Source: a virus
Lineage: Duplodnaviria > Caudoviricetes
Length of the DNA: 64,000 bases
Reading direction: 5' to 3' (one strand)
IMG/VR virus record: IMGVR_UViG_3300028832_000136
Span: 5,338-69,337 of that record
A model generated the notes under the pieces. It made no database searches. It had not been told where the DNA came from and was given only the letters and a program-made list of their open reading frames with translations. A program made the translations under genes and the position numbers. Below, in pieces: positions 1 through 64,000 of this stretch; positions within the stretch are counted from its first letter, which is position 1; the number at the start of each line of letters is the position of its first letter.

Positions 1-2
1 CC

Positions 3-263
3 GTCATTCAGAATGACACCGATGCATTCGCTGCATTCAACCAAGCATTATCCGATTTGAACAAGTCGCGTCAAGTACCTGTCGCTGACGCAGTCACTTA
101 TCTCATTTCGGATTTTCTTGAAGTGCCGATTGCTTTGAAGTGTCTTAACGAACTTAACTACTATGCAGTTAAGACTGAACTTTTGAAGAGATACAGAATT
201 CAGTTGAACAAGCAACCAAAAGAAACAACATTATTGGATTTCTTAGATGCAGACGACGAATAA
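3..263 (+). CDS. gp33: Late-transcription coactivator, T4 gp33-like (5' partial; frame open from window start)
   Basis: C-terminal TTLLDFL resembles the gp33 clamp-binding tail TLDFLL; lies upstream of gp59-like and gp32 as in T4. Confidence 0.6.
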   Translation, partial: VIQNDTDAFAAFNQALSDLNKSRQVPVADAVTYLISDFLEVPIALKCLNELNYYAVKTELLKRYRIQLNKQPKETTLLDFLDADDE

Positions 264-852
264 AGAGCTTTATCATTTCTGGCAGGAGTTCTCCAAGCTC
301 ATCAAAAAGGACACTCCTGCTATCTGTAAAAAATTCAACAAGAAGACTTTTGTCCAAGTGTTGAAAGAAGATTTCTTTGAGACACCGAGAATGAAAAACG
401 GTTACCCGGATTTCGTTGACATGGCTAATGCCATAAACTCAAAAGAGATTGATTTTAACCAATGGGTGCTTGCAATGATAGGAGAATTCATTGCGGGTAA
501 GCTTAAGAAAAAAAACTGCTTAAACCCGAACTATATGAAAAATGTTGTTAAATTTTATACCGTAAAAGAGATAAATCATCAGCGAGACCTTATAAATAAA
601 TTGTCGGAGGACGCTGATAGCGATTGTCCGTTTACAGAATTCTCTGACGCAAAATTTGACCTATACCAAGTCAATGAACAGCAGAAGAATAAACTTTATG
701 AAATGGTTAGGAAAGGTGAATTAAACTACTGGTTCTTTCTTGAGGCAGAAGATAACAACTGTTTCAAGATTGATGAAAGCAAGATAATTGACCAATCATT
801 TAATCAGTTCTTAAGGTTAATGCACATTATAAGACAAAACATAAAGGAGTAA
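247..852 (+). CDS. Probable helicase loader, T4 gp59-like
   Basis: 201 aa, between gp33-like and gp32; KNKLYEMVRKGELNYWFFL loosely parallels the gp59 C-domain; mostly synteny. Confidence 0.5.
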   Translation: MQTTNKELYHFWQEFSKLIKKDTPAICKKFNKKTFVQVLKEDFFETPRMKNGYPDFVDMANAINSKEIDFNQWVLAMIGEFIAGKLKKKNCLNPNYMKNVVKFYTVKEINHQRDLINKLSEDADSDCPFTEFSDAKFDLYQVNEQQKNKLYEMVRKGELNYWFFLEAEDNNCFKIDESKIIDQSFNQFLRLMHIIRQNIKE

Positions 853-855
853 TAT

Positions 856-1839
856 ATGCCAGTAAAACGCGACCTAAGTGGTTATTTCGCAGAAATCAAG
901 AACGCAACAGAACCTGTTGCTCAGACACGCAAATCTTATAAGGTTGAAGATGCTTTTACACCGACCTATAAGGATAATAAGTTCAGCGTTGTCATTCGTT
1001 TCCTCCCCTGTCATCCAGAAGAATTTAAGCCTTTCATTGAGAACCGCACCCACATGTTTAAGGTGAACGGTGACCAGTGGTTTGGATGTGACTGTCTTGG
1101 CAAGTTTGGCAAGCCTTGTCCGATTTGCGAATACAACAGAAAGCAGTTCCAGATCTACAAGAACAAGGAAGAAGCTAAGCAGCATTCCTTCGGAAAGGCT
1201 CGTTCAAGATATGTATGTAATATCTTGGTGGTTCGCAACCCGAACAATACCGAACAGGAAGGAAAGGTATATCGCTTTGAATTTGGCGCACAAATCATGA
1301 AGCTCATTTCAGAAGCCATGACCGACAAGGACGATGGCATTGAAGTGAAGAAGGGTATCAACCCGTTTGATTGGTTTGAAGGTGCTAACTTCGTTTATGA
1401 AGGTGTTAAGACCGCAAATGGTCCTAAGCTTGACGCTTCTCACTTCGGTCCTCAGCAGCCTATCAACAGATGGACTGGTAAGAAATACGAAGCTTTGACT
1501 GAAGCAGAAATTGACGAAGTTGAAAGCAAGCTTTACCGCCTTGATGAATGCTACCACAAGGAAGAAGATGTTGCTGATTACAACGGTATTCTCGAAAGAT
1601 ATGAAAAGAAGACCGGTAAGACACTGTTTGACGGCGTGCCTGTCGCAGGAACTTCAGCAGCCTCTGCACAGTCCATCGCATCAACCAATCCGTTCGCTGA
1701 AAACACAAAGTCGGAAGCAGCTGGATTTGATTTTGATGCACCTGCACCTGCACCCGAACCGGTGAAGGCCGCAGCCGCTCCTGCTGAAACACTTGATGAA
1801 GCTGCCTTCTGGGCAACCGTCAATGACCAGCAGAAGTAA
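856..1839 (+). CDS. gp32: Single-stranded DNA-binding protein
   Basis: VIRFLP, CxC/CPIC zinc ligands, RYVCNILVV..N...EGKVY.FEFG, NPFD..EGANF, acidic/Ala-rich tail. Confidence 0.95.
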   Translation: MPVKRDLSGYFAEIKNATEPVAQTRKSYKVEDAFTPTYKDNKFSVVIRFLPCHPEEFKPFIENRTHMFKVNGDQWFGCDCLGKFGKPCPICEYNRKQFQIYKNKEEAKQHSFGKARSRYVCNILVVRNPNNTEQEGKVYRFEFGAQIMKLISEAMTDKDDGIEVKKGINPFDWFEGANFVYEGVKTANGPKLDASHFGPQQPINRWTGKKYEALTEAEIDEVESKLYRLDECYHKEEDVADYNGILERYEKKTGKTLFDGVPVAGTSAASAQSIASTNPFAENTKSEAAGFDFDAPAPAPEPVKAAAAPAETLDEAAFWATVNDQQK

Positions 1840-1857
1840 TCTGATGGAATAAAATTT

Positions 1858-1896
1858 ATGGGAGCCCGTGTAAAGGCTCCCATTTTTTGTTATATT
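1858..1896 (+). terminator. Intrinsic terminator overlapping a promoter -10 (TATATT 1891-1896)
   Basis: ATGGGAGCC/GGCTCCCAT 9-bp stem followed by a T-run. Confidence 0.8.
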
Positions 1897-1914
1897 TTGT
1901 TTGAGGTTTAAAGT

Positions 1915-2085
1915 ATGAAGTATAAAAATGTGATAGGAAGCGATGGCAAGACACATCTCAGAAAATCGGACAATGATCCTGTTTGCCTCTGTGGACATGT
2001 AGTTGCTGGTGTACCGCAAACTTTAGTTAAGCAGCTGCCTTCTAGCTGTTCAAAGTGCAAGAAGTTGGCACAGGAAGGTGAATAA
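1915..2085 (+). CDS. Small Cys-rich hypothetical protein (56 aa; not in track)
   Basis: GAGG RBS, ATG..TAA, CxC and CxxC motifs. Confidence 0.6.
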   Translation: MKYKNVIGSDGKTHLRKSDNDPVCLCGHVVAGVPQTLVKQLPSSCSKCKKLAQEGE

Positions 2086-2972
2086 TGAACTTTTATGATG
2101 AAAATCTTCGCGTGTTGAATTTCACGCATATAGACTTTGACGGTGTGATTTCTGCTATCGTCGTGAAAACATACTACAAGAATGTTATCACTGAACAGAT
2201 AAATTACGGTCGTGAACAAGAAGCAGTTGACAAGATCATCAAGTATAAAGATAAGATTGACGCTGTTGTGTTTACTGACTTCACTCCTGTGAATATCAAG
2301 GCACTTCAGGCGATGGGCAAGCCTATCCTCGTTCTTGACCATCACGAAAGCTGCTTGTCTTTCAATGACCCACAGAACAATGTTCACATCAATCTTAAGT
2401 ACTGTGGGGCAATGCTCGCCTTCAAGTATTTCAGCGTGAAAAAGGACATGAGCCACTTGAACGATTTAGTCTTCCTTGCGAATGACTACGACTTGTTCAC
2501 ATTGTCGGATCCTCGCTCAATGCCTTTCAATGCTCTGTATTGGCAGATGGGTTTCAGATGGTTCATGACCCGCTTCATGAACGGAAATACCAAGCTTTAC
2601 CCAGAAGAAAAGCAGTACATACTTGATTACCAGAAGGCAGTTCAACTTACATATGACAACCTGCCGATAAGCGACTTGCCGCATAAGGGTTGCTTCTATG
2701 AATGTGAAATGTACATGGCTGAAATGAGCCGAAGACTGGCAAATGACGGCTATCAGTACCAAATCATCAAGCATGGAAATGCTCTCTCAATTCGTTCGGC
2801 GACCGACAACATCAACCTGCTTGATGTGTGTAAGTATGTCGGAGACGGTGGCGGACATCGCAGAGCTGCGGGCATTCCTCTCAAGCCAGGCGATGATATT
2901 AAGCTGCTTGTTCAGAAGATTTGCTTCGGCGTTGAACATGTGTTGAACAACCCAAAAGAACTTCCGTTCTAA
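2085..2972 (+). CDS. DHH/DHHA1 family phosphoesterase
   Basis: THIDFDG, FTDF, LDHHES, GGGHRRAAG. Confidence 0.9.
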   Translation: MNFYDENLRVLNFTHIDFDGVISAIVVKTYYKNVITEQINYGREQEAVDKIIKYKDKIDAVVFTDFTPVNIKALQAMGKPILVLDHHESCLSFNDPQNNVHINLKYCGAMLAFKYFSVKKDMSHLNDLVFLANDYDLFTLSDPRSMPFNALYWQMGFRWFMTRFMNGNTKLYPEEKQYILDYQKAVQLTYDNLPISDLPHKGCFYECEMYMAEMSRRLANDGYQYQIIKHGNALSIRSATDNINLLDVCKYVGDGGGHRRAAGIPLKPGDDIKLLVQKICFGVEHVLNNPKELPF

Positions 2973-2995
2973 AACTTCGAGAATAAATTTTTAAG

Positions 2996-3030
2996 ACCGG
3001 GCCTCGCAGGCTCGGTTTTTTTATTAAATT
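2996..3030 (+). terminator. Terminator hairpin plus -10 (TAAATT 3025-3030)
   Basis: ACCGGGCCT/AGGCTCGGT stem, T-run. Confidence 0.75.
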
Positions 3031-3036
3031 TGTTAT

Positions 3037-3891
3037 ATGATTTTAGCGACGATAAACAACCAATTTGACAACATTATGCAAAGCACCGAGATAACTCCGG
3101 AAGTCTTTGCTAAAGTGATTGGACTTGTTAAGAAGCCGCTGATTGTCCCAGATAAGTCAATGATACCGCAGTGGAAGTTCTGCACGATAAATGGGCAAAA
3201 GAGATGTACTGAAAACATTGGAAGCACTAACATTCTCATTCTTGACTTTGATGACGCCAATTATACCATTCAAGAATTTGAGAATCGTTTTAAGATGTAT
3301 AAGTACATTCTTCATACATCACATTCGTATGACGGCAAAAACAACAAGTTCAGAGTTCTCTTATTTTTGGATAAGAGTTATGACATAAACCGACTATTCT
3401 TCAAGTGCCACGATAAGACATTCAGTCCGTATCATTACATGCTTGAGTTCTTTCCACACATTGACCCAGCGTCATTTGTGAAAGCTCAGTTCTTTAAGAT
3501 GCCTGCATTGAAGGCACCGGGTGCACCGTATTATTACAGCATTCATAACGGAAAACTTTGGTCGCCTGAAAGCATTGAAGGGTTCCCGTTTGCTTACGCT
3601 TTGTGCGAACAGAAGCAAGAGGAATATCTTCGTAGCATTGATGAACAGAACAAAAGGAACCGTGACCCGAACCAAGATCTGACGAAAGCAAAGGAATTTG
3701 TCAAGAGAAAACTTGACGAAATGCCTGCAGGTATGCGACACAACGGCGTGTTCGGACTGGCTGCGTGGTTCTCTGGCATTGGCGGATCTTATGATGAATT
3801 TAGAAGTATTCCTCGTCCGGCTTGGGCTGACAAGGCGTATGACAAACAGATTAGCCGACTGGCAAATGAATGGTATAAGATAGGAAGATAA
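3037..3891 (+). CDS. Archaeo-eukaryotic primase (AEP)-like protein with PriCT-like C-terminus
   Basis: LILDFDD (DxD), HTSHS, KFRVLL, IDPAS, C-terminal GMRHNGVFGLAAW. Confidence 0.7.
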   Translation: MILATINNQFDNIMQSTEITPEVFAKVIGLVKKPLIVPDKSMIPQWKFCTINGQKRCTENIGSTNILILDFDDANYTIQEFENRFKMYKYILHTSHSYDGKNNKFRVLLFLDKSYDINRLFFKCHDKTFSPYHYMLEFFPHIDPASFVKAQFFKMPALKAPGAPYYYSIHNGKLWSPESIEGFPFAYALCEQKQEEYLRSIDEQNKRNRDPNQDLTKAKEFVKRKLDEMPAGMRHNGVFGLAAWFSGIGGSYDEFRSIPRPAWADKAYDKQISRLANEWYKIGR

Positions 3892-3892
3892 C

Positions 3893-4093
3893 ATGGAAGA
3901 TATGATACTTAAGACACTTAATGTTTTTATGTACATCCTGTTGGTTTGTGCGATACTTACCGCCATCGGTGCATTCTTAGGATTGCCGTTGTTCTTCGTG
4001 GAGTTCAACACATTTTTCATAATTGTAGACTTTGTTGGCATTTTGATTGTGAGAGCTTTGATAAAGTTCTTGAAGGAGAAAGGAGTTGTTTGA
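3893..4093 (+). CDS. Small membrane protein
   Basis: Two hydrophobic segments, coupled to neighbours. Confidence 0.65.
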   Translation: MEDMILKTLNVFMYILLVCAILTAIGAFLGLPLFFVEFNTFFIIVDFVGILIVRALIKFLKEKGVV

Positions 4094-4277
4094 GATTATC
4101 ATACTGCTGATTATTTCAGCAACGGTTATTACTTGCATGCTTATAAACCGTGCCTGTAAGCATGAATGGCAAATCATCAAAACCGTTAAAGTTGACACTG
4201 GCGGCTTTTGTGATTATGACAGAATTTATTTGCAGTGCAAGAAGTGCGGCGATGTAAAATGCAAGACAATGCATTGA
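4090..4277 (+). CDS. Small membrane-anchored Zn-ribbon-like protein (start approximate)
   Basis: Hydrophobic N-terminus, CKHEW...CKKCG. Confidence 0.55.
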
Positions 4278-4284
4278 GGTAAGT

Positions 4285-4809
4285 ATGAAGTTTGAAGAAA
4301 AGATGAAACGTATTGACGAGTTCTTCAATAATAAGAGTCAGCGTGATCTTCTCGAAATGATGTATAACGGTCCTATTCAGCGCATGGAAGCGTTTGACCG
4401 CAAGCTCTGGGAAGAAGTCATTGACAACCAAATTGAAGTTGGTGACGAAGATGCTTGGTATTCAAAGGACCCGAACATTCATAAGTATAAGGATCTGTGG
4501 CATTGTTTCAACCCAGCTGTTGATGAAAAGCTTCCGTGGGTTGAAGTTGAAGATGCTGACTTTCCTACAAAGTTTTTGCTTCTTGAACACAACGGCAAGC
4601 AGCTTATCACGACCCTGATGATTGGACAAGGAGCTGCCTGCGACACTTGCACCGTTGAAGGTTTCAAGGAGTGGATGAAACGAAACAAGTGGACCGCAAA
4701 GATACCTGAAAAGGGCACAACGCTTGACGAAGTCGCTCTTGCGATGAAGGATACTGTGCGGGAAATGAAGGAGGCCATCAGAAATGCAGATACCCGAAAA
4801 GGTCGGTGA
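4285..4809 (+). CDS. Hypothetical protein
   Basis: 174 aa, GAGG RBS. Confidence 0.7.
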   Translation: MKFEEKMKRIDEFFNNKSQRDLLEMMYNGPIQRMEAFDRKLWEEVIDNQIEVGDEDAWYSKDPNIHKYKDLWHCFNPAVDEKLPWVEVEDADFPTKFLLLEHNGKQLITTLMIGQGAACDTCTVEGFKEWMKRNKWTAKIPEKGTTLDEVALAMKDTVREMKEAIRNADTRKGR

Positions 4810-4930
4810 GGGCATCAAGTTTGAACATGACGTTCGCCACGAGACAGCGACTGAATTTGATGAGATCCGCGGAGAGTTTATAAATACACCCGATAAGGAA
4901 GGGTGTATTTATGAAGATATGCGGATGTGA
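4784..4930 (+). CDS. 48-aa ORF spanning the resolvase late promoter and hairpin (not in track)
   Basis: AGGAGG at 4769-4774, ATG 4784, TGA 4928-4930. Confidence 0.5.
   Translation: MQIPEKVGEGIKFEHDVRHETATEFDEIRGEFINTPDKEGCIYEDMRM
4879..4913 (+). promoter_or_regulatory. T4-type late promoter overlapping a start-codon-sequestering hairpin
   Basis: TATAAATA 4879-4886; 12-bp stem 4880-4891/4901-4912 whose 3' arm includes AT of the ATG. Confidence 0.8.
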
Positions 4931-5654
4931 TTTATCTTATACTTCTCCAGGCATCGTCATTGAAGAACTTGATGATGACCTGAATGTTGTTAAATGCGAA
5001 GGCTACGGATTTTCAATTCCGAAGTATGCAGGCGGCAATATCGTTGAATACAAAGGAAAGAAAGACTTTGTTGATGATTATGCTAGATTTAAGTTCCTGC
5101 ATGACCACATGATGAAATGGGTTGAAGGATGTGACTACGCATTCATTGAAGACTATGCTATCAATGCAAACGGTAAGGTCTTCAATCTTGCTGAATTTGA
5201 AGGATTCTTCAAGCAGCAGATGTATCGTGATGGAATCACTTTAAGATTCTATTCTCCTACTACAAACAAGAAATTTTTCGCAGGCTACGGTGGAGCCGAT
5301 AAGATCTCTATGTATCAGGCTTTCAATAAGTGGCTTGGCAAGAAACCCGACATCTCAAATTTGCCGGTAGTCAATAAGGGTGACGGCGTTCCCCCGACTT
5401 CAGATATCATTGACGCTTTTGCTTTGTGTGAGTTTGGAAGACAAGAGCTTCGTCTCCGTCGCGGAATTGACACCGCCGCAAATCTCCCGCAGCATGTTCA
5501 AGAAGTATTTGCTTTGAAGAAAGAAAAGTCTTTGAAGCGTATCGCCAAAAAGGTAGAAAAGGGTACCGCTAAGAAGCGTGAAAAGGTTGACCTTGGCATT
5601 CTTGAAACATCAATGATTGGCCTAAACCTTAAAGATGAGGACAGAGGTCAATAA
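4911..5654 (+). CDS. RuvC-like Holliday junction resolvase
   Basis: ICGCDLSYTSPG, FIEDY, PTTNKKFFAGYGGADK..M, DIIDAFAL. Confidence 0.8.
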   Translation: MKICGCDLSYTSPGIVIEELDDDLNVVKCEGYGFSIPKYAGGNIVEYKGKKDFVDDYARFKFLHDHMMKWVEGCDYAFIEDYAINANGKVFNLAEFEGFFKQQMYRDGITLRFYSPTTNKKFFAGYGGADKISMYQAFNKWLGKKPDISNLPVVNKGDGVPPTSDIIDAFALCEFGRQELRLRRGIDTAANLPQHVQEVFALKKEKSLKRIAKKVEKGTAKKREKVDLGILETSMIGLNLKDEDRGQ

Positions 5655-6184
5655 TGTCAATGTTCGGCGCTGACTTCGCGACAGGCGAGTTTTATCCTAG
5701 ACATCCAGAAAAGTGCCTGAACAAGAATGGCAAAATGCCGGGTGTCCACAAGAAGATTACATTCCGTTCCAGTTGGGAATCAATCTTTGCGAACTGGTGC
5801 GACATTGAAATGAATGTACTTGAATGGGGTTCTGAGTGCATTGAAGTGCCCTATTTCTCTCAGATTGACAATCGCCATCATAAGTATGTGACCGACTTCC
5901 TTATCGTAACCAAAAATAGAAATGGCGATGTTGAAAGGTGGCTTATTGAGATTAAGCCAGCATGTCAGGTACCGCAGCTTAACGAATGCGGGCAAATCAT
6001 CTTTCCAGAACTAAACAGAAAAAAGAAGCTGACGCAGAAAAGAATTGACGCTTGGCAAGAACGCTGTAATGTTTTACGCAGAAATCACGAAAAGTGGACA
6101 GAAGCCCGTAAATGGGCGAAACTGCACGGATATAAGTGGAAGGTCGTGACGCAGGAAGAACTCGGGTTACTTGCCGACAAGTAA
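5654..6184 (+). CDS. gp4: Head completion nuclease, T4 gp4-like
   Basis: FYPRHPEK, FRSSWE, EWGSE.IEVPY, YVTDF, IEIKP, NHEKW.EAR.W. Confidence 0.9.
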   Translation: MSMFGADFATGEFYPRHPEKCLNKNGKMPGVHKKITFRSSWESIFANWCDIEMNVLEWGSECIEVPYFSQIDNRHHKYVTDFLIVTKNRNGDVERWLIEIKPACQVPQLNECGQIIFPELNRKKKLTQKRIDAWQERCNVLRRNHEKWTEARKWAKLHGYKWKVVTQEELGLLADK

Positions 6185-6190
6185 TAAATA
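6182..6190 (+). promoter_or_regulatory. Late promoter TAATAAATA overlapping the gp4 stop codon
   Basis: Match to the T4 late consensus. Confidence 0.6.
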
Positions 6191-6214
6191 AAACAAAATA
6201 CTCACGAGGTTTGT

Positions 6215-7645
6215 ATGTTATCAGATTTTAGAAGATTTCTTATGGAAGGCACTATGCCTCAGACCGGAAACATTGTTGTTTTCTACGGTCGCTTTAATCC
6301 TCCCCATGTTGGTCATTTGGGCGTTGTAAGAAAGCTCGCAGCCCAGGCAAAGGAAGAAGAAGGCGAGGCTATCATATCGCTGTCAGGTTCTGTTGATGCT
6401 GAAAAGAACCCGCTTGACTTTGAAACAAAGAAGAAATACGTCAAGCTGATGTGTAAGCCTTATGGCGTCACTGTCGCTGAAGATCCTTGTATGAAGGTCT
6501 ATGATCTGATCCGTGACTGTGCATTCCTTTCTCAGCAGCGTGGTGGCGGTACTGTGACATTGCTCGCAGGCTCTGACCGCGTCCCAGCATATCAGGGATT
6601 CGCAAGATCATTGTTGAAGAAATACCAAGCCCGTGGTGAAATTTTGGATGTGAACGTTGTTGTTAAGGAAGCTATGGCTCGTGACTCTGACGAAGCCTTC
6701 TCAGCATCTCAGATGCGTGCTTTCATTAAGAACGGCGATGTAAACGGCTTTGTTGAACATGCTCCGTTTGATGACAAGCAAGCTGCCGAACAGATGTTCA
6801 AGGATGTAGCAAAGGGTATGGGCATTGAAGAATCCGTTGTCCGTAAGACCTTAAACGACCTTCTTGGTGAAGCTCATATCTCCCACGAGGCAAGCGATGT
6901 TAGAGCCGCCGCAATGGAAATGGGTAAACAGGTTTCTGAACATACAAACGAACTGACTGGGGAACCTGACCACCTATGGTTCATTGGCGGATGCGTCCGT
7001 GATGAAATTTTGGGCAAGACACCGAACGACTTTGACCTAATCACAACCATGTATTACAAGACTTATGCGTCCTTGTTCAATACAACAGATATCAGATTTA
7101 GAGGTAAGCAGATCATCGTTGTGCCTATCGTCGCCGGCGAAGAATTTGAAACTGCTTGCTTGCATAAAGGCGAAAAGATTGAAGACAACCTCCAATTCCG
7201 TGACCTAACAATGAATGCTATGGCACAGGACCTCGCTACTGGCGAAATTGTTGACCCATGTGGCGGACAGAAGGATATGAAGGCTCAGAAGCTCAATCTT
7301 ACCAATTTCATGAAGGAAGCAATGTCAACCGGCGGTCAACCTGTTGCAGTTCTTCGTGCTATCCGTTTCTACTCAACATACGGATGGGACTTCACCGCTG
7401 ACTCAATGGACACATTGAAGAAATTCAGCGCTGCAAACAAAGGCGTGCTTAAGGTCACACCTCGTCAGTTTGACAAGGACTGGCAGAAACTTATCAAGGG
7501 TCAAAACGTTCAAGGCGCTTTGGATTTGATTAAGGAGCTTGGCTTCCACGATTACCTAGTGAAATCTCAGCCGCAGTATGCCTCATACGTAAACGGCGAA
7601 ACAGAAGAAGAAACCACAGAACCTGCACCTGAGGAAGAAGCCTAA
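6215..7645 (+). CDS. Fusion of HxGH cytidylyltransferase-like domain and CCA/poly(A)-polymerase-family nucleotidyltransferase
   Basis: YGRFNPPHVGH, AGSDR, SASQMR; then IGGCVRD.ILG..PNDFD, RDLTMNAMA, DP.GG.KD, LRAIRF. Confidence 0.85.
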   Translation: MLSDFRRFLMEGTMPQTGNIVVFYGRFNPPHVGHLGVVRKLAAQAKEEEGEAIISLSGSVDAEKNPLDFETKKKYVKLMCKPYGVTVAEDPCMKVYDLIRDCAFLSQQRGGGTVTLLAGSDRVPAYQGFARSLLKKYQARGEILDVNVVVKEAMARDSDEAFSASQMRAFIKNGDVNGFVEHAPFDDKQAAEQMFKDVAKGMGIEESVVRKTLNDLLGEAHISHEASDVRAAAMEMGKQVSEHTNELTGEPDHLWFIGGCVRDEILGKTPNDFDLITTMYYKTYASLFNTTDIRFRGKQIIVVPIVAGEEFETACLHKGEKIEDNLQFRDLTMNAMAQDLATGEIVDPCGGQKDMKAQKLNLTNFMKEAMSTGGQPVAVLRAIRFYSTYGWDFTADSMDTLKKFSAANKGVLKVTPRQFDKDWQKLIKGQNVQGALDLIKELGFHDYLVKSQPQYASYVNGETEEETTEPAPEEEA

Positions 7646-8643
7646 TGAAGAGTGCATTTGACTTACTTGGTGACGGCAAGTGGGACCTGATGTGCCATCT
7701 CTTGGAGGTGGCAGCAAAGGGTAGAAACTTGTCAACCAAAATTGACGGCGCGCCTGCCGTTGTGATGTGGTCAGAATTCCCTGGGCTGAAAGGTCCAGGT
7801 GTTTCTTTCAAACTGATTATTCAGCAAACACAGAAGGGAACACCCGGTGCCTACTTCACAAGCAATGAAGAGATTGATAAGTTCTTCGCTGAGAAGGATA
7901 TGGAACCCGGGGCTAAGGAACATCGCATTGCATCATTTAAGAACGCTTTGAAGTTAGCCCGCACAGTTAAGCCCGGGATAATGGTTTGGGGCGATGTATT
8001 CTATGGTAAGGGCGATGAATTGACAGAGGTTGATGGCAATCCCGCATGTACCCCAAACACGCTTGAATATGTCTTTACGGACCCGCAATGGGTTGCCCAA
8101 ATTGAGAAGTCAAACTTCGGTATCTTCGTTCATACGAAGGTGTCATCCTCATTCTCTGTTTCGAGAATCAGCGATGCAAGCGGTTTGCTTGATAAATCAG
8201 AGGCTTTTGTCCTTGACCCGAACGACATTGAACCGAAGATGAAGAACTTCAATGCACCGGGCATTGGCCCAATCCGTGCTCACTGTATGTCAATAAAGGA
8301 ACTGAACGACCCGAAGTTCCAGAAGAACCTTCGTAAGGCATTCAAGACAAAGGACTTCTCAGTGCTTGGCGATAAGGCCGATGACATCGCAAACCTATGC
8401 GCTGAAATTTCCAAGGCATTGAATGACATCACCGAGCAGATTAAGCTCGGCGGTTTCTATACACGACATCAAGGCAAGCCATCAGGCGGTGAAGGTTTTG
8501 TTGTAAGTGATGGCTCGGAAGCAATGAAGCTTTTGACCGATGACTTTACTGACAAGAATTTGGCCCACATGCACAAAGTTCATGAACAGGCTAAGCAGTT
8601 GACTGAAGCAATTAACAATCTTTTGAAGGTGATGAAGAAATGA
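7645..8643 (+). CDS. RNA-ligase-like nucleotidyltransferase (DUF6267-like)
   Basis: TKIDGAPA (KxDG), PNTLEY, GEGFVV....MKL; typical neighbour of phage cytidylyltransferases. Confidence 0.6.
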   Translation: MKSAFDLLGDGKWDLMCHLLEVAAKGRNLSTKIDGAPAVVMWSEFPGLKGPGVSFKLIIQQTQKGTPGAYFTSNEEIDKFFAEKDMEPGAKEHRIASFKNALKLARTVKPGIMVWGDVFYGKGDELTEVDGNPACTPNTLEYVFTDPQWVAQIEKSNFGIFVHTKVSSSFSVSRISDASGLLDKSEAFVLDPNDIEPKMKNFNAPGIGPIRAHCMSIKELNDPKFQKNLRKAFKTKDFSVLGDKADDIANLCAEISKALNDITEQIKLGGFYTRHQGKPSGGEGFVVSDGSEAMKLLTDDFTDKNLAHMHKVHEQAKQLTEAINNLLKVMKK

Positions 8644-10013
8644 ATTTAGCTGAGTATTATGTTCAGCAGACTGGCAAAGGTCTGAATGAAAAGTTTGAAG
8701 GAAACAACATCCTTCTTTACACAACATCAAAATCTGAAGAATTTGAACAGTACTTCTTCAAGCAGGAACTGCGTTTTGCGAACAATGCCGGCAACATGTA
8801 TGGCCTTGGCATTTACACAACGCTTGAACCACCTGCAGAAGCAAATGTGGGTTATCACGACGATACCCGTCAAACATTGTATGGAAACAATGTATATGAA
8901 TTCAAGATTGCTTCTGATAAGCTGATGTATTTCATCTATTCTTACTTCGTCAAGTCAGCTCTGTTCAATGAACTCGGCAAGCCTGGAGAAGAAACATACA
9001 TTGAAGCTCAGATGAAACATTTCGGCATCAAGTATGATGAAAACGATGTTGCCCGCTTGACACCGAATGAAAAGCGTAATTCAGCTAAGTGTGCTTATGC
9101 CTTCTACAAGATGATGAACGCCGATTATTATCAGCGCGATGACGGTACTCTTGAAACTCCTATCTCCGGTTTCCTTTATGAAGGAAAGAACGATGGCCTT
9201 GTTGGCGTTATCTGGAACCCGTATGATTTGACATTGACTCGTAAGTCTATCGGCGGTGGAGATTGGCAGCCTATTTCTGGAAAGCTCGGAAAGGCAAAGA
9301 AAAATGATGTGAAGAACCGTATCTTCGCAGGCAATATGACAGATGAAAAGGTCGCTGTCTATAAGGCTCTTCAGGGTGCAAGAGACGACGAAGGCGTCGG
9401 TGGTCAGTTCACTGACATTGTAATCACCGATGATAAGATTGTCAATTTCACTTATAAGTCACTCCTTCCACAGGTTGACGGCTACAGACACTGCCTAATC
9501 ATGCAGAAGAATCCTTACTTTGAAAAGATCTTCGGTATGGGCTATCGCTTCGGTAAGGTCAACGGTTGGTTGAAGCTAGGTCACTCAACACAGGGTTCTG
9601 ACGAACAGTTCAGACCGACAACATGCCCGAAGGAATACTGGCCTGCTGAAATTTCAGAGGGTTTCTACCTAACTGGTATGGATGTGACTGACGCAGAAAT
9701 CAAGGCTCTTGCTCGTCATAAGTCAGCTGAAAACAAGCTCGCTATTCGCCGTTCAAACATTCTTACCGACAACCTTGGCAAGTTCAATGTTGAAAAGCTT
9801 GAAGAATGCACTGCACCTGACGAGATAGCAAATGCCTTGAATGCTAAGTATAAGACAGAGGTTCGCCTCCAGTCAGACTATGAAGCTGAAATTGCTCGTA
9901 AGGAAGCAGCTAAGCGTGAGAAGGAAGCAGCTAAGAAGGCCAAGGAAGAAGAGAAGGCTCGCAAGGCTGCTGAACGCGAAGCAAAGAAAGCGGCAAAGGC
10001 TACAAAGAAATAA
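8640..10013 (+). CDS. Putative ADP-ribosyltransferase-fold protein with K/E/A-rich tail
   Basis: NAGNMYGLGIYTT and YG..VYEFKI resemble the PARP-like ART core; canonical YHG is replaced by LYTT. Confidence 0.45.
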   Translation: MNLAEYYVQQTGKGLNEKFEGNNILLYTTSKSEEFEQYFFKQELRFANNAGNMYGLGIYTTLEPPAEANVGYHDDTRQTLYGNNVYEFKIASDKLMYFIYSYFVKSALFNELGKPGEETYIEAQMKHFGIKYDENDVARLTPNEKRNSAKCAYAFYKMMNADYYQRDDGTLETPISGFLYEGKNDGLVGVIWNPYDLTLTRKSIGGGDWQPISGKLGKAKKNDVKNRIFAGNMTDEKVAVYKALQGARDDEGVGGQFTDIVITDDKIVNFTYKSLLPQVDGYRHCLIMQKNPYFEKIFGMGYRFGKVNGWLKLGHSTQGSDEQFRPTTCPKEYWPAEISEGFYLTGMDVTDAEIKALARHKSAENKLAIRRSNILTDNLGKFNVEKLEECTAPDEIANALNAKYKTEVRLQSDYEAEIARKEAAKREKEAAKKAKEEEKARKAAEREAKKAAKATKK

Positions 10014-10032
10014 ATAAAGTAGAGGAATACAA

Positions 10033-11700
10033 ATGATATCAGCACACGATTTTTTGAATGAAGCAAGGGCAAAGATTGACCCGAAGCCAAAGAAGGGCGT
10101 TTCTTCTACTGACAAGCCGAAGACATCTGAAGAAGAACAGGCGGTTGCCCAGCAGAAGCCAACAACCGCTAAAATCCCAAACCGCAACATCTCAACATTT
10201 GATGTTCTTAAGCAGTATCCTGATGTTATTGCTGAACTCGAGGAACTTGCTGGCGGTCCGCTTGTAAGCGATGAAGAATTTGAAAACCCAAACTTTAACG
10301 GCTTGTTCTATAAGACATCAAACAGCGCAAGTGCCAAGCCTAAGCTTTGTATCGGTAAGGGCTCTGCGGCTGAAGCAGCAATGTTTGATGCTGGTGCTGA
10401 ACAAAGCGGACCTTCTGACATTACAATTACATTGCCGTCTGGTGCTAAGATTGCATTGCATCAGTCAGCCAAGGCAAAGTCATTTAAGTACTTGAAGAAC
10501 ACAACTGACTTCCAAGAAGCAGTAATTGCTGCTTTGATGCAGATGAAGGTTGACAAAGTTGAAATTCCTATTCCGTCTGATAAGAAGAAAGCTAAGTACC
10601 CCGTTCAGGCTTGGATGGAATCTTCTGACCCTGTAAAGAAGACAGGTATTTGCAGATATCTTGATTACACAGTACCGCCTGAAGATGTTGAACAGTTCCA
10701 AGCTGAAATCAACATGATCTTGACATCAAACAACAACGGTTGGCGAAACTGTTTTGAAGCAATTTACAGACAGGATTGGAAGCAGGTAATCAACAGCGTA
10801 TTCATCAAGCCACCTACTTGGTTCAAGCCGCTGTTCATTCATGACAACTTGAGACTGCCTGCTAACATTAAGGAATCGGCATCAAAGTTCCTTGGTAAGC
10901 AGCGCTGTGAAGTTCAGAAAGATACTGTTGATAAGACCGACGTTTTGTTGGTATTCAACAGCGCTGAAGCAGCTGATTTGATGGACCACTGTATGGAATT
11001 TAAGAAGGGCCAGATTGAAGAACATAATAACTTCGTCAACGAAATGATTAACCAAGGACGAATGCTCGGCCTATCATTGAAGCAGACAGGTGCAGATGTT
11101 ATGGTCGCCGCTGTTAACTTCAACCTTAGAACAACCGCCGTTGGTGACAACATCAATGATAAGTATAAGGTCGTTGTTCAGATTGACCCGACTAACCCTG
11201 ATAACTGCACATTCAACTGTAAAAAGGCAGCGCTGGACATTCCGAAATTCAAGGAAGGCGTTAAAACATATTGCATTGGTGTGCCGTTCAATAAGGGACA
11301 TGCCAATGACTTGCATGCAGCCGATGATGATATGTTAGGTATCTTCATTCGTGAAGCTGGCGGCACTAAGCAATGTAACTTCGGTCTTAAGGGAGCAAAG
11401 GCATTCTTCGGTAAGGGTAATCTTGCATTGAAGGACACCGTTCCTGATGAGCCTAGCTATAGACCGATTGACTTGACCGCCATCATCAATAATGCTATTG
11501 CTGATGGTAAGTCAGTTCCGGCCGCTGTATATGAAGGTGTGAAACGCATTGCATCACTAATCTTCACCCATCCGTGGACCTTTACCAAGATCTTTGCTAA
11601 GTCAGCAGGCTACCCACTTGCTATCCTTGGTAAAGATAAGAGGGGCAAGAAGAAATACAATTACGAAATCGTTGCAGCTCCTTACTTAAAGATTTTCTAA
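10033..11700 (+). CDS. Large late protein, possible PD-(D/E)xK nuclease-like domain
   Basis: DFLNEA leader; TTDFQEA, DKTDVLL, LGLSLKQ. Confidence 0.4.
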   Translation: MISAHDFLNEARAKIDPKPKKGVSSTDKPKTSEEEQAVAQQKPTTAKIPNRNISTFDVLKQYPDVIAELEELAGGPLVSDEEFENPNFNGLFYKTSNSASAKPKLCIGKGSAAEAAMFDAGAEQSGPSDITITLPSGAKIALHQSAKAKSFKYLKNTTDFQEAVIAALMQMKVDKVEIPIPSDKKKAKYPVQAWMESSDPVKKTGICRYLDYTVPPEDVEQFQAEINMILTSNNNGWRNCFEAIYRQDWKQVINSVFIKPPTWFKPLFIHDNLRLPANIKESASKFLGKQRCEVQKDTVDKTDVLLVFNSAEAADLMDHCMEFKKGQIEEHNNFVNEMINQGRMLGLSLKQTGADVMVAAVNFNLRTTAVGDNINDKYKVVVQIDPTNPDNCTFNCKKAALDIPKFKEGVKTYCIGVPFNKGHANDLHAADDDMLGIFIREAGGTKQCNFGLKGAKAFFGKGNLALKDTVPDEPSYRPIDLTAIINNAIADGKSVPAAVYEGVKRIASLIFTHPWTFTKIFAKSAGYPLAILGKDKRGKKKYNYEIVAAPYLKIF

Positions 11701-11724
11701 TAAGAACTTACACGGAAAAATTTC

Positions 11725-11761
11725 AAGATGGCGTTCAAAAGGCGCCATCTTTTGTTATATT
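11725..11761 (+). terminator. Terminator hairpin plus -10 (TATATT 11756-11761)
   Basis: AAGATGGCG/CGCCATCTT stem. Confidence 0.8.
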
Positions 11762-11767
11762 TTGTAT

Positions 11768-12613
11768 ATGAATAATTTACACGAACAATTATGGACCTCA
11801 TTTAATGACATCTCCTTTGAAGAGACTCGTCATAAATACACAGACTCACTCGGCACAAATTATCAGTCCGCAACGGGTTGGTATAAGCAGTTTGTGCCTG
11901 AGGTCAATTGGGACGAAAAAGCAAAGAACAGTGCACGAAAGAGAGCAGCAAAGAAAGTCAAAGAAGAACATCCTGAACTAACTGGAGAAGAAAAAGACAA
12001 GCTCATTGAACTTGAAACTGAAAGCCTTATCCCGAAGGTTCAGGCTGAATGGAAATATGCCGGTGACTATTCATGCGCCCTTGGAACACAAATTCACTCC
12101 GTGATGGAAAACCTTTGGTATAAGAAGGATTATCGTTTTGATAATCGTCTTGAGAAAGATTTCCCAGGAATGAAGGAAGACTTTGAATGGCGCAAGAAGT
12201 TCCGCTGCCTCCCACTTTTCAAGAAGATGAAAGGCATTTATGCACCTGTCGCAAATGAATTCGTCGTATATGACCAGCCGAATGGAATCTGTGGAACCAT
12301 TGATATGATTGCTTATAATATGAAGACCAATTCATACGCAATCATTGACTGGAAGACATCAAAATCCTTTGACACACATAGCTTTACAGGCGATGAATAT
12401 CTCAAGGCTCCGTTTGATGATCTTGAAGTATGCAACACAACTGAATACTCATTGCAGTTAAGTTTATACAAGTACATGCTTGAGAAACACACTGACATGA
12501 AGATTTCGGAATTGTTGCTTTTCCAGCTGCCAGGCGCTGATAAGAAGATTCCACTTGTCCATCGCTGTATGGACCTGTCTGGCCGTATCAAGGATTTCTT
12601 AGAGAAAAAATAA
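11768..12613 (+). CDS. PD-(D/E)xK (RecB-like) exonuclease
   Basis: ANEFVVY, ICGTIDM, IIDWKTS, YSLQLSLY. Confidence 0.85.
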   Translation: MNNLHEQLWTSFNDISFEETRHKYTDSLGTNYQSATGWYKQFVPEVNWDEKAKNSARKRAAKKVKEEHPELTGEEKDKLIELETESLIPKVQAEWKYAGDYSCALGTQIHSVMENLWYKKDYRFDNRLEKDFPGMKEDFEWRKKFRCLPLFKKMKGIYAPVANEFVVYDQPNGICGTIDMIAYNMKTNSYAIIDWKTSKSFDTHSFTGDEYLKAPFDDLEVCNTTEYSLQLSLYKYMLEKHTDMKISELLLFQLPGADKKIPLVHRCMDLSGRIKDFLEKK

Positions 12614-12625
12614 GTATTTCAACTA

Positions 12626-12654
12626 TTGCCAACCGAGGCTGTTTTTATTATTTT
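12626..12654 (+). promoter_or_regulatory. sigma70-like promoter
   Basis: TTGCCA-17 bp-TATTTT. Confidence 0.65.
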
Positions 12655-12677
12655 GTTTTTGAAACTGGAGACAAAAT

Positions 12678-12902
12678 ATGAAAGCAGTTGTAGGCGACAA
12701 AATCCGAATCCGCGCTCTTGCGACGGATTCCGATGGCAATGAAGACCCAAGAGCCGAAGAATACAAAGGTCGAGAGGGAACCGTGGAAATGGTTGACTCG
12801 ATGGGTATTCTTCACGGAACATGGGGCTCTTTGGGAATCCTTCCTGAAGATTTTTACGACATCATAGACCACCGACCCGACTCGGAATGGAGACCACAAT
12901 GA
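12678..12902 (+). CDS. DUF4314-like small protein
   Basis: GDKIRI...GTVEMVDSMGILHGTWGSLGILPED. Confidence 0.65.
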   Translation: MKAVVGDKIRIRALATDSDGNEDPRAEEYKGREGTVEMVDSMGILHGTWGSLGILPEDFYDIIDHRPDSEWRPQ

Positions 12903-13942
12903 ATTTCCTAGAAGAAGCAGTAGGATATAAAGAAACCAAGAGGGATAAGGTCCTTCTTATTGACACAAACAACCTCAGCATGCGCTGTTTGTTCGCTTTG
13001 GCTTATGACCCGACGGACACTCAGTTCACCATCTACAAGAACGCTTTCTTGACATCACTTTGTAAGTCGGTCAAGCAGTTCAAGCCAAACAAGATTATCT
13101 TCTGTCAAGAAGGTTTTCAGAACTGGCGCCGTGAGGTATTCACAGATTATAAATGCAGCCGTGCTCCCGGACGAGAAGCCTCTCCAGTTGACTTTGACGC
13201 ATTCTTCAAGATGAACAATGAATTCATTGAAGATTTGGCGAAGTCTTTGAAGAACTGTCTTTTCTTGCGTGTTCCGCATTTGGAAGCAGATGATCTTGTT
13301 GCATTGACAACAAAATACATGCCGCAATGGGACATCACTCTTATCTCAACTGATAAGGATTTCTACCAGCTGCACAAATACCCGAACTTCAGACAGTGGG
13401 ATCCGATTAAGAATAAGTACATTCAGGTTCTTGACCCGAACCTCGCTTTGATGCAGAAGATTATCACAGGCGATAAGAGCGATGATATTCCTCAGTTGAA
13501 GAAGGGTGTCGGACCGAAGACTGTTGAAAAGATCTTGCTTGAAGGTCTTCAGGATTGGCTGACAAAGAACGACCTCCAGAAGCGATTTGATGAAAACCGT
13601 CGCTTGATTGACTTTGAGTTCATTCCTACCGAATTTCATCAGCCAGTGATTGACATTCTTGAAAACTGGCAGCAGGGTAAATTTGACGGAAGAGCTTTCT
13701 ACAACTTTATCGTTAAGCACGGTATGGGTTGTGCCCTTGAGACACTCGATGAAAAGATTGAAATCTTCAGTCAGATCCGCGGGGCAAATGATGCAGATAC
13801 AGAACCAGAACCTGTTGACATTCCTAAGACCCCAAAGGCGCCGGTAAATGAACCGCCTGCGACATCTTCGTGGGAAAAGGACGAACCGTGGTATGCAACT
13901 GGACAACCTGCACCAGCATCTGACGGATTTTCTTGGAGCTAA
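12899..13942 (+). CDS. rnh: T4-type RNase H / 5'-3' exonuclease
   Basis: LIDTNN, WRREVFTDYK..R, LEADD, STDKDFYQL, GDKSDDIP...GVGPKT. Confidence 0.92.
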   Translation: MNFLEEAVGYKETKRDKVLLIDTNNLSMRCLFALAYDPTDTQFTIYKNAFLTSLCKSVKQFKPNKIIFCQEGFQNWRREVFTDYKCSRAPGREASPVDFDAFFKMNNEFIEDLAKSLKNCLFLRVPHLEADDLVALTTKYMPQWDITLISTDKDFYQLHKYPNFRQWDPIKNKYIQVLDPNLALMQKIITGDKSDDIPQLKKGVGPKTVEKILLEGLQDWLTKNDLQKRFDENRRLIDFEFIPTEFHQPVIDILENWQQGKFDGRAFYNFIVKHGMGCALETLDEKIEIFSQIRGANDADTEPEPVDIPKTPKAPVNEPPATSSWEKDEPWYATGQPAPASDGFSWS

Positions 13943-13945
13943 AAA

Positions 13946-14491
13946 ATGAAACTGAAGTATAAAGGCATTTATGCCGGTGCCTTGAAATCTTACCAGAATT
14001 TGTCAACCTGTGCGAGGCTGCATGTTGCAGCTATGCTCGTAAAGGACGGACGAATTCTGTCTGTAGGATACAACGGCACTGCAGAAGGCCGCCCACATTG
14101 CTGCGACCAGTTCATTCGGATTGGCGATGAGTATTTCATTGGGGAATATGCACCGCCTGCTGAAATGGCACAGTATAAAGTGACCAAAGAAAAGTGGTAT
14201 GACGAACATCACAAGTTCTCCGAAAAGAACGAAGTGCATGCAGAAATGAACTGCATTGCTTTCGCCATCAAGAACAACATTGATGTTACGGAATGTGAAC
14301 TGATTATCTCAATTTCGCCGTGCATTCATTGTGCAAAGCTGATTGCGGCAGTTGGGATTAAGCATGTTTATTACATTGATGATTATGACAGAAACCCCTC
14401 AGACGGATTGAACTATCTGATAAATAACGGGGTCAAATGCAGTAAATTCTACGAGGAAGAAGATGCTAAAGACGGACGCACAACTACTTAA
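13946..14491 (+). CDS. dCMP deaminase
   Basis: VGYNG, VHAEMNCI, SPCIHCAK. Confidence 0.92.
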   Translation: MKLKYKGIYAGALKSYQNLSTCARLHVAAMLVKDGRILSVGYNGTAEGRPHCCDQFIRIGDEYFIGEYAPPAEMAQYKVTKEKWYDEHHKFSEKNEVHAEMNCIAFAIKNNIDVTECELIISISPCIHCAKLIAAVGIKHVYYIDDYDRNPSDGLNYLINNGVKCSKFYEEEDAKDGRTTT

Positions 14492-14492
14492 C

Positions 14493-14768
14493 ATGCCAAG
14501 ATGCTTTCATGGCTTCAAACAATACATGGACAGGTATCATTGCGCTGTTCAAGTTTCACCTGCAGGACATTGGGGATTGATTTTCTACAAGGACTTTATT
14601 CCTTACGTCATCGTCACGGAACCTTATCGTGAAGGACGAATCTGCAGCATCTACTGCAACCGTGAAATGATTGACCTAAATAAGGACGATGCAAAACTCG
14701 ACCCGAAGAACTTGATTAAGGACATCAGAACATTCATCACCGAAATCAGAAAATGCAGTAAAGGATAA
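14493..14768 (+). CDS. Hypothetical protein (start uncertain)
   Basis: ORF in a tight + strand array. Confidence 0.55.
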   Translation: MPRCFHGFKQYMDRYHCAVQVSPAGHWGLIFYKDFIPYVIVTEPYREGRICSIYCNREMIDLNKDDAKLDPKNLIKDIRTFITEIRKCSKG

Positions 14769-14769
14769 G

Positions 14770-15207
14770 ATGAAGTTTACGCTTAAACATTACAATGATC
14801 TTGGGCGTTGCTCAATGGGCACGCTTCTTGACGAATTTGATACAGATGAATATGAGATTTTGCTTGACAATGAAAAGGTAGAAATCAACAAGGTTGAAGA
14901 CCTATTTCCTTTTCTTTGGCAGTCACCTGGATGTTATGTTCGCCGTGGCGGAAAGCAAACATCTCACTTCTGGTCAAAGGGAACTCATTGGCATCATGAT
15001 TATGACAAGTCTATTGATGATGGCCTAAAGCAAATTGAAAAGCTCAAGAATAAGATGCTGAAAGAAAAGGATGTCAAGAAGGCAAACAAGATCCTTGAGA
15101 ACATGAACTTTACAGCAGATCGTATCAATGCTCTTCAAAGAATTTGTGACCGCTGTGACGAAGAAATGAAGAAGCAGCAAGAGGAGTTGATTAAAGAAAA
15201 TGCATAA
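14770..15207 (+). CDS. Hypothetical protein
   Basis: 145 aa, AAGGA RBS. Confidence 0.7.
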   Translation: MKFTLKHYNDLGRCSMGTLLDEFDTDEYEILLDNEKVEINKVEDLFPFLWQSPGCYVRRGGKQTSHFWSKGTHWHHDYDKSIDDGLKQIEKLKNKMLKEKDVKKANKILENMNFTADRINALQRICDRCDEEMKKQQEELIKENA

Positions 15208-15571
15208 TACCGCGAAAGATCGTTTTGAAAACAAGCTCATTCGTTTCATGAGAGAATGGGACAAGACACCAGCCCGCAACATCGGGGATTGGGAAAAGTT
15301 CCGTGCTGACCTTTACAAGAAGTATGGGTTCAGCGATGAAGAACTGTATAAGGCTTGCCGTTTGGTAAAGTCATGGACTGCTGACGAGAATGGCGCTAAA
15401 AAGACAAAGCGTTTTGAAAGAAAGAAGATGCTTCGTGATAAGAATCGTATCATTTACAGAAGCGACATTGCAGATAACCCGAACGGCGAAGCAGAAATTA
15501 AGGCTGAAGACGATTGGATTGCTGATGTCTTTGATACCAATGATTATGATAAAGAAGACATGACACGATGA
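15200..15571 (+). CDS. Hypothetical protein
   Basis: 123 aa, GGAG RBS. Confidence 0.7.
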   Translation: MHNTAKDRFENKLIRFMREWDKTPARNIGDWEKFRADLYKKYGFSDEELYKACRLVKSWTADENGAKKTKRFERKKMLRDKNRIIYRSDIADNPNGEAEIKAEDDWIADVFDTNDYDKEDMTR

Positions 15572-15681
15572 AACTGTATAATGAATATCAAGATCCTACC
15601 GAAAAAGAACCGATAGGATACATCGTTGTCGCAGTTATCATGGCTGCGACATTTGTATTTTTGTTAGTATGATGGAGAAAT

Positions 15682-15846
15682 ATGAGCGTTAAGAAAATCA
15701 CAATCACCTTCAAGGAAGACTTGACGGAAGAACAGGTTAACAGACTTAATACTCTCCTCGAGTTCAACATTGAGGCATTGAAAAAGCAAGCGCCTATCAA
15801 GAAAGTTGAAGTTGACGGAAACTTATTTTGGGTAGAAGAAAAATGA
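15682..15846 (+). CDS. Small hypothetical protein (54 aa; not in track)
   Basis: GGAG RBS; ATGA overlap with the next gene. Confidence 0.6.
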   Translation: MSVKKITITFKEDLTEEQVNRLNTLLEFNIEALKKQAPIKKVEVDGNLFWVEEK

Positions 15847-16361
15847 TTGACTACAGACACTTCTGGGTAATGTCCCATAAGAACTTTGATGAAGGAATGG
15901 AGCACGAAGGATGGAATGATGCAAATGTGCCCGCAGATCACGCATTTATTTCCATTTGTTGCTCACCGGCTTTTCGTGAAAAGTACTTCAAACGTCATAA
16001 TACGGTTGACGAACATTGGTTCAAGGGCGAGCATGACAATGTTCTGAACCTTGACTTTGATGATATTACGGAACCGTCTAAGGAAACCGAATACGGAACC
16101 GCATACGGTATCACGGACGAACAAGCAAAGCAGATTTTGGAATTTTTTGAAAAGAATCAAGACAAACGACATTGGTTTATACATTGCCATGCCGGCAAGA
16201 GCCGCTCAATGGCGGTAGGCAACTACCTCGTGAATAAATGGAATAAGCTTCACGGCGGTCCAGGAACTTGGGGTAGACTGCATAAGCTTAACGGCGGCAT
16301 TCTTGGACAGAATATGTTTGTCTATAACAAGTTGAAAGACAATGATAAAGATTTTTCTTGA
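15843..16361 (+). CDS. Protein-tyrosine / dual-specificity phosphatase-like protein
   Basis: HCHAGKSRS (CX5R), LDFDD general-acid loop. Confidence 0.85.
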   Translation: MIDYRHFWVMSHKNFDEGMEHEGWNDANVPADHAFISICCSPAFREKYFKRHNTVDEHWFKGEHDNVLNLDFDDITEPSKETEYGTAYGITDEQAKQILEFFEKNQDKRHWFIHCHAGKSRSMAVGNYLVNKWNKLHGGPGTWGRLHKLNGGILGQNMFVYNKLKDNDKDFS

Positions 16362-16857
16362 CATTGAAAACACAGTCATTGACTCGCTGTTTGATATGAA
16401 TTTTATGGACGAAAACTGCAATAGCATTCGTCTTTTCATTTTGGGCTGCGGCAATGATTTACTTTCAGTCAATTTCTTTACTTGGGGATGGAAAACCCGA
16501 GAGGAAATTAAACCTGAAGTAGTAAAGCGTATGTTTGACCGTCTTTGTGTTCCTGAGGACAAGCGAGGAGAAGTCTTCGTGAAAAATGACTCAGTGGACC
16601 TGATGATTAAACAGGGCTTTCTTCACGAAGAAGACAGAGAAGCAGCTCTTGTGCCTGGAGCAATGATGAATGAATACGGCTTAACAAAAATGGAATGTTT
16701 CCATCGCATGGCTGAACGCTTCATCCCAGGAACAAAAGCGATTTTGATTGATGATCTTGTTGATGATTTCAATGCAGAACGCACTGAAGACAGCAAGGTT
16801 ATAATGATGATTAACCCTAACCACTTTAAGTATGACGGAGGTTGTAATGACACCTGA
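16342..16857 (+). CDS. HAD-like hydrolase
   Basis: IFLDIENTV (DxD-like), terminal LIDD. Confidence 0.5.
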   Translation: MIKIFLDIENTVIDSLFDMNFMDENCNSIRLFILGCGNDLLSVNFFTWGWKTREEIKPEVVKRMFDRLCVPEDKRGEVFVKNDSVDLMIKQGFLHEEDREAALVPGAMMNEYGLTKMECFHRMAERFIPGTKAILIDDLVDDFNAERTEDSKVIMMINPNHFKYDGGCNDT

Positions 16858-17047
16858 ACAGTTCAGAATAGTTGTTGGTAAACTTGATGAAATCCTAATG
16901 GAACTAAAGGTGATGAACGCAAGAACTGCACCATCGCCTTACCAGCTTGAAAGATGGGCACCGCCTATTTCGCCGACTTGTGGCGGCACTTACCCAGGAA
17001 TGGAAAATCACGAGCTTCACCCGCCTGTTCCAAAAGTATCAAAATAA
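16847..17047 (+). CDS. Hypothetical protein
   Basis: GGAGG RBS. Confidence 0.6.
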   Translation: MTPEQFRIVVGKLDEILMELKVMNARTAPSPYQLERWAPPISPTCGGTYPGMENHELHPPVPKVSK

Positions 17048-17061
17048 GATAAATTTTTCTC

Positions 17062-17099
17062 ACCGAGCTATTGAAGATGGCTCGGTTTTTTGTTATTTT
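17062..17099 (+). terminator. Terminator/promoter composite
   Basis: Stem 17062-71/17077-86; TTGAAG (17071-76)-17-TATTTT (17094-99). Confidence 0.75.
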
Positions 17100-17121
17100 T
17101 GACTAAAAGGCAGAGGTAAAT

Positions 17122-17628
17122 ATGTTAAGATTGAAACCTAAGAAAAAGCCCGGACTTGGGTATGACACTCGTGGACTTAACGGGCTATGTGGCAAACAGC
17201 AACTTGGTGCTATATGGGCTGCAACGAAACCGCTTAAGTGGTATGATTGGCTGCAGTTGCCATTCTATGTTGGCTTTTGCGTCTTTGATGAGCTTACAAA
17301 CAATAAGTTTGACATCTCAGGAAAATACTGCAGCCTTACAAGAGGGTTCTTGCTGGCTCACTATTATAAGGCATTATGGCCCGTTCATTGGACTTATGAA
17401 GAAGACTTCAAGAAATGGGCAAAGACAGCTGATCCGACCATCGCACGATACATTCAAATGAAACACGATAAGGTCGTGAGCATTTATCAGAGAAAGGTTG
17501 AAAGCTGGCAATTCCCGCTGAAGAACTTCAACTGGTTTGAAGAACACACCTCAAAGAAATTTATCAAAAAGGTACTTGAAAAAAGGAAAAAATATGAAGA
17601 AGACAGACTTGCTAATTTCGGTTACTGA
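17122..17628 (+). CDS. Hypothetical protein
   Basis: 168 aa, GAGGT RBS. Confidence 0.7.
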   Translation: MLRLKPKKKPGLGYDTRGLNGLCGKQQLGAIWAATKPLKWYDWLQLPFYVGFCVFDELTNNKFDISGKYCSLTRGFLLAHYYKALWPVHWTYEEDFKKWAKTADPTIARYIQMKHDKVVSIYQRKVESWQFPLKNFNWFEEHTSKKFIKKVLEKRKKYEEDRLANFGY

Positions 17629-18079
17629 TAAGATCGTAACTTGGGCATTCGGCGATAAGACCGATGACCAGTATGATTATGAACAGGCACTGTATCACAA
17701 TATGCTGGGAGAGGCAAAGACTGAAGAAATTCAGTTCATGTCAGAATTTGAACAGCACCACCCCGTGGACGCCGTTGACTCTCGCGAAGACATGAAGGTC
17801 TTGATGCAGAAGAGAAAAGGAAATCTCAACTGCATTGACAAGCTAAGATTCGTTAAGCCGAACCGTCATGTTGGCAGCGACATTTTCTCTCACTTCTTTA
17901 CAGGATGTTATGAACACAAGGACGAAAACGGCAATTGGGTTGAAGGTCCGGCGTTGGGTCACGGATATGAAGGCGGATATGATTACACATGGTCGCCTGA
18001 AAAATTTGTTGACCGCGTTAAGGACAAGATTTTCGGAAAGGGCGAAACCAATGAAGGAACGCTACAAGCTGCTGACTAA
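17594..18079 (+). CDS. Hypothetical protein
   Basis: AAGGAA RBS. Confidence 0.65.
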   Translation: MKKTDLLISVTDKIVTWAFGDKTDDQYDYEQALYHNMLGEAKTEEIQFMSEFEQHHPVDAVDSREDMKVLMQKRKGNLNCIDKLRFVKPNRHVGSDIFSHFFTGCYEHKDENGNWVEGPALGHGYEGGYDYTWSPEKFVDRVKDKIFGKGETNEGTLQAAD

Positions 18080-18269
18080 CTTTGGCATCTTCAAACGATG
18101 GGCTGAGAACGAGGACGAGGCAAAGAAAGACCTATCTTCGTTTATTTTGTCAAGCTACGGAATTAAGGGACAAATTTATGAGTGCGAAAAAGATAAGACC
18201 CATAAATACAACCCGGAGGAAAAAGATGCAGGAAAAAGCAACGGACAAGATGCTGGAGATAAGGTTTGA
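18051..18269 (+). CDS. Hypothetical protein
   Basis: Overlapping array member. Confidence 0.5.
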   Translation: MKERYKLLTNFGIFKRWAENEDEAKKDLSSFILSSYGIKGQIYECEKDKTHKYNPEEKDAGKSNGQDAGDKV

Positions 18270-18666
18270 TAGTTGCAGTGGCATTATCATTCCTTGGAAA
18301 GCAGTAAAGCATATTGAACTTGGCAAGCAGACACTTGTTGAAGGTGAAACTGATGTGTATGATTTGGACTACTTTATGGTCGCCATTGACCTGAACATGG
18401 AAGACGAATTTGAAACATATCAGTATGAAGAAACAGTTGAAGCAAGAAACGAAACATTAAGAGAATTTCACGATTGTTCAGACATCACACATCTTTACAT
18501 TGACGGCAAAGAATATCGCCCGATTTGGAAACCCGGTGCGATGTTTACCAATCCGTGGCAAGAAAACCACAGACTAACAACATCTATGGGCGATAATGAA
18601 CTTTTCATTTCTATCGCCGAAAGATCCGATGAGGTATACATTTATGCGGGAGCAGAACTTAAATAA
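18226..18666 (+). CDS. Hypothetical protein
   Basis: GGAGG RBS. Confidence 0.65.
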   Translation: MQEKATDKMLEIRFDSCSGIIIPWKAVKHIELGKQTLVEGETDVYDLDYFMVAIDLNMEDEFETYQYEETVEARNETLREFHDCSDITHLYIDGKEYRPIWKPGAMFTNPWQENHRLTTSMGDNELFISIAERSDEVYIYAGAELK

Positions 18667-19456
18667 CATCAAGATCTTTGAGGACACTCAAAAGCAGTTT
18701 GAAACGAACTTGACCCTCAAGGAAGCAACTGAAGAAGCAAAGCGTTTTACTGCATTCTACTCAAATTGGAAAGGTGGTCCGATTGACCGTTTTGACGAAC
18801 CATGTAAGGTTGTCATCTCCAAGAAGAGTTCTTTTGACGCTGCAAGAGCATACGGTGGAAAGGTTGCGGTGCTTAACTTTGCATCTGCGACAAACCCAGG
18901 CGGTGGCGTGACGAAGGGCTCTAACGCTCAGGAAGAATGCCTTTGCCGTTGCTCTAACTTGTATCAGTGTTTGAACCAGAAGGAAATGTGGGACAAGTTC
19001 TACACACCGCATCGTCAGACTGGAACACCGTTGCACAATGACGATATGATCTTGTCAAGAGTGACGATCATCAAGTCGGACTCATACAATAATCTATACA
19101 GACCGTTCACGGCTGATGTGATTACTTGCGCTGCTCCGAACTTGCGTGAAACGCCGGCTAACGCCTACAACCACGAAAGAGGTGAAGGCGTCAAGATCTC
19201 GGCTGAGGATTTGATTAAGCTGCATGAACAGCGTGCTGAAGGTATCTTGAGCCTTGCAGCCTTCAACGGCGATGATCATATCATTGTCGGTGCATTCGGT
19301 TGCGGAGCATTTAAGAACCCGCCTGAACTTGTTGCTCGGGCTTGGAAAAATGTAATAGAGAAATACAGAAAATCATTTAAGACGATTGAATTTGCTATCT
19401 TCAGCAAGTTTGACACCGTCAATTATGACGCCTTTAAGGCAGTCTTAGAAGGATAA
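18644..19456 (+). CDS. Bacterial-type PARG macrodomain (TIGR02452/DUF2263 family)
   Basis: LNFASATNPGGG....SNAQEECLCRCS.LY, LVGAFGCGAF-type motif (IIVGAFGCGAFKNPP). Confidence 0.9.
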   Translation: MREQNLNNIKIFEDTQKQFETNLTLKEATEEAKRFTAFYSNWKGGPIDRFDEPCKVVISKKSSFDAARAYGGKVAVLNFASATNPGGGVTKGSNAQEECLCRCSNLYQCLNQKEMWDKFYTPHRQTGTPLHNDDMILSRVTIIKSDSYNNLYRPFTADVITCAAPNLRETPANAYNHERGEGVKISAEDLIKLHEQRAEGILSLAAFNGDDHIIVGAFGCGAFKNPPELVARAWKNVIEKYRKSFKTIEFAIFSKFDTVNYDAFKAVLEG

Positions 19457-19460
19457 CATT

Positions 19461-20540
19461 ATGAAAGCGTTTGTCTTATCAGACATACATACCGATATGT
19501 GGTTCTGCTATGCATGCAAGCCAAGTCGGTTAAAAGGCGACGATCCTAAGGAAGATGTGACCGTTGATACATTGGAATATCTCTGGAAGATGAGGGAATA
19601 TCCTTTGACAGACGCTATCATCGTCCCTGGTGACATCGCGAACGATTACTTGACTTACACACGGACCGTCAAGTGGTTGGCAGGAAAGTATAAGCAGGTC
19701 TACATCTGTTTCGGAAACCACGACATCCTCGTGAGGGGCGCGACTCCTTCGCAGTCTAACTTGCAGTTTGACACATCTGACCACAAGATTGCTGCGATAA
19801 AGGAATTTGCGAAGGCATACCCGAATGTTCATATTATGGACGGCGATGTCATTGACGGAATTGCCGGAACTATGGGTATGTGTGACCTGAAGTGCGAAGC
19901 ACCAGCTTGGGCTAACAACAAGTTTGACTGGAAGAAGTGGTTTGATGGAAAGCATTGGAAGCATCACATCAGTAAGGATCCCGAAGTTATCTGGAACCAT
20001 TACGATGAACAGATGACTAACATGCTGAAGCAGAAACCGAAGATCATCTTCACTCACTTCGTGCCGTATCAGGCAGGTGTATCATTTGAATATCGGAATG
20101 ACCCATGCAACAAGTTCTTCTATTTTGACGCTGAAAAGTATCTCGACATGATGGAAGACGGAACAAAGTGGTTCTGTGGGCATGTTCATGACAAGAAGAT
20201 CTGTCATTGGATAAACAAGAACGGTAATCACATTGACATCATCTGCAACCCGTCAGGTTACCCAGGTGAAGGCAACATGTATACCTCTGAAATCACATGC
20301 ACCGACAATAATGAACTCAAACGGGGTAGCAAAATCACGACTTGGGAAGACTTCATTGTTGACCTTGATGATTACGAGGATGTTGAACTTGAACTGACTG
20401 AGGAACAACTCGCTCAGCTTCAAGCAGCAGCCGACAAGGAAGGCATGACAGTTCAAAATTACATCAATCATATTCTTCGGACAGCGTTGAAGGACGGCAC
20501 GTTTGAAGAAGTTGTCAAGAAAATGAAGGAGAACCAATAA
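19461..20540 (+). CDS. Calcineurin-like metallophosphoesterase with C-terminal RHH-like module
   Basis: SDIHTD, GDIAN, GNHD, THFVP, GHVH, NPSGYPGE; tail LTEEQLAQLQAAADKEGMTVQNYI. Confidence 0.88.
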   Translation: MKAFVLSDIHTDMWFCYACKPSRLKGDDPKEDVTVDTLEYLWKMREYPLTDAIIVPGDIANDYLTYTRTVKWLAGKYKQVYICFGNHDILVRGATPSQSNLQFDTSDHKIAAIKEFAKAYPNVHIMDGDVIDGIAGTMGMCDLKCEAPAWANNKFDWKKWFDGKHWKHHISKDPEVIWNHYDEQMTNMLKQKPKIIFTHFVPYQAGVSFEYRNDPCNKFFYFDAEKYLDMMEDGTKWFCGHVHDKKICHWINKNGNHIDIICNPSGYPGEGNMYTSEITCTDNNELKRGSKITTWEDFIVDLDDYEDVELELTEEQLAQLQAAADKEGMTVQNYINHILRTALKDGTFEEVVKKMKENQ

Positions 20541-20614
20541 TGGGTGGCTTTTTCTTTGGACTTTTAATCGGATGGCTCTTGTGGGGTCATCGTTACTAAT
20601 AAGGAGACAAACAA

Positions 20615-21073
20615 ATGAAATGGACTTACAAGTTTGAAGCACAAATGGACACCAATGACGCCGATTATGTTGAAAAGAGCGGCGAACTTGGAACTTATGA
20701 TGACACTGACATGGAAGAAATGCTCATTGTCCATCTGCAGATGCTTTACCTGAACTGCTATGCCGGTCGCTTTGATGACGGCTATGCTGACGAGGAAGAA
20801 GTCATGAAGGACTTTACCGATGCTGCACATGGCTATGGCATTACAGACGGTGAGATTGATTGGTTCATCGAGAAGCACATGCGTGATGAATGGGAGTTCA
20901 AGCCGCGTGATCCTAACGACGATAGCCGTGCGCATGACCTTTACTTCACATTCTCTCGCATTCCTGCAAATGTAAAGGAAGAAGGCGTTGATGCAGATGA
21001 CATCCGCACATACTTTAAGCGTCAACCCATAAAAGACGAAGGGAACAATGATGAAGCTGAGGACGGCGATTAA
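20615..21073 (+). CDS. Acidic hypothetical protein
   Basis: GGAG RBS, 152 aa. Confidence 0.7.
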   Translation: MKWTYKFEAQMDTNDADYVEKSGELGTYDDTDMEEMLIVHLQMLYLNCYAGRFDDGYADEEEVMKDFTDAAHGYGITDGEIDWFIEKHMRDEWEFKPRDPNDDSRAHDLYFTFSRIPANVKEEGVDADDIRTYFKRQPIKDEGNNDEAEDGD

Positions 21074-21515
21074 AAATTGGCGTCTTTGCAGAAGGTACCC
21101 TTTCCTACGCCCACGCCGAGTGTGGGACGGAAAGGTCGTCCCTTTATGGCAATGGAAGGCTCAGTGGACCTGGCTTGACTCTTTCCCAGAGGGCTGGCGT
21201 CCATTCATCCTTTCCAAATTAGAAGAAGTTCGTCAGGTTCTTGTTGAATACGGTGAGCTTGACAATTTCAGAATAATTGACGCAAAAGAAAAATACGGTG
21301 AGGCTCGCATTTACTGGACAGGCGTGCTTGAAAAAGTACCTTATGACAAAGTGAATGACATTCTCATCCAGATGGAAATTGACTCGTGGAATTTTTGCTC
21401 CTCTTGCGGTGAATATGCAACGATGGAGTCAAAGGGCTACATACTACCGTTCTGCCCTAAATGCGCTAAAGCAGCAAAGCAGAAGGGTATAAAGTGTGTG
21501 CTAAAGAAGGAATGA
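21048..21515 (+). CDS. Conserved phage hypothetical protein with C-terminal Zn ribbon
   Basis: AKEKYGEARIY motif, CSSCG...CPKC. Confidence 0.7.
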   Translation: MMKLRTAIKNWRLCRRYPFLRPRRVWDGKVVPLWQWKAQWTWLDSFPEGWRPFILSKLEEVRQVLVEYGELDNFRIIDAKEKYGEARIYWTGVLEKVPYDKVNDILIQMEIDSWNFCSSCGEYATMESKGYILPFCPKCAKAAKQKGIKCVLKKE

Positions 21516-21516
21516 T

Positions 21517-22083
21517 ATGGCTAAGAATGGTTTTCCTCCCGGCGTGCTTAAGAACATGAAGGCGATGGGTATTAAGATGGAGGCTCGTAAAGTTGGTGAA
21601 CCCAAAGTAGAACGAAATCCGCAAGCACAGAAAATCCGTGACCAGATTGAAGCACTCGGACAGCAAAAGCGTGCGATAGACGAGAAGATCTCGAAACTTT
21701 ACACGCTGATGAACGAGGCAAACTGTTCTGACCTTACTGGGCAGTATGCTGGCAAGTTTTTGATACATTACACTGACCGTAGCATGGCTGGTGGCATTAT
21801 GAGTAGAAAAGCAGTTCAAATTCAGTACTGCGACCATGTGACTTATGAAGGTAATGGGTTCATGCGTTTCATGGGTCATGAAATCTGCGTTAAAGATTAT
21901 GACCTAGAGAAAACCCTTGAATGGGCGGACGGTGAAAAATTTGAAGAACTTGACATCTACTTCTCAAGCATTGACGATGTCTGGACGAAAGATCAGGTAT
22001 TTGCCTATCTTGATAAATTTAAGATAACTGTTGACTCACAATTTGAATCCTATAAGAAGAGGATTGAATCATGCTTAAAATAA
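21517..22083 (+). CDS. Hypothetical protein
   Basis: 188 aa, AAGGA RBS. Confidence 0.7.
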   Translation: MAKNGFPPGVLKNMKAMGIKMEARKVGEPKVERNPQAQKIRDQIEALGQQKRAIDEKISKLYTLMNEANCSDLTGQYAGKFLIHYTDRSMAGGIMSRKAVQIQYCDHVTYEGNGFMRFMGHEICVKDYDLEKTLEWADGEKFEELDIYFSSIDDVWTKDQVFAYLDKFKITVDSQFESYKKRIESCLK

Positions 22084-22754
22084 ACTCTAACTTTCAAGAC
22101 TATTACGATTCTGCCATCGGATCATTCCCCGACTCTGATGTAGAAATTCGTCGCTTTGGAAAAATCGTCAAAGTGCCTTTCACTGAAATGGCACCGCTCG
22201 GCGACTTCCGCGGCACAATTAAGAACGCAGACGGCAAGGATGACTACATCCGAATGGTTGGTTTTTGCGGGAAGTGGTATTTCGGTGTCTTCAAAGAATT
22301 TAAAGACGCAGAAGGTCACTTCTTGACAAAGCTCGCTTGGGTTCCTTGGTCAGAAATCGTTGAGACAAATTCAACAACTTATTCAAAATGGATGGGTAAG
22401 GTTTTTGCTCAAAGGAATTACAACTATCCTGACCCAAACAATTCTGAATATTGGACAAAGACCATCTTTGAAAAGTATGGTCCGGTTCTGGCTATTGAAT
22501 TTTACAAGGTGCCAGCCATGTTCAAGAATGCCAATGATCATACTGTTGAGATGTATGTATGGCCTAACCTTCATGGCTGGGGTTTCCACGGGGCAAAGGA
22601 TGCTTACACAGCTTTGTGGGAAATTGAACATTGGATTGATGTTCATGCCCGTCCTGATGATGCCGTTGTTCCTGTCGGCGATGATGTGACTCGCTTGCAG
22701 GCATACGGCTTTGACAAGAAGACAAGTTTCAGAAAGCCAAAGGAGCAGAAATGA
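22071..22754 (+). CDS. Hypothetical protein
   Basis: 227 aa; DYYD N-terminus, AYGFDKKTSFRK end. Confidence 0.75.
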   Translation: MLKINSNFQDYYDSAIGSFPDSDVEIRRFGKIVKVPFTEMAPLGDFRGTIKNADGKDDYIRMVGFCGKWYFGVFKEFKDAEGHFLTKLAWVPWSEIVETNSTTYSKWMGKVFAQRNYNYPDPNNSEYWTKTIFEKYGPVLAIEFYKVPAMFKNANDHTVEMYVWPNLHGWGFHGAKDAYTALWEIEHWIDVHARPDDAVVPVGDDVTRLQAYGFDKKTSFRKPKEQK

Positions 22755-23011
22755 AAACAGAAGTGACTGAATTTGAGTCATCATTTGACTTTTATGTCGT
22801 TGCTTTGATAGACAATGCAACAAATAAGACAGTTCAGTATTATAAGAATACATGGCAGACTGTCAACTCTCCGATTGAAGCACAGCACTTTCATACACAA
22901 ACATGGGCGAAGAAACGCGCTGATGATTGCCGCGAAAAGTATCCGAATTATCATCCGAAGGTTGTTCGTTATCGTGCAGACTTTCAGGCTATCGTCGCCG
23001 AAAGAGGATAA
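22751..23011 (+). CDS. Hypothetical protein
   Basis: AAGGAG RBS. Confidence 0.65.
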   Translation: MKTEVTEFESSFDFYVVALIDNATNKTVQYYKNTWQTVNSPIEAQHFHTQTWAKKRADDCREKYPNYHPKVVRYRADFQAIVAERG

Positions 23012-23278
23012 ATGGTTTACATCGGAAAATTAGAAGATCTCGTCGTCACCCACAGAAGTGACGGCTATGTTGAGTATCGCCTACCAAACTGCGACTTTTG
23101 CCTTTTCAGAGTTCACATGCCAACTCTGAATAGCTTTAACATGACTGAGGAAGAAAAGGCTCTTGGTCTACGCCTTTGTCTCGAAGCTAGAATTAAAGGC
23201 AGCGTTTGGTTTGGCGACATTTTGAAACGCGAAGACAATGACTATTCAAAAATGTTAACAGTAACACGAGGTATATAA
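23012..23278 (+). CDS. Hypothetical protein
   Basis: GAGGA RBS. Confidence 0.65.
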   Translation: MVYIGKLEDLVVTHRSDGYVEYRLPNCDFCLFRVHMPTLNSFNMTEEEKALGLRLCLEARIKGSVWFGDILKREDNDYSKMLTVTRGI

Positions 23279-23478
23279 TGGGACTATTCTCATCAGAATA
23301 CAAATTCAGCTGTAAATTCAAATCCCCAACTAAGGGAGAAGGCAAACTCAGCTGCGTATTGACAATGGGACGCTTCTGCAGCAAGATGGAAGCTCTTGAA
23401 CAGCTTCAAGAAGAATTGACTGCAAAGTGTGCTGACGCAAAAATCATCGTAGACACCGTTAAATTCGAGAAGCTCTAA
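23278..23478 (+). CDS. Hypothetical protein
   Basis: TAATG coupling. Confidence 0.6.
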   Translation: MGLFSSEYKFSCKFKSPTKGEGKLSCVLTMGRFCSKMEALEQLQEELTAKCADAKIIVDTVKFEKL

Positions 23479-23948
23479 TGGCAGATAAAGAATTAGAAGA
23501 AATGCTTAATGCCGGTCATCAGGAAGTTCACATCGGTGAACCTAAAGTTGACTGGAACATGTGGCATAAGCCAATACAGGAAAGTCTTCGTGCCTTTGAC
23601 ATAAGCACGACTGTATCATTGTGTAAGCGTCTTGGCATCACATTTTCTTACGAAGATGATGGAATGAATTTGTCTGATTTGCGAAATTGGGTTGAGGATG
23701 TTTGCGAAGGCCTTGTGTTGTGGTTCACAACCGGCAACCGTTATGAGGCAACAGGCGTCAATACCTATCGTGAAGAAGATACCGGCATTCTTGTCGGTGA
23801 AATTCAACTCCATGCGCCATGTGATGACGATGACGAAATCATTAACCCGGTAATTCAAATCAAGCTGCGAAAGACATCGCCAACTGATGATGACCCAAAT
23901 CCTTGGTGGTTTGACATTTCATTCATTTTGGCATCGCAGATGTTTTAG
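23478..23948 (+). CDS. Hypothetical protein
   Basis: TAATG coupling, 156 aa. Confidence 0.7.
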   Translation: MADKELEEMLNAGHQEVHIGEPKVDWNMWHKPIQESLRAFDISTTVSLCKRLGITFSYEDDGMNLSDLRNWVEDVCEGLVLWFTTGNRYEATGVNTYREEDTGILVGEIQLHAPCDDDDEIINPVIQIKLRKTSPTDDDPNPWWFDISFILASQMF

Positions 23949-23988
23949 AAAATTTTCACCCACTACATAAAATCAGCAAAATCTTTTT

Positions 23989-23994
23989 TATATT
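23989..23994 (+). promoter_or_regulatory. -10 element TATATT after a T-tract
   Basis: Recurrent intergenic motif; no clear -35. Confidence 0.5.
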
Positions 23995-24021
23995 TTTGTT
24001 TGAATTTTTCAAGGAGAAATC

Positions 24022-24657
24022 ATGCAAGAATATAATAAAGACAATGCGATGAAGACAATGTTTGACATGCAAGAATCTTTGCAGAACGCTATCGGCGCAA
24101 AGAGAGGCACCCTCTGTCCTAACACTTGGAACCAGGACATCCCGGACAAGTATAGAACAATGGCTATTGAGTCAGGGTACTACATGATGTCAACTGTCAC
24201 CGAACTTTTTGAGTTCTTTGAACAGTATAAGAAGGACAACTATCAGTTCACCGATCTTGTCAAGTTTGAACTTATTGACGCTTGGCATTTCGTTATGAAC
24301 CAGCTTCTTTACATGAACATCAAGCCTACTCAGACCGTTGAATGGTTCTACAACAAGGCAAAGGAAAACATTGCTCAGGTAGACTTCGTAAATCATGACC
24401 TCTATCATATTGTTGGCGGCGTGGTTGAAACGATGGGTGAAATTTATCAAAACTCTTCTTACAAGAAGTGGAAGACATACGACCAGCCGAAGGAAGATGC
24501 TTTGAAGTTGCAGGTTCTCGCCGAAAACTTCTTGCTGAAGTTCTTTGAGTTGTTCGTTGTGGTTGGAATGAAGCCAGAAGACATCTGGAAGTTCTATTAC
24601 GAAAAGAACGCTGAAAATTTCAAGCGTCAAGAAAAAGGCGGAAGATATGAAAAGTGA
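24022..24657 (+). CDS. All-alpha dUTPase/dCTPase, T4 gp56-like
   Basis: ELFE, ELIDAWHFVMN, KNAENFKRQ. Confidence 0.85.
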   Translation: MQEYNKDNAMKTMFDMQESLQNAIGAKRGTLCPNTWNQDIPDKYRTMAIESGYYMMSTVTELFEFFEQYKKDNYQFTDLVKFELIDAWHFVMNQLLYMNIKPTQTVEWFYNKAKENIAQVDFVNHDLYHIVGGVVETMGEIYQNSSYKKWKTYDQPKEDALKLQVLAENFLLKFFELFVVVGMKPEDIWKFYYEKNAENFKRQEKGGRYEK

Positions 24658-24802
24658 TTTTCTAGGTTGGTTTGGTATTCTGCTCGGCATGGGAATTGCT
24701 TTGACCCTGCTGGCGGGTATCTCTAAATCCTCTTACGAGGATCTGCATCGCAATGATGCACCAGTCACCGTTGAGACGGAAATTCAATCATCAAGCAATT
24801 AA
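24647..24802 (+). CDS. Small membrane protein (51 aa; not in track)
   Basis: Hydrophobic N-terminal helix. Confidence 0.55.
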   Translation: MKSDFLGWFGILLGMGIALTLLAGISKSSYEDLHRNDAPVTVETEIQSSSN

Positions 24803-24880
24803 AGAAAAGTTTTCGCTTGTTCCAATCACAGGCGAAATCTTTTTTATATTTTAATCAGTTTTCAAATAGGAGAAATCAAA

Positions 24881-25642
24881 ATGATTAAAGAAATGAACTA
24901 TGATCCCAAGTTTATCAGCCTCATGACTGAACTTGCAGCCATCAACCCTCAACTGATTTTCAAGCAGGCAGATGACAAGGTATCTGTCAAGGCTATTGAA
25001 GCAAAGAACAAGTCAGTTTGCTTCTTCCTTGATGCACCGGCAACTGCATTCGGATTTGAATCTGAAAGCTTGGCAGTCATTGACTTCAACCGTCTTGTAA
25101 GCTATTACAACACATTCAATGTTGCAGGCAAGACAGCTGAAACAACTTCTACTCCAGTGCTGTCTGTTGAATACAGCGATGACGAAGCAACAGAAGCAAT
25201 CGTCATGCACATCAAGAGCTCGAAGCAGAAGGCTGCATTCCGTCACCGTCTCGCAAACGAAGATGTGATTGTGAAGCCGAACTTCAGCCGTATCAAGTTC
25301 CCTTCTACCGATGCTTCCTTCGCATTGACAAAGGACCAGCTCGATGATTTGAACAAGATGCAGAAGTTGACATCTGCAGACCGTATCAAGTGGGCATTCC
25401 ATGACTCCGTCTGCACCGTGACTTTGTTCAACACCAGAACAAACGATACATATGAAAATGACTTCATCATTGATGCAAGCGTTGAAACACCGTTTGACTT
25501 CACCACTGTCGCAGAAGGTATCGGTCTTCTCCCAGATGGCGGATACAAGATCGTTGTTTCAAAGGCCGGTATCATGTCCTGGACCCAGGACCGCACCGAC
25601 GACATCAATCTTGAACTCTACATCGCCAAGACTGGTAAGTAA
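24881..25642 (+). CDS. gp45: DNA polymerase sliding clamp
   Basis: LMTELAAINPQLIF, LAVIDFNRL, alternating clamp-like pattern, 253 aa; TATATT at 24845. Confidence 0.8.
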   Translation: MIKEMNYDPKFISLMTELAAINPQLIFKQADDKVSVKAIEAKNKSVCFFLDAPATAFGFESESLAVIDFNRLVSYYNTFNVAGKTAETTSTPVLSVEYSDDEATEAIVMHIKSSKQKAAFRHRLANEDVIVKPNFSRIKFPSTDASFALTKDQLDDLNKMQKLTSADRIKWAFHDSVCTVTLFNTRTNDTYENDFIIDASVETPFDFTTVAEGIGLLPDGGYKIVVSKAGIMSWTQDRTDDINLELYIAKTGK

Positions 25643-26631
25643 TGAGTGAAGAAAATCCGCAAGGATTGAAAGGGCAGGCGGAAAAGCCTGCCTTTTTTGA
25701 TCTTGAAGTTAGCGACGAATTTATCGGCAAGATCATTGATGGCATAGCACCCTCATACATTCGTGAGGATCCTATTGCTCGTAAGATGATAACCGAAATG
25801 TATAGAGCGGCGTTAAATGTGCATAGAGATGAGTTCTTTGTGCTACAGTCAAACTATCGCGCCTATTCGCTAACCAAGCTTGATGAGCATCTACGAGCAA
25901 CAAAACATCCTACCTTTGAATACGATACAAATGACACTACACAGTATATCTTAACTGAAGCGTGGAAGGCAAAAAAGATCGTTGCTGATGCGACATACAA
26001 GGCGTGGGAAGCGGATAAGAACAAGTGGATAAAGGCTACTGGTTGGAACACAAAGAAAGGTAAACGGCACGGCGGGCGTCTTGAAAAGAAAATGCCAAAG
26101 TGTCCACCTTTGTTTACCGACGCATACCCGACACCTCGCATTTTCATTGAAGAACTTAAACCTGAATTTGAAAAGAGGTTTAAGCCATATAAGCATGATG
26201 CATTTTGCTGGGTTCTGCAAGGCTTCATGTGTTTTATGCTTGACCTACATACTGACTTCCTTTTGAAACATCCCAACTTCTTTTCAGTTAAGATGAATGA
26301 GCTTGAGGTGCTTTATTTCGGAAATATGTCTTTGAAGTTCTGGAGAACCTTCTGCGAACATCAAAGGGATCATGCCCATAATCAAGCCAGAAATAAACTT
26401 ACAGAAACGAACGAAACTTACTTGCAGGCATTGAAGGACTACTGTATAGTCCATGGTAAAAGAAACTATGACTTAGTGCATACACCAAACTGGCTAGGAT
26501 GGTGGACACCTTCGGAACAGTTCGAGCAGTACTTATATGCAACTTTGAGTGACGGCGTTCAACAGTACCATAAGATTCGTAATAAGTCAGAGAAAATCTA
26601 TAACATAAGATCAGAAGCTTCATATTCCTAA
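25642..26631 (+). CDS. Hypothetical protein
   Basis: 329 aa coupled to the clamp gene. Confidence 0.75.
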   Translation: MSEENPQGLKGQAEKPAFFDLEVSDEFIGKIIDGIAPSYIREDPIARKMITEMYRAALNVHRDEFFVLQSNYRAYSLTKLDEHLRATKHPTFEYDTNDTTQYILTEAWKAKKIVADATYKAWEADKNKWIKATGWNTKKGKRHGGRLEKKMPKCPPLFTDAYPTPRIFIEELKPEFEKRFKPYKHDAFCWVLQGFMCFMLDLHTDFLLKHPNFFSVKMNELEVLYFGNMSLKFWRTFCEHQRDHAHNQARNKLTETNETYLQALKDYCIVHGKRNYDLVHTPNWLGWWTPSEQFEQYLYATLSDGVQQYHKIRNKSEKIYNIRSEASYS

Positions 26632-26656
26632 TAGCTTTTGAGAAATTTTTTAGTTG

Positions 26657-26693
26657 CGGTGGGGTTTACAACCTCACCGTTTTTTGTTATTTT
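26657..26693 (+). terminator. Terminator/promoter composite
   Basis: CGGTGGGGT/ACCTCACCG stem; TTTACA (26665)-17-TATTTT (26688). Confidence 0.75.
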
Positions 26694-26721
26694 TTATTTG
26701 TAAACTACAAAGAGGTAAACT

Positions 26722-26991
26722 ATGTGTTTAGTCTGTGACATAATCAACAACCGTATTCCGAAAGAGACTGCGCAGAAAATCAACGCCGATAACAATCTGC
26801 GTGTTGTGTATGACGCTCTCCGCGGACCTAACTGCGAAGGAGAAACTATCAAGAGCATTTTGGAATACTTCCAAGCTCACAATTGGAAACCAGAAGAAAT
26901 CCGTGATGTTTCCGTTGACTGGTGTAATAAGGTCAAGGAAAAAGCCAAAAAGAAGAAAGAGCTTAAAAAGGAAGCGGCGGTATTGAAATGA
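26722..26991 (+). CDS. Hypothetical protein
   Basis: GAGGT RBS. Confidence 0.7.
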   Translation: MCLVCDIINNRIPKETAQKINADNNLRVVYDALRGPNCEGETIKSILEYFQAHNWKPEEIRDVSVDWCNKVKEKAKKKKELKKEAAVLK

Positions 26992-27218
26992 TGTATAACC
27001 TCAAAAGCGATGAAGACATCAAGCTCGCTCGGGAACTTACAACGAGCGGATTTGACTGTGCATACGGCGTGAACCAATTTAACCATCGCTTGCTTCTAAA
27101 CCTGCACATCAAGACATTTTCACAACTTCAGACAGTATTCGCAAAGAGCGATGCAGACATTGCGAAACGCGAAAAGATTGAAAGTTTGAAGCGTGAAAAG
27201 CTCAATGGTTTGAGGTAA
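26988..27218 (+). CDS. Hypothetical protein
   Basis: ATGA overlap. Confidence 0.65.
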   Translation: MMYNLKSDEDIKLARELTTSGFDCAYGVNQFNHRLLLNLHIKTFSQLQTVFAKSDADIAKREKIESLKREKLNGLR

Positions 27219-27234
27219 TTTTCATCCCAAATAT

Positions 27235-27303
27235 GATGTTTGGCGCCTCAAAAAATTTTTGCCGATAAATCTATTGTCTAATTTTTTGACGCTTTCAAAC
27301 ATC
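27235..27303. repeat. Long imperfect inverted repeat
   Basis: GATGTTTG/CAAACATC, GCG/CGC and TCAAAAAATT/AATTTTTTGA nested arms. Confidence 0.75.
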
Positions 27304-27384
27304 CTTTTTGCACAAAACATACTACTTAGGAAAAATTACAACTCAACTTAAAAATGGCGAAAACTTTGTTAAATTTTACACAAA

Positions 27385-27710
27385 CAAAAACCTATTGCTG
27401 TCTCGGAGTTCAACTCAATGAATTGTCGGTTAAGCGTAGGTCGCCGCGGGTTGAGACGAACCGCAGAAAAAGGTGAAAGTCAGCGAAGTGGAAATTAGCA
27501 GTTTTCACACATAGCCGTCACGCGCTTAGGAAATGTAGTCGGAGTACAGGGTGACCGTCCCGTAAGTTCCTAGTAAGACGCCTTGCATTGTCATACGGTT
27601 CAGCAGTTAGAAGAAAGAAGACATTCACTGCTGTGGGCCGGAGATTTGTAAGTTCCCCACTGGGCTTACTGTCTCCGGTTCTCAGTTACAGAAAGAAGAA
27701 CAAGGAACTG
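27385..27710 (+). ncRNA. Candidate structured ncRNA, family unknown
   Basis: GC-richer ORF-poor stretch after a -10 (TAAATT 27370) with several complementary helices. Confidence 0.5.
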
Positions 27711-27714
27711 AAAA

Positions 27715-27927
27715 TTGTTTTCAAAATACATACATACTTTGAAATTCTCGTGCAGCGGGAAAAATTACACTTCAACGATTGAAGACGATATGCCACACGA
27801 CGAATGGCTGAAGGTTATTGCTCGCTGTAAGACAAAGGTGTTCGGAAACACACTGCAGGTCATTTCGGCAAAAACGGAGGAAAGAGATGAGCAACAAGAA
27901 ATCTCAGATAATTCTGTATCACGCTAA
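27715..27927 (+). CDS. Hypothetical protein (TTG start)
   Basis: AAGGAA at about 27702. Confidence 0.5.
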   Translation: MFSKYIHTLKFSCSGKNYTSTIEDDMPHDEWLKVIARCKTKVFGNTLQVISAKTEERDEQQEISDNSVSR

Positions 27928-28324
27928 AAGCGAAGATATTGAGAATGGTGTCTTGAAGTTCATTATGGACTCTGCACCGTATGCGTTCCGCAGACAGCTA
28001 GTTCTTGTCGGAAACCCCTTGTTCATTCATTACAGAACTCTTTGTGGTTTCACTTCGCATTACTGGAAAGAAATTTTCAGGAAAGACAAAGACCGTTTCT
28101 TGTATGAATGCAAGATCCCAAGAAAATACACGATTAAAGATATCGCTGACCGAGCCAAAACATGCTTCGGTGATTACTATAATAGATATTTCGGCGACAT
28201 CTTCATGGAAGAAGCGCTAAAGATGGCAGACTTGCCATGCTTTGACCAAAAGCGCTATGAACTCGTCTTTCAAAGGGTTCAGAAGCGTCTTGAATTGAAA
28301 CATGAGGCGGATGTATTAAAATGA
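27887..28324 (+). CDS. Hypothetical protein
   Basis: GGAGG RBS. Confidence 0.7.
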   Translation: MSNKKSQIILYHAKSEDIENGVLKFIMDSAPYAFRRQLVLVGNPLFIHYRTLCGFTSHYWKEIFRKDKDRFLYECKIPRKYTIKDIADRAKTCFGDYYNRYFGDIFMEEALKMADLPCFDQKRYELVFQRVQKRLELKHEADVLK

Positions 28325-28496
28325 GCCACGAATTAGGAAGTATGATTGCGGCATTCCCTGCTGAAGAATTGAAGCGAGCAATGCTGCATCTTGACAGATT
28401 TGACACGGAAGTCGTTACTGATGAACGACTCAACGCCGTTGCGGCGGAAGAAAATTTAGACAAAGTATCTGAAAAGATCATAGAGGACAACTTATA

Positions 28497-28685
28497 ATGG
28501 GCGGAGAAGTTTCTACAATGGCACAGATCATGATGGCCCAAGCCGCAGGTGGTGGGACAGGTGCCTTATACACGATTGCTAGCCCAGGTCTGGTTGCGGC
28601 TGGATTTTGGGTACTTATCATTGTCGCCTTCGCAGTCTTGGTAGGCGTCATTGACCATTTCACAGATCATGGAGACCAACGATGA
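28497..28685 (+). CDS. Small membrane protein
   Basis: Hydrophobic segment, coupled. Confidence 0.55.
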   Translation: MGGEVSTMAQIMMAQAAGGGTGALYTIASPGLVAAGFWVLIIVAFAVLVGVIDHFTDHGDQR

Positions 28686-28930
28686 AACAAGCACTTAAAC
28701 AGATGGTGCCTCCAGTCATCTTGCTGGCACTTTTCACTTTCATTCTTTACGCAGCGTGGACAGGCAGCATCAAGAAAGCTGATGATATGCTTGAACCGTT
28801 CTGCACAAAGACACTTCCAAGCCTCGTTCCGCAACGCCTGCAGGAACCGGGTACCATGCTTAACCCAAGTAACTGGTATGTTAAGTATGATTGGGACAAA
28901 ATTCAGACAGGCACTTTTCCTCGGAGATAA
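28682..28930 (+). CDS. Small membrane protein
   Basis: N-terminal TM helix. Confidence 0.6.
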   Translation: MKQALKQMVPPVILLALFTFILYAAWTGSIKKADDMLEPFCTKTLPSLVPQRLQEPGTMLNPSNWYVKYDWDKIQTGTFPRR

Positions 28931-28932
28931 AA

Positions 28933-29505
28933 ATGGAAAACAAGTTCACTAGAAAGATTGATGAAATCTTCAAGAAGTATGGTAAGGGCGATGAAAAGAT
29001 GCTCCTTATCGGTTGGTGTCATTCAGGCGATGAAGATGGCGGTACTGACGATTACGAAGAATGGGACATGTGGGAATGCAACCCGTATGAACGCAGCATC
29101 GGCTATGACGAATCTGAATTCGTTTTCTCGCCAGATGAAAGCATGGACGATGAATTTGAAAAGGACTATGATGAACTGACGAACATGCTTTTTTCGTCCT
29201 TCGGAAATGTTCTCAAAGCCAACTACGACCATACGAACTGCTACTGGTGGCGTTTTTATGCAGTGACCAAGGATCATGAGATCATCACTTGGGTATCTCG
29301 CGGCGACCTTTTTGACAAGACACCGACTGTGCTGAGAGAACTCAACTATTATTCGGAAGACGAAGCTGAACAAGCTGCGGATAAGCAGCTGCTTGGCAAG
29401 ATTTCTTACCGTGTATCGGAAATCAAGAATTACTTTTCTCGTCTCAAGTATGACAAGAACAAGCAAGAAGCTATTAACGAAATCAAAACACTAATCAAGG
29501 AGTAA
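28933..29505 (+). CDS. Acidic hypothetical protein
   Basis: GGAG RBS. Confidence 0.7.
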   Translation: MENKFTRKIDEIFKKYGKGDEKMLLIGWCHSGDEDGGTDDYEEWDMWECNPYERSIGYDESEFVFSPDESMDDEFEKDYDELTNMLFSSFGNVLKANYDHTNCYWWRFYAVTKDHEIITWVSRGDLFDKTPTVLRELNYYSEDEAEQAADKQLLGKISYRVSEIKNYFSRLKYDKNKQEAINEIKTLIKE

Positions 29506-29510
29506 TCAAA

Positions 29511-29864
29511 ATGATACAAGCAGTAATTGCTGGCGCCCTCCTATGGGCAGGTGTAATGTTCGCCTTCTATATGAAGAACCAGAAGAAGTCGGACGGTGAA
29601 ATCAAAGAAAAGCGTAAGAGCAAGGACGCTGGCGACCGTATGTATGTCTGTGCCCACAACCTCGTGGAAAAGTTCAAAGACATCGGCGCCCAGAAGATTG
29701 CCGAAGACACTATCTTCATCCCGAAGATTAACTACACTATCAAGATTGACGCTTCGGTTCAGCCTTGCAAGTGCACAATCCTTGACGAAGATGGCGTGAA
29801 GGTCTTTGCTGGCAACGCATCTATGTGTATGATCATCATTCGTAACTTCGTGAATAAAATTTAA
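29511..29864 (+). CDS. Membrane-anchored hypothetical protein
   Basis: AAGGAG RBS, N-terminal TM. Confidence 0.7.
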   Translation: MIQAVIAGALLWAGVMFAFYMKNQKKSDGEIKEKRKSKDAGDRMYVCAHNLVEKFKDIGAQKIAEDTIFIPKINYTIKIDASVQPCKCTILDEDGVKVFAGNASMCMIIIRNFVNKI

Positions 29865-29873
29865 CTGGCGCTA

Positions 29874-29902
29874 TTGCATTTTCTTTAGCGCTTTTGTATA
29901 TT
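29874..29902 (+). promoter_or_regulatory. sigma70-like promoter
   Basis: TTGCAT-17-TATATT. Confidence 0.75.
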
Positions 29903-29985
29903 TTATTTTGATTTATGAATGCAGCAGTAATTATCATTATTTTAGCGACGGTTTCGGCCGTCGTGTTTTTCATGGGTAAACGCTT

Positions 29986-30234
29986 ATGACAGTCAATTTC
30001 TACATAGAATTTGATTTTCCGGGTGACAACGGAACTGTTTTTATGAACAAGAAGCAGCAGCTTGACGATGGTTCAGGCATGCGTCTTGTGAATGCCTACG
30101 GTACTGACCCATTTGACTTTGACTATGTTCCAAGGGATGTAGTCTTGTTCAAAGATTATGCCAGAGCCGAGTGTGTTGGACGACAAATAGCCGGTAAGGC
30201 AGGGTTCCGTGTCTGCATGACCTTTTCCAACTAA
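29986..30234 (+). CDS. Hypothetical protein
   Basis: 82 aa. Confidence 0.6.
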   Translation: MTVNFYIEFDFPGDNGTVFMNKKQQLDDGSGMRLVNAYGTDPFDFDYVPRDVVLFKDYARAECVGRQIAGKAGFRVCMTFSN

Positions 30235-30293
30235 TAAATAAATTAGATGGACAGGTGTGAAATGAATTTAACTTTTTGATAGGAGGAATGAAT

Positions 30294-30527
30294 ATGAGTC
30301 CTTGGGAAAAGCGACATAAGTTTCTACTTGACCAGGTTGAGGAAATGAAGAAATACAAGTGGATTGTCTCAGAACAAGCCGCGAAAGATATGGGTGAGCC
30401 CGCACTGATGGAATGGATTGCGAGATTTGCCAAAGAGTTTCGTGAAGCTTGGGAAAAGGAAAACGGTCCAGTTGATGAAGGCCTAGCAGAAGAGGAAAAC
30501 AATGGAGAACCTACAGGAAGCAATTAA
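30294..30527 (+). CDS. DUF4032-like small protein
   Basis: EEMKKYKWIVSEQAAKDMG..A..EW; late motif TAATAAATA at 30232. Confidence 0.55.
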   Translation: MSPWEKRHKFLLDQVEEMKKYKWIVSEQAAKDMGEPALMEWIARFAKEFREAWEKENGPVDEGLAEEENNGEPTGSN

Positions 30528-30972
30528 GATTGATGGATTTGACACCGATACACAGCATGCCTTTGACAAGTTGGCAGCATACTTTGCCGTTTTCAAGTCA
30601 AGAGCTAATCCTTCAAGTCCACGATACATCACCAAGTTAAATCAGTTCCAGTTGAAATTTATGGAATTTCTTGACAAGGCAACAACTGAAAAGGGTAAGT
30701 TGCAGGTCAGAGCTTACATATCCGAAATTCAACGATTGGTTGCAAGCAATGATAGCGCTCCAGCCGAAGCAACACCTACAGTTGTTGCCGGCGGAAAGGT
30801 GGTTGACTTGGACAAGCGCAGAAAAGGTGCTCGTAGAAATTCCGAATATGAATATGTGAACCCGAATAACGGTGGCGAGTATTGGGATGGCGATGTTCAT
30901 GTTTATGAAGCACCATCTGAAGAAGATGCACTCGACACATTGCGTAAAGCAGGCTTTAAGGCTTCAAAGTAA
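30502..30972 (+). CDS. Hypothetical protein
   Basis: 156 aa, AGAGG RBS. Confidence 0.65.
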   Translation: MENLQEAIKIDGFDTDTQHAFDKLAAYFAVFKSRANPSSPRYITKLNQFQLKFMEFLDKATTEKGKLQVRAYISEIQRLVASNDSAPAEATPTVVAGGKVVDLDKRRKGARRNSEYEYVNPNNGGEYWDGDVHVYEAPSEEDALDTLRKAGFKASK

Positions 30973-30995
30973 ACAACCTAACAACTTTTTAATAG

Positions 30996-31024
30996 AGGCG
31001 GATCCGAAAGGATTTCGCCTTTTT
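30996..31024 (+). terminator. Intrinsic terminator
   Basis: AGGCGGATCC-GAAA-GGATTTCGCCT plus T-run. Confidence 0.75.
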
Positions 31025-31027
31025 CTT

Positions 31028-31366
31028 ATGGAAGATATCGTAACATACCCAAATGGTTGGAACCTCGGCTCAAAAATCATTAAGTGGTCAGGTGACTATA
31101 ACTTGCAAACATCTTCTTGGGTAGAAGGAATTACATGTGCGATTTTTAGCCACATCGCATGGGAACATAAACTTATGTATCTTAGCTCACGAGAAGGTAC
31201 ATTATTTCAGCATGTCGTTGATGCGATATATGCTATGAAAGCAATAGAGGTACCTGAAGGTGAGAACGCTGATATGTTCAGATATAGTTATCTAGAAAAA
31301 AGAATTAAGCTCATCATGGCTAAAGAATATCTGCAAGTAGAGAAATTCAATGGCTCAGTCAAATGA
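31028..31366 (+). CDS. Hypothetical protein
   Basis: In-frame ATG after the terminator. Confidence 0.55.
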   Translation: MEDIVTYPNGWNLGSKIIKWSGDYNLQTSSWVEGITCAIFSHIAWEHKLMYLSSREGTLFQHVVDAIYAMKAIEVPEGENADMFRYSYLEKRIKLIMAKEYLQVEKFNGSVK

Positions 31367-31805
31367 AGCAATGATTAGCATGATTGACATCGTGAATAAA
31401 GCGATGAAGTCGCTCAACCGAAAAACTCAAAGCAAGGAAGATACAATGTATAACCCCGGACATTGCATGACTAAGGATGAATACATACACTACAAAAACG
31501 GCTTACAACGATTAGGCCACATCGTATGGGAACTTGACATGGAGTCTGACCATTCAAATTATGCAACACATCGAGATATGAAACACATGGTCAACTTCTT
31601 TTACAATTATCAAGACACTTGGGTGCTTGCTACAAGGACTGAAGAAATCAAGGAAGAATTGCGTAAGATCGTGAAGAAATCTCGTTCATCTGAAATTGCC
31701 GGCTTTTGTGTTGACCCAGGTCCAACTATTTTGAAGTATCAAATGGCACAGTATGAAAAACTTATCAAGAAAGAAACCATATATGCGGAGAAAGCAAAAG
31801 CATGA
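31350..31805 (+). CDS. Hypothetical protein
   Basis: 151 aa. Confidence 0.65.
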   Translation: MAQSNEAMISMIDIVNKAMKSLNRKTQSKEDTMYNPGHCMTKDEYIHYKNGLQRLGHIVWELDMESDHSNYATHRDMKHMVNFFYNYQDTWVLATRTEEIKEELRKIVKKSRSSEIAGFCVDPGPTILKYQMAQYEKLIKKETIYAEKAKA

Positions 31806-32233
31806 TTGCATGTTCATTTAGTGAAGTTATGTCGCAACTTAACGAAAGGATTTACGGCGACAGATACATACCGCTGCACAACAGCGATAAATACAAGCAA
31901 TTTCTGAATGTCGGTATGGCTGAGTATTATGACTCAGGCATTTGCGGATTTAGAGATAATCAGATTAAAGAAGTCGTTGACCGCTGCTATGAAGTGTGGC
32001 TGAAAGTCAAAGACATGGACAAGCTATCAGAACGGTATGATGCTGCAAAGACACTCTTTCATAAGGTTTTTCAACAAATGAAAATTCGTAAAGAAGCTGA
32101 TGATGAAAGAATGTCAATGGCAATTAAAGCAAAGGTCGCTAAGCAAGCAAAGAAGCATGTTAAGATGGCCTTTGAGGCATACAAAGATCCGAAAATTCAA
32201 CAGGCGATGAAACGCTTTGGTTTCATCAAATAA
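31802..32233 (+). CDS. Hypothetical protein
   Basis: ATGA overlap. Confidence 0.65.
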   Translation: MIACSFSEVMSQLNERIYGDRYIPLHNSDKYKQFLNVGMAEYYDSGICGFRDNQIKEVVDRCYEVWLKVKDMDKLSERYDAAKTLFHKVFQQMKIRKEADDERMSMAIKAKVAKQAKKHVKMAFEAYKDPKIQQAMKRFGFIK

Positions 32234-32243
32234 ATAGCTCAGT

Positions 32244-32570
32244 ATGAATGATGGTTTTGACATAAATGGCTTAATCAAGCAAAAGGATCTTTCCGATCCT
32301 GAGTGGCTCCACAGCGAGGAACGCATTGCGACACTTATCCGCAATACAGCCAAAGCACATGGACTACGACTAAGGGAACCAGACCCACAATGCAAGCGAT
32401 GCCACGGACGCGGCTGGACTGGAGTAAATTCAGTCACTGGGGATCCACTTATTTGTAGATGTATCTTCTATCCTGAAGATTTGAAGGATATGGCAAGTGA
32501 TGTTCCTGAAGAAGACAAAAAGCCAAGAAATCGTGCAGAACGCCGAAAGAAAAAATCTGCGCGGAAATGA
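32244..32570 (+). CDS. Zn-finger-like hypothetical protein
   Basis: CKRCHGRG...CRC; basic tail. Confidence 0.65.
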   Translation: MNDGFDINGLIKQKDLSDPEWLHSEERIATLIRNTAKAHGLRLREPDPQCKRCHGRGWTGVNSVTGDPLICRCIFYPEDLKDMASDVPEEDKKPRNRAERRKKKSARK

Positions 32571-32616
32571 TTTTCAAGAAAACTGAATTATATTTTATTC
32601 AAAGGAGTAATTTTAT

Positions 32617-33555
32617 ATGGCAAGTATAAACTCAGGTCTATGGGTTGAGAAATATCGTCCAAAGTCGGTCGCACATCTCGTTCTACCAAATGACTTTAAG
32701 AAGTTCTTCAGAAAGGTTCTGGCCGATGAAGAAATTCCGAATCTTTTGCTTCACTCGCCGACGGCAGGTACTGGTAAGACAAGTATCGCAAAAGCCATTG
32801 TGAATGATCTTGAAGCAGATTACATCTACATCAATGCTTCTTCAGAAAACTCGATTGACACATTGAGAAATCAGATTGCAGGTTTCGCAACAACAATGAG
32901 CTTTACGGGTAAGAAGAAGATCGTTATTCTTGACGAAGCAGATGGTTTGACGCCGCAGTTCCAAAAAGCTCTGCGTGCTTACATGGAAGAATTTTCAGCG
33001 AACTGCCGTTTCATATTAACTTGTAATTTCTTGGAGAAGATCATTGAACCGTTGCGTCAAGGAAGAACGATGGTGTTTGACTTTGACATGGCGAAGTATC
33101 GTGATGAACTGTTCCCACAAGTTGTCGCCCGCATTGAAGGCATCTTGAAGATGGAAAAGATTGAGTTCAGCCACGAAGGCATTCTCAAGATCGTTGATAA
33201 GACTTATCCGTCTATCCGTAAGGCAATTTCATTTGTTCAGCAATACGCCGAAACACACGGACAGGTTGATGAAAACGCCATTCCGAAGGATCATGGCCTT
33301 GACCTTGCGAAGTTCTTGTTAGAAGCAAAACCGAATGTGACTGCTGCAAGAGCATTTATTGAAAATGAAGGTCTTTCATATACCGATGTGTTCCACGGAC
33401 TGTTCCGTCATTTCGTTCCGGCATGTGCTGCACCGGCTCAAGCAACTATCACATTGGCTGCATACGAATCTCAGGCAGGTACATCTGCCGATCCGACATT
33501 GCAGATTGCAGCGTGCTTGTATGAAATGTGCAAGTTCGTAAAGCGAGAAAAATAA
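32617..33555 (+). CDS. gp44: Clamp loader AAA+ subunit
   Basis: LWVEKYRP, GTGKTS, ILDEADGL..QFQKALRAYMEEFSANCRFILTCN. Confidence 0.95.
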   Translation: MASINSGLWVEKYRPKSVAHLVLPNDFKKFFRKVLADEEIPNLLLHSPTAGTGKTSIAKAIVNDLEADYIYINASSENSIDTLRNQIAGFATTMSFTGKKKIVILDEADGLTPQFQKALRAYMEEFSANCRFILTCNFLEKIIEPLRQGRTMVFDFDMAKYRDELFPQVVARIEGILKMEKIEFSHEGILKIVDKTYPSIRKAISFVQQYAETHGQVDENAIPKDHGLDLAKFLLEAKPNVTAARAFIENEGLSYTDVFHGLFRHFVPACAAPAQATITLAAYESQAGTSADPTLQIAACLYEMCKFVKREK

Positions 33556-34229
33556 TGTTTGACACCCAGAAGATTTCTTTTGATGATTTCGCATTAGGCT
33601 ACAAGCACGGCGTGTATATTTTCACGACCGATGCATGTGACTGGTGTAAGAGATATAAACAAGAAATCGAGTACATCAACAACCACTATCTGTATTTCGT
33701 GGAAGTCCAGACAACCCGTCAAATGGACTTGCTCGAAAAGATTGTGGGTAAGTCGGCATACCCGATTACCGCAGGGTTCGTTGATAATGTGCTGAAGTTC
33801 AGCAGGACAGGCGTTGAATGGGAAGAACAACAAGCAAAGATCATTTTGCCGTTCTTGAAGCAGTTTGGCAATGCTCCGCTGTCTGAGGCTGAAATTCAAA
33901 AGCGCATTGAAAAACAAAAGAACAAGTGCATGTTGACATTGTATGTGTTCCCGACGAATGCAGATGAAGCTGACCGTGCGATGTGGAATGAACGCTTGTG
34001 TGCTGAATACAATGAAACGCCGATTGATGTTTCAGCTGTTGGCGGTCAGTTGCCAGACGATGAAAAAGAACGATTGCTGGAAGGACTGTATGCAACCGCC
34101 AAGATGGTTGTTTTCAGGAAGGGCGAACACTCAACGCTTGCACCGTTTGAAAACAGGATTATGCTTGGTTATGCGATAGCAAATCAAGAAGTCAAATTTA
34201 TCACGAGGGATATCTATGAGAGAAATTAA
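33555..34229 (+). CDS. Thioredoxin-fold protein
   Basis: FTTDACDWCK (CxxC), YP.T.GF. Confidence 0.55.
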   Translation: MFDTQKISFDDFALGYKHGVYIFTTDACDWCKRYKQEIEYINNHYLYFVEVQTTRQMDLLEKIVGKSAYPITAGFVDNVLKFSRTGVEWEEQQAKIILPFLKQFGNAPLSEAEIQKRIEKQKNKCMLTLYVFPTNADEADRAMWNERLCAEYNETPIDVSAVGGQLPDDEKERLLEGLYATAKMVVFRKGEHSTLAPFENRIMLGYAIANQEVKFITRDIYERN

Positions 34230-34470
34230 CGAAATAGAAGCGTATGTCAATGGGACTTACCCTGAATACGAAACCGACCATGTTCCTTGTGGCAACATGG
34301 CATACGACGAAATTCTTCGCATCAAGGTTGGACAAGATCCGCGTGAAATTATGTTTGTGTATGCAAAAGAAGGTAAGATGACCTTTGCATCATATCACAA
34401 TTTCAAGTACTTCAACTTTGAAGCGCTGCAGAAGGGTTTGTTGAATGACGTTGACCTGGGAGATAAATAA
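34216..34470 (+). CDS. Hypothetical protein
   Basis: 84 aa. Confidence 0.6.
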   Translation: MREINEIEAYVNGTYPEYETDHVPCGNMAYDEILRIKVGQDPREIMFVYAKEGKMTFASYHNFKYFNFEALQKGLLNDVDLGDK

Positions 34471-34488
34471 AATCTAACAGGAGAAAAC

Positions 34489-35223
34489 ATGATAGAAATC
34501 ATTCCAGTTTCTAAAAGAAAACCGGAACAAGTTGATACTGATAAACGATTCTACATTGAAGACTCTACATCGCTGCAGGGTATCGCCGAAAAATATAATT
34601 GGGCGATAGAAAACATCATTCTCAAATCAGATGATGATGTAATCTGCTTCCGACACGCCGACACTGAAATCAGAAGCAATACAGACCTCGTTGAAGCACA
34701 GGTCCGTATGCAGATGGAAGATGGGTGTGGCGTCTGTGGTGTTATTGGCACCATCGCTTTGGAAGACTCATGTCAGTGGTGGCGACCGAATCGTCATGTC
34801 AATGGTTCTGGCTATATCATTCAAGGCGGCACCCGCCCAAAGGTTGGACCTGATGGGAAACCAATCATGGACGAAAACGGCATGCCGATGATTGAACATA
34901 TTGAATACCCGATGGCTGACCACCCAGGCGTTCACGACTATCTTGCGACAGTTGACGGATGTTGTTTCTGGCTCAGCCGAAAGATGATTGAAGAAGGCGT
35001 TCGTTTTGATACCAATCTGAAGGGCTATCACTTCTACGATGTTGACATTTGTTGCCAAGCTCTGGAAAGAGGGTATAAGGTATCAACTGTCAATGTTATC
35101 GTAAAACATGACAGCCAAGGCGAAATGCCTGATGATTTTATGAAACTTCGAGAAGTATTCTTCAATAAGTGGAATCCTAAGATTGATACTTGGCCGATTA
35201 CGAGGTTAACGAGGTTCTCATGA
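34489..35223 (+). CDS. GT2-like glycosyltransferase
   Basis: YNWAI, CFRHAD, GVIG, TVDGCCF, FD....YHFYDVDIC. Confidence 0.8.
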   Translation: MIEIIPVSKRKPEQVDTDKRFYIEDSTSLQGIAEKYNWAIENIILKSDDDVICFRHADTEIRSNTDLVEAQVRMQMEDGCGVCGVIGTIALEDSCQWWRPNRHVNGSGYIIQGGTRPKVGPDGKPIMDENGMPMIEHIEYPMADHPGVHDYLATVDGCCFWLSRKMIEEGVRFDTNLKGYHFYDVDICCQALERGYKVSTVNVIVKHDSQGEMPDDFMKLREVFFNKWNPKIDTWPITRLTRFS

Positions 35224-35582
35224 GTGGAAATCTTACAGATGAGCTCAAGTTGCTTGAAACTAGCTTTCCGAGCATAACTTGGACTTACGCCACGAACGGC
35301 GACTGTAGGATTTACACAGGGAAAGTACTTGACGTAATTGTTGTGACGGTTTTCATGCCGGAGCGGCAGTTCGTCATTCACTCAATGGCACGAGATATTA
35401 TTACCAGATACTTAACTGGGGCGGAAGCAGAAGTGAATTTCTTGCTTCATAATGATACTATGTTTAGCATTGACCAATTCAGAGACGCTTTGGGAAAATT
35501 TTTTGAACATGCTGAACATTATGTAAAAAGAAATTATATTGAACAAAAACGGGAAATAATTTATGGCGAAAGGCACTACTAG
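35220..35582 (+). CDS. Hypothetical protein
   Basis: GAGG RBS. Confidence 0.65.
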   Translation: MSGNLTDELKLLETSFPSITWTYATNGDCRIYTGKVLDVIVVTVFMPERQFVIHSMARDIITRYLTGAEAEVNFLLHNDTMFSIDQFRDALGKFFEHAEHYVKRNYIEQKREIIYGERHY

Positions 35583-36051
35583 AAAGAAGACTGTTGAAAC
35601 GGTTGAGGAACCGGCTGAAGAAAAGGAAAAGACCATTGGCTTATTTGATGTCTTGAATATGATTGAAGGACAGAAATTGCCGTGGGACAAGCTTGATGAC
35701 GGTTATAAGAAGGCGTATAGCCAGTTTATGATAAACCGTTTCGTCAGTTCACAACCTCTTTACTGCCCAATCGTTGCAGAGCTGTCTTGTCAGCAGTTGA
35801 CTGACGAGCAGCATTACTTGATTTTGTGCAATGTTGTCGCAGGAAATCGTAAACATTGGTTCAACTACAAGGCTTATAAGAAGGAAAAGGTTGAAAAAGA
35901 CCTTGATGAGCTTATTTTTGCTTGTTGTAAAGAATATGAGATAGGACGCCGTGAAGCAAAGATGTATATAAATAATTTAGAGGAAACGGTAAAAGACCAG
36001 CTTAGAGCAAAATGGGCTGAGTCCTATAATTACGAAAGAGGAAACAAATAA
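35563..36051 (+). CDS. gp62: Clamp loader small subunit
   Basis: LFDVLN.I, YSQFMINRFVS, EQHY.IL, EYEIGRREAKMY. Confidence 0.8.
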   Translation: MAKGTTRKKTVETVEEPAEEKEKTIGLFDVLNMIEGQKLPWDKLDDGYKKAYSQFMINRFVSSQPLYCPIVAELSCQQLTDEQHYLILCNVVAGNRKHWFNYKAYKKEKVEKDLDELIFACCKEYEIGRREAKMYINNLEETVKDQLRAKWAESYNYERGNK

Positions 36052-37550
36052 TGCATAAGTCATTTAAGGATTTGATTAGCGAAGCATCTGTCGGCAAGGC
36101 AGATATTAGACGCGCCTCAGTGAATATCGTAAAATATCTGCAGAAGCATCTGGATAAGGAATTTAAGCCTTGTGATGGAAACATTTATGCAAATGGTTCC
36201 GGTACTTACACAGGTTATTTGTTCATCTGTCCGGCTGACAATGCAGCTATTCGCGTAAACTGGGCTGGCACCAAGTTCCACTCAATTAACGTTTGGAACA
36301 ATTATGTTGAAGAAGCATCTCCGGCAATGGAAATCTTCACCGGCAAGATTGCCCCAGGCGAAGCATCATTCGCCCGTTTGCTGCCTGAAATTGCAGCAGC
36401 AATTAAGGACGGCGGTTTTGCAAGCGAAGACGACGAACCGATGGACGAACTTGCCGAATCAACCAATGTAAATGAAGCCTATGAATATAACGGCAAGACC
36501 TATGGCACAAAGGTTGACATTGTTCATGCCATGTATGACGAAGGTAAGTCAGTTGAAGATATTAAGAATGCCGTTGGTTATCCTCCTGGACACATTCGTA
36601 ATTTGATTGCTCGCTATAAGGGCGAACTTGGCAGCGTTCAGAAGTCTAAGTCCGGAAAGGTCAAGGTTGTGAAGGGCGTGCCTGAAACAATTTTGCCGAA
36701 TAAGGGAACAAAGAAGGCTGATGAAGTTCTGGACGATACAGAATACGCTGACCCAGAAATCGTATTTAGTGACTTGCAGCAATATGTAACCCTAGTTGGT
36801 CGCCGTCTAATTCCAGCCCTTTTGATTACAGGTCAGGGCGGTATTGGTAAGTCATTCACCGTGACTGAAATTTTGAATAAGTATGGCAGCAAGGGTAAGG
36901 AATACGTTATCATGAAGGGTCGCTGCACTCCTTCTGCAATGTATAAGTTCCTCTATAACCATTACAACCAGATTTGCGTATTCGATGACTGTGACTCTGT
37001 TTTCGGTTCTGAAGACGGTATGAACATTCTTAAGGGCGCTTTGGACTCTGGTAACCCTCGTGAAATTTCATGGATGACAAAGGGTCCGGATATTGTGGAC
37101 ACCTTCGGTATTGAATCTCACGAAGAATGCGAACAAGCACTGGCTGCTTGGTCTGCAGAAAACAAGGGCCGTGATGGTACCCCGTCATACTTCCAGTTCA
37201 AGGGCGGTGTGATCTTCATCTCAAACTTGACAAAGCGCGATATCTACAAGAAGGACCGTGCTATTCTTTCACGCTGCACTGTTATTGACATTGTGCTTCG
37301 TGCAAAGGATGTTATCAACCGTATTGAAACCGTGCTTCCGCACATCAAGGTTTACGATATTGACGGTCATAACATCGCCAATGACAAGGGTAAGAAGATC
37401 GTATTTGACTTCATTAAGTCAGATGAATTCCAGAATCACCCGAAGATGAGAGGCAAGGAAGTTAACTTCCGTATGTTCAACCAGATTTATACCTACTGGT
37501 ATGCTGGATTTGAAAACTGGAAAGACCTAAGTTTCCGCGCAGGCGGCTAA
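36051..37550 (+). CDS. AAA+ ATPase with N-terminal domain and HTH
   Basis: LITGQGGIGKS, VFDDCDSV, LKGALDS, FKGGVIFISN, FRMF. Confidence 0.85.
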   Translation: MHKSFKDLISEASVGKADIRRASVNIVKYLQKHLDKEFKPCDGNIYANGSGTYTGYLFICPADNAAIRVNWAGTKFHSINVWNNYVEEASPAMEIFTGKIAPGEASFARLLPEIAAAIKDGGFASEDDEPMDELAESTNVNEAYEYNGKTYGTKVDIVHAMYDEGKSVEDIKNAVGYPPGHIRNLIARYKGELGSVQKSKSGKVKVVKGVPETILPNKGTKKADEVLDDTEYADPEIVFSDLQQYVTLVGRRLIPALLITGQGGIGKSFTVTEILNKYGSKGKEYVIMKGRCTPSAMYKFLYNHYNQICVFDDCDSVFGSEDGMNILKGALDSGNPREISWMTKGPDIVDTFGIESHEECEQALAAWSAENKGRDGTPSYFQFKGGVIFISNLTKRDIYKKDRAILSRCTVIDIVLRAKDVINRIETVLPHIKVYDIDGHNIANDKGKKIVFDFIKSDEFQNHPKMRGKEVNFRMFNQIYTYWYAGFENWKDLSFRAGG

Positions 37551-37572
37551 AAATAAATTGTTTATGCTAGAG

Positions 37573-37607
37573 GGAGGCGGGCAACTGCCTCCTTTTTAGT
37601 ATAAATA
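37573..37607 (+). terminator. Terminator followed by late promoter TATAAATA (37600-37607)
   Basis: GGAGGCGG-GCAA-CTGCCTCC plus T-run. Confidence 0.8.
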
Positions 37608-37611
37608 ATTC

Positions 37612-38286
37612 ATGGAGATCATACAGAAAACATCGCAGGTGAACACAACGGCTGCGAAGAATAGAAAGATAGAATACATTGTGATACATTACACCGCAGG
37701 ACTGAGCTCTGCGAACGGAAAGGCAGCTGCAACGGCTGCTTATTTTGCGAAGGACACTACGAAGGCATCTGCAGACTTCATTGTTGATGATAACAATGTT
37801 GTCCAGTTCAACCCCGACATCGCTAACAGATATACATGGCATTGTGGTGGTTCTAAGGTCGGTTCACGAGGTGGTCAGTATTACAATAGGTGCACAAACA
37901 AAAACTCTATTGGCATAGAAATATGCTCAAACAATGCACTCAATAAGGTGACTTCGCCAAATGACGAAAATTGGTTTTTTACTGACGATGCCGTATTATT
38001 GGCTACTGAACTTACTAAGAAGCTGATGGCAGAATATAACATTCCGGTCGAGAACGTTATTAGACATTATGACGTGACAGGCAAACTCTGTCCTGGCATT
38101 GTCGGCTGGAATCCTGAAACGGAAGACGAATCAGAATGGGAGAACTTTAAGAACGCTTTGCTTGAACACGAAGACGCTATTTCGTTGGATGAAGACATCA
38201 TCCCGAATGATTACGGCGAACTACTGAAAGCCTATAACGAATTGAAAGCTAAGTATGATGCGATAGTTCAAATCGTCAACAGTTAA
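37612..38286 (+). CDS. N-acetylmuramoyl-L-alanine amidase (Amidase_2), probable endolysin
   Basis: IVIHYTA, SADFIVD, TWHCG, NSIGIEIC, VIRHYDVTGKLCP. Confidence 0.92.
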   Translation: MEIIQKTSQVNTTAAKNRKIEYIVIHYTAGLSSANGKAAATAAYFAKDTTKASADFIVDDNNVVQFNPDIANRYTWHCGGSKVGSRGGQYYNRCTNKNSIGIEICSNNALNKVTSPNDENWFFTDDAVLLATELTKKLMAEYNIPVENVIRHYDVTGKLCPGIVGWNPETEDESEWENFKNALLEHEDAISLDEDIIPNDYGELLKAYNELKAKYDAIVQIVNS

Positions 38287-38378
38287 CAACCCATAAATAG
38301 AATACATAGATGAATGGACAATTTTTATGTCCATTTATTTTTGTCCAAAAATTTGTTAAATTTAATACAGAGGAAAAT

Positions 38379-38579
38379 ATGTCAGTAGAATTGAAAATCA
38401 AGAATAAGAGCAAGAAGGCAATACCTGAGGAATTGCTTGACGCAATTACTTTCAAGACACTCAACGAAGCTAATGACATCGCTGAGCAGTATAACTTGAA
38501 GATCATTGAAATGGACCGTGTGATTAAAGACGGCAAGATTGTTGAACAGATTTTGACTATTGGAGACATCAATGGATAA
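38379..38579 (+). CDS. Hypothetical protein
   Basis: GAGGA RBS. Confidence 0.6.
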   Translation: MSVELKIKNKSKKAIPEELLDAITFKTLNEANDIAEQYNLKIIEMDRVIKDGKIVEQILTIGDING

Positions 38580-39927
38580 TAAGTTAACTTGGGGGTTTAT
38601 CCAACCTTTGACCGGAGGATTTTATCTAGGCGCTGAAGCAGCTATTGGACACCCCGCAGAATGGATTCTTTCATTCCCTGGTTTGTGCAACCATGTGAAC
38701 AATGAAGACGGTTCCATTAAGAGTGCCGCAAACGAATATCATCTCTGCACTTATCTAAAGAAACACAACCGCCTTCCACCTTACTATGCGATAAACCGCG
38801 AAATGTTCGCTGAGTTCAAGGACGATCCGAATGCATTTAATCCTGAGTTCATTAAGACAGACTTTAGCCCTGCTGAAGAATCATTTAAGCCCTCGGCAGT
38901 TGACATCGTTTGTGCTCTGCCCGTATGTTCCGGGCTTTCAAATGCTACTACAACACCGAACGAAGAAACAAGAGACGCAAGAAACCAAAACATGCAGTGG
39001 ATAACTGAATATGTTTTGACCGTTATTGCTCCGAAGGCATACATCTTTGAAAATGCACCTGCTTTGTTTGCTGGCGCTAAGGGTAAGCCTATTCGTGAAT
39101 ACATCAATAAGGTTGCTGGAGAAAAGGGTTATTCAGTTTCTTACTTCAAGACTGACACGATGCTGCACCACAATGCACAGCGTCGTCCAAGAACATTCGT
39201 AATTTGCTGGAAGAAGACAAAGGATGGCGAACAGATGCCGCCTATCATCAATTTCGTTAAAGACGAAATCAGCGTTAAGAAGTTCTTTGAAGAAATGCCT
39301 AAGTATGACCAGACCGAACAGATCCCGTTGGGCTATTCAAACCAGGCAGCTCTTGACTATATGAAATCAGCTCACCCGAATGATTATCGTGAACTGATGA
39401 AGGAAAACACATCATACGCTCACATTGTTAAGAATGACGAAGTAGACGCATTCATCAAGTTCTGTGAGACATACAAGTTTGATGATGATCCTTCAGCCAA
39501 GCATCGTGAGTCAACCATTCGTCAGATTAAGCACGCTAAAGAAAAGTATGCATCTGGCTCGTGGATCTTTGATACCACTACTGCCGTAATTGACGATACC
39601 AAGAAGATCCCGTCAATTATGCATAAGGTCACACAGGCTAAGTTGCATCCATACGAAGACCGTCTTTTGAATGTCGGTGAAATTCTCTACTGTATGGGTA
39701 TGCCTACTGACTATCATATTTACGGACAAACATTTGAGAAGACACATCAAACGGGACAGAATGTGCCAGTGAAGACCGCTCAGTACATCGTGTCTGAAAT
39801 CGTAAGGGTACTTTCTGATTGGGACAACCTCCGTAATCAGACAAACGGTAACCCGTTCTTCGGCGACGATGACTCTGTGGAATATGTGGATAACACTAAG
39901 CAAACTTATTCAACCAAACCTGAATAG
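38572..39927 (+). CDS. Divergent DNA cytosine-C5 methyltransferase
   Basis: PVCSGLS, FENAP, QRRPRTF, HP.EDRLLNVGE, GQNVP. Confidence 0.8.
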   Translation: MDNKLTWGFIQPLTGGFYLGAEAAIGHPAEWILSFPGLCNHVNNEDGSIKSAANEYHLCTYLKKHNRLPPYYAINREMFAEFKDDPNAFNPEFIKTDFSPAEESFKPSAVDIVCALPVCSGLSNATTTPNEETRDARNQNMQWITEYVLTVIAPKAYIFENAPALFAGAKGKPIREYINKVAGEKGYSVSYFKTDTMLHHNAQRRPRTFVICWKKTKDGEQMPPIINFVKDEISVKKFFEEMPKYDQTEQIPLGYSNQAALDYMKSAHPNDYRELMKENTSYAHIVKNDEVDAFIKFCETYKFDDDPSAKHRESTIRQIKHAKEKYASGSWIFDTTTAVIDDTKKIPSIMHKVTQAKLHPYEDRLLNVGEILYCMGMPTDYHIYGQTFEKTHQTGQNVPVKTAQYIVSEIVRVLSDWDNLRNQTNGNPFFGDDDSVEYVDNTKQTYSTKPE

Positions 39928-39945
39928 GAAAAGTTTTGCCCACTT

Positions 39946-39974
39946 CTGACAGTGTGTAAAAACTTTTTTATATT
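39946..39974 (+). promoter_or_regulatory. sigma70-like promoter
   Basis: CTGACA-17-TATATT. Confidence 0.7.
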
Positions 39975-40008
39975 TGATTATACCAAAACAAAAACATTCA
40001 CAAGGAGA

Positions 40009-40380
40009 ATGATTATGAATAAACTATACAAGAACCGCTACGTTATGGACAAGAAAACAGGGCTTGTCTTCCGTTGCATCACCTCTAAGGCTTGCGAAGA
40101 TGGTCGCCGTTGGGTAGAATCTTCACGCATCAATGATATGTATGGCAATCTCATTGGCGGTAAGAAATACGCAAAGCGCTGCCAGATTAAGGAATCCCAG
40201 CTAATTCCTATCAACAAGACCGAAGGAATTATCGCATGGGAAGCTGAACGCATTATGCGCGGCAAGAGCTGCCGTGATGCAGTTGACCAGACCATTCTGG
40301 CTTTGCATAAGATCATGCTTGAATCTCGCGGATTCTCTCGCGGCAAGGTTGAAGCAATTTTCGCAGGAGCATCTCACTAA
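40009..40380 (+). CDS. Hypothetical protein
   Basis: AAGGAG RBS. Confidence 0.7.
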   Translation: MIMNKLYKNRYVMDKKTGLVFRCITSKACEDGRRWVESSRINDMYGNLIGGKKYAKRCQIKESQLIPINKTEGIIAWEAERIMRGKSCRDAVDQTILALHKIMLESRGFSRGKVEAIFAGASH

Positions 40381-40559
40381 TGTGGAAGATCACAAAGTAT
40401 CACTGTGATGAAAACGGCAAGCCTTATGGCGACCCGTTCACCACAGATTGTTATACCCAGGACCTAATGGAATCTTACAAGAACCCGAAGTTCGTTGAAA
40501 AGATTGAAGCCGTAGAAGGCGCAACTCTTAAGACTGTTTGGGTTGCTCGCAAGAAGTAA
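40380..40559 (+). CDS. Small hypothetical protein (59 aa; not in track)
   Basis: TAATG coupling. Confidence 0.55.
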   Translation: MWKITKYHCDENGKPYGDPFTTDCYTQDLMESYKNPKFVEKIEAVEGATLKTVWVARKK

Positions 40560-40562
40560 ATA

Positions 40563-41420
40563 ATGGATTGCTATTTCGTCTCAGACTTGCACATTGACTC
40601 TTGGCTTCCGGACTTAACACCCGGCTCCAAGAGGAGTGCATCTTATCATAAGTGGATGGATAGCAACTTATTACCAGCCGACATACTTTGCATCGCGGGC
40701 GATGTTGCCGACAACAGCAGGGTGTTTAGTGATTTTATGATTGCCTGCCGCAACCGATACAAGTATGTCGTTTACGTTTACGGGAACCACGATGTAGGCG
40801 TGTTTGACAACGAATACGAAAGCTCTTCACTTAAGTTAGAAGCAATGAACACTTGGGTGGAGAATTTCGGTCAGCTATGTACATCAGCTCACAAGATTAA
40901 AACCAAATTCTTTCGCTTAGATGGAAATCAACCAGTTGATGTTGGAGGATGTTCGTTCGCAGGGGCAATGGGCGCACCAGATTGGTCGTATGCAAAAACC
41001 GTCCTAGGTTCTACAGACAAAGCATTCAAAAAGCTTTGGAAAGTGGGACTAGAAAAATCTGGATGGATAAACTGGTGGTCAAACGACCTCTTTGAAATAG
41101 CAGCAGATGAAAAAGCAAGACTGAAGAGGGCAGTCGAGCTAGAGGTGCCTAATGTCGTGGTCTCCCACTATGTTCCTCTCGGTATGCCAGCGCCGAAACA
41201 ATATGCTAGAAAAAAGTTGACTGGCCTCTTTTATTGGGATGTCAATGACATAATAAATATGTTGCCATCTGGAACGATATGGCACTATGGGCATACCCAT
41301 GTAGCTAATAAAATGGAAAGGAATGGCGTCTTGTATCTTAGTAACCCAATCGGACTACCGGGTCAAAACGTTAATCTTTTGGGCGACTTTAAGAAAGAAG
41401 ATTTTTTGATAACCTTATAG
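40563..41420 (+). CDS. Calcineurin-like metallophosphoesterase (paralog of 19461)
   Basis: SDLHID, GDVAD, GNHD, SHYVP, GHTH, NPIG.PG. Confidence 0.88.
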   Translation: MDCYFVSDLHIDSWLPDLTPGSKRSASYHKWMDSNLLPADILCIAGDVADNSRVFSDFMIACRNRYKYVVYVYGNHDVGVFDNEYESSSLKLEAMNTWVENFGQLCTSAHKIKTKFFRLDGNQPVDVGGCSFAGAMGAPDWSYAKTVLGSTDKAFKKLWKVGLEKSGWINWWSNDLFEIAADEKARLKRAVELEVPNVVVSHYVPLGMPAPKQYARKKLTGLFYWDVNDIINMLPSGTIWHYGHTHVANKMERNGVLYLSNPIGLPGQNVNLLGDFKKEDFLITL

Positions 41421-41428
41421 GAGAAAAC

Positions 41429-41728
41429 ATGAGACTTACAGGTGATAAAGTTCTACTAACTGGTAAGCAGGAACAGACAAAGACAGGTATCTACATGCCT
41501 GAAACGAAGTCTGGTAAGCGTTCATTTACAGTCGCAGCTGTGGGCCCGGGACAATGGAATCCAATCCGTTGTGAACGCAAGCCAATGACTGTGAAGGTCG
41601 GTGACCGCGTAGTTGCTGATGTAGAAATCGCCCCAGAAATTGAAATCACAAAGGGCGGCGTCAAGACTAAGTACTACATTATTCCAGAATCAGACATTAA
41701 GTACATCCTTGAAGAAGGAGAAGAATAA
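41429..41728 (+). CDS. groES: GroES-like co-chaperonin 1
   Basis: DKVL, TKTGIYMP, VAAVGPG, VKVGDRV, ESDI..IL. Confidence 0.85.
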   Translation: MRLTGDKVLLTGKQEQTKTGIYMPETKSGKRSFTVAAVGPGQWNPIRCERKPMTVKVGDRVVADVEIAPEIEITKGGVKTKYYIIPESDIKYILEEGEE

Positions 41729-42045
41729 TGAAGTTGCTTGATGATAAAATCATTGTGCGTAATTTGACAAAGAAAACTGCCGGCGGTATCGTTATCCCTG
41801 GTATGTTGGTTGCATACACAATGTATGAAGTTGTGGCAGTAGGACCCGGCCATTATGACAAGCGTGGTTGCTCCATCACTCCTATGGAAGTGAAGGTCGG
41901 TGACCGTGTTTTGATTAACTACGGATCATGCCAGAAAATTGAAGGCAAGACCATCAATGTCAATGGGACTGAAGAAGACCTGTTCTTGGTGGACACCGCT
42001 GAAGAATGTATTATGGTTCTAGACGATGATGAAACGATTGGCTAA
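41728..42045 (+). CDS. groES: GroES-like co-chaperonin 2
   Basis: KTAGGIVIP, VVAVGPG, EVKVGDRVL. Confidence 0.88.
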   Translation: MKLLDDKIIVRNLTKKTAGGIVIPGMLVAYTMYEVVAVGPGHYDKRGCSITPMEVKVGDRVLINYGSCQKIEGKTINVNGTEEDLFLVDTAEECIMVLDDDETIG

Positions 42046-42385
42046 GTCAATTAAAGAAAAGCGTGTAACCATAATTATTGCGGTTGCTGTTTCACTGCTT
42101 TACGCTTTGCTGCTCGGATGCTTAGGCGTATTCGGTGAAGCGGCTGCCGTTGCTTTGATTGCCGCTGTGCTTTTCGGCGGTAAGTGGTTGCTGATACTTG
42201 GTGGGTATGCTTTCGCCTTGTGGTTGCCGTTCCGTGTCTTGCAGGCTAAGAGATTAGATGCAGCACGAAAGGAGCATTATAAAGAGGTTGAAAAGACCAT
42301 CAAGCAAATGCAACAGAAAAGCGAACAACAGAAAATTGAAGAAGCAATACTTAAGGCCTATCAAAAGGCAGAGGATAACATCTAA
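42026..42385 (+). CDS. Membrane protein
   Basis: 2-3 TM helices and a charged tail. Confidence 0.7.
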   Translation: MMKRLAKSIKEKRVTIIIAVAVSLLYALLLGCLGVFGEAAAVALIAAVLFGGKWLLILGGYAFALWLPFRVLQAKRLDAARKEHYKEVEKTIKQMQQKSEQQKIEEAILKAYQKAEDNI

Positions 42386-42807
42386 TGGCACAAACACTTG
42401 AAGAAGAAGTGAATACACCAAAACACTACCGCACTCACGAAAGCGGCATTGAAGCTATCGAGATCACAAGGCATCTCCCCGGCGACCTTTCTAACGCTTG
42501 GAAGTATGGCATGCGATACGAAGACAAGGACACTCCTAAAAAGGACCTGCTCAAGTTGTGTTGGTATATGAATGACTATCACGAACATTTCATCGATGTC
42601 AATAATGAAGTGTCAGCACCGTTCAAGGTACCGACTGAAATTTTGATTAAGATGATGCATGTGATGGACACTGAACCAAACGAAACAATGCAGGAGTTGT
42701 TCAGGCTCATCATCTCGATTGTGGTTGAGCAGGGTATCATCAACCCATGCAAGTTCAAACAAGTTCTTGACAAAGTCACTGTGTTAGCAGAAAGTTTTTC
42801 AAAATAA
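42385..42807 (+). CDS. DUF3310-like protein
   Basis: VNTPKHY....GIEAIE......NAWKY.MR...K....DL.K..WY. Confidence 0.85.
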   Translation: MAQTLEEEVNTPKHYRTHESGIEAIEITRHLPGDLSNAWKYGMRYEDKDTPKKDLLKLCWYMNDYHEHFIDVNNEVSAPFKVPTEILIKMMHVMDTEPNETMQELFRLIISIVVEQGIINPCKFKQVLDKVTVLAESFSK

Positions 42808-42811
42808 ACCA

Positions 42812-42839
42812 TTGACGATTTCAAAAACTTTTTTATATT
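42812..42839 (+). promoter_or_regulatory. sigma70-like promoter
   Basis: TTGACG-16-TATATT. Confidence 0.65.
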
Positions 42840-42881
42840 TAATTGGTTAAAACAAGTTTAATTTCACAAAAGGAAAACATT

Positions 42882-43151
42882 ATGAATAATCTAACTATTA
42901 CATCTACTTCTATTCTCCCTATTGAAAACGGTATCGGAGGATGTGTCGCTATCGCTCAGCTAACATTGTGTGATGCAATTAAGTTGACAGGTATCAAGCT
43001 TATGGAACGCAACGGTAAGCGTTTTATCACTTACCCACGCAACATGAGCAATAAGCAGAAGAAGAGCTACTTCTATCCGCTTAACACTGAAGCTTCTGAC
43101 TTTATCGCAAACCGTCTCTGGGCTGATTTTGATAACGCTGCTAAGGCTTAA
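42882..43151 (+). CDS. spoVG: SpoVG-like nucleic-acid-binding protein
   Basis: IT...I...., AIAQLTL.D.IKL.GIKL....GK.FITYP, YFYPLN. Confidence 0.75.
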   Translation: MNNLTITSTSILPIENGIGGCVAIAQLTLCDAIKLTGIKLMERNGKRFITYPRNMSNKQKKSYFYPLNTEASDFIANRLWADFDNAAKA

Positions 43152-43156
43152 TCAGA

Positions 43157-43468
43157 ATGGCTAAGAAAAGGCCTACATACAACATTCCTCAACTCCTTCC
43201 TCGCAAGAAGAAGGAGATTTTGAAGATTGTTCAAAACCCTCAGGCAATGCAGCGCATTATCGCATTAAATAAAGCTGCATCTGAAGTGCTTGAGAAGAAA
43301 GAAAAGATCCGCGCTCTGACCGTAGATGAATGGTTGGAGCGGTCTTTTAGTATTCTGCCTGAGGAGTATGATAATGAAGAAACTAAAAACAAAATAAAAT
43401 CATGTTTTGAAAAAGAAGGTGTGGTGGATGACTCATGTGATGAACGGGAAAGAGGTGAGCACGAATGA
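43157..43468 (+). CDS. Hypothetical protein
   Basis: 103 aa. Confidence 0.65.
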   Translation: MAKKRPTYNIPQLLPRKKKEILKIVQNPQAMQRIIALNKAASEVLEKKEKIRALTVDEWLERSFSILPEEYDNEETKNKIKSCFEKEGVVDDSCDERERGEHE

Positions 43469-43667
43469 GCTTATTTGTTATGTGATTGCCTCAGTACTAG
43501 AAAATGTGCAGGAGAACTTTGATGAATATGCCAAGGTCTGTATTAAAGACTACAATGAACTAAATGAGGGTGACTTTGAAGCAATAGAGAAATGGAAAGC
43601 TCGAGTATTCTCAAAAGTAAACACAAGACTTGGCAAGAAAAACATGGCGGATAAATCTGATGGTTGA
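43428..43667 (+). CDS. Hypothetical protein (start uncertain)
   Basis: Array member. Confidence 0.5.
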   Translation: MTHVMNGKEVSTNELICYVIASVLENVQENFDEYAKVCIKDYNELNEGDFEAIEKWKARVFSKVNTRLGKKNMADKSDG

Positions 43668-43968
43668 TTTTGAAATTGGAAAAACTTATAAAGCAAAATC
43701 TGGAAATGAATTCACTGTTATAGATAATTGCGGAGAACTGATAACCATACAACATCTGAATTACAAAAGGAAGGCAAGAAAAATTCTTTACTGCGGAGTT
43801 CAGGCTGCCATCTTTGATTTCGGTAATGATATGATCCTAGCGGAAGAAATCAAACCGATAGAAGATGAGGAGATTGAATTTGGTTACGTAAAGCAATATA
43901 AAATTAACAGTGATGGAGAAACATATGTCAATTTGTTCAAAAGACTCAAAGAAAAAGAAGAAGCCTAA
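43660..43968 (+). CDS. Hypothetical protein
   Basis: FEIGKTY motif. Confidence 0.6.
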   Translation: MVDFEIGKTYKAKSGNEFTVIDNCGELITIQHLNYKRKARKILYCGVQAAIFDFGNDMILAEEIKPIEDEEIEFGYVKQYKINSDGETYVNLFKRLKEKEEA

Positions 43969-44647
43969 CGAAAAGCCTAAGAAGATTAAGCCTGATACAG
44001 ATACTGAAGTTTCCACTGATGTGGTTGAGGCAGTAACTGAGGGCGACACTGAAGCAGCTATTGCTGCAGGCGTCAACCCGATGGTTATCCCTGGGTTCTT
44101 CAATAACATTCGCGGCAACTATTATGATGGCAACCGTATCATTTGGTTGACACAAGATGTTGACTGGCCTATCATTACAGAAGTAATGCAAAAGTTGAAT
44201 TTTTACGATGACGGCTCTAAGGATCCTATCTACATTTATGTAGCATCTCCTGGTGGTCTCTGCGACGCAGGATGGGCTCTCATTGACATGATTGAAGCAA
44301 TTAAGAAGAAGGGCATTGAAGTAAACACAATCTGTGCTGGCTCTTGCTCATCTATGGCAGCAGTGATTTTGGCGTCTGGCACAAAGGGTCACCGCTATGC
44401 ATTCCCGTCTTCAAGAATTATGATCCATCAGGCAGGTATCACACTTTGTGGTGGTAAGCTTGACGAGATGGCAAATGAAGTAAAAGAACTTCAGTACTGG
44501 ACTGACTTGTGTGTTAAGCACTTCTCTAAGGTTTGTAATAAGCCTGAAAAGGAAGTGGAAAAGGCTATGGCCTATGACAACTACATGTCAGCGAAGGAAG
44601 CTCTGAAGTTCGGTATCATTGATAAGGTGAAGGTTGTCTTAGCATAA
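43925..44647 (+). CDS. clpP: ClpP-like protease subunit (start uncertain)
   Basis: IYIYVASPGG, CSSMAAVIL (Ser), RIMIHQ (His), DNYMSA (Asp). Confidence 0.9.
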   Translation: MSICSKDSKKKKKPNEKPKKIKPDTDTEVSTDVVEAVTEGDTEAAIAAGVNPMVIPGFFNNIRGNYYDGNRIIWLTQDVDWPIITEVMQKLNFYDDGSKDPIYIYVASPGGLCDAGWALIDMIEAIKKKGIEVNTICAGSCSSMAAVILASGTKGHRYAFPSSRIMIHQAGITLCGGKLDEMANEVKELQYWTDLCVKHFSKVCNKPEKEVEKAMAYDNYMSAKEALKFGIIDKVKVVLA

Positions 44648-45027
44648 TGAGACCAACGCTCTATCAGATGAAATGGCATCTAGCTGATGAAAACGGTTTG
44701 GAGTTACCTCCAAGCCGTTCTTCTGATGTTGACGAAAAGCCAACCAACTCTACGATGGACAAGGTGATGGCTTGGATAAGGAAAAATCCTGATGAAGTCA
44801 GTGACATCATTGAAGAAGTCATTGAGTCATCTGAATACAAAGAGCCATTTTACGAATACTTCAATGATGATGACAAGTTTGATGAACTTGTTGAAATGCA
44901 CAAGACTGACATTGACCGTTTTTACGATATTGTGAAAAGCTATGAAATGTTCTTGAATGTTTGTGCGAAATGTGCAGGTTTTCCAAAGCTCAATATCCGC
45001 TTACGCATATCGGATTTGCTAGACTAA
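44647..45027 (+). CDS. Hypothetical protein
   Basis: TAATG coupling. Confidence 0.7.
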   Translation: MRPTLYQMKWHLADENGLELPPSRSSDVDEKPTNSTMDKVMAWIRKNPDEVSDIIEEVIESSEYKEPFYEYFNDDDKFDELVEMHKTDIDRFYDIVKSYEMFLNVCAKCAGFPKLNIRLRISDLLD

Positions 45028-45047
45028 TAAATAATCCAGAGGATATC

Positions 45048-45743
45048 ATGAGTTTTCGCGATTTTATAAACAAAGATAGATTACCACCTGAACCACCTAA
45101 AAGGGAAGAACCTATTATGGAAAGAATACCACCAAGAAAGGTGACAAGACAGGTAACGCAAATGTCACCGCAACGCAGACGACAGGTTGAACTGCGTGAT
45201 GCACAGGCAGAATCAGAAGAATTGCTAGAAGCACTGAACGAAAAGCTCCGTGGTGTGCTTTATCGTTTCGGCATGGCAGGACTTGAAAAGATTGACCGTG
45301 CTATCGTTGAAACTTGTCGAGAAATGATTAACCCAGGCTATGAACCGCGCAGATCTAAGAAGCCGGTTGGCCTAACGGAATCCGTGATGCCGCAGCGTCA
45401 GCAACAGCAGCCTCGCCGTCAACCGTCATTTATTGACATCGCAGCAGCTGCCGTTAAGGACATGGGCCCAATGCAGGATATGAGCGACCACTTGCCACCG
45501 CAGGTTGATGATACACCTGTTGTGGACACTCCTCGTCAGGCAGCAGCTCCAACTGTCGCAGCACAAATTCCAGTTTCACAACCCGATGCTGGCGCTGATT
45601 ACTTTGACAATCTTGACGAAAGCTCGCTCGACCCTGATGCTTTGGAAGCAATGCTTAATAAGCAAAACGGTGGCGGCATGGACGCAGGAATTGCCATGGA
45701 TCCAAACATGCTAGCAGCACTAGGACAGGCACTGAAGAAATAA
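45048..45743 (+). CDS. Pro/Gln-rich late protein
   Basis: TAATAAATA at 45025; MSFRDFIN leader. Confidence 0.7.
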   Translation: MSFRDFINKDRLPPEPPKREEPIMERIPPRKVTRQVTQMSPQRRRQVELRDAQAESEELLEALNEKLRGVLYRFGMAGLEKIDRAIVETCREMINPGYEPRRSKKPVGLTESVMPQRQQQQPRRQPSFIDIAAAAVKDMGPMQDMSDHLPPQVDDTPVVDTPRQAAAPTVAAQIPVSQPDAGADYFDNLDESSLDPDALEAMLNKQNGGGMDAGIAMDPNMLAALGQALKK

Positions 45744-46003
45744 TGTCTAAGAAAACTAAATCAAAGAAAAACGAACTGGTAAAGAAAGAACCAAAAGGCG
45801 TAGTCGTTGAAGGCACTGTCGGAGACGCCTATGCCAATGCTCAATTTGACGTTACCCTAGACAACGGCGCAGTAGTTCGTTGCACCGTTGCGGGTAAACT
45901 TCGCCAGCACAAGATCTTCATTCAACCGTTAGATCGTGTGGAAGTTGAGCTTGACCCTTACACGCTGACAAAGGGTCGCATTACATGGAAGATTAGGAGG
46001 TAG
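45743..46003 (+). CDS. infA: Translation initiation factor IF-1
   Basis: VEGTV....NAQF.V.LDNG..V....AGKLR..KI.I...DRV.VEL.PY.LTKGRI. Confidence 0.92.
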   Translation: MSKKTKSKKNELVKKEPKGVVVEGTVGDAYANAQFDVTLDNGAVVRCTVAGKLRQHKIFIQPLDRVEVELDPYTLTKGRITWKIRR

Positions 46004-46006
46004 ACC

Positions 46007-46225
46007 ATGTACATCCCACCATATAAGCCAGATCACGAATTTTCATATTGGGAAGTTGTCAATAAGTTTCCCGAATATGCTGAAATGCTTCAGCAACAGA
46101 ACAATTGGGCTCAGTATGAACAGAAGCCTAATTTGGTGGGATTGCCTCCAGAAGTTGTCAAGATGATTCCGCAAGCCGTTCGTGACGGCAAGGAAGATGA
46201 ACGTATTGATGCGTGGATCCTGTAA
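46007..46225 (+). CDS. Hypothetical protein
   Basis: AGGAGG RBS. Confidence 0.65.
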   Translation: MYIPPYKPDHEFSYWEVVNKFPEYAEMLQQQNNWAQYEQKPNLVGLPPEVVKMIPQAVRDGKEDERIDAWIL

Positions 46226-46236
46226 ATAAATACAAT

Positions 46237-46791
46237 ATGGATGATATAGAAATTGCATTCACATTGTGGCGCAGATTAGAAGAAGCTCTGAAGGATGAGA
46301 ATAACCTCAGGGCTCTTAAGCGCATTGTGGTGAATGCTGAAATGTTGTCAGCGATGATGGAAGCAAACGGGATTTTGACCGAGGCTGAAAAATCGCTATA
46401 CACGCTGACTACCCTAAACAAGAAATTAGGAATGGGTACTCATAACCGCACTGTTGATAATGTGCTGGTTTTCATCTTCTTGAAGGGTCTGACAACAATA
46501 CCAACAAGAACAAAAGCTTACAAGCTAGGTTTGATTGACAAAGAAGGACGCTTAATCAGAAAGCCTAAAACGAAGGAAGAAGAAGATAGCATTTCCAATC
46601 TTGACCTGTTGATGTTTAAGCTACGCAAGTGGCTCCAAGCCAAAATTCAGTACTTGTCAACCATTTCATGGGTCAAGGGAACTGCTAACGACATTCGTAT
46701 TCAGAACTACTTCTCAAATACCGAGACACCTGCAAGACAGTATATGGTTAAGCGCATCAACGCTGATTTGGAAAGGTTGCTATCAAAATGA
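46237..46791 (+). CDS. Conserved T4-like late hypothetical protein
   Basis: F.FLK.L.T....AYKLGLIDKEG......T.EE....DLLMFKLRK; TAAATAAATA at 46223. Confidence 0.6.
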   Translation: MDDIEIAFTLWRRLEEALKDENNLRALKRIVVNAEMLSAMMEANGILTEAEKSLYTLTTLNKKLGMGTHNRTVDNVLVFIFLKGLTTIPTRTKAYKLGLIDKEGRLIRKPKTKEEEDSISNLDLLMFKLRKWLQAKIQYLSTISWVKGTANDIRIQNYFSNTETPARQYMVKRINADLERLLSK

Positions 46792-47015
46792 GTTGTCCAG
46801 AATGTGAAGCACAAAGAGCCGTTTACGGCTTTACCCTACAGAAGGGTGGTATCTACATGACTAAGGTACCCGAAATCAAAGCTTGCTGCGCCGTCAAGGT
46901 GCAAGTCACTGACTTTGACTCGCTAAAGGTTTATTTCACAAACAACGGTAAGGCATACGAAATGCCTAAGAAACAATTTATGAGCTCGTCTTGGCGAGTT
47001 TACGATTCTTACTAA
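46788..47015 (+). CDS. Small hypothetical protein
   Basis: CPEC N-terminus. Confidence 0.6.
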   Translation: MSCPECEAQRAVYGFTLQKGGIYMTKVPEIKACCAVKVQVTDFDSLKVYFTNNGKAYEMPKKQFMSSSWRVYDSY

Positions 47016-47024
47016 GGAGACATT

Positions 47025-47507
47025 ATGGAAGTTGAACAAGCAAAGAAAGAACTTGAACAGGCAGGACTTGTCTGCGAAACCTTCATCAAGCCTAAGGCTG
47101 ATATCAGCGAGGCTGATTTGGCAGCAAAGATTTACGAACGCTGCGCATTCTCAGAAGACCACTTGAGAATTAGAAAGCACGCTGCTAATTACATTGCTGC
47201 TTTCTACGCAAAACAGGATTTGCCTTTGAACGGCATGGTGATGTGGGGTTCTCGTGACCTCAATAAGTTTGCTGCTTTGCTTGCTGCAGGTAAGTCACTT
47301 GATACTGCTTGTGCATCACTTCGTTCTATCATGGCTGTCACCCCGCAGGAAACAGCTGGTGAAATTGAACAGGCAAAGACTCGTATCAAGGATGAACGCC
47401 GCGCTGCTGAAGAAGAACGCCGTAAGGCATATCTTGCATCTGACGAATACAAGCACATGCAGGATCCGGGTTGGCGTGGTCCGAACGGCACTTGGTCTAA
47501 CGATTAA
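47025..47507 (+). CDS. Hypothetical protein with EAxxELxxAGL-type leader
   Basis: AAGGAG RBS. Confidence 0.75.
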   Translation: MEVEQAKKELEQAGLVCETFIKPKADISEADLAAKIYERCAFSEDHLRIRKHAANYIAAFYAKQDLPLNGMVMWGSRDLNKFAALLAAGKSLDTACASLRSIMAVTPQETAGEIEQAKTRIKDERRAAEEERRKAYLASDEYKHMQDPGWRGPNGTWSND

Positions 47508-47516
47508 GAGGTGTCT

Positions 47517-48041
47517 ATGAAGATAACGATTGAAGAAGCAAAGCGTGAGCTTAATAAGAGCGGCTTGACCATTGACGAAGGCTACTCAAAAGATAAGTTC
47601 ATCATATCTGGAATTTTTGACTGCGAAGGCACAATGAAGAAGCTTTATTACTACCGTTCGTCCGAAAACTGGACCGACGACATATATGAAGCAACTGAAT
47701 TCGTTGCATATCCTGTTCAGAATTTGATGAAAGCAAAAACAGTCTGCACGGAAGGCACAAAGAATACGCTTGGCTGTCCGACCGCAAAACTTGACCACAT
47801 TGAAGTTCTTCAGGTGAAGACAATGGGCACAGGCTACAGAAAGACAATTAAACTCATCGGTAAAACACCGGTGAAAATTAACGAAGACTTTGGCATTGGC
47901 GTCGGTGCACCGCTTGGCGCCGACCAGGGTATTCCGTGCGGCGGTGACTGCAAAGCAGTTGTCGCTAAAAGAATGGACGGTGGTCGCCCGCACTGCCGTT
48001 TTGACCTGAGAAGAAAGAAGAAGAAAAAGGCTAAGAAATAA
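47517..48041 (+). CDS. Hypothetical protein with the same leader type
   Basis: GAGG RBS. Confidence 0.7.
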   Translation: MKITIEEAKRELNKSGLTIDEGYSKDKFIISGIFDCEGTMKKLYYYRSSENWTDDIYEATEFVAYPVQNLMKAKTVCTEGTKNTLGCPTAKLDHIEVLQVKTMGTGYRKTIKLIGKTPVKINEDFGIGVGAPLGADQGIPCGGDCKAVVAKRMDGGRPHCRFDLRRKKKKKAKK

Positions 48042-48535
48042 TGAACGAGGATTTTGAGAGAACATCTTATCTGCAAAACGGTATGTTCTATACCGCGCAG
48101 TATACGCCGCGAACAACTGTTCCCGGCTATGATGTAAATCCGCTGCTTTTGATTTTGGGCCCAGCAAAGCACAACCTCAACTGCGTGGTTGCTCTCAATT
48201 TCCATCATATCGGAAACATTGATGATCGTTGCAAGATCTTGTCTGTTATTTCAAACCTGGCGGATATCTCGAAGTTTGACATTGATGCTCCGATGATAAC
48301 CGAGGACGCTTGCCGTCGCTTGTTCCCGTTTGCTAAAGACGCCATTAGGGTGTATAACAGGAAATCCTTTAGAGAGGTATACCGAGTTAAGTCAAACTGC
48401 GTTGGAAAATATATAGAATACAACGGTGACATAATGATGAAGAGTCCTTCGTTCATTATGAATAAGTATTGGCTCAACTACGGAGCTAACACAACACCAG
48501 AGGCAACCAAACCACAAGCAAACGAGGATAAGTGA
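48041..48535 (+). CDS. DNA end-protector-like protein, T4 gp2-like
   Basis: MFY..QY.P.....YD..PLLL, ALNFHHI....R. Confidence 0.6.
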   Translation: MNEDFERTSYLQNGMFYTAQYTPRTTVPGYDVNPLLLILGPAKHNLNCVVALNFHHIGNIDDRCKILSVISNLADISKFDIDAPMITEDACRRLFPFAKDAIRVYNRKSFREVYRVKSNCVGKYIEYNGDIMMKSPSFIMNKYWLNYGANTTPEATKPQANEDK

Positions 48536-48807
48536 ATTACGGTAAGATATATGATCTACTCATAAACCGTGCACAAACTCGAGAAGAATACATTCCTATT
48601 ACTGAACAGCATCACATTCTACCAAGATCTGAAGGCGGCAGCAACAAGAAATCAAATAAGGTAGAATTGACGCCCAAAGAACATCACCTCTGTCACTTGC
48701 TTTTAATTCGTTTGGGTATGTGCATGAAGTATTGCTTCCGCAACATGACAACTCGTGAATATGTAATAATGAAACTGACTGAAAAGAAAAAGAAGCATTT
48801 AATTTAG
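48532..48807 (+). CDS. Short HNH endonuclease domain
   Basis: YGKIYDLLI, EQHHILPRSEGGSN...N.VELTPKEH.LCH.LL. Confidence 0.8.
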   Translation: MNYGKIYDLLINRAQTREEYIPITEQHHILPRSEGGSNKKSNKVELTPKEHHLCHLLLIRLGMCMKYCFRNMTTREYVIMKLTEKKKKHLI

Positions 48808-48821
48808 ACAAAATTTTTAGA

Positions 48822-48858
48822 GTTGGGTATTGCCAAAATACCCAACATTTTTTATATT
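48822..48858 (+). terminator. Terminator/promoter composite
   Basis: GTTGGGTATT/AATACCCAAC stem; TTGCCA (48830)-17-TATATT (48853). Confidence 0.8.
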
Positions 48859-48880
48859 TTGGCAAAAAAGGAACAAACTT

Positions 48881-49846
48881 ATGCAATTCACTAAGAAGGT
48901 CTTTGAAGAATACTCAACTAAGTTCAACATGCCTATGGCTCAGCTGGTTAATGACCGTCAAGACTGGTATAACCGTTGGCCTATGCAGATTATCATGCCT
49001 CTTGAACATGACCCAGTTACTGAAGGCTACTTGGCACTGATTTTCGTTCGTCGTGAAAGCAATTTATTCTACCTAAATGATGGTTTGACATTTGAACCAA
49101 AGGAAGTTCTGAAGTCGGGCCTCACCGGAAGAAACGGCTGGATCGTTGCATTTGCTCATGTCAAGAAAATGGAGTATGCGTCATATCCAAATCAAATCTA
49201 TGCCACTTCCGTGACTGATATTGTTCTCAAGCATCCCGAAAATCATGTGCTTGAAGATGGTTCACACCTGGACCCATACACACTTGATGATTTGCATGAC
49301 GCCGTGACTGCATATATCAAGCGCAAGACAAAGGAAAAGAAAAACCAGAAGAAGTGGGAAATCAGGTCAGAAGCAGCACCTGACTTTACTGAACAAATCA
49401 AGGAGTCAATAGCAAAGCATGATTGCGAGCCGAATGTATACCGCACCGTTGATAAGAAGGTAGGTCCTTGGCCTTATCGCTATCATATTAACTTTCACAT
49501 TCAGCAAAATGAACTGAAGGATCGTAAGCCTTGGTCAAGACTGGGTTTCACGATTGAATGTGCAAGAAAGCTAGACAAGTTCTCGGTCTATGGAAGAAAC
49601 TATGATCTTTCTAATGTTGACCCGCTTTCATCCCGTGAGGAATATAAGACAAATGACAAGACGTTCACATATGTGGCTAGCTTCCACTTTGATGGTGATG
49701 TTGGTAAGTTCCCAACATTACAGGATGCGCTTGAAGCGATTGACCGTATCATGGAACATTATGAAATGGTTTACGATAGCCGAATGAAGTTGGAAAAGTG
49801 GTGTGAAGAACACAGAATAGAAACATCATCTTCTGATAAATCTTAA
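48881..49846 (+). CDS. Hypothetical protein
   Basis: AAGGAA RBS, about 321 aa. Confidence 0.75.
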   Translation: MQFTKKVFEEYSTKFNMPMAQLVNDRQDWYNRWPMQIIMPLEHDPVTEGYLALIFVRRESNLFYLNDGLTFEPKEVLKSGLTGRNGWIVAFAHVKKMEYASYPNQIYATSVTDIVLKHPENHVLEDGSHLDPYTLDDLHDAVTAYIKRKTKEKKNQKKWEIRSEAAPDFTEQIKESIAKHDCEPNVYRTVDKKVGPWPYRYHINFHIQQNELKDRKPWSRLGFTIECARKLDKFSVYGRNYDLSNVDPLSSREEYKTNDKTFTYVASFHFDGDVGKFPTLQDALEAIDRIMEHYEMVYDSRMKLEKWCEEHRIETSSSDKS

Positions 49847-49861
49847 AAACTTTTTTATATT
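49833..49861 (+). promoter_or_regulatory. sigma70-like promoter
   Basis: CTGATA-17-TATATT. Confidence 0.6.
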
Positions 49862-49896
49862 TGTTTTGACAAGAAATAAGATATCATAAGGACATT

Positions 49897-51780
49897 ATGA
49901 AAAATTATACCGCTGACAGTATTGACTTTCTTAAGGGATTGGAAACAATTCGTCGCCGTGCTGACATGTATGTTGGTGCGACATCTGGCAAGCCATCAGA
50001 CGCATTGTATCGCCTTTGCCGTGAAGCGATTGACAACTCGCTTGACGAATATCTTGGAGGCTTTAACAAGCAATTATGGGTGATGTATAACACCAAGACA
50101 TATGAAACGGTTGTTCTTGATAACGGCCGTGGTATTCCTGTAGGATGGAACGAAAAGGCACAGCAAGATTCTTTGACACTTGTGTTTACCCAGCTTCACG
50201 CTGGCGGTAAGTTTGACCACGAATCTTATAAGACATCTTCAGGTAAGAACGGTATCGGCCAGAAGGCAATTTCCGCTCTGTCTAAGCGTCTTCAGGTTTG
50301 GTCAAACAATGCGAAGGACAAGAAGTGGCATTCTCAGATTTTTGAACAAGGGATTGAGAAATCTGAAGTGCTTGTCTGTGACCCACCAGCTGACTTGAAG
50401 AAGCTAGTGCCGAAGACCGGAACAATTTTGAAGTGGACACCTGATGAAACGATTTTCAAGGACTCACTTGAATTGAACCTGTCTCGCTTGAAACACGAAC
50501 TTCATGATATTCAGTACTTATGCCCATTCTTGCACATTCACTTGGTGATTGACGGTGAAGAATTGGAATACTTCTCCGAAGACGGTCTTTGTGAACTCGT
50601 AGCGAAGGATCCGCTGAATGACCAGATCTTCTCGTTCTCTGATGAGTTCACTGATGTCGCTTTGAATTTCACAAAGGGCGACTCAAACAATTTCAAGTCA
50701 TTCGTGAACATCTGCTACACAAACCTTGGCGGTACTCATCTTGATGGTTTGAAAAAGGCCATCTGCAATGTGGTCAAGGAAAATTCAAAGCAGAAGATTT
50801 TGAATGATGATATTCTTGAAGGTATTATCGGTGCTATTCATCACAAGATGGCAGAGCCGCAATATCAGGGTCAAACAAAGAACGAATTGACGAACAGCGA
50901 AGTGACCGCTGAAATCGTTGATAAGCTGACGCCTGAACTTGAGAAGTTCTTCAAGAAAAACAAGCCTCTTTTGAAGCGCATTGTTGAATATGCAGAAAAG
51001 ATGCTTGAACAAAGAAATAAGATGAAGGCGTCAAAGGACCTGTTGAAGGGACTGAAGACACTTAACGCATCTGCAAACCGAATTTCAGATAAGTTCTTAG
51101 ACGCTGACCGACGCAAGTATAAGAACCCGAAGGACTTGGAGATGTTTATCGTTGAAGGTGACTCTGCAGGTGGTCACTTTAAGCAGGCTCGTGAAGGCTT
51201 CCAGGGTGAATTGAAAATCCGTGGTAAGATCATCAATGCTGCGAAGGCAAATCCTGAAGACTTGTTCGGCAAACCCGGTAAGAAGGGCGAAGCAAAGGAT
51301 GGCAACCGCGAAATCAAGGATCTTGTTGCTGCACTTGGTTGTGGTATCGGCGATAACTACGATGAAAGCAAATTAAGGTTCAACAAAGTAATCATTCTAT
51401 CCGATGCTGATGTGGACGGACAACATATCGCTAACTTGTGCTTGGCATTCTTCATCAACTATATGCCAGACTTAGTTAAGAACGGACATGTCTATATCAT
51501 TGATGCTCCGTTGTTCATCGCGACATCTGCAAAGCACAAAGTGTTTGGCATGACTCGTGCTGAAGTTGATGCTCAGATGAAAAAGCTGAAATGCAATGAT
51601 TACACTGTCACTCGTCTTAAGGGTTGGGGTGAAACTTCTCCTGAACAGTTAAGTGAACTCTGCTTGAACCCGAAGACAAGAAAACTTATTCAAATCAAAT
51701 GGACCACTGACACCGAAAAGATGTGTGAAAACACAATGGGCGGTGATGTGGCATTCAGAAAGGAATTGTTAGGTATCTAA
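49897..51780 (+). CDS. Type IIA topoisomerase ATPase/TOPRIM subunit (GyrB/ParE-like)
   Basis: EAIDNSLDE, DNGRGIP, LHAGGKF, GKNGIG, VEGDSAGG, DADVDG, RLKGWGE. Confidence 0.95.
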   Translation: MKNYTADSIDFLKGLETIRRRADMYVGATSGKPSDALYRLCREAIDNSLDEYLGGFNKQLWVMYNTKTYETVVLDNGRGIPVGWNEKAQQDSLTLVFTQLHAGGKFDHESYKTSSGKNGIGQKAISALSKRLQVWSNNAKDKKWHSQIFEQGIEKSEVLVCDPPADLKKLVPKTGTILKWTPDETIFKDSLELNLSRLKHELHDIQYLCPFLHIHLVIDGEELEYFSEDGLCELVAKDPLNDQIFSFSDEFTDVALNFTKGDSNNFKSFVNICYTNLGGTHLDGLKKAICNVVKENSKQKILNDDILEGIIGAIHHKMAEPQYQGQTKNELTNSEVTAEIVDKLTPELEKFFKKNKPLLKRIVEYAEKMLEQRNKMKASKDLLKGLKTLNASANRISDKFLDADRRKYKNPKDLEMFIVEGDSAGGHFKQAREGFQGELKIRGKIINAAKANPEDLFGKPGKKGEAKDGNREIKDLVAALGCGIGDNYDESKLRFNKVIILSDADVDGQHIANLCLAFFINYMPDLVKNGHVYIIDAPLFIATSAKHKVFGMTRAEVDAQMKKLKCNDYTVTRLKGWGETSPEQLSELCLNPKTRKLIQIKWTTDTEKMCENTMGGDVAFRKELLGI

Positions 51781-51966
51781 ATGAAGGTCAGAATAGATTA
51801 TGTACCCATTTCGGAGGCAACACGCCGGGCATATCCCGATGTTGCTTACGAGGTATATGTTCCAGACGGATGGACTGATGAACATATTTCGGAATGGTAT
51901 GAACAAAGACATTCAAACATTCATCATCAAGGAGTCAAGGTAATAAATGTAGTCCATCTGGATTGA
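51781..51966 (+). CDS. Small hypothetical protein
   Basis: 61 aa directly after the ATPase subunit. Confidence 0.55.
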   Translation: MKVRIDYVPISEATRRAYPDVAYEVYVPDGWTDEHISEWYEQRHSNIHHQGVKVINVVHLD

Positions 51967-51991
51967 CATATTGAAGAAACTTTGTTATATT
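51963..51991 (+). promoter_or_regulatory. sigma70-like promoter with perfect -35
   Basis: TTGACA-17-TATATT. Confidence 0.85.
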
Positions 51992-51997
51992 TTCAAT

Positions 51998-52405
51998 ATG
52001 AATACCGGACATTTCATTATCAACATACTTTCCAGATACCGAGCCTTCTACCGTGAAGGAGCCGACTTATACTTAATGCGAAATGGTCAACATGCCATTG
52101 GAAGAAAATTCCTTTGGCGTGATGATACTCCGTTAGCCTGGAGACCCATCTATTATTCTAAGGACTTTACTCTGTTTGATTACTCAGCTTACGCTGAGCT
52201 GAATGTCACAAAAGAGAACTGTGATGATATTGCCCGAGGCAATTTTGAAGAAGTAAAGCGATGGGATGTAAATAAGATATCCGAAGACCAAGCAGAAAAG
52301 ATTATGTTGGGAAATATGTATGCCTTGATGAGAATTGAAACATTAAGAGAAAAAGCAAAGAAAATTTCAAATCTAATGAAGGAACAGAAACATGGGAATC
52401 GCTGA
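51998..52405 (+). CDS. Hypothetical protein, probably leaderless
   Basis: ATG 6 nt after the -10. Confidence 0.65.
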   Translation: MNTGHFIINILSRYRAFYREGADLYLMRNGQHAIGRKFLWRDDTPLAWRPIYYSKDFTLFDYSAYAELNVTKENCDDIARGNFEEVKRWDVNKISEDQAEKIMLGNMYALMRIETLREKAKKISNLMKEQKHGNR

Positions 52406-53864
52406 CTTTATGGAATATGAAGCAGATCCGAATGCGAAAAGTGTTGATGCAGACGGATTGCTGAAAAAGAACATGTATGATTACGGTATGGATGTTATCT
52501 CCGACCGTGCTTTGTCAGATTATCGAGACGGATTGAAACCTGCACAAAGAAGACTTCTGAAAACTGCGGAAGACCTGCATGCCACTTGGAATAACAAGAC
52601 TGTTAAGTCTGCAAGAATTACAGGTGACTGTATGGGTAAGTACCATCCGCACTCTTCTGCTTATGGTTCACTTGCGACAATGGTCACATGTGAATATCCG
52701 ATCTTCCACGGCCAAGGTAACTGGGGTTCATTGACAGACGGACCGGCTGCGGAAAGATATACCGAAGCGAAGATTTCACAGCTTGGCATGAAGATGCTTG
52801 AATGTGATGATGTCGCTGAAATGGTGCCGAATTACACAGGTGAATTTATGGAACCTGTTGTTATCCCGACAAGATTCCCGAATTTCTTCGTGAATGAATG
52901 TTCCGGCATTGCAGTGGGCTTGGCAGTAAACATTCCATCGCACAACTTGAAGGAAATCGTTGAAGCGATGAAGGTGGTCGTTAAGAAGGGTCAAGCAACA
53001 AAGGTCAAGGACATTATGAAGCACCTTCATGGACCTGACTATAAGTATGGCGGAAAGATCATTTCAACACCGCAGGAAATTGCTGAGGTCTATGAAAAGG
53101 GCGAAGGCAAGATTACTTATGAATGCGATTATGACCTAAAGCGTGAAAAGAGAAATGTGCTTTTGACGGTCACTGGCTATTGCCCAGGATTTAGTCCGAA
53201 TACATTCATGAAGAAGATGGACAGTTTGATTGACGAAAACATTGTCTTGTATGTCAATGACTCTTCAACCAAAACTGACCCTTGTAAGTTGGAAGTCTTG
53301 ATTAAGTCTGAAGAAGATTTCAACAAGAAGGTAAAGAAGTATTTGACCGTTTCCGAATCTTACAGATTTTATGCGATTGAACGAAAGAAATCTGCTGAGG
53401 TGGAAAAGGATGTTGACACTGAGGTTCTTATCCCGAATATGGTTGACCTAATGAACATGTGGGTTGACTGGAGAAAAGGGGTGGAAACACAAATGTGTAA
53501 TGTTGAAAAGAATTTGACATTAGACAGGAAACAGAAAGCTGAGTGGAGATTGCTCGCTTCAAAGAACCTTAAAACCATAGTTAAAGCGCTGGAGTCTGAA
53601 GATCCTGTAGTATACCTGACTGAAAACTTGCAAGGCCTTAAAGGGTCTCCAAATGCGCTTGAAGGCGCCAAATATATTTGCGACCAGAGGGTTATTTCAC
53701 TTCGCAAGGTGGACCAAGCAAAAACGGAAGCGGATATAGCAGACTTACAGAAACATATTGATGAACTTGACCATGACATTGCTCACATTGATGAAGTGGT
53801 CATTAGAGAACTGGACAAATTGAAACCGTTCTTCCATGACCGCAAGTTGAAGGCAGCTGCATGA
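52392..53864 (+). CDS. Type IIA topoisomerase breakage-reunion subunit (GyrA/ParC-like, no CTD)
   Basis: RALSDYRDGLKPAQRR, GKYHPH, GQGNWGS, AAERYTEAK, GIAVGLA.NIP.HNL. Confidence 0.95.
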   Translation: MGIADFMEYEADPNAKSVDADGLLKKNMYDYGMDVISDRALSDYRDGLKPAQRRLLKTAEDLHATWNNKTVKSARITGDCMGKYHPHSSAYGSLATMVTCEYPIFHGQGNWGSLTDGPAAERYTEAKISQLGMKMLECDDVAEMVPNYTGEFMEPVVIPTRFPNFFVNECSGIAVGLAVNIPSHNLKEIVEAMKVVVKKGQATKVKDIMKHLHGPDYKYGGKIISTPQEIAEVYEKGEGKITYECDYDLKREKRNVLLTVTGYCPGFSPNTFMKKMDSLIDENIVLYVNDSSTKTDPCKLEVLIKSEEDFNKKVKKYLTVSESYRFYAIERKKSAEVEKDVDTEVLIPNMVDLMNMWVDWRKGVETQMCNVEKNLTLDRKQKAEWRLLASKNLKTIVKALESEDPVVYLTENLQGLKGSPNALEGAKYICDQRVISLRKVDQAKTEADIADLQKHIDELDHDIAHIDEVVIRELDKLKPFFHDRKLKAAA

Positions 53865-54619
53865 TACCATCTAGGGTAAAGATTGCGGATCTTTTGAAGA
53901 TCCCAGGATTTAGCAACGATGATATGATTGCTATCTTTGATGTGTTCCTCAGACAATGCAACCCAAAGACTGCATTGGAAATAGGAACATACAAAGGCAG
54001 AACAGCAACACACATTGCAAGCTATGCTAAGATGTTCTTCTATGTTGAGGCAAATCCGCTTAACATGAAGGAAACGAAAAATCATGTAGATGGCGTGACA
54101 TCTGTAATTTACAGCAAGCCAATTCAGAAGCTCAGCGGTGATGTTCAGATTGATGAATTTGAACGCAACAAGATGGACTTTATACATATTGACGGTTGCC
54201 ATTCATTCACTGCTGTGCTGCGTGATTTGGAACTATCAAGCAACATCTTATCTGAGAAGGGTATCATTGTTCTTGATGATTGCTTTTCATGTGCTTATCC
54301 GCAAATCACACAAGCAACATATACCTTCCTGGCAAAACATGCAGAATTTGTTCTGTTGTTTGTAGGATACAACAAAGGCGTGATTTGCCGCCGTGAGAAC
54401 TACCCAGAATGGCACGCTTTCATGGTGAATGAGTTTGACCCAGAATTAAAGCAGTATTATGATAAGCCAGAAAAGGTGATGTATCAAATGTATAAGACAT
54501 CAAGCGTATTTGACTGCCCAACATTCGGCTATCACTTTAATCCTAATGCCGACAAGACAAAGACGATTATCGGTATGGAAGATTCTGGTGGAAAAGTTGA
54601 GGATGTAGTTCTAAAATGA
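53861..54619 (+). CDS. Class I SAM methyltransferase (Methyltransf_24-like)
   Basis: LEIGTYKG, IHIDGCH......D......GIIVLDD. Confidence 0.88.
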   Translation: MIPSRVKIADLLKIPGFSNDDMIAIFDVFLRQCNPKTALEIGTYKGRTATHIASYAKMFFYVEANPLNMKETKNHVDGVTSVIYSKPIQKLSGDVQIDEFERNKMDFIHIDGCHSFTAVLRDLELSSNILSEKGIIVLDDCFSCAYPQITQATYTFLAKHAEFVLLFVGYNKGVICRRENYPEWHAFMVNEFDPELKQYYDKPEKVMYQMYKTSSVFDCPTFGYHFNPNADKTKTIIGMEDSGGKVEDVVLK

Positions 54620-55710
54620 ATGAACTGAACCTGAAAATTCAAAATCCGTATCAGTATGACACGAAGAAGTATTGCTTCAACTTATTTGAGACAATGCATA
54701 TTCAAGTCATACCGTGGAATAATGCAAAGGGGTATGTGTTCTTTTCACACCCCTGTTTTTGCTATTCTTCCGTCTGCCCGCAGATACATGACCAATTCAG
54801 CGACTTCGTTGAAGCACCGATGGACTTACTTCTGTCGGACAAACGAATGAACTTTTTGAACAAGATTGTTGCTGAACAGGATTTCTCACTTTGTCATGGC
54901 TGTCCGAAATACCAGCTGCGTGAAACAACTGGCTTTTGGGATAGAGACGATTTTGAGTATATGTTTGAGCGCAAGTATGGCTCAAAATGCTATGACGGAT
55001 TTAAGTATCGTCACTTAACAACTATCTTGCCATTGACGATTATGTTCAATCTTGATACAAGCTGCAACCTGAAATGCAAAACATGCAGAAGCAACTTTAT
55101 CACCAAGACACATACGCTGACCGACGAAGATATCGCTCAACTTGTGTATATGGCTAAGAAGGTTGAATGCGTTTCATTGGGTGGTGATGGTGAGTTTTTC
55201 GTCAGTAAGAACTATCGCCGTATTTTGGCATCTGACTTGTCAAATGACTCAAACATTCGTAACATTGTCCTCTATACGAACGGCACAATGTTTAATGAGA
55301 AGCATTGGGACATGATACATGACTCGTCAAAGCCACTTATCAAGGAAGTCAAGATATCGCTTGACGCTGCAACGCCTGAAACATACGCTGCGGTGCGTGG
55401 ACCTGTTGGTTGGAAGATGGTCATGAATAACATGCCATTCATTCAGCAGTTGAAAGAACAGAATGGCATCAAGCTCTCGACCACTTACACAATAAGCAAG
55501 TATAACATTCAAGATGTTCGCAAGTTCTATGACTTCGCAACGGATCTTGGCTTTGACTACATAATGTTCCAGTTTGCCCGTGATGTATTCCATCCGGAAG
55601 CTGGCGAAGCTGAGAATTTCATTGTCCCGCCAAATGAAAGACAGGATATTATGAACTACCTATTGTCATTACAGCAAGAACATGGCTGTCAGAAGGTATT
55701 GATAGAATAA
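54616..55710 (+). CDS. Radical SAM enzyme
   Basis: CNLKCKTC (CxxxCxxC), GGDGE, TNG, ISLDA..PETY. Confidence 0.9.
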   Translation: MNELNLKIQNPYQYDTKKYCFNLFETMHIQVIPWNNAKGYVFFSHPCFCYSSVCPQIHDQFSDFVEAPMDLLLSDKRMNFLNKIVAEQDFSLCHGCPKYQLRETTGFWDRDDFEYMFERKYGSKCYDGFKYRHLTTILPLTIMFNLDTSCNLKCKTCRSNFITKTHTLTDEDIAQLVYMAKKVECVSLGGDGEFFVSKNYRRILASDLSNDSNIRNIVLYTNGTMFNEKHWDMIHDSSKPLIKEVKISLDAATPETYAAVRGPVGWKMVMNNMPFIQQLKEQNGIKLSTTYTISKYNIQDVRKFYDFATDLGFDYIMFQFARDVFHPEAGEAENFIVPPNERQDIMNYLLSLQQEHGCQKVLIE

Positions 55711-56681
55711 TGCATGTACTTTTACCTAAGATTGATGTTCCATACGCCCCGAACACAAAGCCTAAGAAATATGTATCTGAACTGCTGCTTTTGATTAAGA
55801 CCAACAATGAACAGGATTTTATCACCTGGATGAATTGGCATCTATTCAAGATCGGCGTTGACCATATCTCGATTTATGACAATGAAAGCGAGATACCTAT
55901 TGAACGGCTGATAAAGCAGTATGGTGACCATGTGTCTTATTACCGAGTTGAGGGCAGACCGCACCAAGCCGAAATTTATACCAAGCATATTGCGGAAGTA
56001 TCGGAGGCTCAGTATGTTTTGCCGATTGACGATGATGAATACATTTTTGCCGACATCAATTTCAATGACTATCTGACTTCAATGGAACCAGCTAAGTTGG
56101 CATTGCATTCTATCTTGATGGTGCCAGCTGAACCTTTAGAGAAAAGGCCAGACAAGCCAGTATTTGAAATATGTGACAGTTTGGTCAATGCCGATGTTCG
56201 AGAAAACCGCGAAGTCAAGACAGTGGTCAATACGAACTACAGCCACTATTACTTTGATGTCAAGATTTATGAAGACGGACACCCATCTCCGGTCTATGAA
56301 GGCATACCCGATTGGATTGATATACCAATGACTGCCGATAAGGATTTGCCGGCTGACCGTGGAACTGACTTCAACTTCTCGATTGCTGGCACTGTCCATA
56401 ACCCAATAACAAGAACCGCTGATGGTGAGTATATTTGGGCAAAGGATATGCACATGCAAGATGTTTACGGCTTCCTTTCAAACCATCCGAATGTGCCTAG
56501 CGAGATTTTCATCGCTCACACCAAGATTCGTTCAAAGGAAGAATGGGACTGGAAATGCAAAGTCAGAAAAGTGGTAGCCGATATGAAAAGCGACTATTAC
56601 GATTCTCAATATGAGCTCTATGATAAAGTTTATACCTTCCCACTAGCCAAATTTACTGGCTTTAGGGAACGTTATAAATAA
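55710..56681 (+). CDS. GT-A glycosyltransferase (GT2_4/GT92-like)
   Basis: W..WHL..GVDHI.IYDNES, PIDDDEYI, KTVV, H...RS.EEW..K. Confidence 0.8.
   Translation: MHVLLPKIDVPYAPNTKPKKYVSELLLLIKTNNEQDFITWMNWHLFKIGVDHISIYDNESEIPIERLIKQYGDHVSYYRVEGRPHQAEIYTKHIAEVSEAQYVLPIDDDEYIFADINFNDYLTSMEPAKLALHSILMVPAEPLEKRPDKPVFEICDSLVNADVRENREVKTVVNTNYSHYYFDVKIYEDGHPSPVYEGIPDWIDIPMTADKDLPADRGTDFNFSIAGTVHNPITRTADGEYIWAKDMHMQDVYGFLSNHPNVPSEIFIAHTKIRSKEEWDWKCKVRKVVADMKSDYYDSQYELYDKVYTFPLAKFTGFRERYK
56673..56680 (+). promoter_or_regulatory. T4-type late promoter
   Basis: TATAAATA. Confidence 0.75.
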
Positions 56682-56687
56682 ATTAAG

Positions 56688-58157
56688 ATGAGCGACATTA
56701 AGCAACCAACACATTGGAAACAGCCTGGGTATGATCCATCCATCAACGGATGGCACAAAGGCGTTATAGAAGGCGCACCTCGTGGCGGCTACAATAAGAA
56801 CTACTTTTTCGCTGACTCGTTCAAGACCTATGTGACCGCCTTCGCCAATTTCTTCCGTAGCATTCATGTTTACCGCTATGATGACAACGGCGTGCCTGTA
56901 AAAGACATTGAAGTTCCTATCAAGTTTGGTCCTCGTTCAAAGGCATTTGATTTTCGCATTGAAAAGGAAAGCGGTAAGAAGTACTATATCCCGCTTCCGA
57001 ACATCACCTTCCGTTATACCGGCTATACATTTGACAGTGAGCGTGCTTCTGGCCTAAATGAAACCCGAACATTCTATAATCAGTACTTTGAAAGATTGGG
57101 TGTTTCAACAAAGATGCAGAATAGGTTCTGGAGCGACATTCAGCCACAACCTTGGGATCTGACCATTGAATTGACCCTCAAGACTGAATATCTGTCTGAC
57201 GCTGACCAAGTGGTTCAACAGGTTTTGGCTCAGTTCTCGCCGGACCGCTATTTTAATGTCAAGGAATTTTGGTTCTGCAACATTCGCCGTTCTATTCAGG
57301 TTCTTCTAACCGGAGTTAACCAAGATACGACAACAGATTTGGGCGAAGATACAAAGCGTGAAATTACAACCACATTCACATTCACAATTAAAGGATGGGT
57401 CTACAAGCCGATTGAAATTGGCTATATCATTGACCAAATTAACCTTAAGCTAGAAACAGCCGGTAATACAGACCATGTTTGGCAGAATAGCCTGAGCGGT
57501 AATATAGAAGGCGACGAAGCAGATCAGAATTCATATTTCTTTGAGCGATACGATTTCGGCAAGATATACGGCACTAAGGTAGGTCGTATGTCAGCGTTGA
57601 AGCCAGAAAGCACTATCCCACAATATGACAAAGCAACAAGCGCATATTTCACTAAGTATGAATATGACGAACTGCCAGATATCACTAACTACCCGTATGG
57701 TTCAAAACAGCTTTATGCTACCTATACCGTTTGGGATCCTAATTCCGCCACTTACAAACAAGTGACTGATGAAACAGGAATACCTATCCCAGAGGCTTGT
57801 TCTGGCTATATGCATATTCCTTCTGGAGACCAGCAATTTGGCTTTATCTACGAAGTCGAGTATGACAAAGGATTTGGTGAAATCCCTAAAGACCAGTTTA
57901 ATGAAAAGACTGGTGAAATGACAGGTTGTGCTACTAAGGCTGAACCCCGCGGTGGCACGATTATTAAGGCTTGGAAAGATCTTTCCGGTTATGGCGACTT
58001 CGTGACAAACGCTTCCGAATGGCAAGAAATGTCCGGATTCGCCGACTTGATGAACTCTACTTGGAAGTTTGATTACAAGACTGTTGATTTAGGCACTAAG
58101 GTCGTTAGTGCGGCGCCAATCATTACTTCGGCAGGCATTTTGCACGAAGATAAATAA
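56688..58157 (+). CDS. gp15: Tail sheath terminator/stabiliser with C-terminal extension
   Basis: YF...SFKTYV.AF..FF, VPIKFGPR.K, LP.I......D.ER, PWDL..EL......D..Q..QQVL..F.P. Confidence 0.85.
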   Translation: MSDIKQPTHWKQPGYDPSINGWHKGVIEGAPRGGYNKNYFFADSFKTYVTAFANFFRSIHVYRYDDNGVPVKDIEVPIKFGPRSKAFDFRIEKESGKKYYIPLPNITFRYTGYTFDSERASGLNETRTFYNQYFERLGVSTKMQNRFWSDIQPQPWDLTIELTLKTEYLSDADQVVQQVLAQFSPDRYFNVKEFWFCNIRRSIQVLLTGVNQDTTTDLGEDTKREITTTFTFTIKGWVYKPIEIGYIIDQINLKLETAGNTDHVWQNSLSGNIEGDEADQNSYFFERYDFGKIYGTKVGRMSALKPESTIPQYDKATSAYFTKYEYDELPDITNYPYGSKQLYATYTVWDPNSATYKQVTDETGIPIPEACSGYMHIPSGDQQFGFIYEVEYDKGFGEIPKDQFNEKTGEMTGCATKAEPRGGTIIKAWKDLSGYGDFVTNASEWQEMSGFADLMNSTWKFDYKTVDLGTKVVSAAPIITSAGILHEDK

Positions 58158-58186
58158 AATAAAAAGATATTCAAAAGGGTTTAGAA

Positions 58187-58708
58187 ATGAAGAAGAAGAC
58201 AAAAACATGTGGCAAGCTAAGTCGCAGCTCTTTGGAAAATATCATTGAGAAATACTTTGATGTGGCTGAAGAAGGTGGTCTTGGCTATGACGCTGAAACA
58301 ATGGCTGAATATATCGCTGAAAACGCTGATATGTCAAAGGACGAAGTGAAGGCTGCTTACGGTGAAATCATCGAGGCTGCTGCTTCGTTTAACGAACACG
58401 CTTATAAGGGCGCTTGCGAACGTGCTTTCTTTGAAAATGAACTCAAGGAATCGTTCCATGAGTTCTGCGAAGCTAAGTGGGAACGTCAAATGAACGAAAC
58501 CTGCGACCTCAAGCTAGAAGAACTATACGGCGACCCGGACCTTTCAACCTTCCGTAAGACAACTGCTTACCGCAATGCCGACCAGGAAGGTAAATACCGT
58601 ATGCTATGGAAGTTCATGGTGAGCTCCTTTAGCGACAAGATTGATTGTGAAGACGAACTAAGTGACATCTGTATGGAAATTGCCATGCACGACGAAAACC
58701 AGTTCTAA
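58187..58708 (+). CDS. Acidic late hypothetical protein
   Basis: 173 aa; GATAAATA at 58149. Confidence 0.7.
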   Translation: MKKKTKTCGKLSRSSLENIIEKYFDVAEEGGLGYDAETMAEYIAENADMSKDEVKAAYGEIIEAAASFNEHAYKGACERAFFENELKESFHEFCEAKWERQMNETCDLKLEELYGDPDLSTFRKTTAYRNADQEGKYRMLWKFMVSSFSDKIDCEDELSDICMEIAMHDENQF

Positions 58709-58734
58709 TAAATAGAATATAAGGAGATTACAAA

Positions 58735-59142
58735 ATGAGTTTTAAGTCATGGCTACATAATGATTATCTGAAGGAAGAAGCTGAAATGGGTCATGTTGAC
58801 CAGGAAGGCTTGGATCCCGAAGCACAGGTTCCTCAGCAAGAAATGCCTGCTGACAAGGTTGCTCCTCAGGGCAACGGCAATGGTTCATTTGGACGCTATT
58901 TCCAGAATGGCAACATGAAGACCGGTTTGCAGCAGTTGGGCAAGGACATTGGCGATGCTTTGTATAACTTCGCTATCAAGACTTATGTTTCAAACGATAT
59001 GTTTGACTCAGAAGATACCAAGCTGAAGTATGAAACTGAAGTTCGCAACAAGATTGCTGAAGACTACAACCTCAAGCTGATTGAAGTTCTTCGTAATGCC
59101 GGTATTTTCTTGGCTAACGCTAAGGAAAAGTACACTAAGTAA
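58735..59142 (+). CDS. Late hypothetical protein
   Basis: TAATAAATA at 58706, AAGGAG RBS, MSFKSWL..YLKEEA leader. Confidence 0.75.
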   Translation: MSFKSWLHNDYLKEEAEMGHVDQEGLDPEAQVPQQEMPADKVAPQGNGNGSFGRYFQNGNMKTGLQQLGKDIGDALYNFAIKTYVSNDMFDSEDTKLKYETEVRNKIAEDYNLKLIEVLRNAGIFLANAKEKYTK

Positions 59143-59151
59143 TTGGGGTAC

Positions 59152-59583
59152 CGCATGCCGATGGAAATAAATGAAGCATTGGACGCATTGAATAAGGCAG
59201 GCTGCCTCGTTGAAGGCATGGGCTGCAACGAGTTCAACGCCGATGGTTCCCGTAAGGAAACCCGCTATGGCAACCGTGCTGGTGCTGCTGGCTATACTTA
59301 TAAGAAGCCTACTAAGGACCGTAAGTATATTCAGATTTTGCAGTGCCTACTTGATGGCGGCAAGACAAAGGCTGAAGTTCATGCTGAACTCGGCTTGCCT
59401 GACCCTACCGCTAAGGACGAGCGCGGACAGACTAGCAACTACTATTCATCTGTCTGGCAGGAACTACGCCGTGCAGGTCTAGTTGACTATGACCGCGAAG
59501 ACGGCAAGACCGTGTGGTTCATTACTCCACGAGGCATGGATCTTGTGGACGAAGCAAACGGCCTAACAACTGACGGAGTGTAA
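59152..59583 (+). CDS. Winged-helix protein with leader
   Basis: ILQCLLDGGKTKAEVHAEL...VWQELRRAGLV......WFITPRG. Confidence 0.65.
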   Translation, partial: RMPMEINEALDALNKAGCLVEGMGCNEFNADGSRKETRYGNRAGAAGYTYKKPTKDRKYIQILQCLLDGGKTKAEVHAELGLPDPTAKDERGQTSNYYSSVWQELRRAGLVDYDREDGKTVWFITPRGMDLVDEANGLTTDGV

Positions 59584-59612
59584 AGGCTCCACCTAATCAT
59601 CTTTTTGATGAT

Positions 59613-59648
59613 GCGGGCAAACTGCCCGCTTTTTTAGTCTTATAAATA
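59613..59648 (+). terminator. Terminator followed by late promoter TATAAATA (59641-59648)
   Basis: GCGGGCA/TGCCCGC plus T-run. Confidence 0.8.
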
Positions 59649-59664
59649 CAATATAGGAGAAGAT

Positions 59665-60138
59665 ATGAGCATCAAGACAGTATACCTAGATATGGACGGC
59701 GTTTTGACGAACTTCAGAAAAGGATGCGAAGACCAGCAAGCCATAGAAGGCGTTAAGGTGGACTGGCCGAAAATTCACAAGCTTGGACCGGCCTTTTGGG
59801 CTGATCTTGAATGGCTTGATGGGTCGGAACAGTTCTATAAGTGGCTTGTCAAGTACTGCAAGGAACAAAAGCTTGACCTTTGCATACTATCCGCTATCAA
59901 CTATCAAGATGGAGTCGCCGGCAAGAACGAATGGCTAGATAAGCACTGCCCTGAGATCCCAAGGCAGAACCGTTATTTTGTGAATTTTGGCAAACAGAAG
60001 AACAAGTATGCTTCTGAGACCTGTTTACTCATTGACGATTACGGCAAGAACATAGAAGCCTTCATTATGGCTGGTGGCCGCGGCGTCAAATACGAATCAC
60101 CAGCACAAGCCAGAGAGGATTTGACAAGGCTAATTTAA
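59665..60138 (+). CDS. HAD-family 5'(3')-nucleotidase-like protein
   Basis: YLDMDGVLTNF, ILSA, K.KYA, LIDDYGKN. Confidence 0.88.
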   Translation: MSIKTVYLDMDGVLTNFRKGCEDQQAIEGVKVDWPKIHKLGPAFWADLEWLDGSEQFYKWLVKYCKEQKLDLCILSAINYQDGVAGKNEWLDKHCPEIPRQNRYFVNFGKQKNKYASETCLLIDDYGKNIEAFIMAGGRGVKYESPAQAREDLTRLI

Positions 60139-60139
60139 T

Positions 60140-61000
60140 ATGACTGATTTTGCTTCAGAATTTGCGAAGGTATTCAGCAATGGTTGTGCTCCGCAAGGAA
60201 CTGACTGGAACGCACCCCGTTATTTTGACAGTTTGAACAACCCTTGCTATGAGAAAGAAGCAGCTCTGTTGAGCTCGCTTACATCTGAGGCATACTCTAA
60301 CTTTGGTTTTGAGGTCCAGTACTTTATCAAGAAGATCTCGACTAAAGCAGATAAGATTTACGGCGAAGATCCACTTGAAAATATGGAACGCCGTTTTAGA
60401 CTGCATGTTTACGCAGAAAACATACCATCGCTGCAACGAACATACGAACTGCAGGGTATGACCTATGACGAAATCATTGAGGTCCAGGCTACTATCCAGC
60501 ACTTTCAAGAAGCATCACGAATTGACTTCGTTACTGGAGAACCGGAGTGGAGCATGTATGAACCCGCTATCGGTGATGTGATGTATTTTCCGTGGTGCGA
60601 CCTCTATTATGAAGTGTTGAATGTAAAGCCGTTTGCTGATGGTTCAACCTTCCTATCTACACCTATCACATATACATTCAGCTTGCGTGTATGGCGCAAT
60701 GCTCATGAAAGCGTTGACCTGACAAAGGCCAATGACGATAACATGGAGCATTTGAGAAGCTATGTTGAACTATCCGAAACATTCGGTATAGAACACGACA
60801 CTGCACCGAATAAGTTTGAGCATATTACTGAGCCAGTCGCTTCTGGCTCAAGTGGTTTGCCGACTAGCAAGATTAAGGCCGATGGCGATGTACTTGCCAT
60901 CAATGCTAAGGCGTCTGCTGCATCTGCAACCGACGGGCGTATTTGGGAAGACAAGAATAAGGGAGAATTGAGAACCGATCCTTGGGACGGTTGGATGTAA
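60140..61000 (+). CDS. gp14: Neck protein
   Basis: E..L..L.SEA...FG.EVQY, IYGEDP....F, P..GD..YFPW....YEV..V. Confidence 0.85.
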   Translation: MTDFASEFAKVFSNGCAPQGTDWNAPRYFDSLNNPCYEKEAALLSSLTSEAYSNFGFEVQYFIKKISTKADKIYGEDPLENMERRFRLHVYAENIPSLQRTYELQGMTYDEIIEVQATIQHFQEASRIDFVTGEPEWSMYEPAIGDVMYFPWCDLYYEVLNVKPFADGSTFLSTPITYTFSLRVWRNAHESVDLTKANDDNMEHLRSYVELSETFGIEHDTAPNKFEHITEPVASGSSGLPTSKIKADGDVLAINAKASAASATDGRIWEDKNKGELRTDPWDGWM

Positions 61001-61023
61001 TAAATACAAAAAGAGGTTTTATA

Positions 61024-62364
61024 ATGGCAACAAGAAGTGCTTTTAATGATGACTCCTACCAGATGTACCGAATGGACAACGTTCTTGATTCGGTCAATCT
61101 GAATGTGATAGGATGGAACCGCGCTACTGTTGCGGATGGTCAGTGGTTGCAAGACAATGCTATTGGTCCGCTCAGTGCTCGTGATATGTATCTGGCTGAC
61201 TGCATTGATGAAGCCTGGGGCTCTATCAATAGCATCAAGCAGACCCTTGCAGATATGGGTGCTGAAACGACAGGCGTGAACCTCGTTGGTTTCACCATGA
61301 AATCACTGAACGTTGCTCAATGTAATGACCCTGATGCTGCATATCGTCCAAGCAACCTTGGATGGGATGACAAGCATACTGCATTGGTCACTACTGGTGC
61401 CGGTGATACATTTATGACACCTGCATCAATCTCGCTATTGACCTTTGGCAACCAAGCACATGACATTACGCCGCTTGACCAAAAATTGGCATCTGAACAA
61501 TTCGGTGGTATTTTGCAGTTGAACACAACAGCAAAAGATGCCTATCAGATGGCCTTTACACCGGATGGCATCTATTATCGTCACATTTCACCGAATGACG
61601 GTCAGGCTCAACCGCAGCCTGGTGAAAAAGGCGATTTTACTTACATGGATGGTGCACCTGATTTTGTGGCATTACCACTTGATGCTATGACACAGTCGCA
61701 GGCTGATGGCAGATACGCAAAATTGACTGACTTTGGCACATACACCGGAACAACCGCGCCAGGGCAGTTCGCTGCAAAGTCGGACTATAATACATATACC
61801 GCAACAACGGCACCTGGACAGTTCGCTGCGAAGAGTGACTACAACACATTCACCGCAAAGGCAATTAAAACTACCGATATAACAACCACTTCTTATAACA
61901 GCCAAAACTATGTGATAGACATTTCAGGTATGAAGGTCGTATCACCGACAGAAATACCTGCAGGCGGATTGCTCGCTGTTTCTCATGATGGAACATTGGA
62001 TGGAGAGGGCAAATCAACTTCCTTATTGAAAGTTCTTTATGCTCCGTCTGCAACAAATGCAGGTAATCTATCAGGCGCTGGTGGCACTTCATCATATGCT
62101 GACATTACTGCTGCTATTGGTGCAAGACTGATTGCTCCTGGCACACCGACTGACCCGAATTACTATGCTTATCTTGGAGATCATTGGCAATCATTCACAC
62201 CGGTTGACAGCTTAAGCATTAGCGATGAACTTTCTGGTAATGGTATTACCACATCATTAGGATTAGGTGAAATTACATTGACCAGCGGCGGAAATCAAAC
62301 AAAACAGTCTGTTACTGCGTGGATGCAGGCTATCATTGATGCTATTGCAGCACCACAAACCTAA
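61024..62364 (+). CDS. Late virion (fibre-like) protein with 18-aa repeats
   Basis: TAATAAATA at 60998, GAGG RBS, Thr/Ala/Gly-rich. Confidence 0.65.
   Translation: MATRSAFNDDSYQMYRMDNVLDSVNLNVIGWNRATVADGQWLQDNAIGPLSARDMYLADCIDEAWGSINSIKQTLADMGAETTGVNLVGFTMKSLNVAQCNDPDAAYRPSNLGWDDKHTALVTTGAGDTFMTPASISLLTFGNQAHDITPLDQKLASEQFGGILQLNTTAKDAYQMAFTPDGIYYRHISPNDGQAQPQPGEKGDFTYMDGAPDFVALPLDAMTQSQADGRYAKLTDFGTYTGTTAPGQFAAKSDYNTYTATTAPGQFAAKSDYNTFTAKAIKTTDITTTSYNSQNYVIDISGMKVVSPTEIPAGGLLAVSHDGTLDGEGKSTSLLKVLYAPSATNAGNLSGAGGTSSYADITAAIGARLIAPGTPTDPNYYAYLGDHWQSFTPVDSLSISDELSGNGITTSLGLGEITLTSGGNQTKQSVTAWMQAIIDAIAAPQT
61738..61845 (+). repeat. Two tandem 54-bp (18-aa) repeats
   Basis: TYTGTTAPGQFAAKSDYN / TYTATTAPGQFAAKSDYN. 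Confidence 0.9.
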
Positions 62365-62371
62365 CATTTAT

Positions 62372-62398
62372 TAGCGGCAGTAAAATGCCGCTATTTTT
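62372..62398 (+). terminator. Intrinsic terminator
   Basis: TAGCGGCA/TGCCGCTA plus T-run. Confidence 0.8.
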
Positions 62399-62436
62399 AT
62401 GCAGTTTTCAGGAAATGATTTTCGCCTTCTTTGACA

Positions 62437-62444
62437 TATAAATA
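62437..62444 (+). promoter_or_regulatory. T4-type late promoter
   Basis: TATAAATA upstream of the sheath gene. Confidence 0.75.
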
Positions 62445-62513
62445 AATAAAAATATAAGACAATGTGAGTGAGTGAATTTATTAGAAGTTTATAAGAACAT
62501 TTAAAGAGGTATT

Positions 62514-64000
62514 ATGGCTAAGTATAGCGTGCCGCAAATTAAGTTTACGGAAATTGACAATTCCGTTCGTACCTCAGCTACTCCAGGGCTGGGTATCGGC
62601 GCTATTGTATTTAAGTCAAATAAGGGACCTGTGAACCAGCGTATCTTGACCTCATCTTACGATGAATTCAAGAACATTTATGGTGAACCGGAAGATTTGA
62701 CTGACTTTGGTCACTTTGCTGCAGAACGTTATTTGAGCGTTTCTAACCAGCTTTGGACCGTTCGTGCAACCATGGGTGATGAAGCTTATGCACAAATTCA
62801 GTATCCTTACTCTGATACTGAAGCTAAGTTCACATACCAGTCAAAAGACGTTGCTTCATTCAAGTATGTAGACAACGAAGATGCATCTCAGCTCGATCTT
62901 TGTGATCCGCTAGATAAGGCAACTAACCTTGTTTCTCTAGCTGAAAACAACGAATGGGTATACCCTGGCAGCCAGGGCGAAGAAGTTGCTGCAAACACAA
63001 CTATCTTCGCAGCAAAACAGAAAGCAGGTATGGTAACCATCAAGGATCTTATTTCCGATGCATCACCTGCGGTTGCTGTTTATAAGGCAAAGGGAACCTG
63101 CACATTCAACGATCTAACCGACATCACTACTGGTTCTGGTGTTTATGTTGAATTTGCTCAGAACGTTGCTAAGGATGGTACTGTCACAAAGAAATATGAT
63201 GACCTTATCATTACTAAGGATGCTTGGAATGATAGCACAAAGATTCCAGCAAGCAACTTTATCGTGCCAACAACTGCATACGTTGATGAAGGATTGTCTG
63301 GCTACAAGATTAAGTATACCGTGCCTGCAACCGCAACATTGAATAATGCTGCTGTGGCTTGCACAATGTGGTTGACAAAGGATGCTAAGAAGACCATTGA
63401 AGACGGCAATATGACATTGGCCGAATTGTTCAATGAAGATAACTTCTATAAGGGCAGATACACAACATCAGCTGAACCTGGTGATTACGTAACTACTGCT
63501 GATGCTATCAAGTTGCAGTTTAAGGACTGGGACGATTGCACAACCAAGACATACTATGTGAATAAGGACGAAGCAAATGCTACTGTTGGTCAGGCAGCTG
63601 GTATTGCATATCGTGAATACGGCATGAGTGATGTTAGCGAAGCATTGGTTGTTGGAACTGACGACATTTACGCTGTCAAGTATGAAACCATTCCGAACAT
63701 CATGAACCCAACCACAACAACTCCTGATTTTGATAAGAAGGCAGTTGAAATTGTTGCTGAAGAATACGGTTTGGAAGTTGCTGACATCAACTCTGACAAG
63801 TATGCTTTGATTTCATATGTTCCTGTTGACCAGGGCATTTGGAAGGGCGTGGCTGAAGGTGATGGCGATACTCAAGAAGATGTTGCTGAAAAGCGCGTAA
63901 CTAAGCTTATTTTCGCTGACTCATTCCAGAAGGACAAGCAAGATCCTAATAGCTACAACGAATGGTTGTTCTGGGTATATTCTAAGAAGGATTCAGGCAC
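62514..64000 (+). CDS. gp18: Contractile tail sheath protein (3' partial; absent from track)
   Basis: GAGG RBS; MAKYSVPQIKFTEIDNS...IGAIVFKSNKGPVNQ...YGEP....FAAERYL..SN.L..VR; no stop seen in the stretches translated. Confidence 0.88.
   Translation, partial: MAKYSVPQIKFTEIDNSVRTSATPGLGIGAIVFKSNKGPVNQRILTSSYDEFKNIYGEPEDLTDFGHFAAERYLSVSNQLWTVRATMGDEAYAQIQYPYSDTEAKFTYQSKDVASFKYVDNEDASQLDLCDPLDKATNLVSLAENNEWVYPGSQGEEVAANTTIFAAKQKAGMVTIKDLISDASPAVAVYKAKGTCTFNDLTDITTGSGVYVEFAQNVAKDGTVTKKYDDLIITKDAWNDSTKIPASNFIVPTTAYVDEGLSGYKIKYTVPATATLNNAAVACTMWLTKDAKKTIEDGNMTLAELFNEDNFYKGRYTTSAEPGDYVTTADAIKLQFKDWDDCTTKTYYVNKDEANATVGQAAGIAYREYGMSDVSEALVVGTDDIYAVKYETIPNIMNPTTTTPDFDKKAVEIVAEEYGLEVADINSDKYALISYVPVDQGIWKGVAEGDGDTQEDVAEKRVTKLIFADSFQKDKQDPNSYNEWLFWVYSKKDSG

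Follow-up and report, generated by a model that had tools for sequence, protein, structure and literature searches.

Candidate capsid-targeting leaders on two proteins of an apparently late operon from a giant T4-like phage

Head-packaged proteins in described phages

The capsid targeting sequence (CTS) of phage T4 is a textbook element, known chiefly from the small internal proteins of the T-even phages. Three of these, the small and basic T4 proteins IPI, IPII and IPIII, begin with a leader of about 10 residues that is hydrophobic or aromatic at positions 4 and 7, has Leu or Ile at position 8, and has Glu at position 10. A large packaged enzyme has its precedent in T4 Alt, an ADP-ribosyltransferase that is packaged in the head, trimmed by gp21 after L/I-x-E, and injected. 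The ejection proteins of phiKZ/SPN3US-type giant phages and the polyvalent proteins likewise include many head-packed enzymes that a gp21-related protease cuts after Glu; their sites are of the S/A-x-E kind, with long propeptides or MuF/portal fusions, whereas the leader described here is a T4-type decapeptide. The T4 CTS itself reads MKTYQEFIAE (PMC8442874); its residues 4 and 7 govern targeting, residues 8 and 10 govern processing, and the gp21 cleavage site lies after L/I-x-E (PMC9026906). In several studies of cyanophages, purified virions contained kinases, a SAM hydrolase and a cytidylyltransferase, with contamination left as a possibility.

The operon that we describe resembles the IPI-IPIII case in carrying such a leader on otherwise unrelated proteins, in its link to late genes, and in the presence of a gp21-type protease in its lineage. 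It differs in its cargo, which consists of multidomain enzymes of 50-60 kDa, and in its F/W-rich consensus, M-x-K-F-x-x-W-L-x-E, which comes from sequence alone. Packaging by a CTS is a known mechanism; the cargo is new. Given the apparently late operon and the detachable leaders of T4-CTS type, we think it moderately probable that two of the products, ORF1 and ORF4, are packaged in the head and injected with the DNA.

Layout of the operon

The window, by which we mean the whole 64,000-nt stretch of DNA that was analysed, contains four co-directional ORFs at the coordinates listed below, so the four large genes that the initial annotation had proposed are real.

6183-6190, plus strand: late-promoter-like motif AATAAATA, 24 nt 5′ of the ORF1 start codon
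6215-7645, plus strand: ORF1, 476 aa; leader, HIGH-motif NMNAT-like nucleotidyltransferase (NTase), and class II Pol-beta CCA/PAP head and neck
6215-6247, plus strand: ORF1 leader MLSDFRRFLME, 11 residues; cleavage predicted after Glu11
7645-8643, plus strand: ORF2, 332 aa; DUF6267 ligase-like covalent nucleotidyltransferase; detachable leader absent
8640-10013, plus strand: ORF3, 457 aa; weak ART-like fold, beta-rich middle domain, long C-terminal helix
10009-10016, plus strand: second copy of AATAAATA, late-promoter-like, which overlaps the stop codon of ORF3 and lies 17 nt 5′ of ORF4
10033-11700, plus strand: ORF4, 555 aa; CTS-like leader, disordered basic linker at residues 16-45, and a conserved fold without a solved relative
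10033-10062, plus strand: ORF4 leader MISAHDFLNE, 10 residues; cleavage predicted after Glu10
11725-11751, plus strand: intrinsic terminator hairpin, strong, with an 11-bp stem; ends the operon

The ORF1/ORF2 and ORF2/ORF3 junctions are start/stop overlaps. The motif AATAAATA differs by one base from the T4 late motif TATAAATA. ATAAATA occurs 25 times in the window against 9.3 expected, 24 of the 25 copies lying on the coding strand, and in the relatives L004, L005, L006, L008 and L012 it stands, as (A/T)ATAAATA, 23-31 nt 5′ of the ATG of both the module's first gene and the ORF4-family gene; in the relative G2 it is found only 5′ of the module's first gene. The late motif noticed in the initial annotation is borne out, relatives having kept promoter motifs of late type, and the operon is apparently late-transcribed and from a giant T4-like phage. 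Its neighbors encode a RuvC-like resolvase, a gp4-like protein, a PD-(D/E)XK exonuclease and an RNase H. Neither megablast of the region nor tblastn of ORF2 and ORF4 gave a match among cultured phages.

The leaders and the case for head packaging

A bare LxE near the N terminus is not beyond chance: [LI]xE occurs within the first 30 residues of 30 of the 104 ORFs in the window, and a stricter T4-like pattern gives one N-terminal match there against 0.37 expected. It is comparative data, not the window by itself, that carry the leader signal. The initial annotation had pointed to three strings ending in LxE as leaders (DFRRFLME/G, KGLNE/K and HDFLNE/A), and all three are exact in the sequence; those of ORF1 and ORF4 proved to be T4-CTS-like, whereas the supposed leader of ORF3 is internal in fused relatives and elsewhere resembles the C-terminal tail of NTase-ligase proteins.

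The ORF1 and ORF4 leaders follow a fuller pattern (a hydrophobic or aromatic residue, two residues, an aromatic residue, Leu or Ile, one residue, Glu) that ends at residue 10 or 11. With F5, F8, L9 and E11 in ORF1, a register of +1 relative to the T4 CTS, and F7, L8 and E10 in ORF4, the two agree with T4 at the functional residues 4, 7, 8 and 10, except for the non-aromatic Ala at position 4 of ORF4. Among the 19 members of the ORF4 family, 11 have the leader M-x-K-F4-x-x-W7-L8-x-E10 at a fixed position, and the others have a variant in which L-x-E lies a few residues further on. A variable, disordered linker follows, and the sequences diverge up to about residue 50-190; the AF2 model of ORF4 places a helix at residues 2-15 and disorder at 16-45 ahead of a confident fold. 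By hhalign, this family showed no relation to genes 15 and 20 of Melnitz or to genes 139 and 142 of S-SZBM1; searches of S-CREM2, S-CRM01, Melnitz and S-RIM44 with the A1 profile and with phrog_1462 had no hits.

Among ORF1 orthologues the leader is present at 75-98% identity and on two more at 55-76%; it is conserved in P0030-P0035 and L004 and absent from P0036-P0046. It lies outside the NMNAT alignment and precedes the start of the NMNAT-like fold, and the 11 leaderless orthologues (44-55% identity) begin at the first Rossmann-fold strand. Since many ORF1 orthologues, and NTase-ligase proteins of other lineages, have no leader, packaging would not be intrinsic to the enzyme. The same leader also occurs on proteins without detectable homology: a 560-aa protein of L002 (BLASTP against ORF4 gave no homology), the window protein at 36051 with its G3 homologue, and small proteins of G2 and G3.

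From these leaders we infer targeting, cleavage and injection. The leader would dock the ORF1 or ORF4 protein on the prohead scaffolding core, a gp21-type prohead protease would cleave behind the Glu of L-x-E, and the mature enzyme would be retained in the head, entering the host together with the DNA. Two relatives with ORF4-family genes, the 184-kb and 142-kb ones (G002 and G003), encode a gp21-type (S77) prohead protease, PF03420, as well as a Gp23 capsid protein whose N terminus has LxE sites; the window's own contig, a 69-kb fragment that is 21% complete, has no protease, scaffold or capsid gene.

Evidence from virions comes from the cyanophage literature, in which homologous cytidylyltransferases occur in the purified virions of four cyanophages (PMC10665884, PMC9146016). 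The S-CREM2 cytidylyltransferase ORF154, which begins MKNFSSFLTE, is listed in the virion proteome, and all four S-CREM2 ORFs with the strict leader pattern, along with the kinase, are virion-detected, compared with 50 of 230 ORFs overall (Fisher p=0.002). S-SZBM1_140, the sole enzyme of the S-SZBM1 virion proteome, matches ORF1 at 27% identity (E 5e-19) with the leader aligned, and the S-CRM01 and Melnitz clusters have the same kind of leaders. The HIGH domain, the leader, a DUF6267 neighbor and nearby late-type motifs are common to S-CREM2 ORF154, S-SZBM1_140, S-CRM01 g127 and the window; the cyanophage HIGH proteins stand alone, whereas in ORF1 the domain is joined to one of the CCA/PAP family. 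The authors of these virion studies draw no link between virion presence and a CTS-like leader, and on a connection between the CTS and cyanophages a literature search gave an incidental mention in one T4 review only. A CTS-matching leader would offer a mechanistic explanation for the cyanophage virion enzymes and, for uncultured T4-like phages, a simple way to predict injected enzymes from sequence.

The operon as a whole had initially been read as one of packaged enzymes. Packaging appears plausible for ORF1 and ORF4, which have leaders and, in ORF1's case, homologues in virions. It is unsupported for ORF2, whose N terminus has no leader and whose DUF6267 counterpart is absent from the S-CREM2 and S-SZBM1 virion lists, and ambiguous for ORF3, given the internal position of its supposed leader in fusions. 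We count ORF2 and ORF3 as parts of one enzyme system with the others, since fusions of them to the NTase are encoded in relatives; P0007 and L002 join ORF3 to the ligase-like domain.

Possible functions and competing readings

We rank a modification linked to NAD or ADP-ribose, or one of nucleic-acid ends, taking place on entry, above classical tRNA repair. One tentative possibility is an injected takeover set in which the HIGH domain of ORF1 would make NAD or a NAD-like dinucleotide, ART-like ORF3 would spend this product on a target belonging to the host or the phage, the Pol-beta and ligase-like domains would act on that same nucleotide-linked substrate, and a phage PARG would reverse or trim the mark. 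ORF1 has an HxGH motif and a second motif, S-x-x-x-x-R, as in NMNATs (PPHVGH at 29-34 and FSASQMR at 162-168), and NMNATs are the nearest characterised relatives of its HIGH domain, all of them below cut-off: NMNAT models score 14-21 bits, far under thresholds of 112-449, and the match to PDB 2qjt is weak (E 0.066). The AF2 model of ORF3 (pLDDT 81, with the conserved loop 46-77 poorly modelled) matches only members of the ART superfamily over residues ~20-208, all with low scores: 6kyf (Foldseek E 4e-3; Z 4.2, rmsd 4.7, 116 residues aligned), ParT 6d0h (Z 5.2, rmsd 4.2, 120 aligned), diphtheria toxin, PARPs and, in weak rows, Tpt1. The ART-like label first given to ORF3 holds weakly for the fold and not for a catalytic triad: Y27, Y54, Y59, E17 and E63 are invariant, and the weak superpositions gave neither an H-Y-E nor an R-S-E triad. 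ORF3 may share an ART-like fold with Alt; unlike Alt, it has no clear free leader or assignable triad, and the two share no sequence similarity. Its long C-terminal helix (413-457) is rich in Lys and Glu. A microbial-type PARG is encoded at 18596-19456 of the window, and in L002 a PARG gene immediately precedes the module; packaged ARTs are already familiar from myoviruses (PMC9503650). Against such a set, Nampt was not found in five related fragments.

A broader reading, somewhat more doubtful still, takes the decapeptide as an address tag that can move between proteins and that serves T4-like phages ranging from marine cyanophages to the giant phages of the rumen. It would load into the head a previously unrecognised machine of several enzymes (NMNAT-like NTase, DUF6267 ligase-like protein, ART-like domain, ORF4-fold protein and Pol-beta NTase), which at DNA entry would modify nucleic acid or protein, whether the host's or the phage's, by a new nucleotide-linked reaction. 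If this were true, one could tell from sequence, by the tag alone, which proteins any such phage injects. The HIGH NTase with DUF6267 is a widespread, uncharacterised viral enzyme module, whose members now become candidate factors for first-minute takeover or counter-defence.

We consider it unlikely that these are ordinary late cytoplasmic enzymes, acting for example in DNA maturation before packaging or in nucleotide or NAD supply, with leaders that are amphipathic helices and virion detection that is carry-over. The neighbors listed above would suit such a role, LxE is common, many orthologues are leaderless, virion peptide counts are low (2-3), and the cyanophage authors caution that abundant enzymes may co-purify with virions. 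It would, however, leave unexplained a fixed-position decapeptide with the functional positions of the T4 CTS on unrelated proteins, the gain and loss of the leader among orthologues, and the presence of all leader-bearing S-CREM2 ORFs in the virion set.

Quite improbable, in our estimate, is the proposal of the initial annotation that all four proteins together form a packaged kit, injected for tRNA/RNA repair to counter anticodon nucleases or tRNA-end toxins. Its components are in part present. The NTase-CCA fusion assigned to ORF1 is borne out by Pfam matches to PF01467 and PF01743 and by the match to PDB 1miv (1e-12), and with the class II CCA-adding enzymes and poly(A) polymerase I (PF01743) ORF1 shares the head, the neck and motif A, GG-x-VRD plus D-x-D (GGCVRD at 258-263, DFD at 272-274). 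The ligase-like assignment of ORF2 is confirmed by motifs I (the KxDG lysine), IV (EG) and V (K) of covalent nucleotidyltransferases: it has KIDG at 32-35 and GEGFVVS at 282-288, and in 8 DUF6267 sequences K32, D34 and G35 are invariant and E-G-(F/R/V)-V and a downstream K are conserved. An ART fold in ORF3 could work like Tpt1, and fusions link the domains. Yet ORF1 departs from the class II enzymes in reading FRD for RRD, in having GQPVA opposite the EDALR of 1miv where motif D, the EDxxR nucleotide template, would lie, and in having no tRNA-binding body or tail, the 1miv match stopping at chain residue 224 of 404 and ORF1 ending 28 residues on. An RNA-repair role is speculative because the CCA-type domain is without the template motif and the tRNA-binding body. 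ORF2 matched no RNA-ligase family, and neither it nor the DUF6267 profile matched PDB by sequence or profile; a literature search found no paper on DUF6267. The leader is missing from ORF2 and internal in fusions of ORF3, and the window has no tRNA genes, Pnkp or other RNA-repair marker. Nor is ORF4 recognisably a nuclease, as had been suggested: it has no Pfam or NCBIfam match, Foldseek against PDB gave nothing at E<=1e-3, and VIA gave a best Z of 4.1 and, for HinP1I, Z 3.0 with rmsd 7.7, with Atlas restriction-enzyme rows at 0.87 serving as leads only. In BFVD its fold matched only uncharacterised proteins of 465-612 aa, mostly from T4-like cyanophages.

That the leader docks on some other partner (replisome, clamp or membrane) rather than on the prohead core is very improbable: the module is surrounded by DNA-metabolism genes and the RNase H at 12887 has a similar F-L-E-E string at its N terminus, but the LxE of that RNase H is not kept in relatives, and virion detection would not be predicted. 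An ORF3 that is 98% identical (P0001) is encoded on a 235-kb contig.

Leaders and packaging

The best explanation, held with modest confidence, is that ORF1 and ORF4, the outer two of four co-directional genes, encode proteins packaged in the phage head through a T4-type capsid targeting sequence (CTS).

6215-11700, + strand: block, its span filled by four ORFs
6215-7645, + strand: ORF1, fused nucleotidyltransferase (NTase)
7645-8643, + strand: ORF2, DUF6267
8640-10013, + strand: ORF3, tentatively ART-like
10033-11700, + strand: ORF4
24 nt upstream of ORF1: late-promoter-like motif AATAAATA; further copy 17 nt upstream of ORF4
3′ of ORF4: terminator, 11-bp stem

The initial annotation proposed packaged enzymes, three with leaders ending in L-x-E. 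By itself L-x-E says little, since [LI]xE falls within the first 30 residues in 30 of the window's 104 ORFs; the fuller leader pattern carries the signal. In the T4 CTS, MKTYQEFIAE (PMC8442874), residues 4 and 7 serve targeting and residues 8 and 10 processing, and the prohead protease gp21 cleaves after L/I-x-E (PMC9026906). The pattern M-x-K-F-x-x-W-L-x-E stands in exact T4 CTS register in 11 of 19 aligned ORF4-family members (from 21 matches among 1.8 billion representatives), the remainder having a related variant; the region following the leader is variable, and disordered in the ORF4 model. In L002, a related contig, a 560-aa protein with the same leader occupies the slot of ORF4, to which it has no detectable homology. 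The ORF1 leader is retained in six close orthologues and 11 others (44-55% identity) begin at the first beta strand, which indicates, at the sequence level, that it is an add-on. The proposal thus appears to hold for ORF1 and ORF4, with ORF2 and ORF3 less certain cargo: the ORF2 LLE lies within the ligase fold, and the ORF3 N-terminal helix, internal in fusion proteins and the counterpart of the NTase-ligase C-terminal tail in lineages without ORF3, does not, on these comparisons, qualify as a free leader.

Of the related contigs, the two largest encode a prohead protease (PF03420) as well as a Gp23 capsid protein with LxE sites in its N-terminus. The same module is present in cultured Kyanoviridae, and gene 140 of the T4-like phage S-SZBM1, which adjoins a DUF6267 gene, matches ORF1 at 27% identity over 219 residues, leader included; its product is the single enzyme reported in that virion proteome. 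Five S-CREM2 proteins begin with the decapeptide leader (the cytidylyltransferase, a kinase, a SAM hydrolase, and two unknowns), and every one of them is among the 52 virion proteins listed. A strict leader pattern selects four of 230 S-CREM2 ORFs, all virion-detected (p = 0.002); the kinase (GTG start) is the fifth. In S-CRM01 and Melnitz, this cluster likewise carries these leaders. The S-CREM2 authors regarded virion detection of these enzymes as recurrent and carry-over as a risk; our literature search found no paper linking such detection to the CTS. What is new is the cargo and the reach into giant uncultured phages; the mechanism is already known. The S-RIM44 gp100 cytidyltransferase (L050 7266-7751) is annotated from too far downstream, its HIGH motif lying just upstream of the annotated GTG.

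A probable single enzyme system

ORF1 joins a HIGH-motif nucleotidyltransferase domain (PF01467), whose closest characterized relatives are NMNATs at scores far under family cut-offs, to a class II Pol-beta head and neck (PF01743; PDB 1miv, 1e-12). The proposed NTase-CCA fusion is therefore present as a fusion, but not as a canonical CCA-adding enzyme: in the 1miv alignment ORF1 retains motif A, has FRD in place of RRD, and lacks both the EDxxR template motif and the body and tail that hold tRNA. The RNA-ligase-like label of ORF2 is sustained in its ligase-like part. Three elements are conserved across eight members of DUF6267, a virus-only family: the lysine motif KxDG, an EG motif, and a K further downstream. 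ORF2 is predicted to be a ligase-like covalent nucleotidyltransferase. A family search with ORF3 gave no match; residues 20-208 of its model (pLDDT 81) match the ART superfamily only (AcrIF11-type 6kyf, ParT, diphtheria toxin, exotoxin A, PARPs, Tpt1), every score being low, so the ART-like assignment is tentatively kept. For ORF4, which gives a good model (pLDDT 83), structure comparison found no solved relative, leaving "nuclease-like" unsupported; its structural kin are solely uncharacterized proteins, most from T4-like cyanophages. In the relatives examined its family always follows the NTase gene.

The four domains would belong to one enzyme system, because relatives encode them as fusions.

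NTase + DUF6267: contigs L006, L008, G2
NTase + DUF6267 + ORF3 domain: L002 (1051 aa)
DUF6267 + ORF3 domain: protein P0007
NTase + DUF6267 + ORF4 domain: L005 (1212 aa), protein P0029 (1135 aa)

The window also codes for a microbial-type PARG (poly(ADP-ribose) glycohydrolase; PF10021, 1.8e-35) at 18596-19456, and in L002 a PARG gene immediately precedes the NTase module. Key features of the suggested RNA-repair kit are missing; NAD/ADP-ribose-linked chemistry is a somewhat better match to the NMNAT-like and ART-like parts and the PARG. Also in L002, a PD-(D/E)XK exonuclease gene (12026-12331) is open for its first 101 codons only, followed by unrelated ORFs, possibly through an insertion.

Probable late-type expression

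The source contig (69 kb, IMG/VR; completeness estimate 21%) is from a giant T4-like phage, with + strand genes throughout the window. Start and stop codons overlap at the ORF1/ORF2 and ORF2/ORF3 junctions, and 19 nt separate ORF3 from ORF4. ATAAATA is enriched in the window (25 observed, 9.3 expected; 24 of 25 on the coding strand), occurring upstream of tail, neck, lysis, and RuvC-like genes and not found upstream of the window's SSB, topoisomerase, or RNase H genes. Five relatives have an ATAAATA-type motif 23-31 nt 5′ of the ATG of both the module's first gene and the ORF4-family gene, and a sixth upstream of the first gene only. This enrichment, placement, and conservation make the late operon originally proposed a reasonable reading at the sequence level.

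Further leader-bearing candidates

A second shared leader, M-x-L-x-E-A-K-x-x-L-x-x-x-G-Y-x-(L/I)-x-E, heads many small, otherwise unrelated proteins. In relatives, genes for several of these lie next to that of the prohead protease, so they are likely core or internal head proteins.

Window: 47025-47507, 47511-48041, 59143-59583
Contig G3 (L019-L020): 16786, 23902-26244
Contig G2 (L032): 102563, 103749

A 499-aa protein (36051-37550; phrog_1250, weak STAND/AAA-like matches), with TATAAATA 84 nt upstream of its gene, begins MHKSFKDLISE, and its G3 homologue (86059-87552) begins MRFIDFINE; it is another packaging candidate. A 135-aa ORF (58735-59142) in the neck/tail late cluster, with a late motif, has a leader resembling the ORF4-family variant (M-S-F-x-x-W..., L-K-E at residues 12-14). 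Several leader-bearing proteins (P0047-P0053; virion-detected S-CREM2 ORF14; S-CRM01 g128, L038 3444-3995) share a short stretch after the leader, G-L-x-x-D-G-H-G-x-W/Y-x-D-x-x-G-K, that may be a second head-association element. Directly upstream of the G2 portal gene, a very basic 257-aa protein (L033, 130920-131693) whose leader ends A-L-N-E-A resembles an internal protein.

Follow-up and report, generated by a model that had tools for sequence, protein, structure and literature searches.

A rare fusion of two unrelated nucleotidyltransferase folds with a T4-like N-terminal leader, encoded in a shuffled gene cassette of T4-like phages

The T4 internal proteins IPI-III and the Alt protein are capsid-targeted, gp21-processed and ejected proteins. 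In the T4 capsid-targeting sequence (CTS), MKTYQEFIAE, residues 4 and 7 act in targeting, while residues 8 and 10 direct processing. Polyvalent proteins, from phages and conjugative elements, combine several unrelated enzymatic domains in one polypeptide, and in the survey of them (Iyer et al. 2017, PMC5512222) HxGH and CCA-type nucleotidyltransferase (NTase) domains have 0 occurrences. In CCA-adding enzymes both the flexible loop, needed for A addition, and the EDxxR motif, which is the amino-acid template for CTP and ATP, are functionally essential (PMC2532741). Two cyanophage HxGH proteins annotated as 'cytitidyltransferase', S-SZBM1_140 (PMC9146016) and S-CREM2 gp154 (PMC10665884), have been detected in CsCl-purified virions, a detection that could reflect carry-over of abundant proteins according to the authors (PMC10665884).

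The window analysed here is the whole stretch of 64,000 nt, positions 5,338-69,337 of IMGVR_UViG_3300028832_000136, a 21%-complete record reaching as far as the tail-sheath region. It contains a single, ATG-initiated ORF at 6215..7645 on the + strand, encoding 476 aa and preceded by a GAGG Shine-Dalgarno sequence at 6206-6209. The phage that encodes this ORF is a T4-like giant phage. The features of the ORF and its surroundings are the following:

4879..4886, + strand: perfect T4-type late-promoter box TATAAATA, heading the tightly packed gene string 4911-11700 that includes the fusion
6183..6190, + strand: AATAAATA, one mismatch from the late-promoter box and 25 nt upstream of the fusion ATG, from sequence reading
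6215..6247, + strand: leader MLSDFRRFLME (residues 1-11), with a predicted prohead-protease site at LME11/G12, from its likeness to the T4 CTS
6263..6823, + strand: HxGH nucleotidyltransferase domain (residues 17-203), from Pfam, PHROG, profile, Foldseek and hhalign comparisons
6824..6889, + strand: flexible linker (residues 204-225) with IEE206 and LGE219/A220, from pLDDT <50 at residues 206-223 and the homologue alignment
6890..7594, + strand: minimal class II Pol-beta nucleotidyltransferase (residues 226-460; mini-NTase), head and neck only, from Pfam, 1miv alignment, profiles and Foldseek
7595..7642, + strand: acidic C-terminal tail (residues 461-476), pLDDT ~42, variable in the alignment
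7645..8643, + strand: DUF6267 gene (Pfam PF19782), overlapping the fusion stop codon (TAATG)
8640..10013, + strand: domain 'X' (457 aa), fourth recurrent cassette member, homologous to internal parts of giant proteins
10033..11700, + strand: protein 'Y' (555 aa), with the CTS-like leader MISAHDFLNE/A, from its leader sequence

The ORF encodes an HxGH (NMNAT/PPAT-like) NTase and a class II (CCA/poly(A)-polymerase-type) head and neck, with a disordered linker between them. Pfam detected CTP_transf_like (PF01467) at residues 22-95, with 26.3 bits over a cut-off of 21, and the PolyA_pol head (PF01743) at residues 254-360, with 67.8 bits over a cut-off of 23. AlphaFold2 predicted two confident domains (block pLDDT ~85-97) with a low-confidence joint and a pTM of 0.50, so that one polypeptide does combine two unrelated NTase folds, as a previous sequence-only reading of this DNA had claimed. 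The complete architecture was common to 17 clusters at 90% identity (43-98% identity), from independent assemblies, and was also found in one other IMG/VR contig (locus L016), which excludes an assembly artefact. The fusion is neither common nor characterised, with ~17 clusters among 5.8 billion proteins. None of the 50,697 GenBank phage records covered at least 80% of it, in agreement with the sequence-only reading, which did not recognise it from model phages. Judging by the conserved motifs, neither domain looks catalytically dead.

The HxGH domain carries the motifs GRFNPPHVGH (H31, H34), KNPL 64-67, GSDR 119-122 and SASQMR 163-168. Its active-site residues H31/H34 and S163..R168 are conserved in the fusion-family alignment, where the S, A, M and R of S163-A-S-Q-M-R168 are invariant. 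The Pfam score above cut-off, the HxGH and C-terminal (I)SxxxxR motifs and the PPAT/NMNAT Rossmann-like fold place it in the PF01467 superfamily. PHROG matches, both labelled 'cytidyltransferase', were phrog_3041 (E 1e-28) and phrog_395 (E 3e-22). Profile matches were to NMNAT and PPAT structures, including 2qjt, 1f9a and 8xsv, and a Foldseek search with the domain model recovered the PPAT 1tfu (E 2e-5, TMt 0.62), as well as 2r5w and 8aih. Against the curated NCBIfam cut-offs for NMNAT equivalogs (NadM/NadR/NadD), the best score was 22.5 bits for NF003786, which requires 397, with the rest far below; the curated NCBIfam PPAT equivalog models also scored far below cut-off. Comparison with cyanophage proteins by hhalign gave probabilities of 99.5 (E 2e-23), 99.2 and 98.6, and 100% of the atlas neighbours were viral. 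By these profile comparisons the domain is assigned to the virus-only cyanophage 'cytitidyltransferase' family. ACG-2014b gp162, which is annotated as 'cytidyltransferase', showed no similarity to the fusion and was rejected as a relative.

The mini-NTase keeps GGCVRD 258-263, D272/D274, E312, D330 and DPCGGQKD 347-354. GGCVRD, D272, D274 and E312, which make up motif A and the third catalytic carboxylate, are invariant, and D347/G351/D354 are conserved in the fusion family. Motif B reads F328-R329-D330 instead of RRD; distant family members have S-D, and only D330 is invariant. The alignment to 1miv spans residues 22-224 of its 404, with a 15-residue gap where the flexible loop between motifs A and B is missing. 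In motif D, GQPVA replaces EDxxR, the E, D and R of 1miv REDALR being aligned with G374, Q375 and A378, and the subfamily consensus is (G/Q/K)(Q/E)Px(R/A), never ED. Pfam gave no PF12627 or PF13735 match in the ORF for the tRNA-holding body and tail domains, and the protein stops 16 residues past the neck. Without a flexible loop, an EDxxR template or a tRNA-binding body and tail, the mini-NTase is, judging from its sequence, not a CCA-adding enzyme. The earlier label 'CCA-family enzyme' is thus valid for the fold, but not for four CCA-adding features (RRD, flexible loop, EDxxR and body/tail). The domain defines a class II subfamily without a protein template for C/A and without tRNA-holding domains, which makes it a test case for nucleotide choice.

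All four functional positions of the T4 CTS are matched in the leader, with an offset of one residue: F5, F8, L9 and E11 correspond to Y4, F7, I8 and E10. The pattern aromatic-x-x-F-(I/L)-x-E is also present in S-SZBM1_140, S-CREM2 gp154 and ACG-2014b gp161; the homology of the first two to the HxGH domain was checked here with hhalign. In the AlphaFold2 model, pLDDT is <50 at residues 5-15. Such a leader was found on 22 of 90 HxGH-family representatives, compared with a background of 0.66% and with 1 of 111 class II-only proteins. Taken together, there is moderate support for regarding residues 1-11 as a T4-type CTS. Among the fusions, it is found in P0003-P0007 and is missing in the more distant ones (10 of the 17 homologues), indicating that packaging is not intrinsic to the fusion and that the leaderless proteins must function uncleaved in their own phages. 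An F-L-x-E N-terminus also occurs in ORF 12887, an RNase H-like exonuclease that is unlikely to be packaged; it was rejected as a targeting leader, and shows that this short motif can arise by chance. The fragment records of the window and L016 gave no match to a prohead protease or a major capsid protein (PF03420 and PF07068), but the controls were silent too, so that these searches carry no weight.

The linker quoted in the sequence-only reading, MGIEESVVRKTLNDLLGEAHISHEAS, corresponds to residues 202-227. It was said to contain several (I/L)xE sites; two were counted, IEE 204-206 and LGE 217-219, where composition alone predicts 0.23. Of the four [IL]xE sites of the ORF, three fall in the low-pLDDT leader and linker, and the linker [IL]xE-A site is conserved in all leader-bearing homologues. 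In the alignment, LGE219/A220 coincides with the LxE[AGS] that stand-alone mini-NTases (P0115, P0120, P0118, P0122, P0121 and P0127) carry in their N-terminal leaders. It is the candidate internal prohead-protease site and probably a remnant of a stand-alone mini-NTase leader, although this is less well supported than the leader itself. In the folded parts, leader-bearing homologues have 8 (I/L)xE sites where 20 are expected, compared with 35 and 38.7 in the leaderless ones, a statistic that covers few independent lineages because the leader-bearing homologues are closely related (56-98% identity). The proposal that the fusion is a polyprotein split in the prohead has therefore gained comparative support from the leader, the virion homologues, the LGE/A alignment and the site depletion, while the cut itself is a prediction.

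Seven perfect TATAAATA boxes are present in the window, all on the + strand, where 1.44 are expected (5-fold enrichment), and none of 100 shuffles reached seven. AATAAATA could be the fusion's own late promoter. Other genes in the T4-like context are a gp15-like tail sheath stabiliser and a gp32-like SSB, with T4 gp13 in the relative L006.

In L003, L004, L006, L007 and L016 the DUF6267 gene immediately follows the fusion, and in cyanophages it immediately precedes the HxGH gene (ACG-2014b gp160, E 3e-93; S-SZBM1_141). A tblastn search of GenBank phages with the window DUF6267 protein gave no match, and the link to cyanophages comes from Pfam and hhalign only. The protein has an invariant K32-I-D34-G35, an invariant KxDGAPA, GGEGFVV and MKLL, with ligase motifs I and IV recognisable, and by these motifs it resembles a covalent nucleotidyltransferase (ligase). 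The longest VIA-align alignments were to ATP-dependent RNA/DNA ligases, at weak Z-scores of 4.2-5.2 (1xdn Z 5.2, 177 residues). With this protein's model as query, nothing passed E <= 0.001 in Foldseek, the top rows being spurious proteasome matches. DUF6267 has no CTS-like leader and is not among the reported S-SZBM1 virion proteins.

Homologues of domain X were found inside a 1050-aa protein of L012 (residues 575-977, 49% identity), an 1837-aa protein of L013 (residues 552-931) and a 924-aa protein of L003 (residues 334-716). Atlas neighbours of the ORF 8640 domain at score 0.82 carry ART-PolyVal or AcrIF11 ART, which is a lead that it is possibly ART-like. Protein Y had no match in the family search, and its L012_527 homologue (31% identity) begins MKKFSIWLKE. 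S-SZBM1_139 and _142 were considered as relatives of ORFs 8640 and 10033 and are unrelated, despite one equal length.

In the window, L016, L003, L012 and L013, varied fusion orders are seen for four recurrent parts: the HxGH domain (H), the mini-NTase (N), DUF6267 (L) and the domain encoded by ORF 8640 (X). The 1837-aa giant protein of L013 also has ART-PolyVal, and L012 has PARG in the slot. H is also combined with a class II NTase in P0107, P0109 and P0184. At least five different architectures contain both H and N, and L and X domains are nearby in every case. The fusion is one arrangement of a shuffled H/N/L/X cassette. The idea that DUF6267 makes up the extended C-termini of P0096 and P0107, or the P0191 N-terminus, was not confirmed, and the phrog_455 hint of DUF6267-HxGH fusions is therefore unconfirmed; the L012 1050-aa protein contains no DUF6267. 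The E. coli phage CRJP21 gp_271, annotated as 'Appr-1-p processing', was dropped as a Macro-NTase fusion, since Pfam gives only PolyA_pol and an RNA-binding domain.

On balance, we lean towards the explanation that ORF 6215-7645 is a genuine, rare two-enzyme precursor from a shuffled effector cassette of T4-like phages, which would be capsid-targeted, processed and ejected. The T4-style leader and the probable inter-domain protease site suggest an injected enzyme pair rather than an ordinary tRNA-repair enzyme. If the leader is a CTS, for which the support is moderate, the fusion protein would be made late, taken by its leader into the prohead core, trimmed after LME11 by a gp21-type prohead protease, and ejected with the DNA into the host. 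More tentatively, the protease may also cut the exposed linker at LGE219/A220, and one leader may thus deliver two separate enzymes in a 1:1 ratio. In the cell, the HxGH half could make a pyrophosphate-linked nucleotide (NAD-, dephospho-CoA- or similar), and the mini-NTase could add nucleotides, not C/A-templated, to the 3'-OH of RNA or of a nucleotide. Both halves, together with the ligase-like DUF6267 and the ORF 8640 domain, may take part in an early counter-defence or takeover reaction, whose targets could be RNA ends and/or the NAD/ADP-ribose network.

A different explanation, possible in our opinion but rather doubtful, is that the protein works uncleaved in the cytoplasm, as a bifunctional enzyme within an RNA-repair module, and that the leader and linker motifs have no packaging role. 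The mini-NTase would rebuild damaged RNA or tRNA 3' ends, DUF6267 would seal breaks, and the HxGH domain would supply or recycle a nucleotide cofactor. In its favour, the 10 of 17 homologues without leader retain both the fusion and the DUF6267 neighbour, and P0184 joins HxGH to a canonical class II NTase, a P-loop (AAA_33) kinase and HD, an RNA end-healing architecture. DUF6267 has ligase motifs, its best long structural alignments are RNA/DNA ligases, and ligases and NTases are an established theme in phage RNA repair (PMC9503650). However, the C-terminal domain has neither a tRNA-specific element nor a C/A template, the cassette lacks a kinase or phosphoesterase healing enzyme, and there are no tRNA genes within the window; moreover, leader-bearing homologues were found in virions and the conserved LxE motifs are located in disordered segments. 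A chance fusion between an NAD+ salvage enzyme (NMN adenylyltransferase) and a phage tRNA nucleotidyltransferase, each with an independent housekeeping function and no joint role, seems unlikely. Large phages commonly carry CCA enzymes and NAD salvage genes (PMC9503650), and the best sequence/profile matches of the N-terminal domain include NadM and archaeal NMNAT, but its scores for all NMNAT equivalogs are far too low, PPAT is an about equally good match, the window showed no NadV partner, and the C-terminal domain is apparently not a CCA enzyme. The recurrence of H and N in several architectures, with L and X nearby, also argues for a joint function.

Two further readings seem to us very improbable. 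One is that the cassette is an injected machine building nucleotide-capped RNA for use on host targets, to which we give very little weight. The HxGH half would make an NAD-like dinucleotide, or cap 5'-triphosphate RNA with it, the template-less mini-NTase would extend the 3'-OH of the dinucleotide or RNA, and the ligase-like DUF6267 would join the pieces. The ART-like ORF 8640 domain (ART-PolyVal in relatives) would then move the product onto host proteins, with PARG as the eraser. The capsid would deliver these enzymes, as units set free by the protease, within the first seconds of infection. The other, the least credible of those considered here, is that the class II domain has lost catalysis and, by binding RNA or a nucleotide, only escorts the HxGH enzyme. 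It would account for the loss of RRD, EDxxR, the flexible loop and the body/tail; nevertheless, the metal triad D272/D274/E312, motif C, and the Asp and Thr of motif B are invariant in the fusion family and in stand-alone mini-NTases, down to ~25% identity, and motif D has been swapped for another conserved motif, with no decay.

If the capsid-targeted precursor explanation is true, the widespread cyanophage 'cytitidyltransferase' family would gain a role as capsid-targeted, ejected enzymes, which would explain its repeated detection in virion proteomes. A T4-type CTS and (I/L)xE sites would double as internal separators, and one leader could be enough to load two enzymes, as a protease-based parallel to the strategy of polyvalent proteins. 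DUF6267 would get its first functional context, in a partnership with the HxGH NTase, the mini-NTase and the ORF 8640 domain, that is, four testable proteins in one early-infection reaction.

Compared with known systems, the leader is similar to those of T4 IPI-III and Alt in being ~10 residues long and N-terminal, with both targeting positions aromatic and the processing positions taken by I/L and E; in addition, the fusion phage is T4-like with T4-type late promoters, and homologues of the protein are found in virions. As proposed for the fusion, Alt is an enzyme delivered together with DNA. The fusion differs in that its cargo is an NTase pair instead of a basic internal protein or an ADP-ribosyltransferase, that a second, internal candidate site would split this cargo in two, and that its packaging and cleavage are predicted.

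With polyvalent proteins (PMC5512222), the cassette shares several unrelated enzymatic domains per polypeptide, here H, N, L and X, which are fused or split in relatives, the signature ART-PolyVal in the L013 relative, and the predicted DNA-coupled delivery and proteolytic release of units. In contrast, the fusion has only two domains and no embedded MPTase or other peptidase, so release would need the T4-type prohead protease; by Pfam, ORF 6215-7645 has none of the ART-PolyVal, MuF and MPTase signature domains, and ART-PolyVal is found only in the giant protein of L013. The HxGH domain has the Rossmann-like fold, GRFxPxHxGH-type P-loop and C-terminal SxxxxR of NMNAT (NadM/archaeal type) and PPAT, but is below every curated equivalog threshold and its family is confined to viruses. 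The mini-NTase resembles class II CCA enzymes and bacterial poly(A) polymerase I (PF01743; 1miv, 3aqm) in its head and neck fold (Foldseek E 1e-12) and has their motif A (GGxxRD...DxD) and motif C, along with a third carboxylate and the RxxRF helix, whereas it has no flexible loop, FRD as motif B, GQPVA as motif D and no body/tail, in ~235 aa instead of ~400. The cyanophage 'cytitidyltransferase' proteins (ACG-2014b gp161, S-SZBM1_140 and S-CREM2 gp154) belong to the same HxGH/TxGH family (hhalign 98.6-99.5) and share the KNPL, G(S/G)DR and SASxMR motifs, the leader and the paired DUF6267 gene; in them, however, an unrelated C-terminal extension replaces the class II NTase, and DUF6267 is upstream of the HxGH gene, instead of downstream as in the fusion phages.

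The proposal, made from sequence alone, that two nucleotidyltransferase (NTase) folds share one polypeptide was borne out for the following ORF.

6215-7645, + strand: fusion ORF, 476 residues, with a GAGG ribosome-binding site upstream

Pfam assigned residues 22-95 to a cytidylyltransferase-like HxGH domain and residues 254-360 to a poly(A)-polymerase/CCA head, both above gathering scores, and PHROGs matched 'cytidyltransferase' and 'tRNA nucleotidyltransferase' families (E ~1e-28 each). The AlphaFold2 model (17 homologues) contains two confident domains connected by a segment (206-223) with pLDDT <50, and its pTM of 0.50 means that no fixed mutual orientation of the domains is predicted. At E 1e-12, Foldseek paired the C-terminal domain with poly(A) polymerase and with class II CCA-adding enzymes; for the N-terminal domain its matches were structures of PPAT and of NMNAT (E 2e-5 to 1e-4). 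The architecture had not been recognised from model phages, and it is indeed rare and uncharacterised, as well as real and kept within one lineage. A search of 5.8 billion proteins found it complete in 17 clusters (43-98% identity), all metagenomic, while exhaustive HMMER of 1.84 billion representatives gave ~10 full-length fusion representatives and a few larger proteins with both domains (P0096, P0099, P0107, P0109 and P0184). None of 50,697 GenBank phage records covered at least 80% of the fusion protein, and among the best 80 IMG/VR loci both domains were present in one (L016, 86% identity).

In the C-terminal domain, motif A (GGCVRD...D272-F-D274) and motif C (DPCGGQKD) persist, as do the third carboxylate (E312), the motif B Asp and Thr, and the RxxRF helix; all are invariant across the fusion family and in stand-alone relatives, to ~25% identity. 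Compared with the Bacillus class II CCA-adding enzyme (1miv), however, it shows a 15-residue deletion at the flexible-loop position and GGQPVA instead of REDALR, and the match stops at 1miv residue 224/404, the body and tail being missing. The canonical RRD motif is replaced by FRD, and by S-D in relatives of the fusion. Throughout the mini-NTase subfamily motif D reads (G/Q/K)(Q/E)Px(R/A), and ED is never present. EDxxR is the amino-acid template choosing CTP and ATP in CCA-adding enzymes and PAP, and A addition requires the flexible loop (PMC2532741). With its catalytic motifs kept, the domain is probably an active nucleotidyltransferase; with these losses, it cannot be classified as a CCA-adding enzyme. 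The sequence-only reading of a 'CCA-family enzyme' therefore holds for the fold but not for the CCA-adding identity. Two to six tandem mini class II NTase matches were found in P0099, P0101, P0104, P0116, P0123, P0129, P0136 and P0148, some of these tandem proteins having signal-peptide-like N-termini.

Both superfamily signatures of the N-terminal domain, GRFNPPHVGH (H31, H34) and SASQMR (163-168), are conserved in the fusion alignment. Its nearest solved structures in profile searches were NadM/archaeal NMNAT and PPAT, and all curated NMNAT/PPAT equivalogs scored far under cut-off. The family to which the domain belongs is virus-only and is annotated 'cytitidyltransferase' in T4-like cyanophages, with hhalign probabilities of 99.5 (ACG-2014b gp161), 99.2 (S-SZBM1_140) and 98.6 (S-CREM2 gp154).

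The fusion starts with MLSDFRRFLME, which has the aromatic-x-x-F-(I/L)-x-E spacing of the T4 capsid-targeting sequence (CTS), MKTYQEFIAE, offset by one residue. CTS residues 4 and 7 steer targeting, and 8 and 10 steer prohead-protease processing (PMC9026906). The cyanophage homologues start with MKKFSAFLNE (ACG-2014b gp161), MRFRQFIIE (S-SZBM1_140) and MKNFSSFLTE (S-CREM2 gp154). The leader was found on 22 of 90 HxGH-family representatives, against a positional background of 0.66%, and on 1 of 111 class II-only proteins. S-SZBM1_140 (PMC9146016) and S-CREM2 gp154 (PMC10665884) were detected in CsCl-purified virions; cyanophage virion proteomes often contain cytidyltransferases, for which carry-over is possible according to the authors (PMC10665884).

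The window covers the final 64 kb, at the 3' end, of an IMG/VR viral record of 69,337 bp whose completeness is rated at 21%; the record is thus only part of a very large phage genome. All credible genes map to the + strand, including a gp15-type tail sheath stabiliser and a gp32-type SSB, both of T4 type; T4 gp13 was found on the contig of one relative.

591, 4879, 35967, 37600, 56673, 59641 and 62437, + strand: perfect TATAAATA boxes

The seven boxes (1.44 expected, ~5-fold enrichment, a count that no shuffle reached) all lie on the coding strand shortly 5' of ORFs, and one heads the gene string with the fusion. As putative promoters they indicate T4-type late transcription; by these boxes, the stabiliser and the SSB, the phage is T4-like, and its head genes would lie past the fragment end.

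The leader pattern, its enrichment, the virion-detected homologues and the T4-like phage together make capsid targeting of the fusion likely. The short motif can arise by chance: an RNase H-like 5'-3' exonuclease (12887-13942, phrog_107) begins with METTMNFLEE, likewise a match to F-L-x-E. A 499-aa protein (36051-37550), with a perfect late-promoter box 77 nt ahead of its ORF, starts with a CTS-like leader (MHKSFKDLISE|A) and gave weak matches to STAND/AAA NTPases (phrog_1250; under the cut-offs in Pfam).

Prohead cleavage of the linker had also been proposed. Only four [IL]xE sites occur in the fusion (9-11, 204-206, 217-219 and 439-441), three of them within the ~30 low-confidence residues of leader and linker. 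The folded parts of leader-bearing homologues (n = 6) contain 8 such sites against 20 expected from composition, and those of leaderless homologues (n = 11) contain 35 against 38.7. This depletion fits exposure of the former to an (I/L)xE-specific protease, although the narrow phylogeny of the group makes the statistic only suggestive. Stand-alone mini-NTases (P0115, P0120, P0118, P0122, P0121 and P0127) start with 11-27-residue leaders whose LxE[AGS] aligns column-wise with LGE219|A220 of the fusion. On the simplest reading, the linker would be the ex-leader of a formerly separate capsid-targeted mini-NTase, with its processing site kept. [IL]xE sites also occur ahead of the ORF 8640 domain (X) in 3/3 giant proteins, with a full CTS-like FARYILE in L012. 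Leaderless fusions (10 of 17) must work uncleaved, which argues for cooperation of the two enzymes. Cleavage at LGE219 is a tentative proposal, somewhat on the doubtful side.

The fusion is followed by a gene with recurrent partners.

7645-8643: DUF6267 gene (Pfam), overlapping the fusion stop codon

DUF6267 contains an invariant KxDG, GGEGFVV and MKLL. The longest structural alignments of its model were all with ATP-dependent RNA/DNA ligases, with Z of only 4.2-5.2, and Foldseek of the model found nothing, so a ligase-like identity is probable rather than established. DUF6267 is also the gene right after the fusion in L003/L004, L006/L007 and L016, where the wider flanks differ. In ACG-2014b and S-SZBM1 the 'cytitidyltransferase' gene lies directly 3' of it, and T4-like cyanophages have a syntenic block of DUF6267, HxGH NTase and a ~460-510-aa protein (L009:2387-5988, L011:6989-10671). 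The third gene of this block, S-SZBM1_139, was also seen in the virion; a family search with it gave no detectable family. ORF 8640, next after DUF6267, is homologous to inner parts of the giant proteins of relatives.

Cassette orders (H, HxGH NTase; N, mini-NTase; L, DUF6267; X, ORF 8640 domain; Y, ORF 10033 protein)
Window and L016: H-N, L, X, Y
L003 (TAG=Q recoded phage): H-N, then L-X-... (924 aa)
L012: PARG, N, H-...-X (1050 aa), Y
L013: N, then ...-L-X-...-ART-PolyVal (1837 aa)

The fusion is one permutation of what appears, from these Rosetta-stone links, to be one functional set of H, N, L and X. In L003:8001-12138, and also in L004 and L005, the fusion homologue (P0017) and the 924-aa DUF6267-X protein need TAG as Gln, so the cassette is present in stop-codon-recoded phage too. 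The cassette is bordered by genes for a DHH phosphoesterase, a RuvC-like resolvase, a TnsA-like endonuclease and a PD-(D/E)XK nuclease, both in the window (2085-6184 and 11762-12613) and in L012, with 47-69% identity over the three genes compared; with conserved flanks and different inner genes, the cassette behaves as a variable effector island. The PARG gene of L012 is directly 5' of its mini-NTase, and a microbial-type PARG catalytic domain is encoded at window 18596-19456 (PF10021, E 2e-33).

Two themes fit the cassette partners. RNA-end repair or remodelling would agree with the ligase-like DUF6267 and with P0184, in which HxGH and canonical class II NTase domains are accompanied by a P-loop kinase and HD. 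An NAD/ADP-ribose network would agree with the NMNAT-like fold, with the ART-PolyVal domain of L013, with the PARG genes of L012 and of the window (18596), and with a weak ART-like lead for ORF 8640. We infer that the fusion would be packaged, trimmed, cleaved in the linker and ejected; any substrate assigned to it would be equally conditional.

For polyvalent proteins, a class of multidomain effectors, the literature predicts packaging, injection and release by proteolysis (PMC5512222; PMC9503650). ART-PolyVal in L013 ties the cassette to them. HxGH and CCA-type domains are both absent from the text of the survey of these proteins (PMC5512222). The fusion is more than a mis-annotated CCA enzyme and calls for no new category, belonging with known kinds, the T4 capsid-targeted proteins and the polyvalent effectors.

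Follow-up and report, generated by a model that had tools for sequence, protein, structure and literature searches.

Anatomy of a cow-rumen-2 RNA gene in a giant T4-like phage

What occupies a seemingly 'empty' gap of 670 nt in the genome of a giant phage? The window analyzed here, a stretch of 64,000 nt of DNA, comes from a 69-kb IMG/VR virus record that is 21% complete by CheckV, a value that implies a very large phage. All of the long open reading frames (ORFs) of the window lie on the + strand, and T4-like genes are recognisable among them, namely those of a sliding clamp, the large subunit of topoisomerase II and a cytosine methylase. The gap stretches from the end of an ORF at 27218 to the next plausible start codons, at 27801 and 27887. 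An initial annotation, made from the sequence of the window, had placed here a novel structured RNA of about 320 nt with a promoter of its own. Comparison with homologous sequences indicates that the gap does hold a structured non-coding RNA gene of about 320 nt, on the + strand of a giant T4-like phage. The RNA is a new member of the catalogued family cow-rumen-2 and not a new family; this identity and the multi-domain architecture of the RNA, taken as one joint claim, are held with high confidence. GGAGG-type ribosome-binding sites, intrinsic terminators and −35/−10 promoters suggest that the host uses standard bacterial signals and is perhaps a Firmicute.

Identity and extent of the RNA

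The cow-rumen-2 motif is reportedly one of the 224 candidates described by Weinberg et al. in 2017. When the whole window was scanned against Rfam, a single match was returned, to this family (RF02947), at 27482–27585 on the + strand. The match has a cmscan score of 90.1 bits against a gathering score of 66 (E = 1e-15 for the whole window, 1.3e-17 for the local scan), and it is full-length and untruncated, covering model positions 1–106 of 106. The segment has the same helices as the family, and the single-stranded nucleotides that are invariant in the family (AGCCG, ATGTAG, ACAGG, GACC and CCGTAAG) are all found in the window and are invariant, or nearly so, in alignment A2. The centre of the RNA is therefore not novel; the initial annotation had itself named a match to an Rfam family as removing novelty. 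It could not match the RNA to a tRNA, tmRNA or RNase P RNA, and this was borne out: ARAGORN detected no cloverleaf and no tRNA-like domain with a tag frame anywhere in the window, and a permissive scan of 27150–27950 at E ≤ 5 gave, besides RF02947, only one chance-level match at 14 bits, with nothing credible from any further Rfam family (RNase P, 6S, riboswitches, ROOL, GOLLD, ribozymes, introns). Three tRNA-like readings (a T-loop-like CGGTTCA, a minihelix of 7 + 5 bp with CCA after it and, in the first hairpin of the core, a loop resembling an anticodon loop) were set aside, as the motifs, judged by eye, are lost across homologues. The only mention of RF02947 found in the literature is a line in a table of the Rfam 15 paper, which lists two extra covarying pairs (PMC11701678); no function is recorded for the family. 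A 2023 survey of viral structured RNAs contains no relevant passage on cow-rumen motifs.

Homologues were collected with a 32-nt pattern from the core, which yielded 25 loci in IMG/VR, 37 metagenome loci on JGI contigs, as well as 2 sites that share a contig in a 'Bacilli bacterium' metagenome-assembled genome (MAG), giving 43 distinct sequences. A promoter motif, a 5' domain, a nested hairpin, the core, a 3' hairpin and a pair of direct repeats, here called twins, are common to about 40 distinct homologues on contigs of phages and metagenomes. All 16 homologous loci that were rescanned with Rfam scored above the RF02947 cut-off, and their flanks matched no other family. Conservation extends well beyond 27482–27585 in the homologue alignments. 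The RF02947 model, which is without the promoter, the 5' domain, the nested hairpin, the 3' hairpin and the twin, covers only the middle third of the conserved unit; no other Rfam family covers these parts, and about 215 nt of conserved, covarying flanks, together with the twin repeat, are absent from the 106 positions of the model.

Folding of the single sequence did not differ significantly from that of shuffles (z = −1.33 on the + strand and −0.39 on the − strand), so the evidence for structure is comparative, not thermodynamic. The + strand is indicated by G-U pairs that recur in the covarying helices, since these would be A·C if read on the other strand. A blind search for covarying column pairs between domains gave an output swamped by clade-level correlations.

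The limits of the element can be seen in its composition as well. The GC-richer stretch pointed out by the initial annotation is a real shift that bounds the element, with 27–28% GC in 27250–27399, 47–50% in 27400–27699 and 36–37% after 27700. At the downstream end, similarity to the close relative L061 stops right after the second twin (...AGAAAGAAGAA), near 27702, and a different gene begins about 40 nt further on. Together with the predicted start near 27383, this limit agrees with the length of about 320 nt first proposed. The absence of a credible ORF led by a ribosome-binding site was also confirmed, the overlapping ORFs being only 37, 40 and 64 aa long. All of the motifs quoted in the initial annotation are present where it had placed them, and GTAAGTTCC does occur twice.

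Architecture of the conserved unit

The RNA is preceded by a promoter-like motif, AAAACTTTGTTAAATTT (27360–27376, + strand), which contains the −10-like TAAATT (27370–27375) after TGT, as in an extended −10 element. In the window there are 10 sites with the 17-nt motif AAAAYTTTNTTAWATTT, against 0.77 expected; all are on the + strand (539, 23979, 24835, 27360, 32579, 38347, 39959, 42824, 49846 and 51976), and most of the others precede an ORF start, such as that of the sliding clamp (24881) or of topoisomerase II (49897), by a few tens of nt. Between the end of the motif at 27360 and the next plausible start codon there are about 425 nt, in comparison to a few tens at the other nine. In the homologues the promoter element is kept at the same offset, with one subgroup reading as a TTTACA-N17-TATAAT-like sequence. 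Recurrence and constant offset thus support the earlier proposal that TAAATT belongs to a promoter-like element of the RNA's own. It is probable that AAAAYTTTNTTAWATTT represents the early or middle promoter consensus of the phage, distinct from a late type, TATAAATA; because the promoter is unlike the TATAAATA motif that precedes structural genes in relatives, early or middle expression would be expected. Placed about 7–10 nt after TAAATT, transcription would start at about 27382–27385, and the RNA would span approximately 27383–27702. No terminator-like site was found in 26900–28100, and most homologues are without one after the RNA; elsewhere in the phage, terminator-like hairpins are about as numerous as in shuffles.

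Two minor features were observed around this cassette. A 19-nt imperfect direct repeat (GGAAAAATTACAACTCAAC at 27329–27347 and GGAAAAATTACACTTCAAC at 27758–27776; 17/19 identical, 429 nt apart) brackets the promoter and the RNA. Elsewhere in the window it has only much weaker near-matches; it is kept in the near-identical L065, and L061 has the upstream copy only. It may be the footprint of a recombination event that moved the cassette. Downstream of the RNA, a 42-codon ORF starting with ATG (27801–27927) lies before the ORF at 27887 and overlaps it in another frame. Its changes relative to L065 are mostly synonymous or conservative, so this may be a real small gene, in which case the first gene after the RNA would start at 27801.

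The 5' domain (27391–27440, + strand), defined by covariation and RNAalifold outside the Rfam model, comprises the helices P1a (27391–27394/27437–27440), P1b (27397–27399/27433–27435) and P2 (about 27402–27411/27419–27429), the last closing a conserved loop, AACTCAA. A covariance model built on this domain (R1) found exactly one copy beside each core, at 44 loci. In the R1 alignment, which is fitted to its model, 93% of cells are paired, in comparison to 78% in shuffles and 32–44% with partners slid; an independent MAFFT alignment analyzed with RNAalifold predicts the same helices. In the closing helix P1, seven of the eight pairs change on both sides. A subgroup of homologues (L029, L031, L033, L037, L039, L043, L054 and L056; clusters 13–17) is without a 5' domain of the window's type and was not found by R1; its conserved 5' part is of another kind and longer, for example ...TCCGGAATC..GGTCTTCCTAAAG..GAGGCACC..., and the cow-rumen-2 family is therefore modular. 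Eleven tRNA genes lie 2–5 kb from the RNA of L056.

The nested hairpin (27441–27476, + strand), likewise outside the Rfam model, consists of an outer helix (27441–27445/27472–27476), an inner helix (27446–27452/27459–27464) and a purine-rich loop. Nearly every distinct homologue has, in the 37 nt that follow the 5' domain, a hairpin of 5–8 bp at a fixed offset with unrelated stem sequences, which supports the inner helix, first described as GCGG(G)TT/AACCGC. The outer helix covaries, appearing as TCGCC/GGTGA, TCGCA/TGCGA or TTAGAC/GTCTAA. Two other pairings in the initial annotation were not upheld. Both arms of the long-range TAAGCG/CGCTTA belong to other covarying helices (27433–27435 with 27397–27399, and 27522–27525 with 27577–27581). 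As for GTGAAA/TTTCAC, the TTTCAC at 27503–27508 pairs with GTGGAA (27488–27493) in an Rfam helix, and the GTGA at 27473–27476 pairs with TCGCC (27441–27445).

The core (27482–27585, + strand) is the segment that matches RF02947, with helices 27488–27494/27502–27508, 27522–27525/27577 and 27579–27581, 27527–27532/27567–27572, and 27540–27545/27557–27562. Across 40 distinct core sequences, 87% of cells are paired, in comparison to 67% in shuffles and 32–40% with partners slid, and the covariation score is 0.57, against 0.17 and 0.07–0.13, respectively; 22 of the 30 pairs change on both sides. Within the core, GTCAC (27517–27521) is predicted to form a pseudoknot with GTGAC (27551–27555) on the + strand. 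This is likely, with support coming mainly from one strongly covarying pair, 27521–27551, which is found as U-A (11), C-G (9), A-U (4) and unpaired (2). The pair 27520–27552 is A-U in 39 sequences and G-C in 1, and 27518–27554 is U-A in 8, the subgroup of the window, and a C·A mismatch in 31. A second, candidate pseudoknot could form between GGCT (27663–27666) of the 3' hairpin and the complementary AGTC of the invariant GTAGYC (27537–27540), both sides being invariant. Four more long-range pairings were considered and dropped, as none had compensation: AGCCGT (27513) with ACGGTT (27595), CCGTA (27560) with TACGG (27594), TTCC in the 3' hairpin with GGAG/GGAA in the 5' domain, and CTCGGAG (27402) with TCTCCGG (27672).

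The compound 3' hairpin (27638–27678, + strand), which was part of the initial annotation, is well supported by compensatory changes among homologues. It comprises 27638–27644/27672–27678, 27648–27652/27665–27669 and 27655–27657/27662–27664, and has TTCC, GGCT and TCTC family-wide. Compensatory changes are present in the pairs predicted by RNAalifold, and in 33 homologues registered on GGCT, CCT/AGG alternates with CCC/GGG and the outer stems covary. The two remaining pairings of the initial annotation fared less well. Homologues do have a hairpin at the site of CAGCAGT/ACTGCTG (27601–27607/27627–27633), although an irregular one, and CAGTT/AACTG is not conserved.

The twin repeat and its copies across phages

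The 3' hairpin is flanked by the two copies of an A-rich, single-stranded direct repeat of 24–26 nt that the initial annotation did not mention. Copy 1 is CGGTTCAGCAGTTAGAAGAAAGAAGA (27596–27621, + strand; 26 nt), which lies partly in the loop of hairpin 27601–27607/27627–27633, and copy 2 is CGGTTCTCAGTTACAGAAAGAAGA (27676–27699, + strand; 24 nt), close to the conservation limit near 27702. In the window, the segments before and after the 3' hairpin align locally with a score of 16 (z = 6.2 against shuffles), and in 36 RNAs the median score of the tail against itself is 11, in comparison to 6 for unrelated RNA tails. The repeated sequence varies by lineage: the window has CAGTTA..AGAAAGAAGA, and two groups of phages have TCAAAACAAAGA and AAGAAAAAAAG, respectively.

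A search with RF02947 found four copies of the RNA in a 424-kb record that is complete and has terminal repeats, another four on a 266-kb contig, two in each of two partial records and one in the 69-kb record of the window. In the multi-copy records the copies are diverged and lie in different gene neighbourhoods, of which there are at least four. In one, a neck-protein gene and a gene for a 620-aa protein precede the RNA and a baseplate-hub gene follows; in another, the RNA lies before two tail-tube paralogues; in a third, it comes after the clamp gene and a gene for a 329-aa protein, as in the window; and in the fourth it lies at a divergent junction. Every copy has the same orientation as the genes downstream of it. 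Among the neighbourhoods examined, no protein family recurs beside all of the copies, and a search with the upstream 329-aa protein gave no matches to a version of the locus free of the RNA. Four cow-rumen-2 RNAs, along with a RegA homologue, are encoded on the contig JAZLKX010000052.1 (266 kb; L027/L028, L068, L072, L076 and L078), which is filed under the 'Bacilli bacterium' MAG. The contig has the appearance of a giant T4-like phage that was binned with a bacterial genome, which may be either a clue to the host or a binning artefact.

Within multi-copy records, paralogues are 73–88% identical in twin 1, in comparison to 52–69% in the core, whereas RNAs of the same positional class from different genomes are 75–87% identical in the core and mostly less so in the twins, with some exceptions. 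In three multi-copy records, then, twins tend to resemble those of the same record more than those of the same copy class, a trend that comes from few genomes, with statistics that ignore kinship, and from which one same-class pair and two records sharing a twin word depart. The record of the window has a single copy, so that the within-genome comparison is drawn from other phages. On the 266-kb contig all four copies have the same twin word, while in the 424-kb phage each of the four has its own, much shorter twin pair.

The twin word could be imagined to act as an antisense sequence against a phage target. It does not occur elsewhere, in either sense, in the window or on the 266-kb contig, where its occurrences are those of the four RNA genes; an antisense target inside the phage is therefore unlikely, and this idea was dropped.

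Possible modes of action

Structured orphan RNAs of such size are seldom encountered, and the small number explained so far carried out unusual biochemistry. The best explanation of the present RNA as a whole is that of a stable, multi-domain RNA that acts in trans and is recognised at its twin sites by a factor, and this composite reading is held with moderate confidence. Its parts differ in strength. It is probable that the RNA is an independent, trans-acting RNA and not the leader of one gene; this is favoured because the downstream genes are unrelated and late-type motifs intervene in structural-gene contexts, and because the RNA is far larger and more knotted than known leaders and is retained as diverged paralogues.

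The main rival is that the RNA acts in cis, as the 5' part of a long transcript that works on RNA polymerase or on its own mRNA, for example by antitermination of the HK022 put type, as a 5' stabiliser or as a processing platform. Several observations are consistent with such a role. Each copy is oriented as the genes that follow, the promoter lies directly upstream, the presence of several copies per genome would suit several transcription units, and in homologues the upstream gene often ends in a clear terminator, a hairpin with a T-run, just before the promoter of the RNA. The missing terminator downstream, in the window and in most homologues, would permit read-through into the following genes, which keeps a role in cis alive. 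However, the genes that follow belong to unrelated families (baseplate hub, tail tube, unknowns) and to different temporal classes, a pattern which, together with the lack of a terminator in 26900–28100, does not fit a cis-regulatory leader or riboswitch. In the two structural-gene contexts a separate late-type motif, TATAAATA, lies between the RNA and the next gene, and no alternative fold that would sequester a ribosome-binding site or a terminator was found. Known put-type elements are about 70 nt long, and not more than 300 nt with pseudoknots. A function as a leader is accordingly judged improbable.

If the RNA is an independent one, it would be transcribed from the recurrent promoter type of the phage, shared with the clamp and topoisomerase genes, and the late type, TATAAATA, would not be used. 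The first two-thirds of the RNA, on the 5' side, are conserved and knotted and would form a fixed scaffold that binds a conserved partner, and the twins would offer two equivalent sites of recognition, binding or cleavage to a genome-specific factor; the RNA could then serve as a scaffold or decoy, or it could be a precursor that is processed to release the hairpin module lying between the twins. These two roles, constant binding by the scaffold and sites for a phage-specific factor in the twins, are suggested by the way in which the scaffold is conserved while the paired tail tends to track the genome. That a genome-specific factor recognises the twins is a tentative proposal and a somewhat doubtful one, and the four different, much shorter twins of the 424-kb phage fit a single genome-specific factor poorly. 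Antitoxin RNAs of the ToxI type (type III) and sponge RNAs of the CsrB type likewise display a repeated short single-stranded sequence on a structured RNA, with a specificity that varies by lineage. The window RNA differs from both in having two repeats only, borne on a large conserved scaffold that those RNAs lack, and it is without GGA motifs; no toxin gene was noticed among the scanned neighbours of the RNA copies.

A bolder extension of the twin-site mechanism is that the RNAs form a programmable class, in which a fixed, knotted scaffold would present two copies of a short variable sequence, alike within each RNA and differing between phages, and the twin would direct the RNA to its target, either a matching nucleic acid or a co-evolving protein. 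Of the four multi-copy records examined, three have twin pairs that are largely homogenised from copy to copy. The idea is speculative and is considered unlikely; if it were true, the RNAs might serve giant phage genomes as self-primed R-loop origins, or act as decoys against sequence-specific nucleases of the host.

Such an origin can also be considered in its own right. ColE1 RNA II and the T4 oriF and oriG transcripts prime DNA synthesis, and they share with the present RNA a layout that is promoter-led, structured, untranslated and without a terminator, in which upstream RNA could pair with downstream template. By analogy, the RNA of twin 1, whose sequence recurs in the DNA about 80 bp further on, might pair there with the template strand; a persistent R-loop formed in this way would prime DNA synthesis. 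This is an attractive minority reading because the direct repeat would allow upstream RNA to pair with downstream template DNA. It would account for a promoter without a terminator, for several copies spread across giant genomes independent of gene context, for a twin direct repeat at each locus, largely purine-rich in the subgroup of the window, and for an AT-rich stretch after twin 2; twins can differ between copies in one genome, a difference that self-templating would tolerate. But the likeness is one of layout, and just the transcript-primed mechanism is taken from T4 and ColE1. Some twins are not purine-rich (e.g., ACAGATGCTTTA), AT-rich sequence is ordinary in such intergenic regions, and the neighbouring genes continue on the same strand in three of the four contexts and do not diverge. 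A primer function is thus a distant prospect.

It is equally doubtful that the RNA is a self-contained machine, such as a ribozyme or a homo-oligomer like ROOL or GOLLD, with no need of a protein partner. At least 10 helices, at least one pseudoknot and the invariant single-stranded stretches GTAGYC, ACAGG, CCGTAAG, GGCT and TCTC would suit this idea. ROOL and GOLLD are likewise large, intricately folded, phage-carried RNAs of unexplained role, and they form RNA-only assemblies (bioRxiv 10.1101/2024.12.08.627333); ROOL was first seen in cow-rumen metagenomes, a phage and rumen setting that resembles the present one (PMC5737381). Yet the window RNA has no match to them in sequence or structure, nor to any ribozyme family even at E ≤ 5, and is about half their size. 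Unlike them, the cow-rumen-2 RNA occurs as several diverged copies per genome and has a direct-repeat tail. No self-complementary loop for kissing contacts was found, and the twins are direct and not complementary repeats, the complement being absent from the RNA.

That the locus is no RNA gene at all, and rather a DNA-level signal or a short protein-coding gene, as the overlapping short ORFs and the 19-nt direct repeat flanking the cassette might suggest, is highly improbable given the compensatory changes in many helices, the strand-specific G-U pairs and the above-threshold match to the covariance model, and the ORFs are not conserved, their frame being broken by homologue indels that are not multiples of three.

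For the window itself, the result is mainly the correct annotation of a gap. More broadly, some of the largest known phages have as many as four copies of an RNA that has been catalogued only as a 106-nt fragment. The full unit, with its promoter, three further folded parts, internal pseudoknot and paired variable tail, is the right construct for experiments and gives curators grounds to extend RF02947.

One recurrent neighbour was observed among the large records. A homologue of the translational repressor RegA is encoded in all five of them, as expected of T4-like phages, and none was found in the 69-kb record of the window; a function of the RNA as a RegA sponge was considered and dropped, since nothing ties RegA to the twin. 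In four large records (G005:C52:203194, G002:C1:123113, G004:C1:32767 and G001:C1:236587), a RegA homologue lies 1.5–4.1 kb downstream of one copy of the RNA, which is probably plain synteny of the structural and replication modules.
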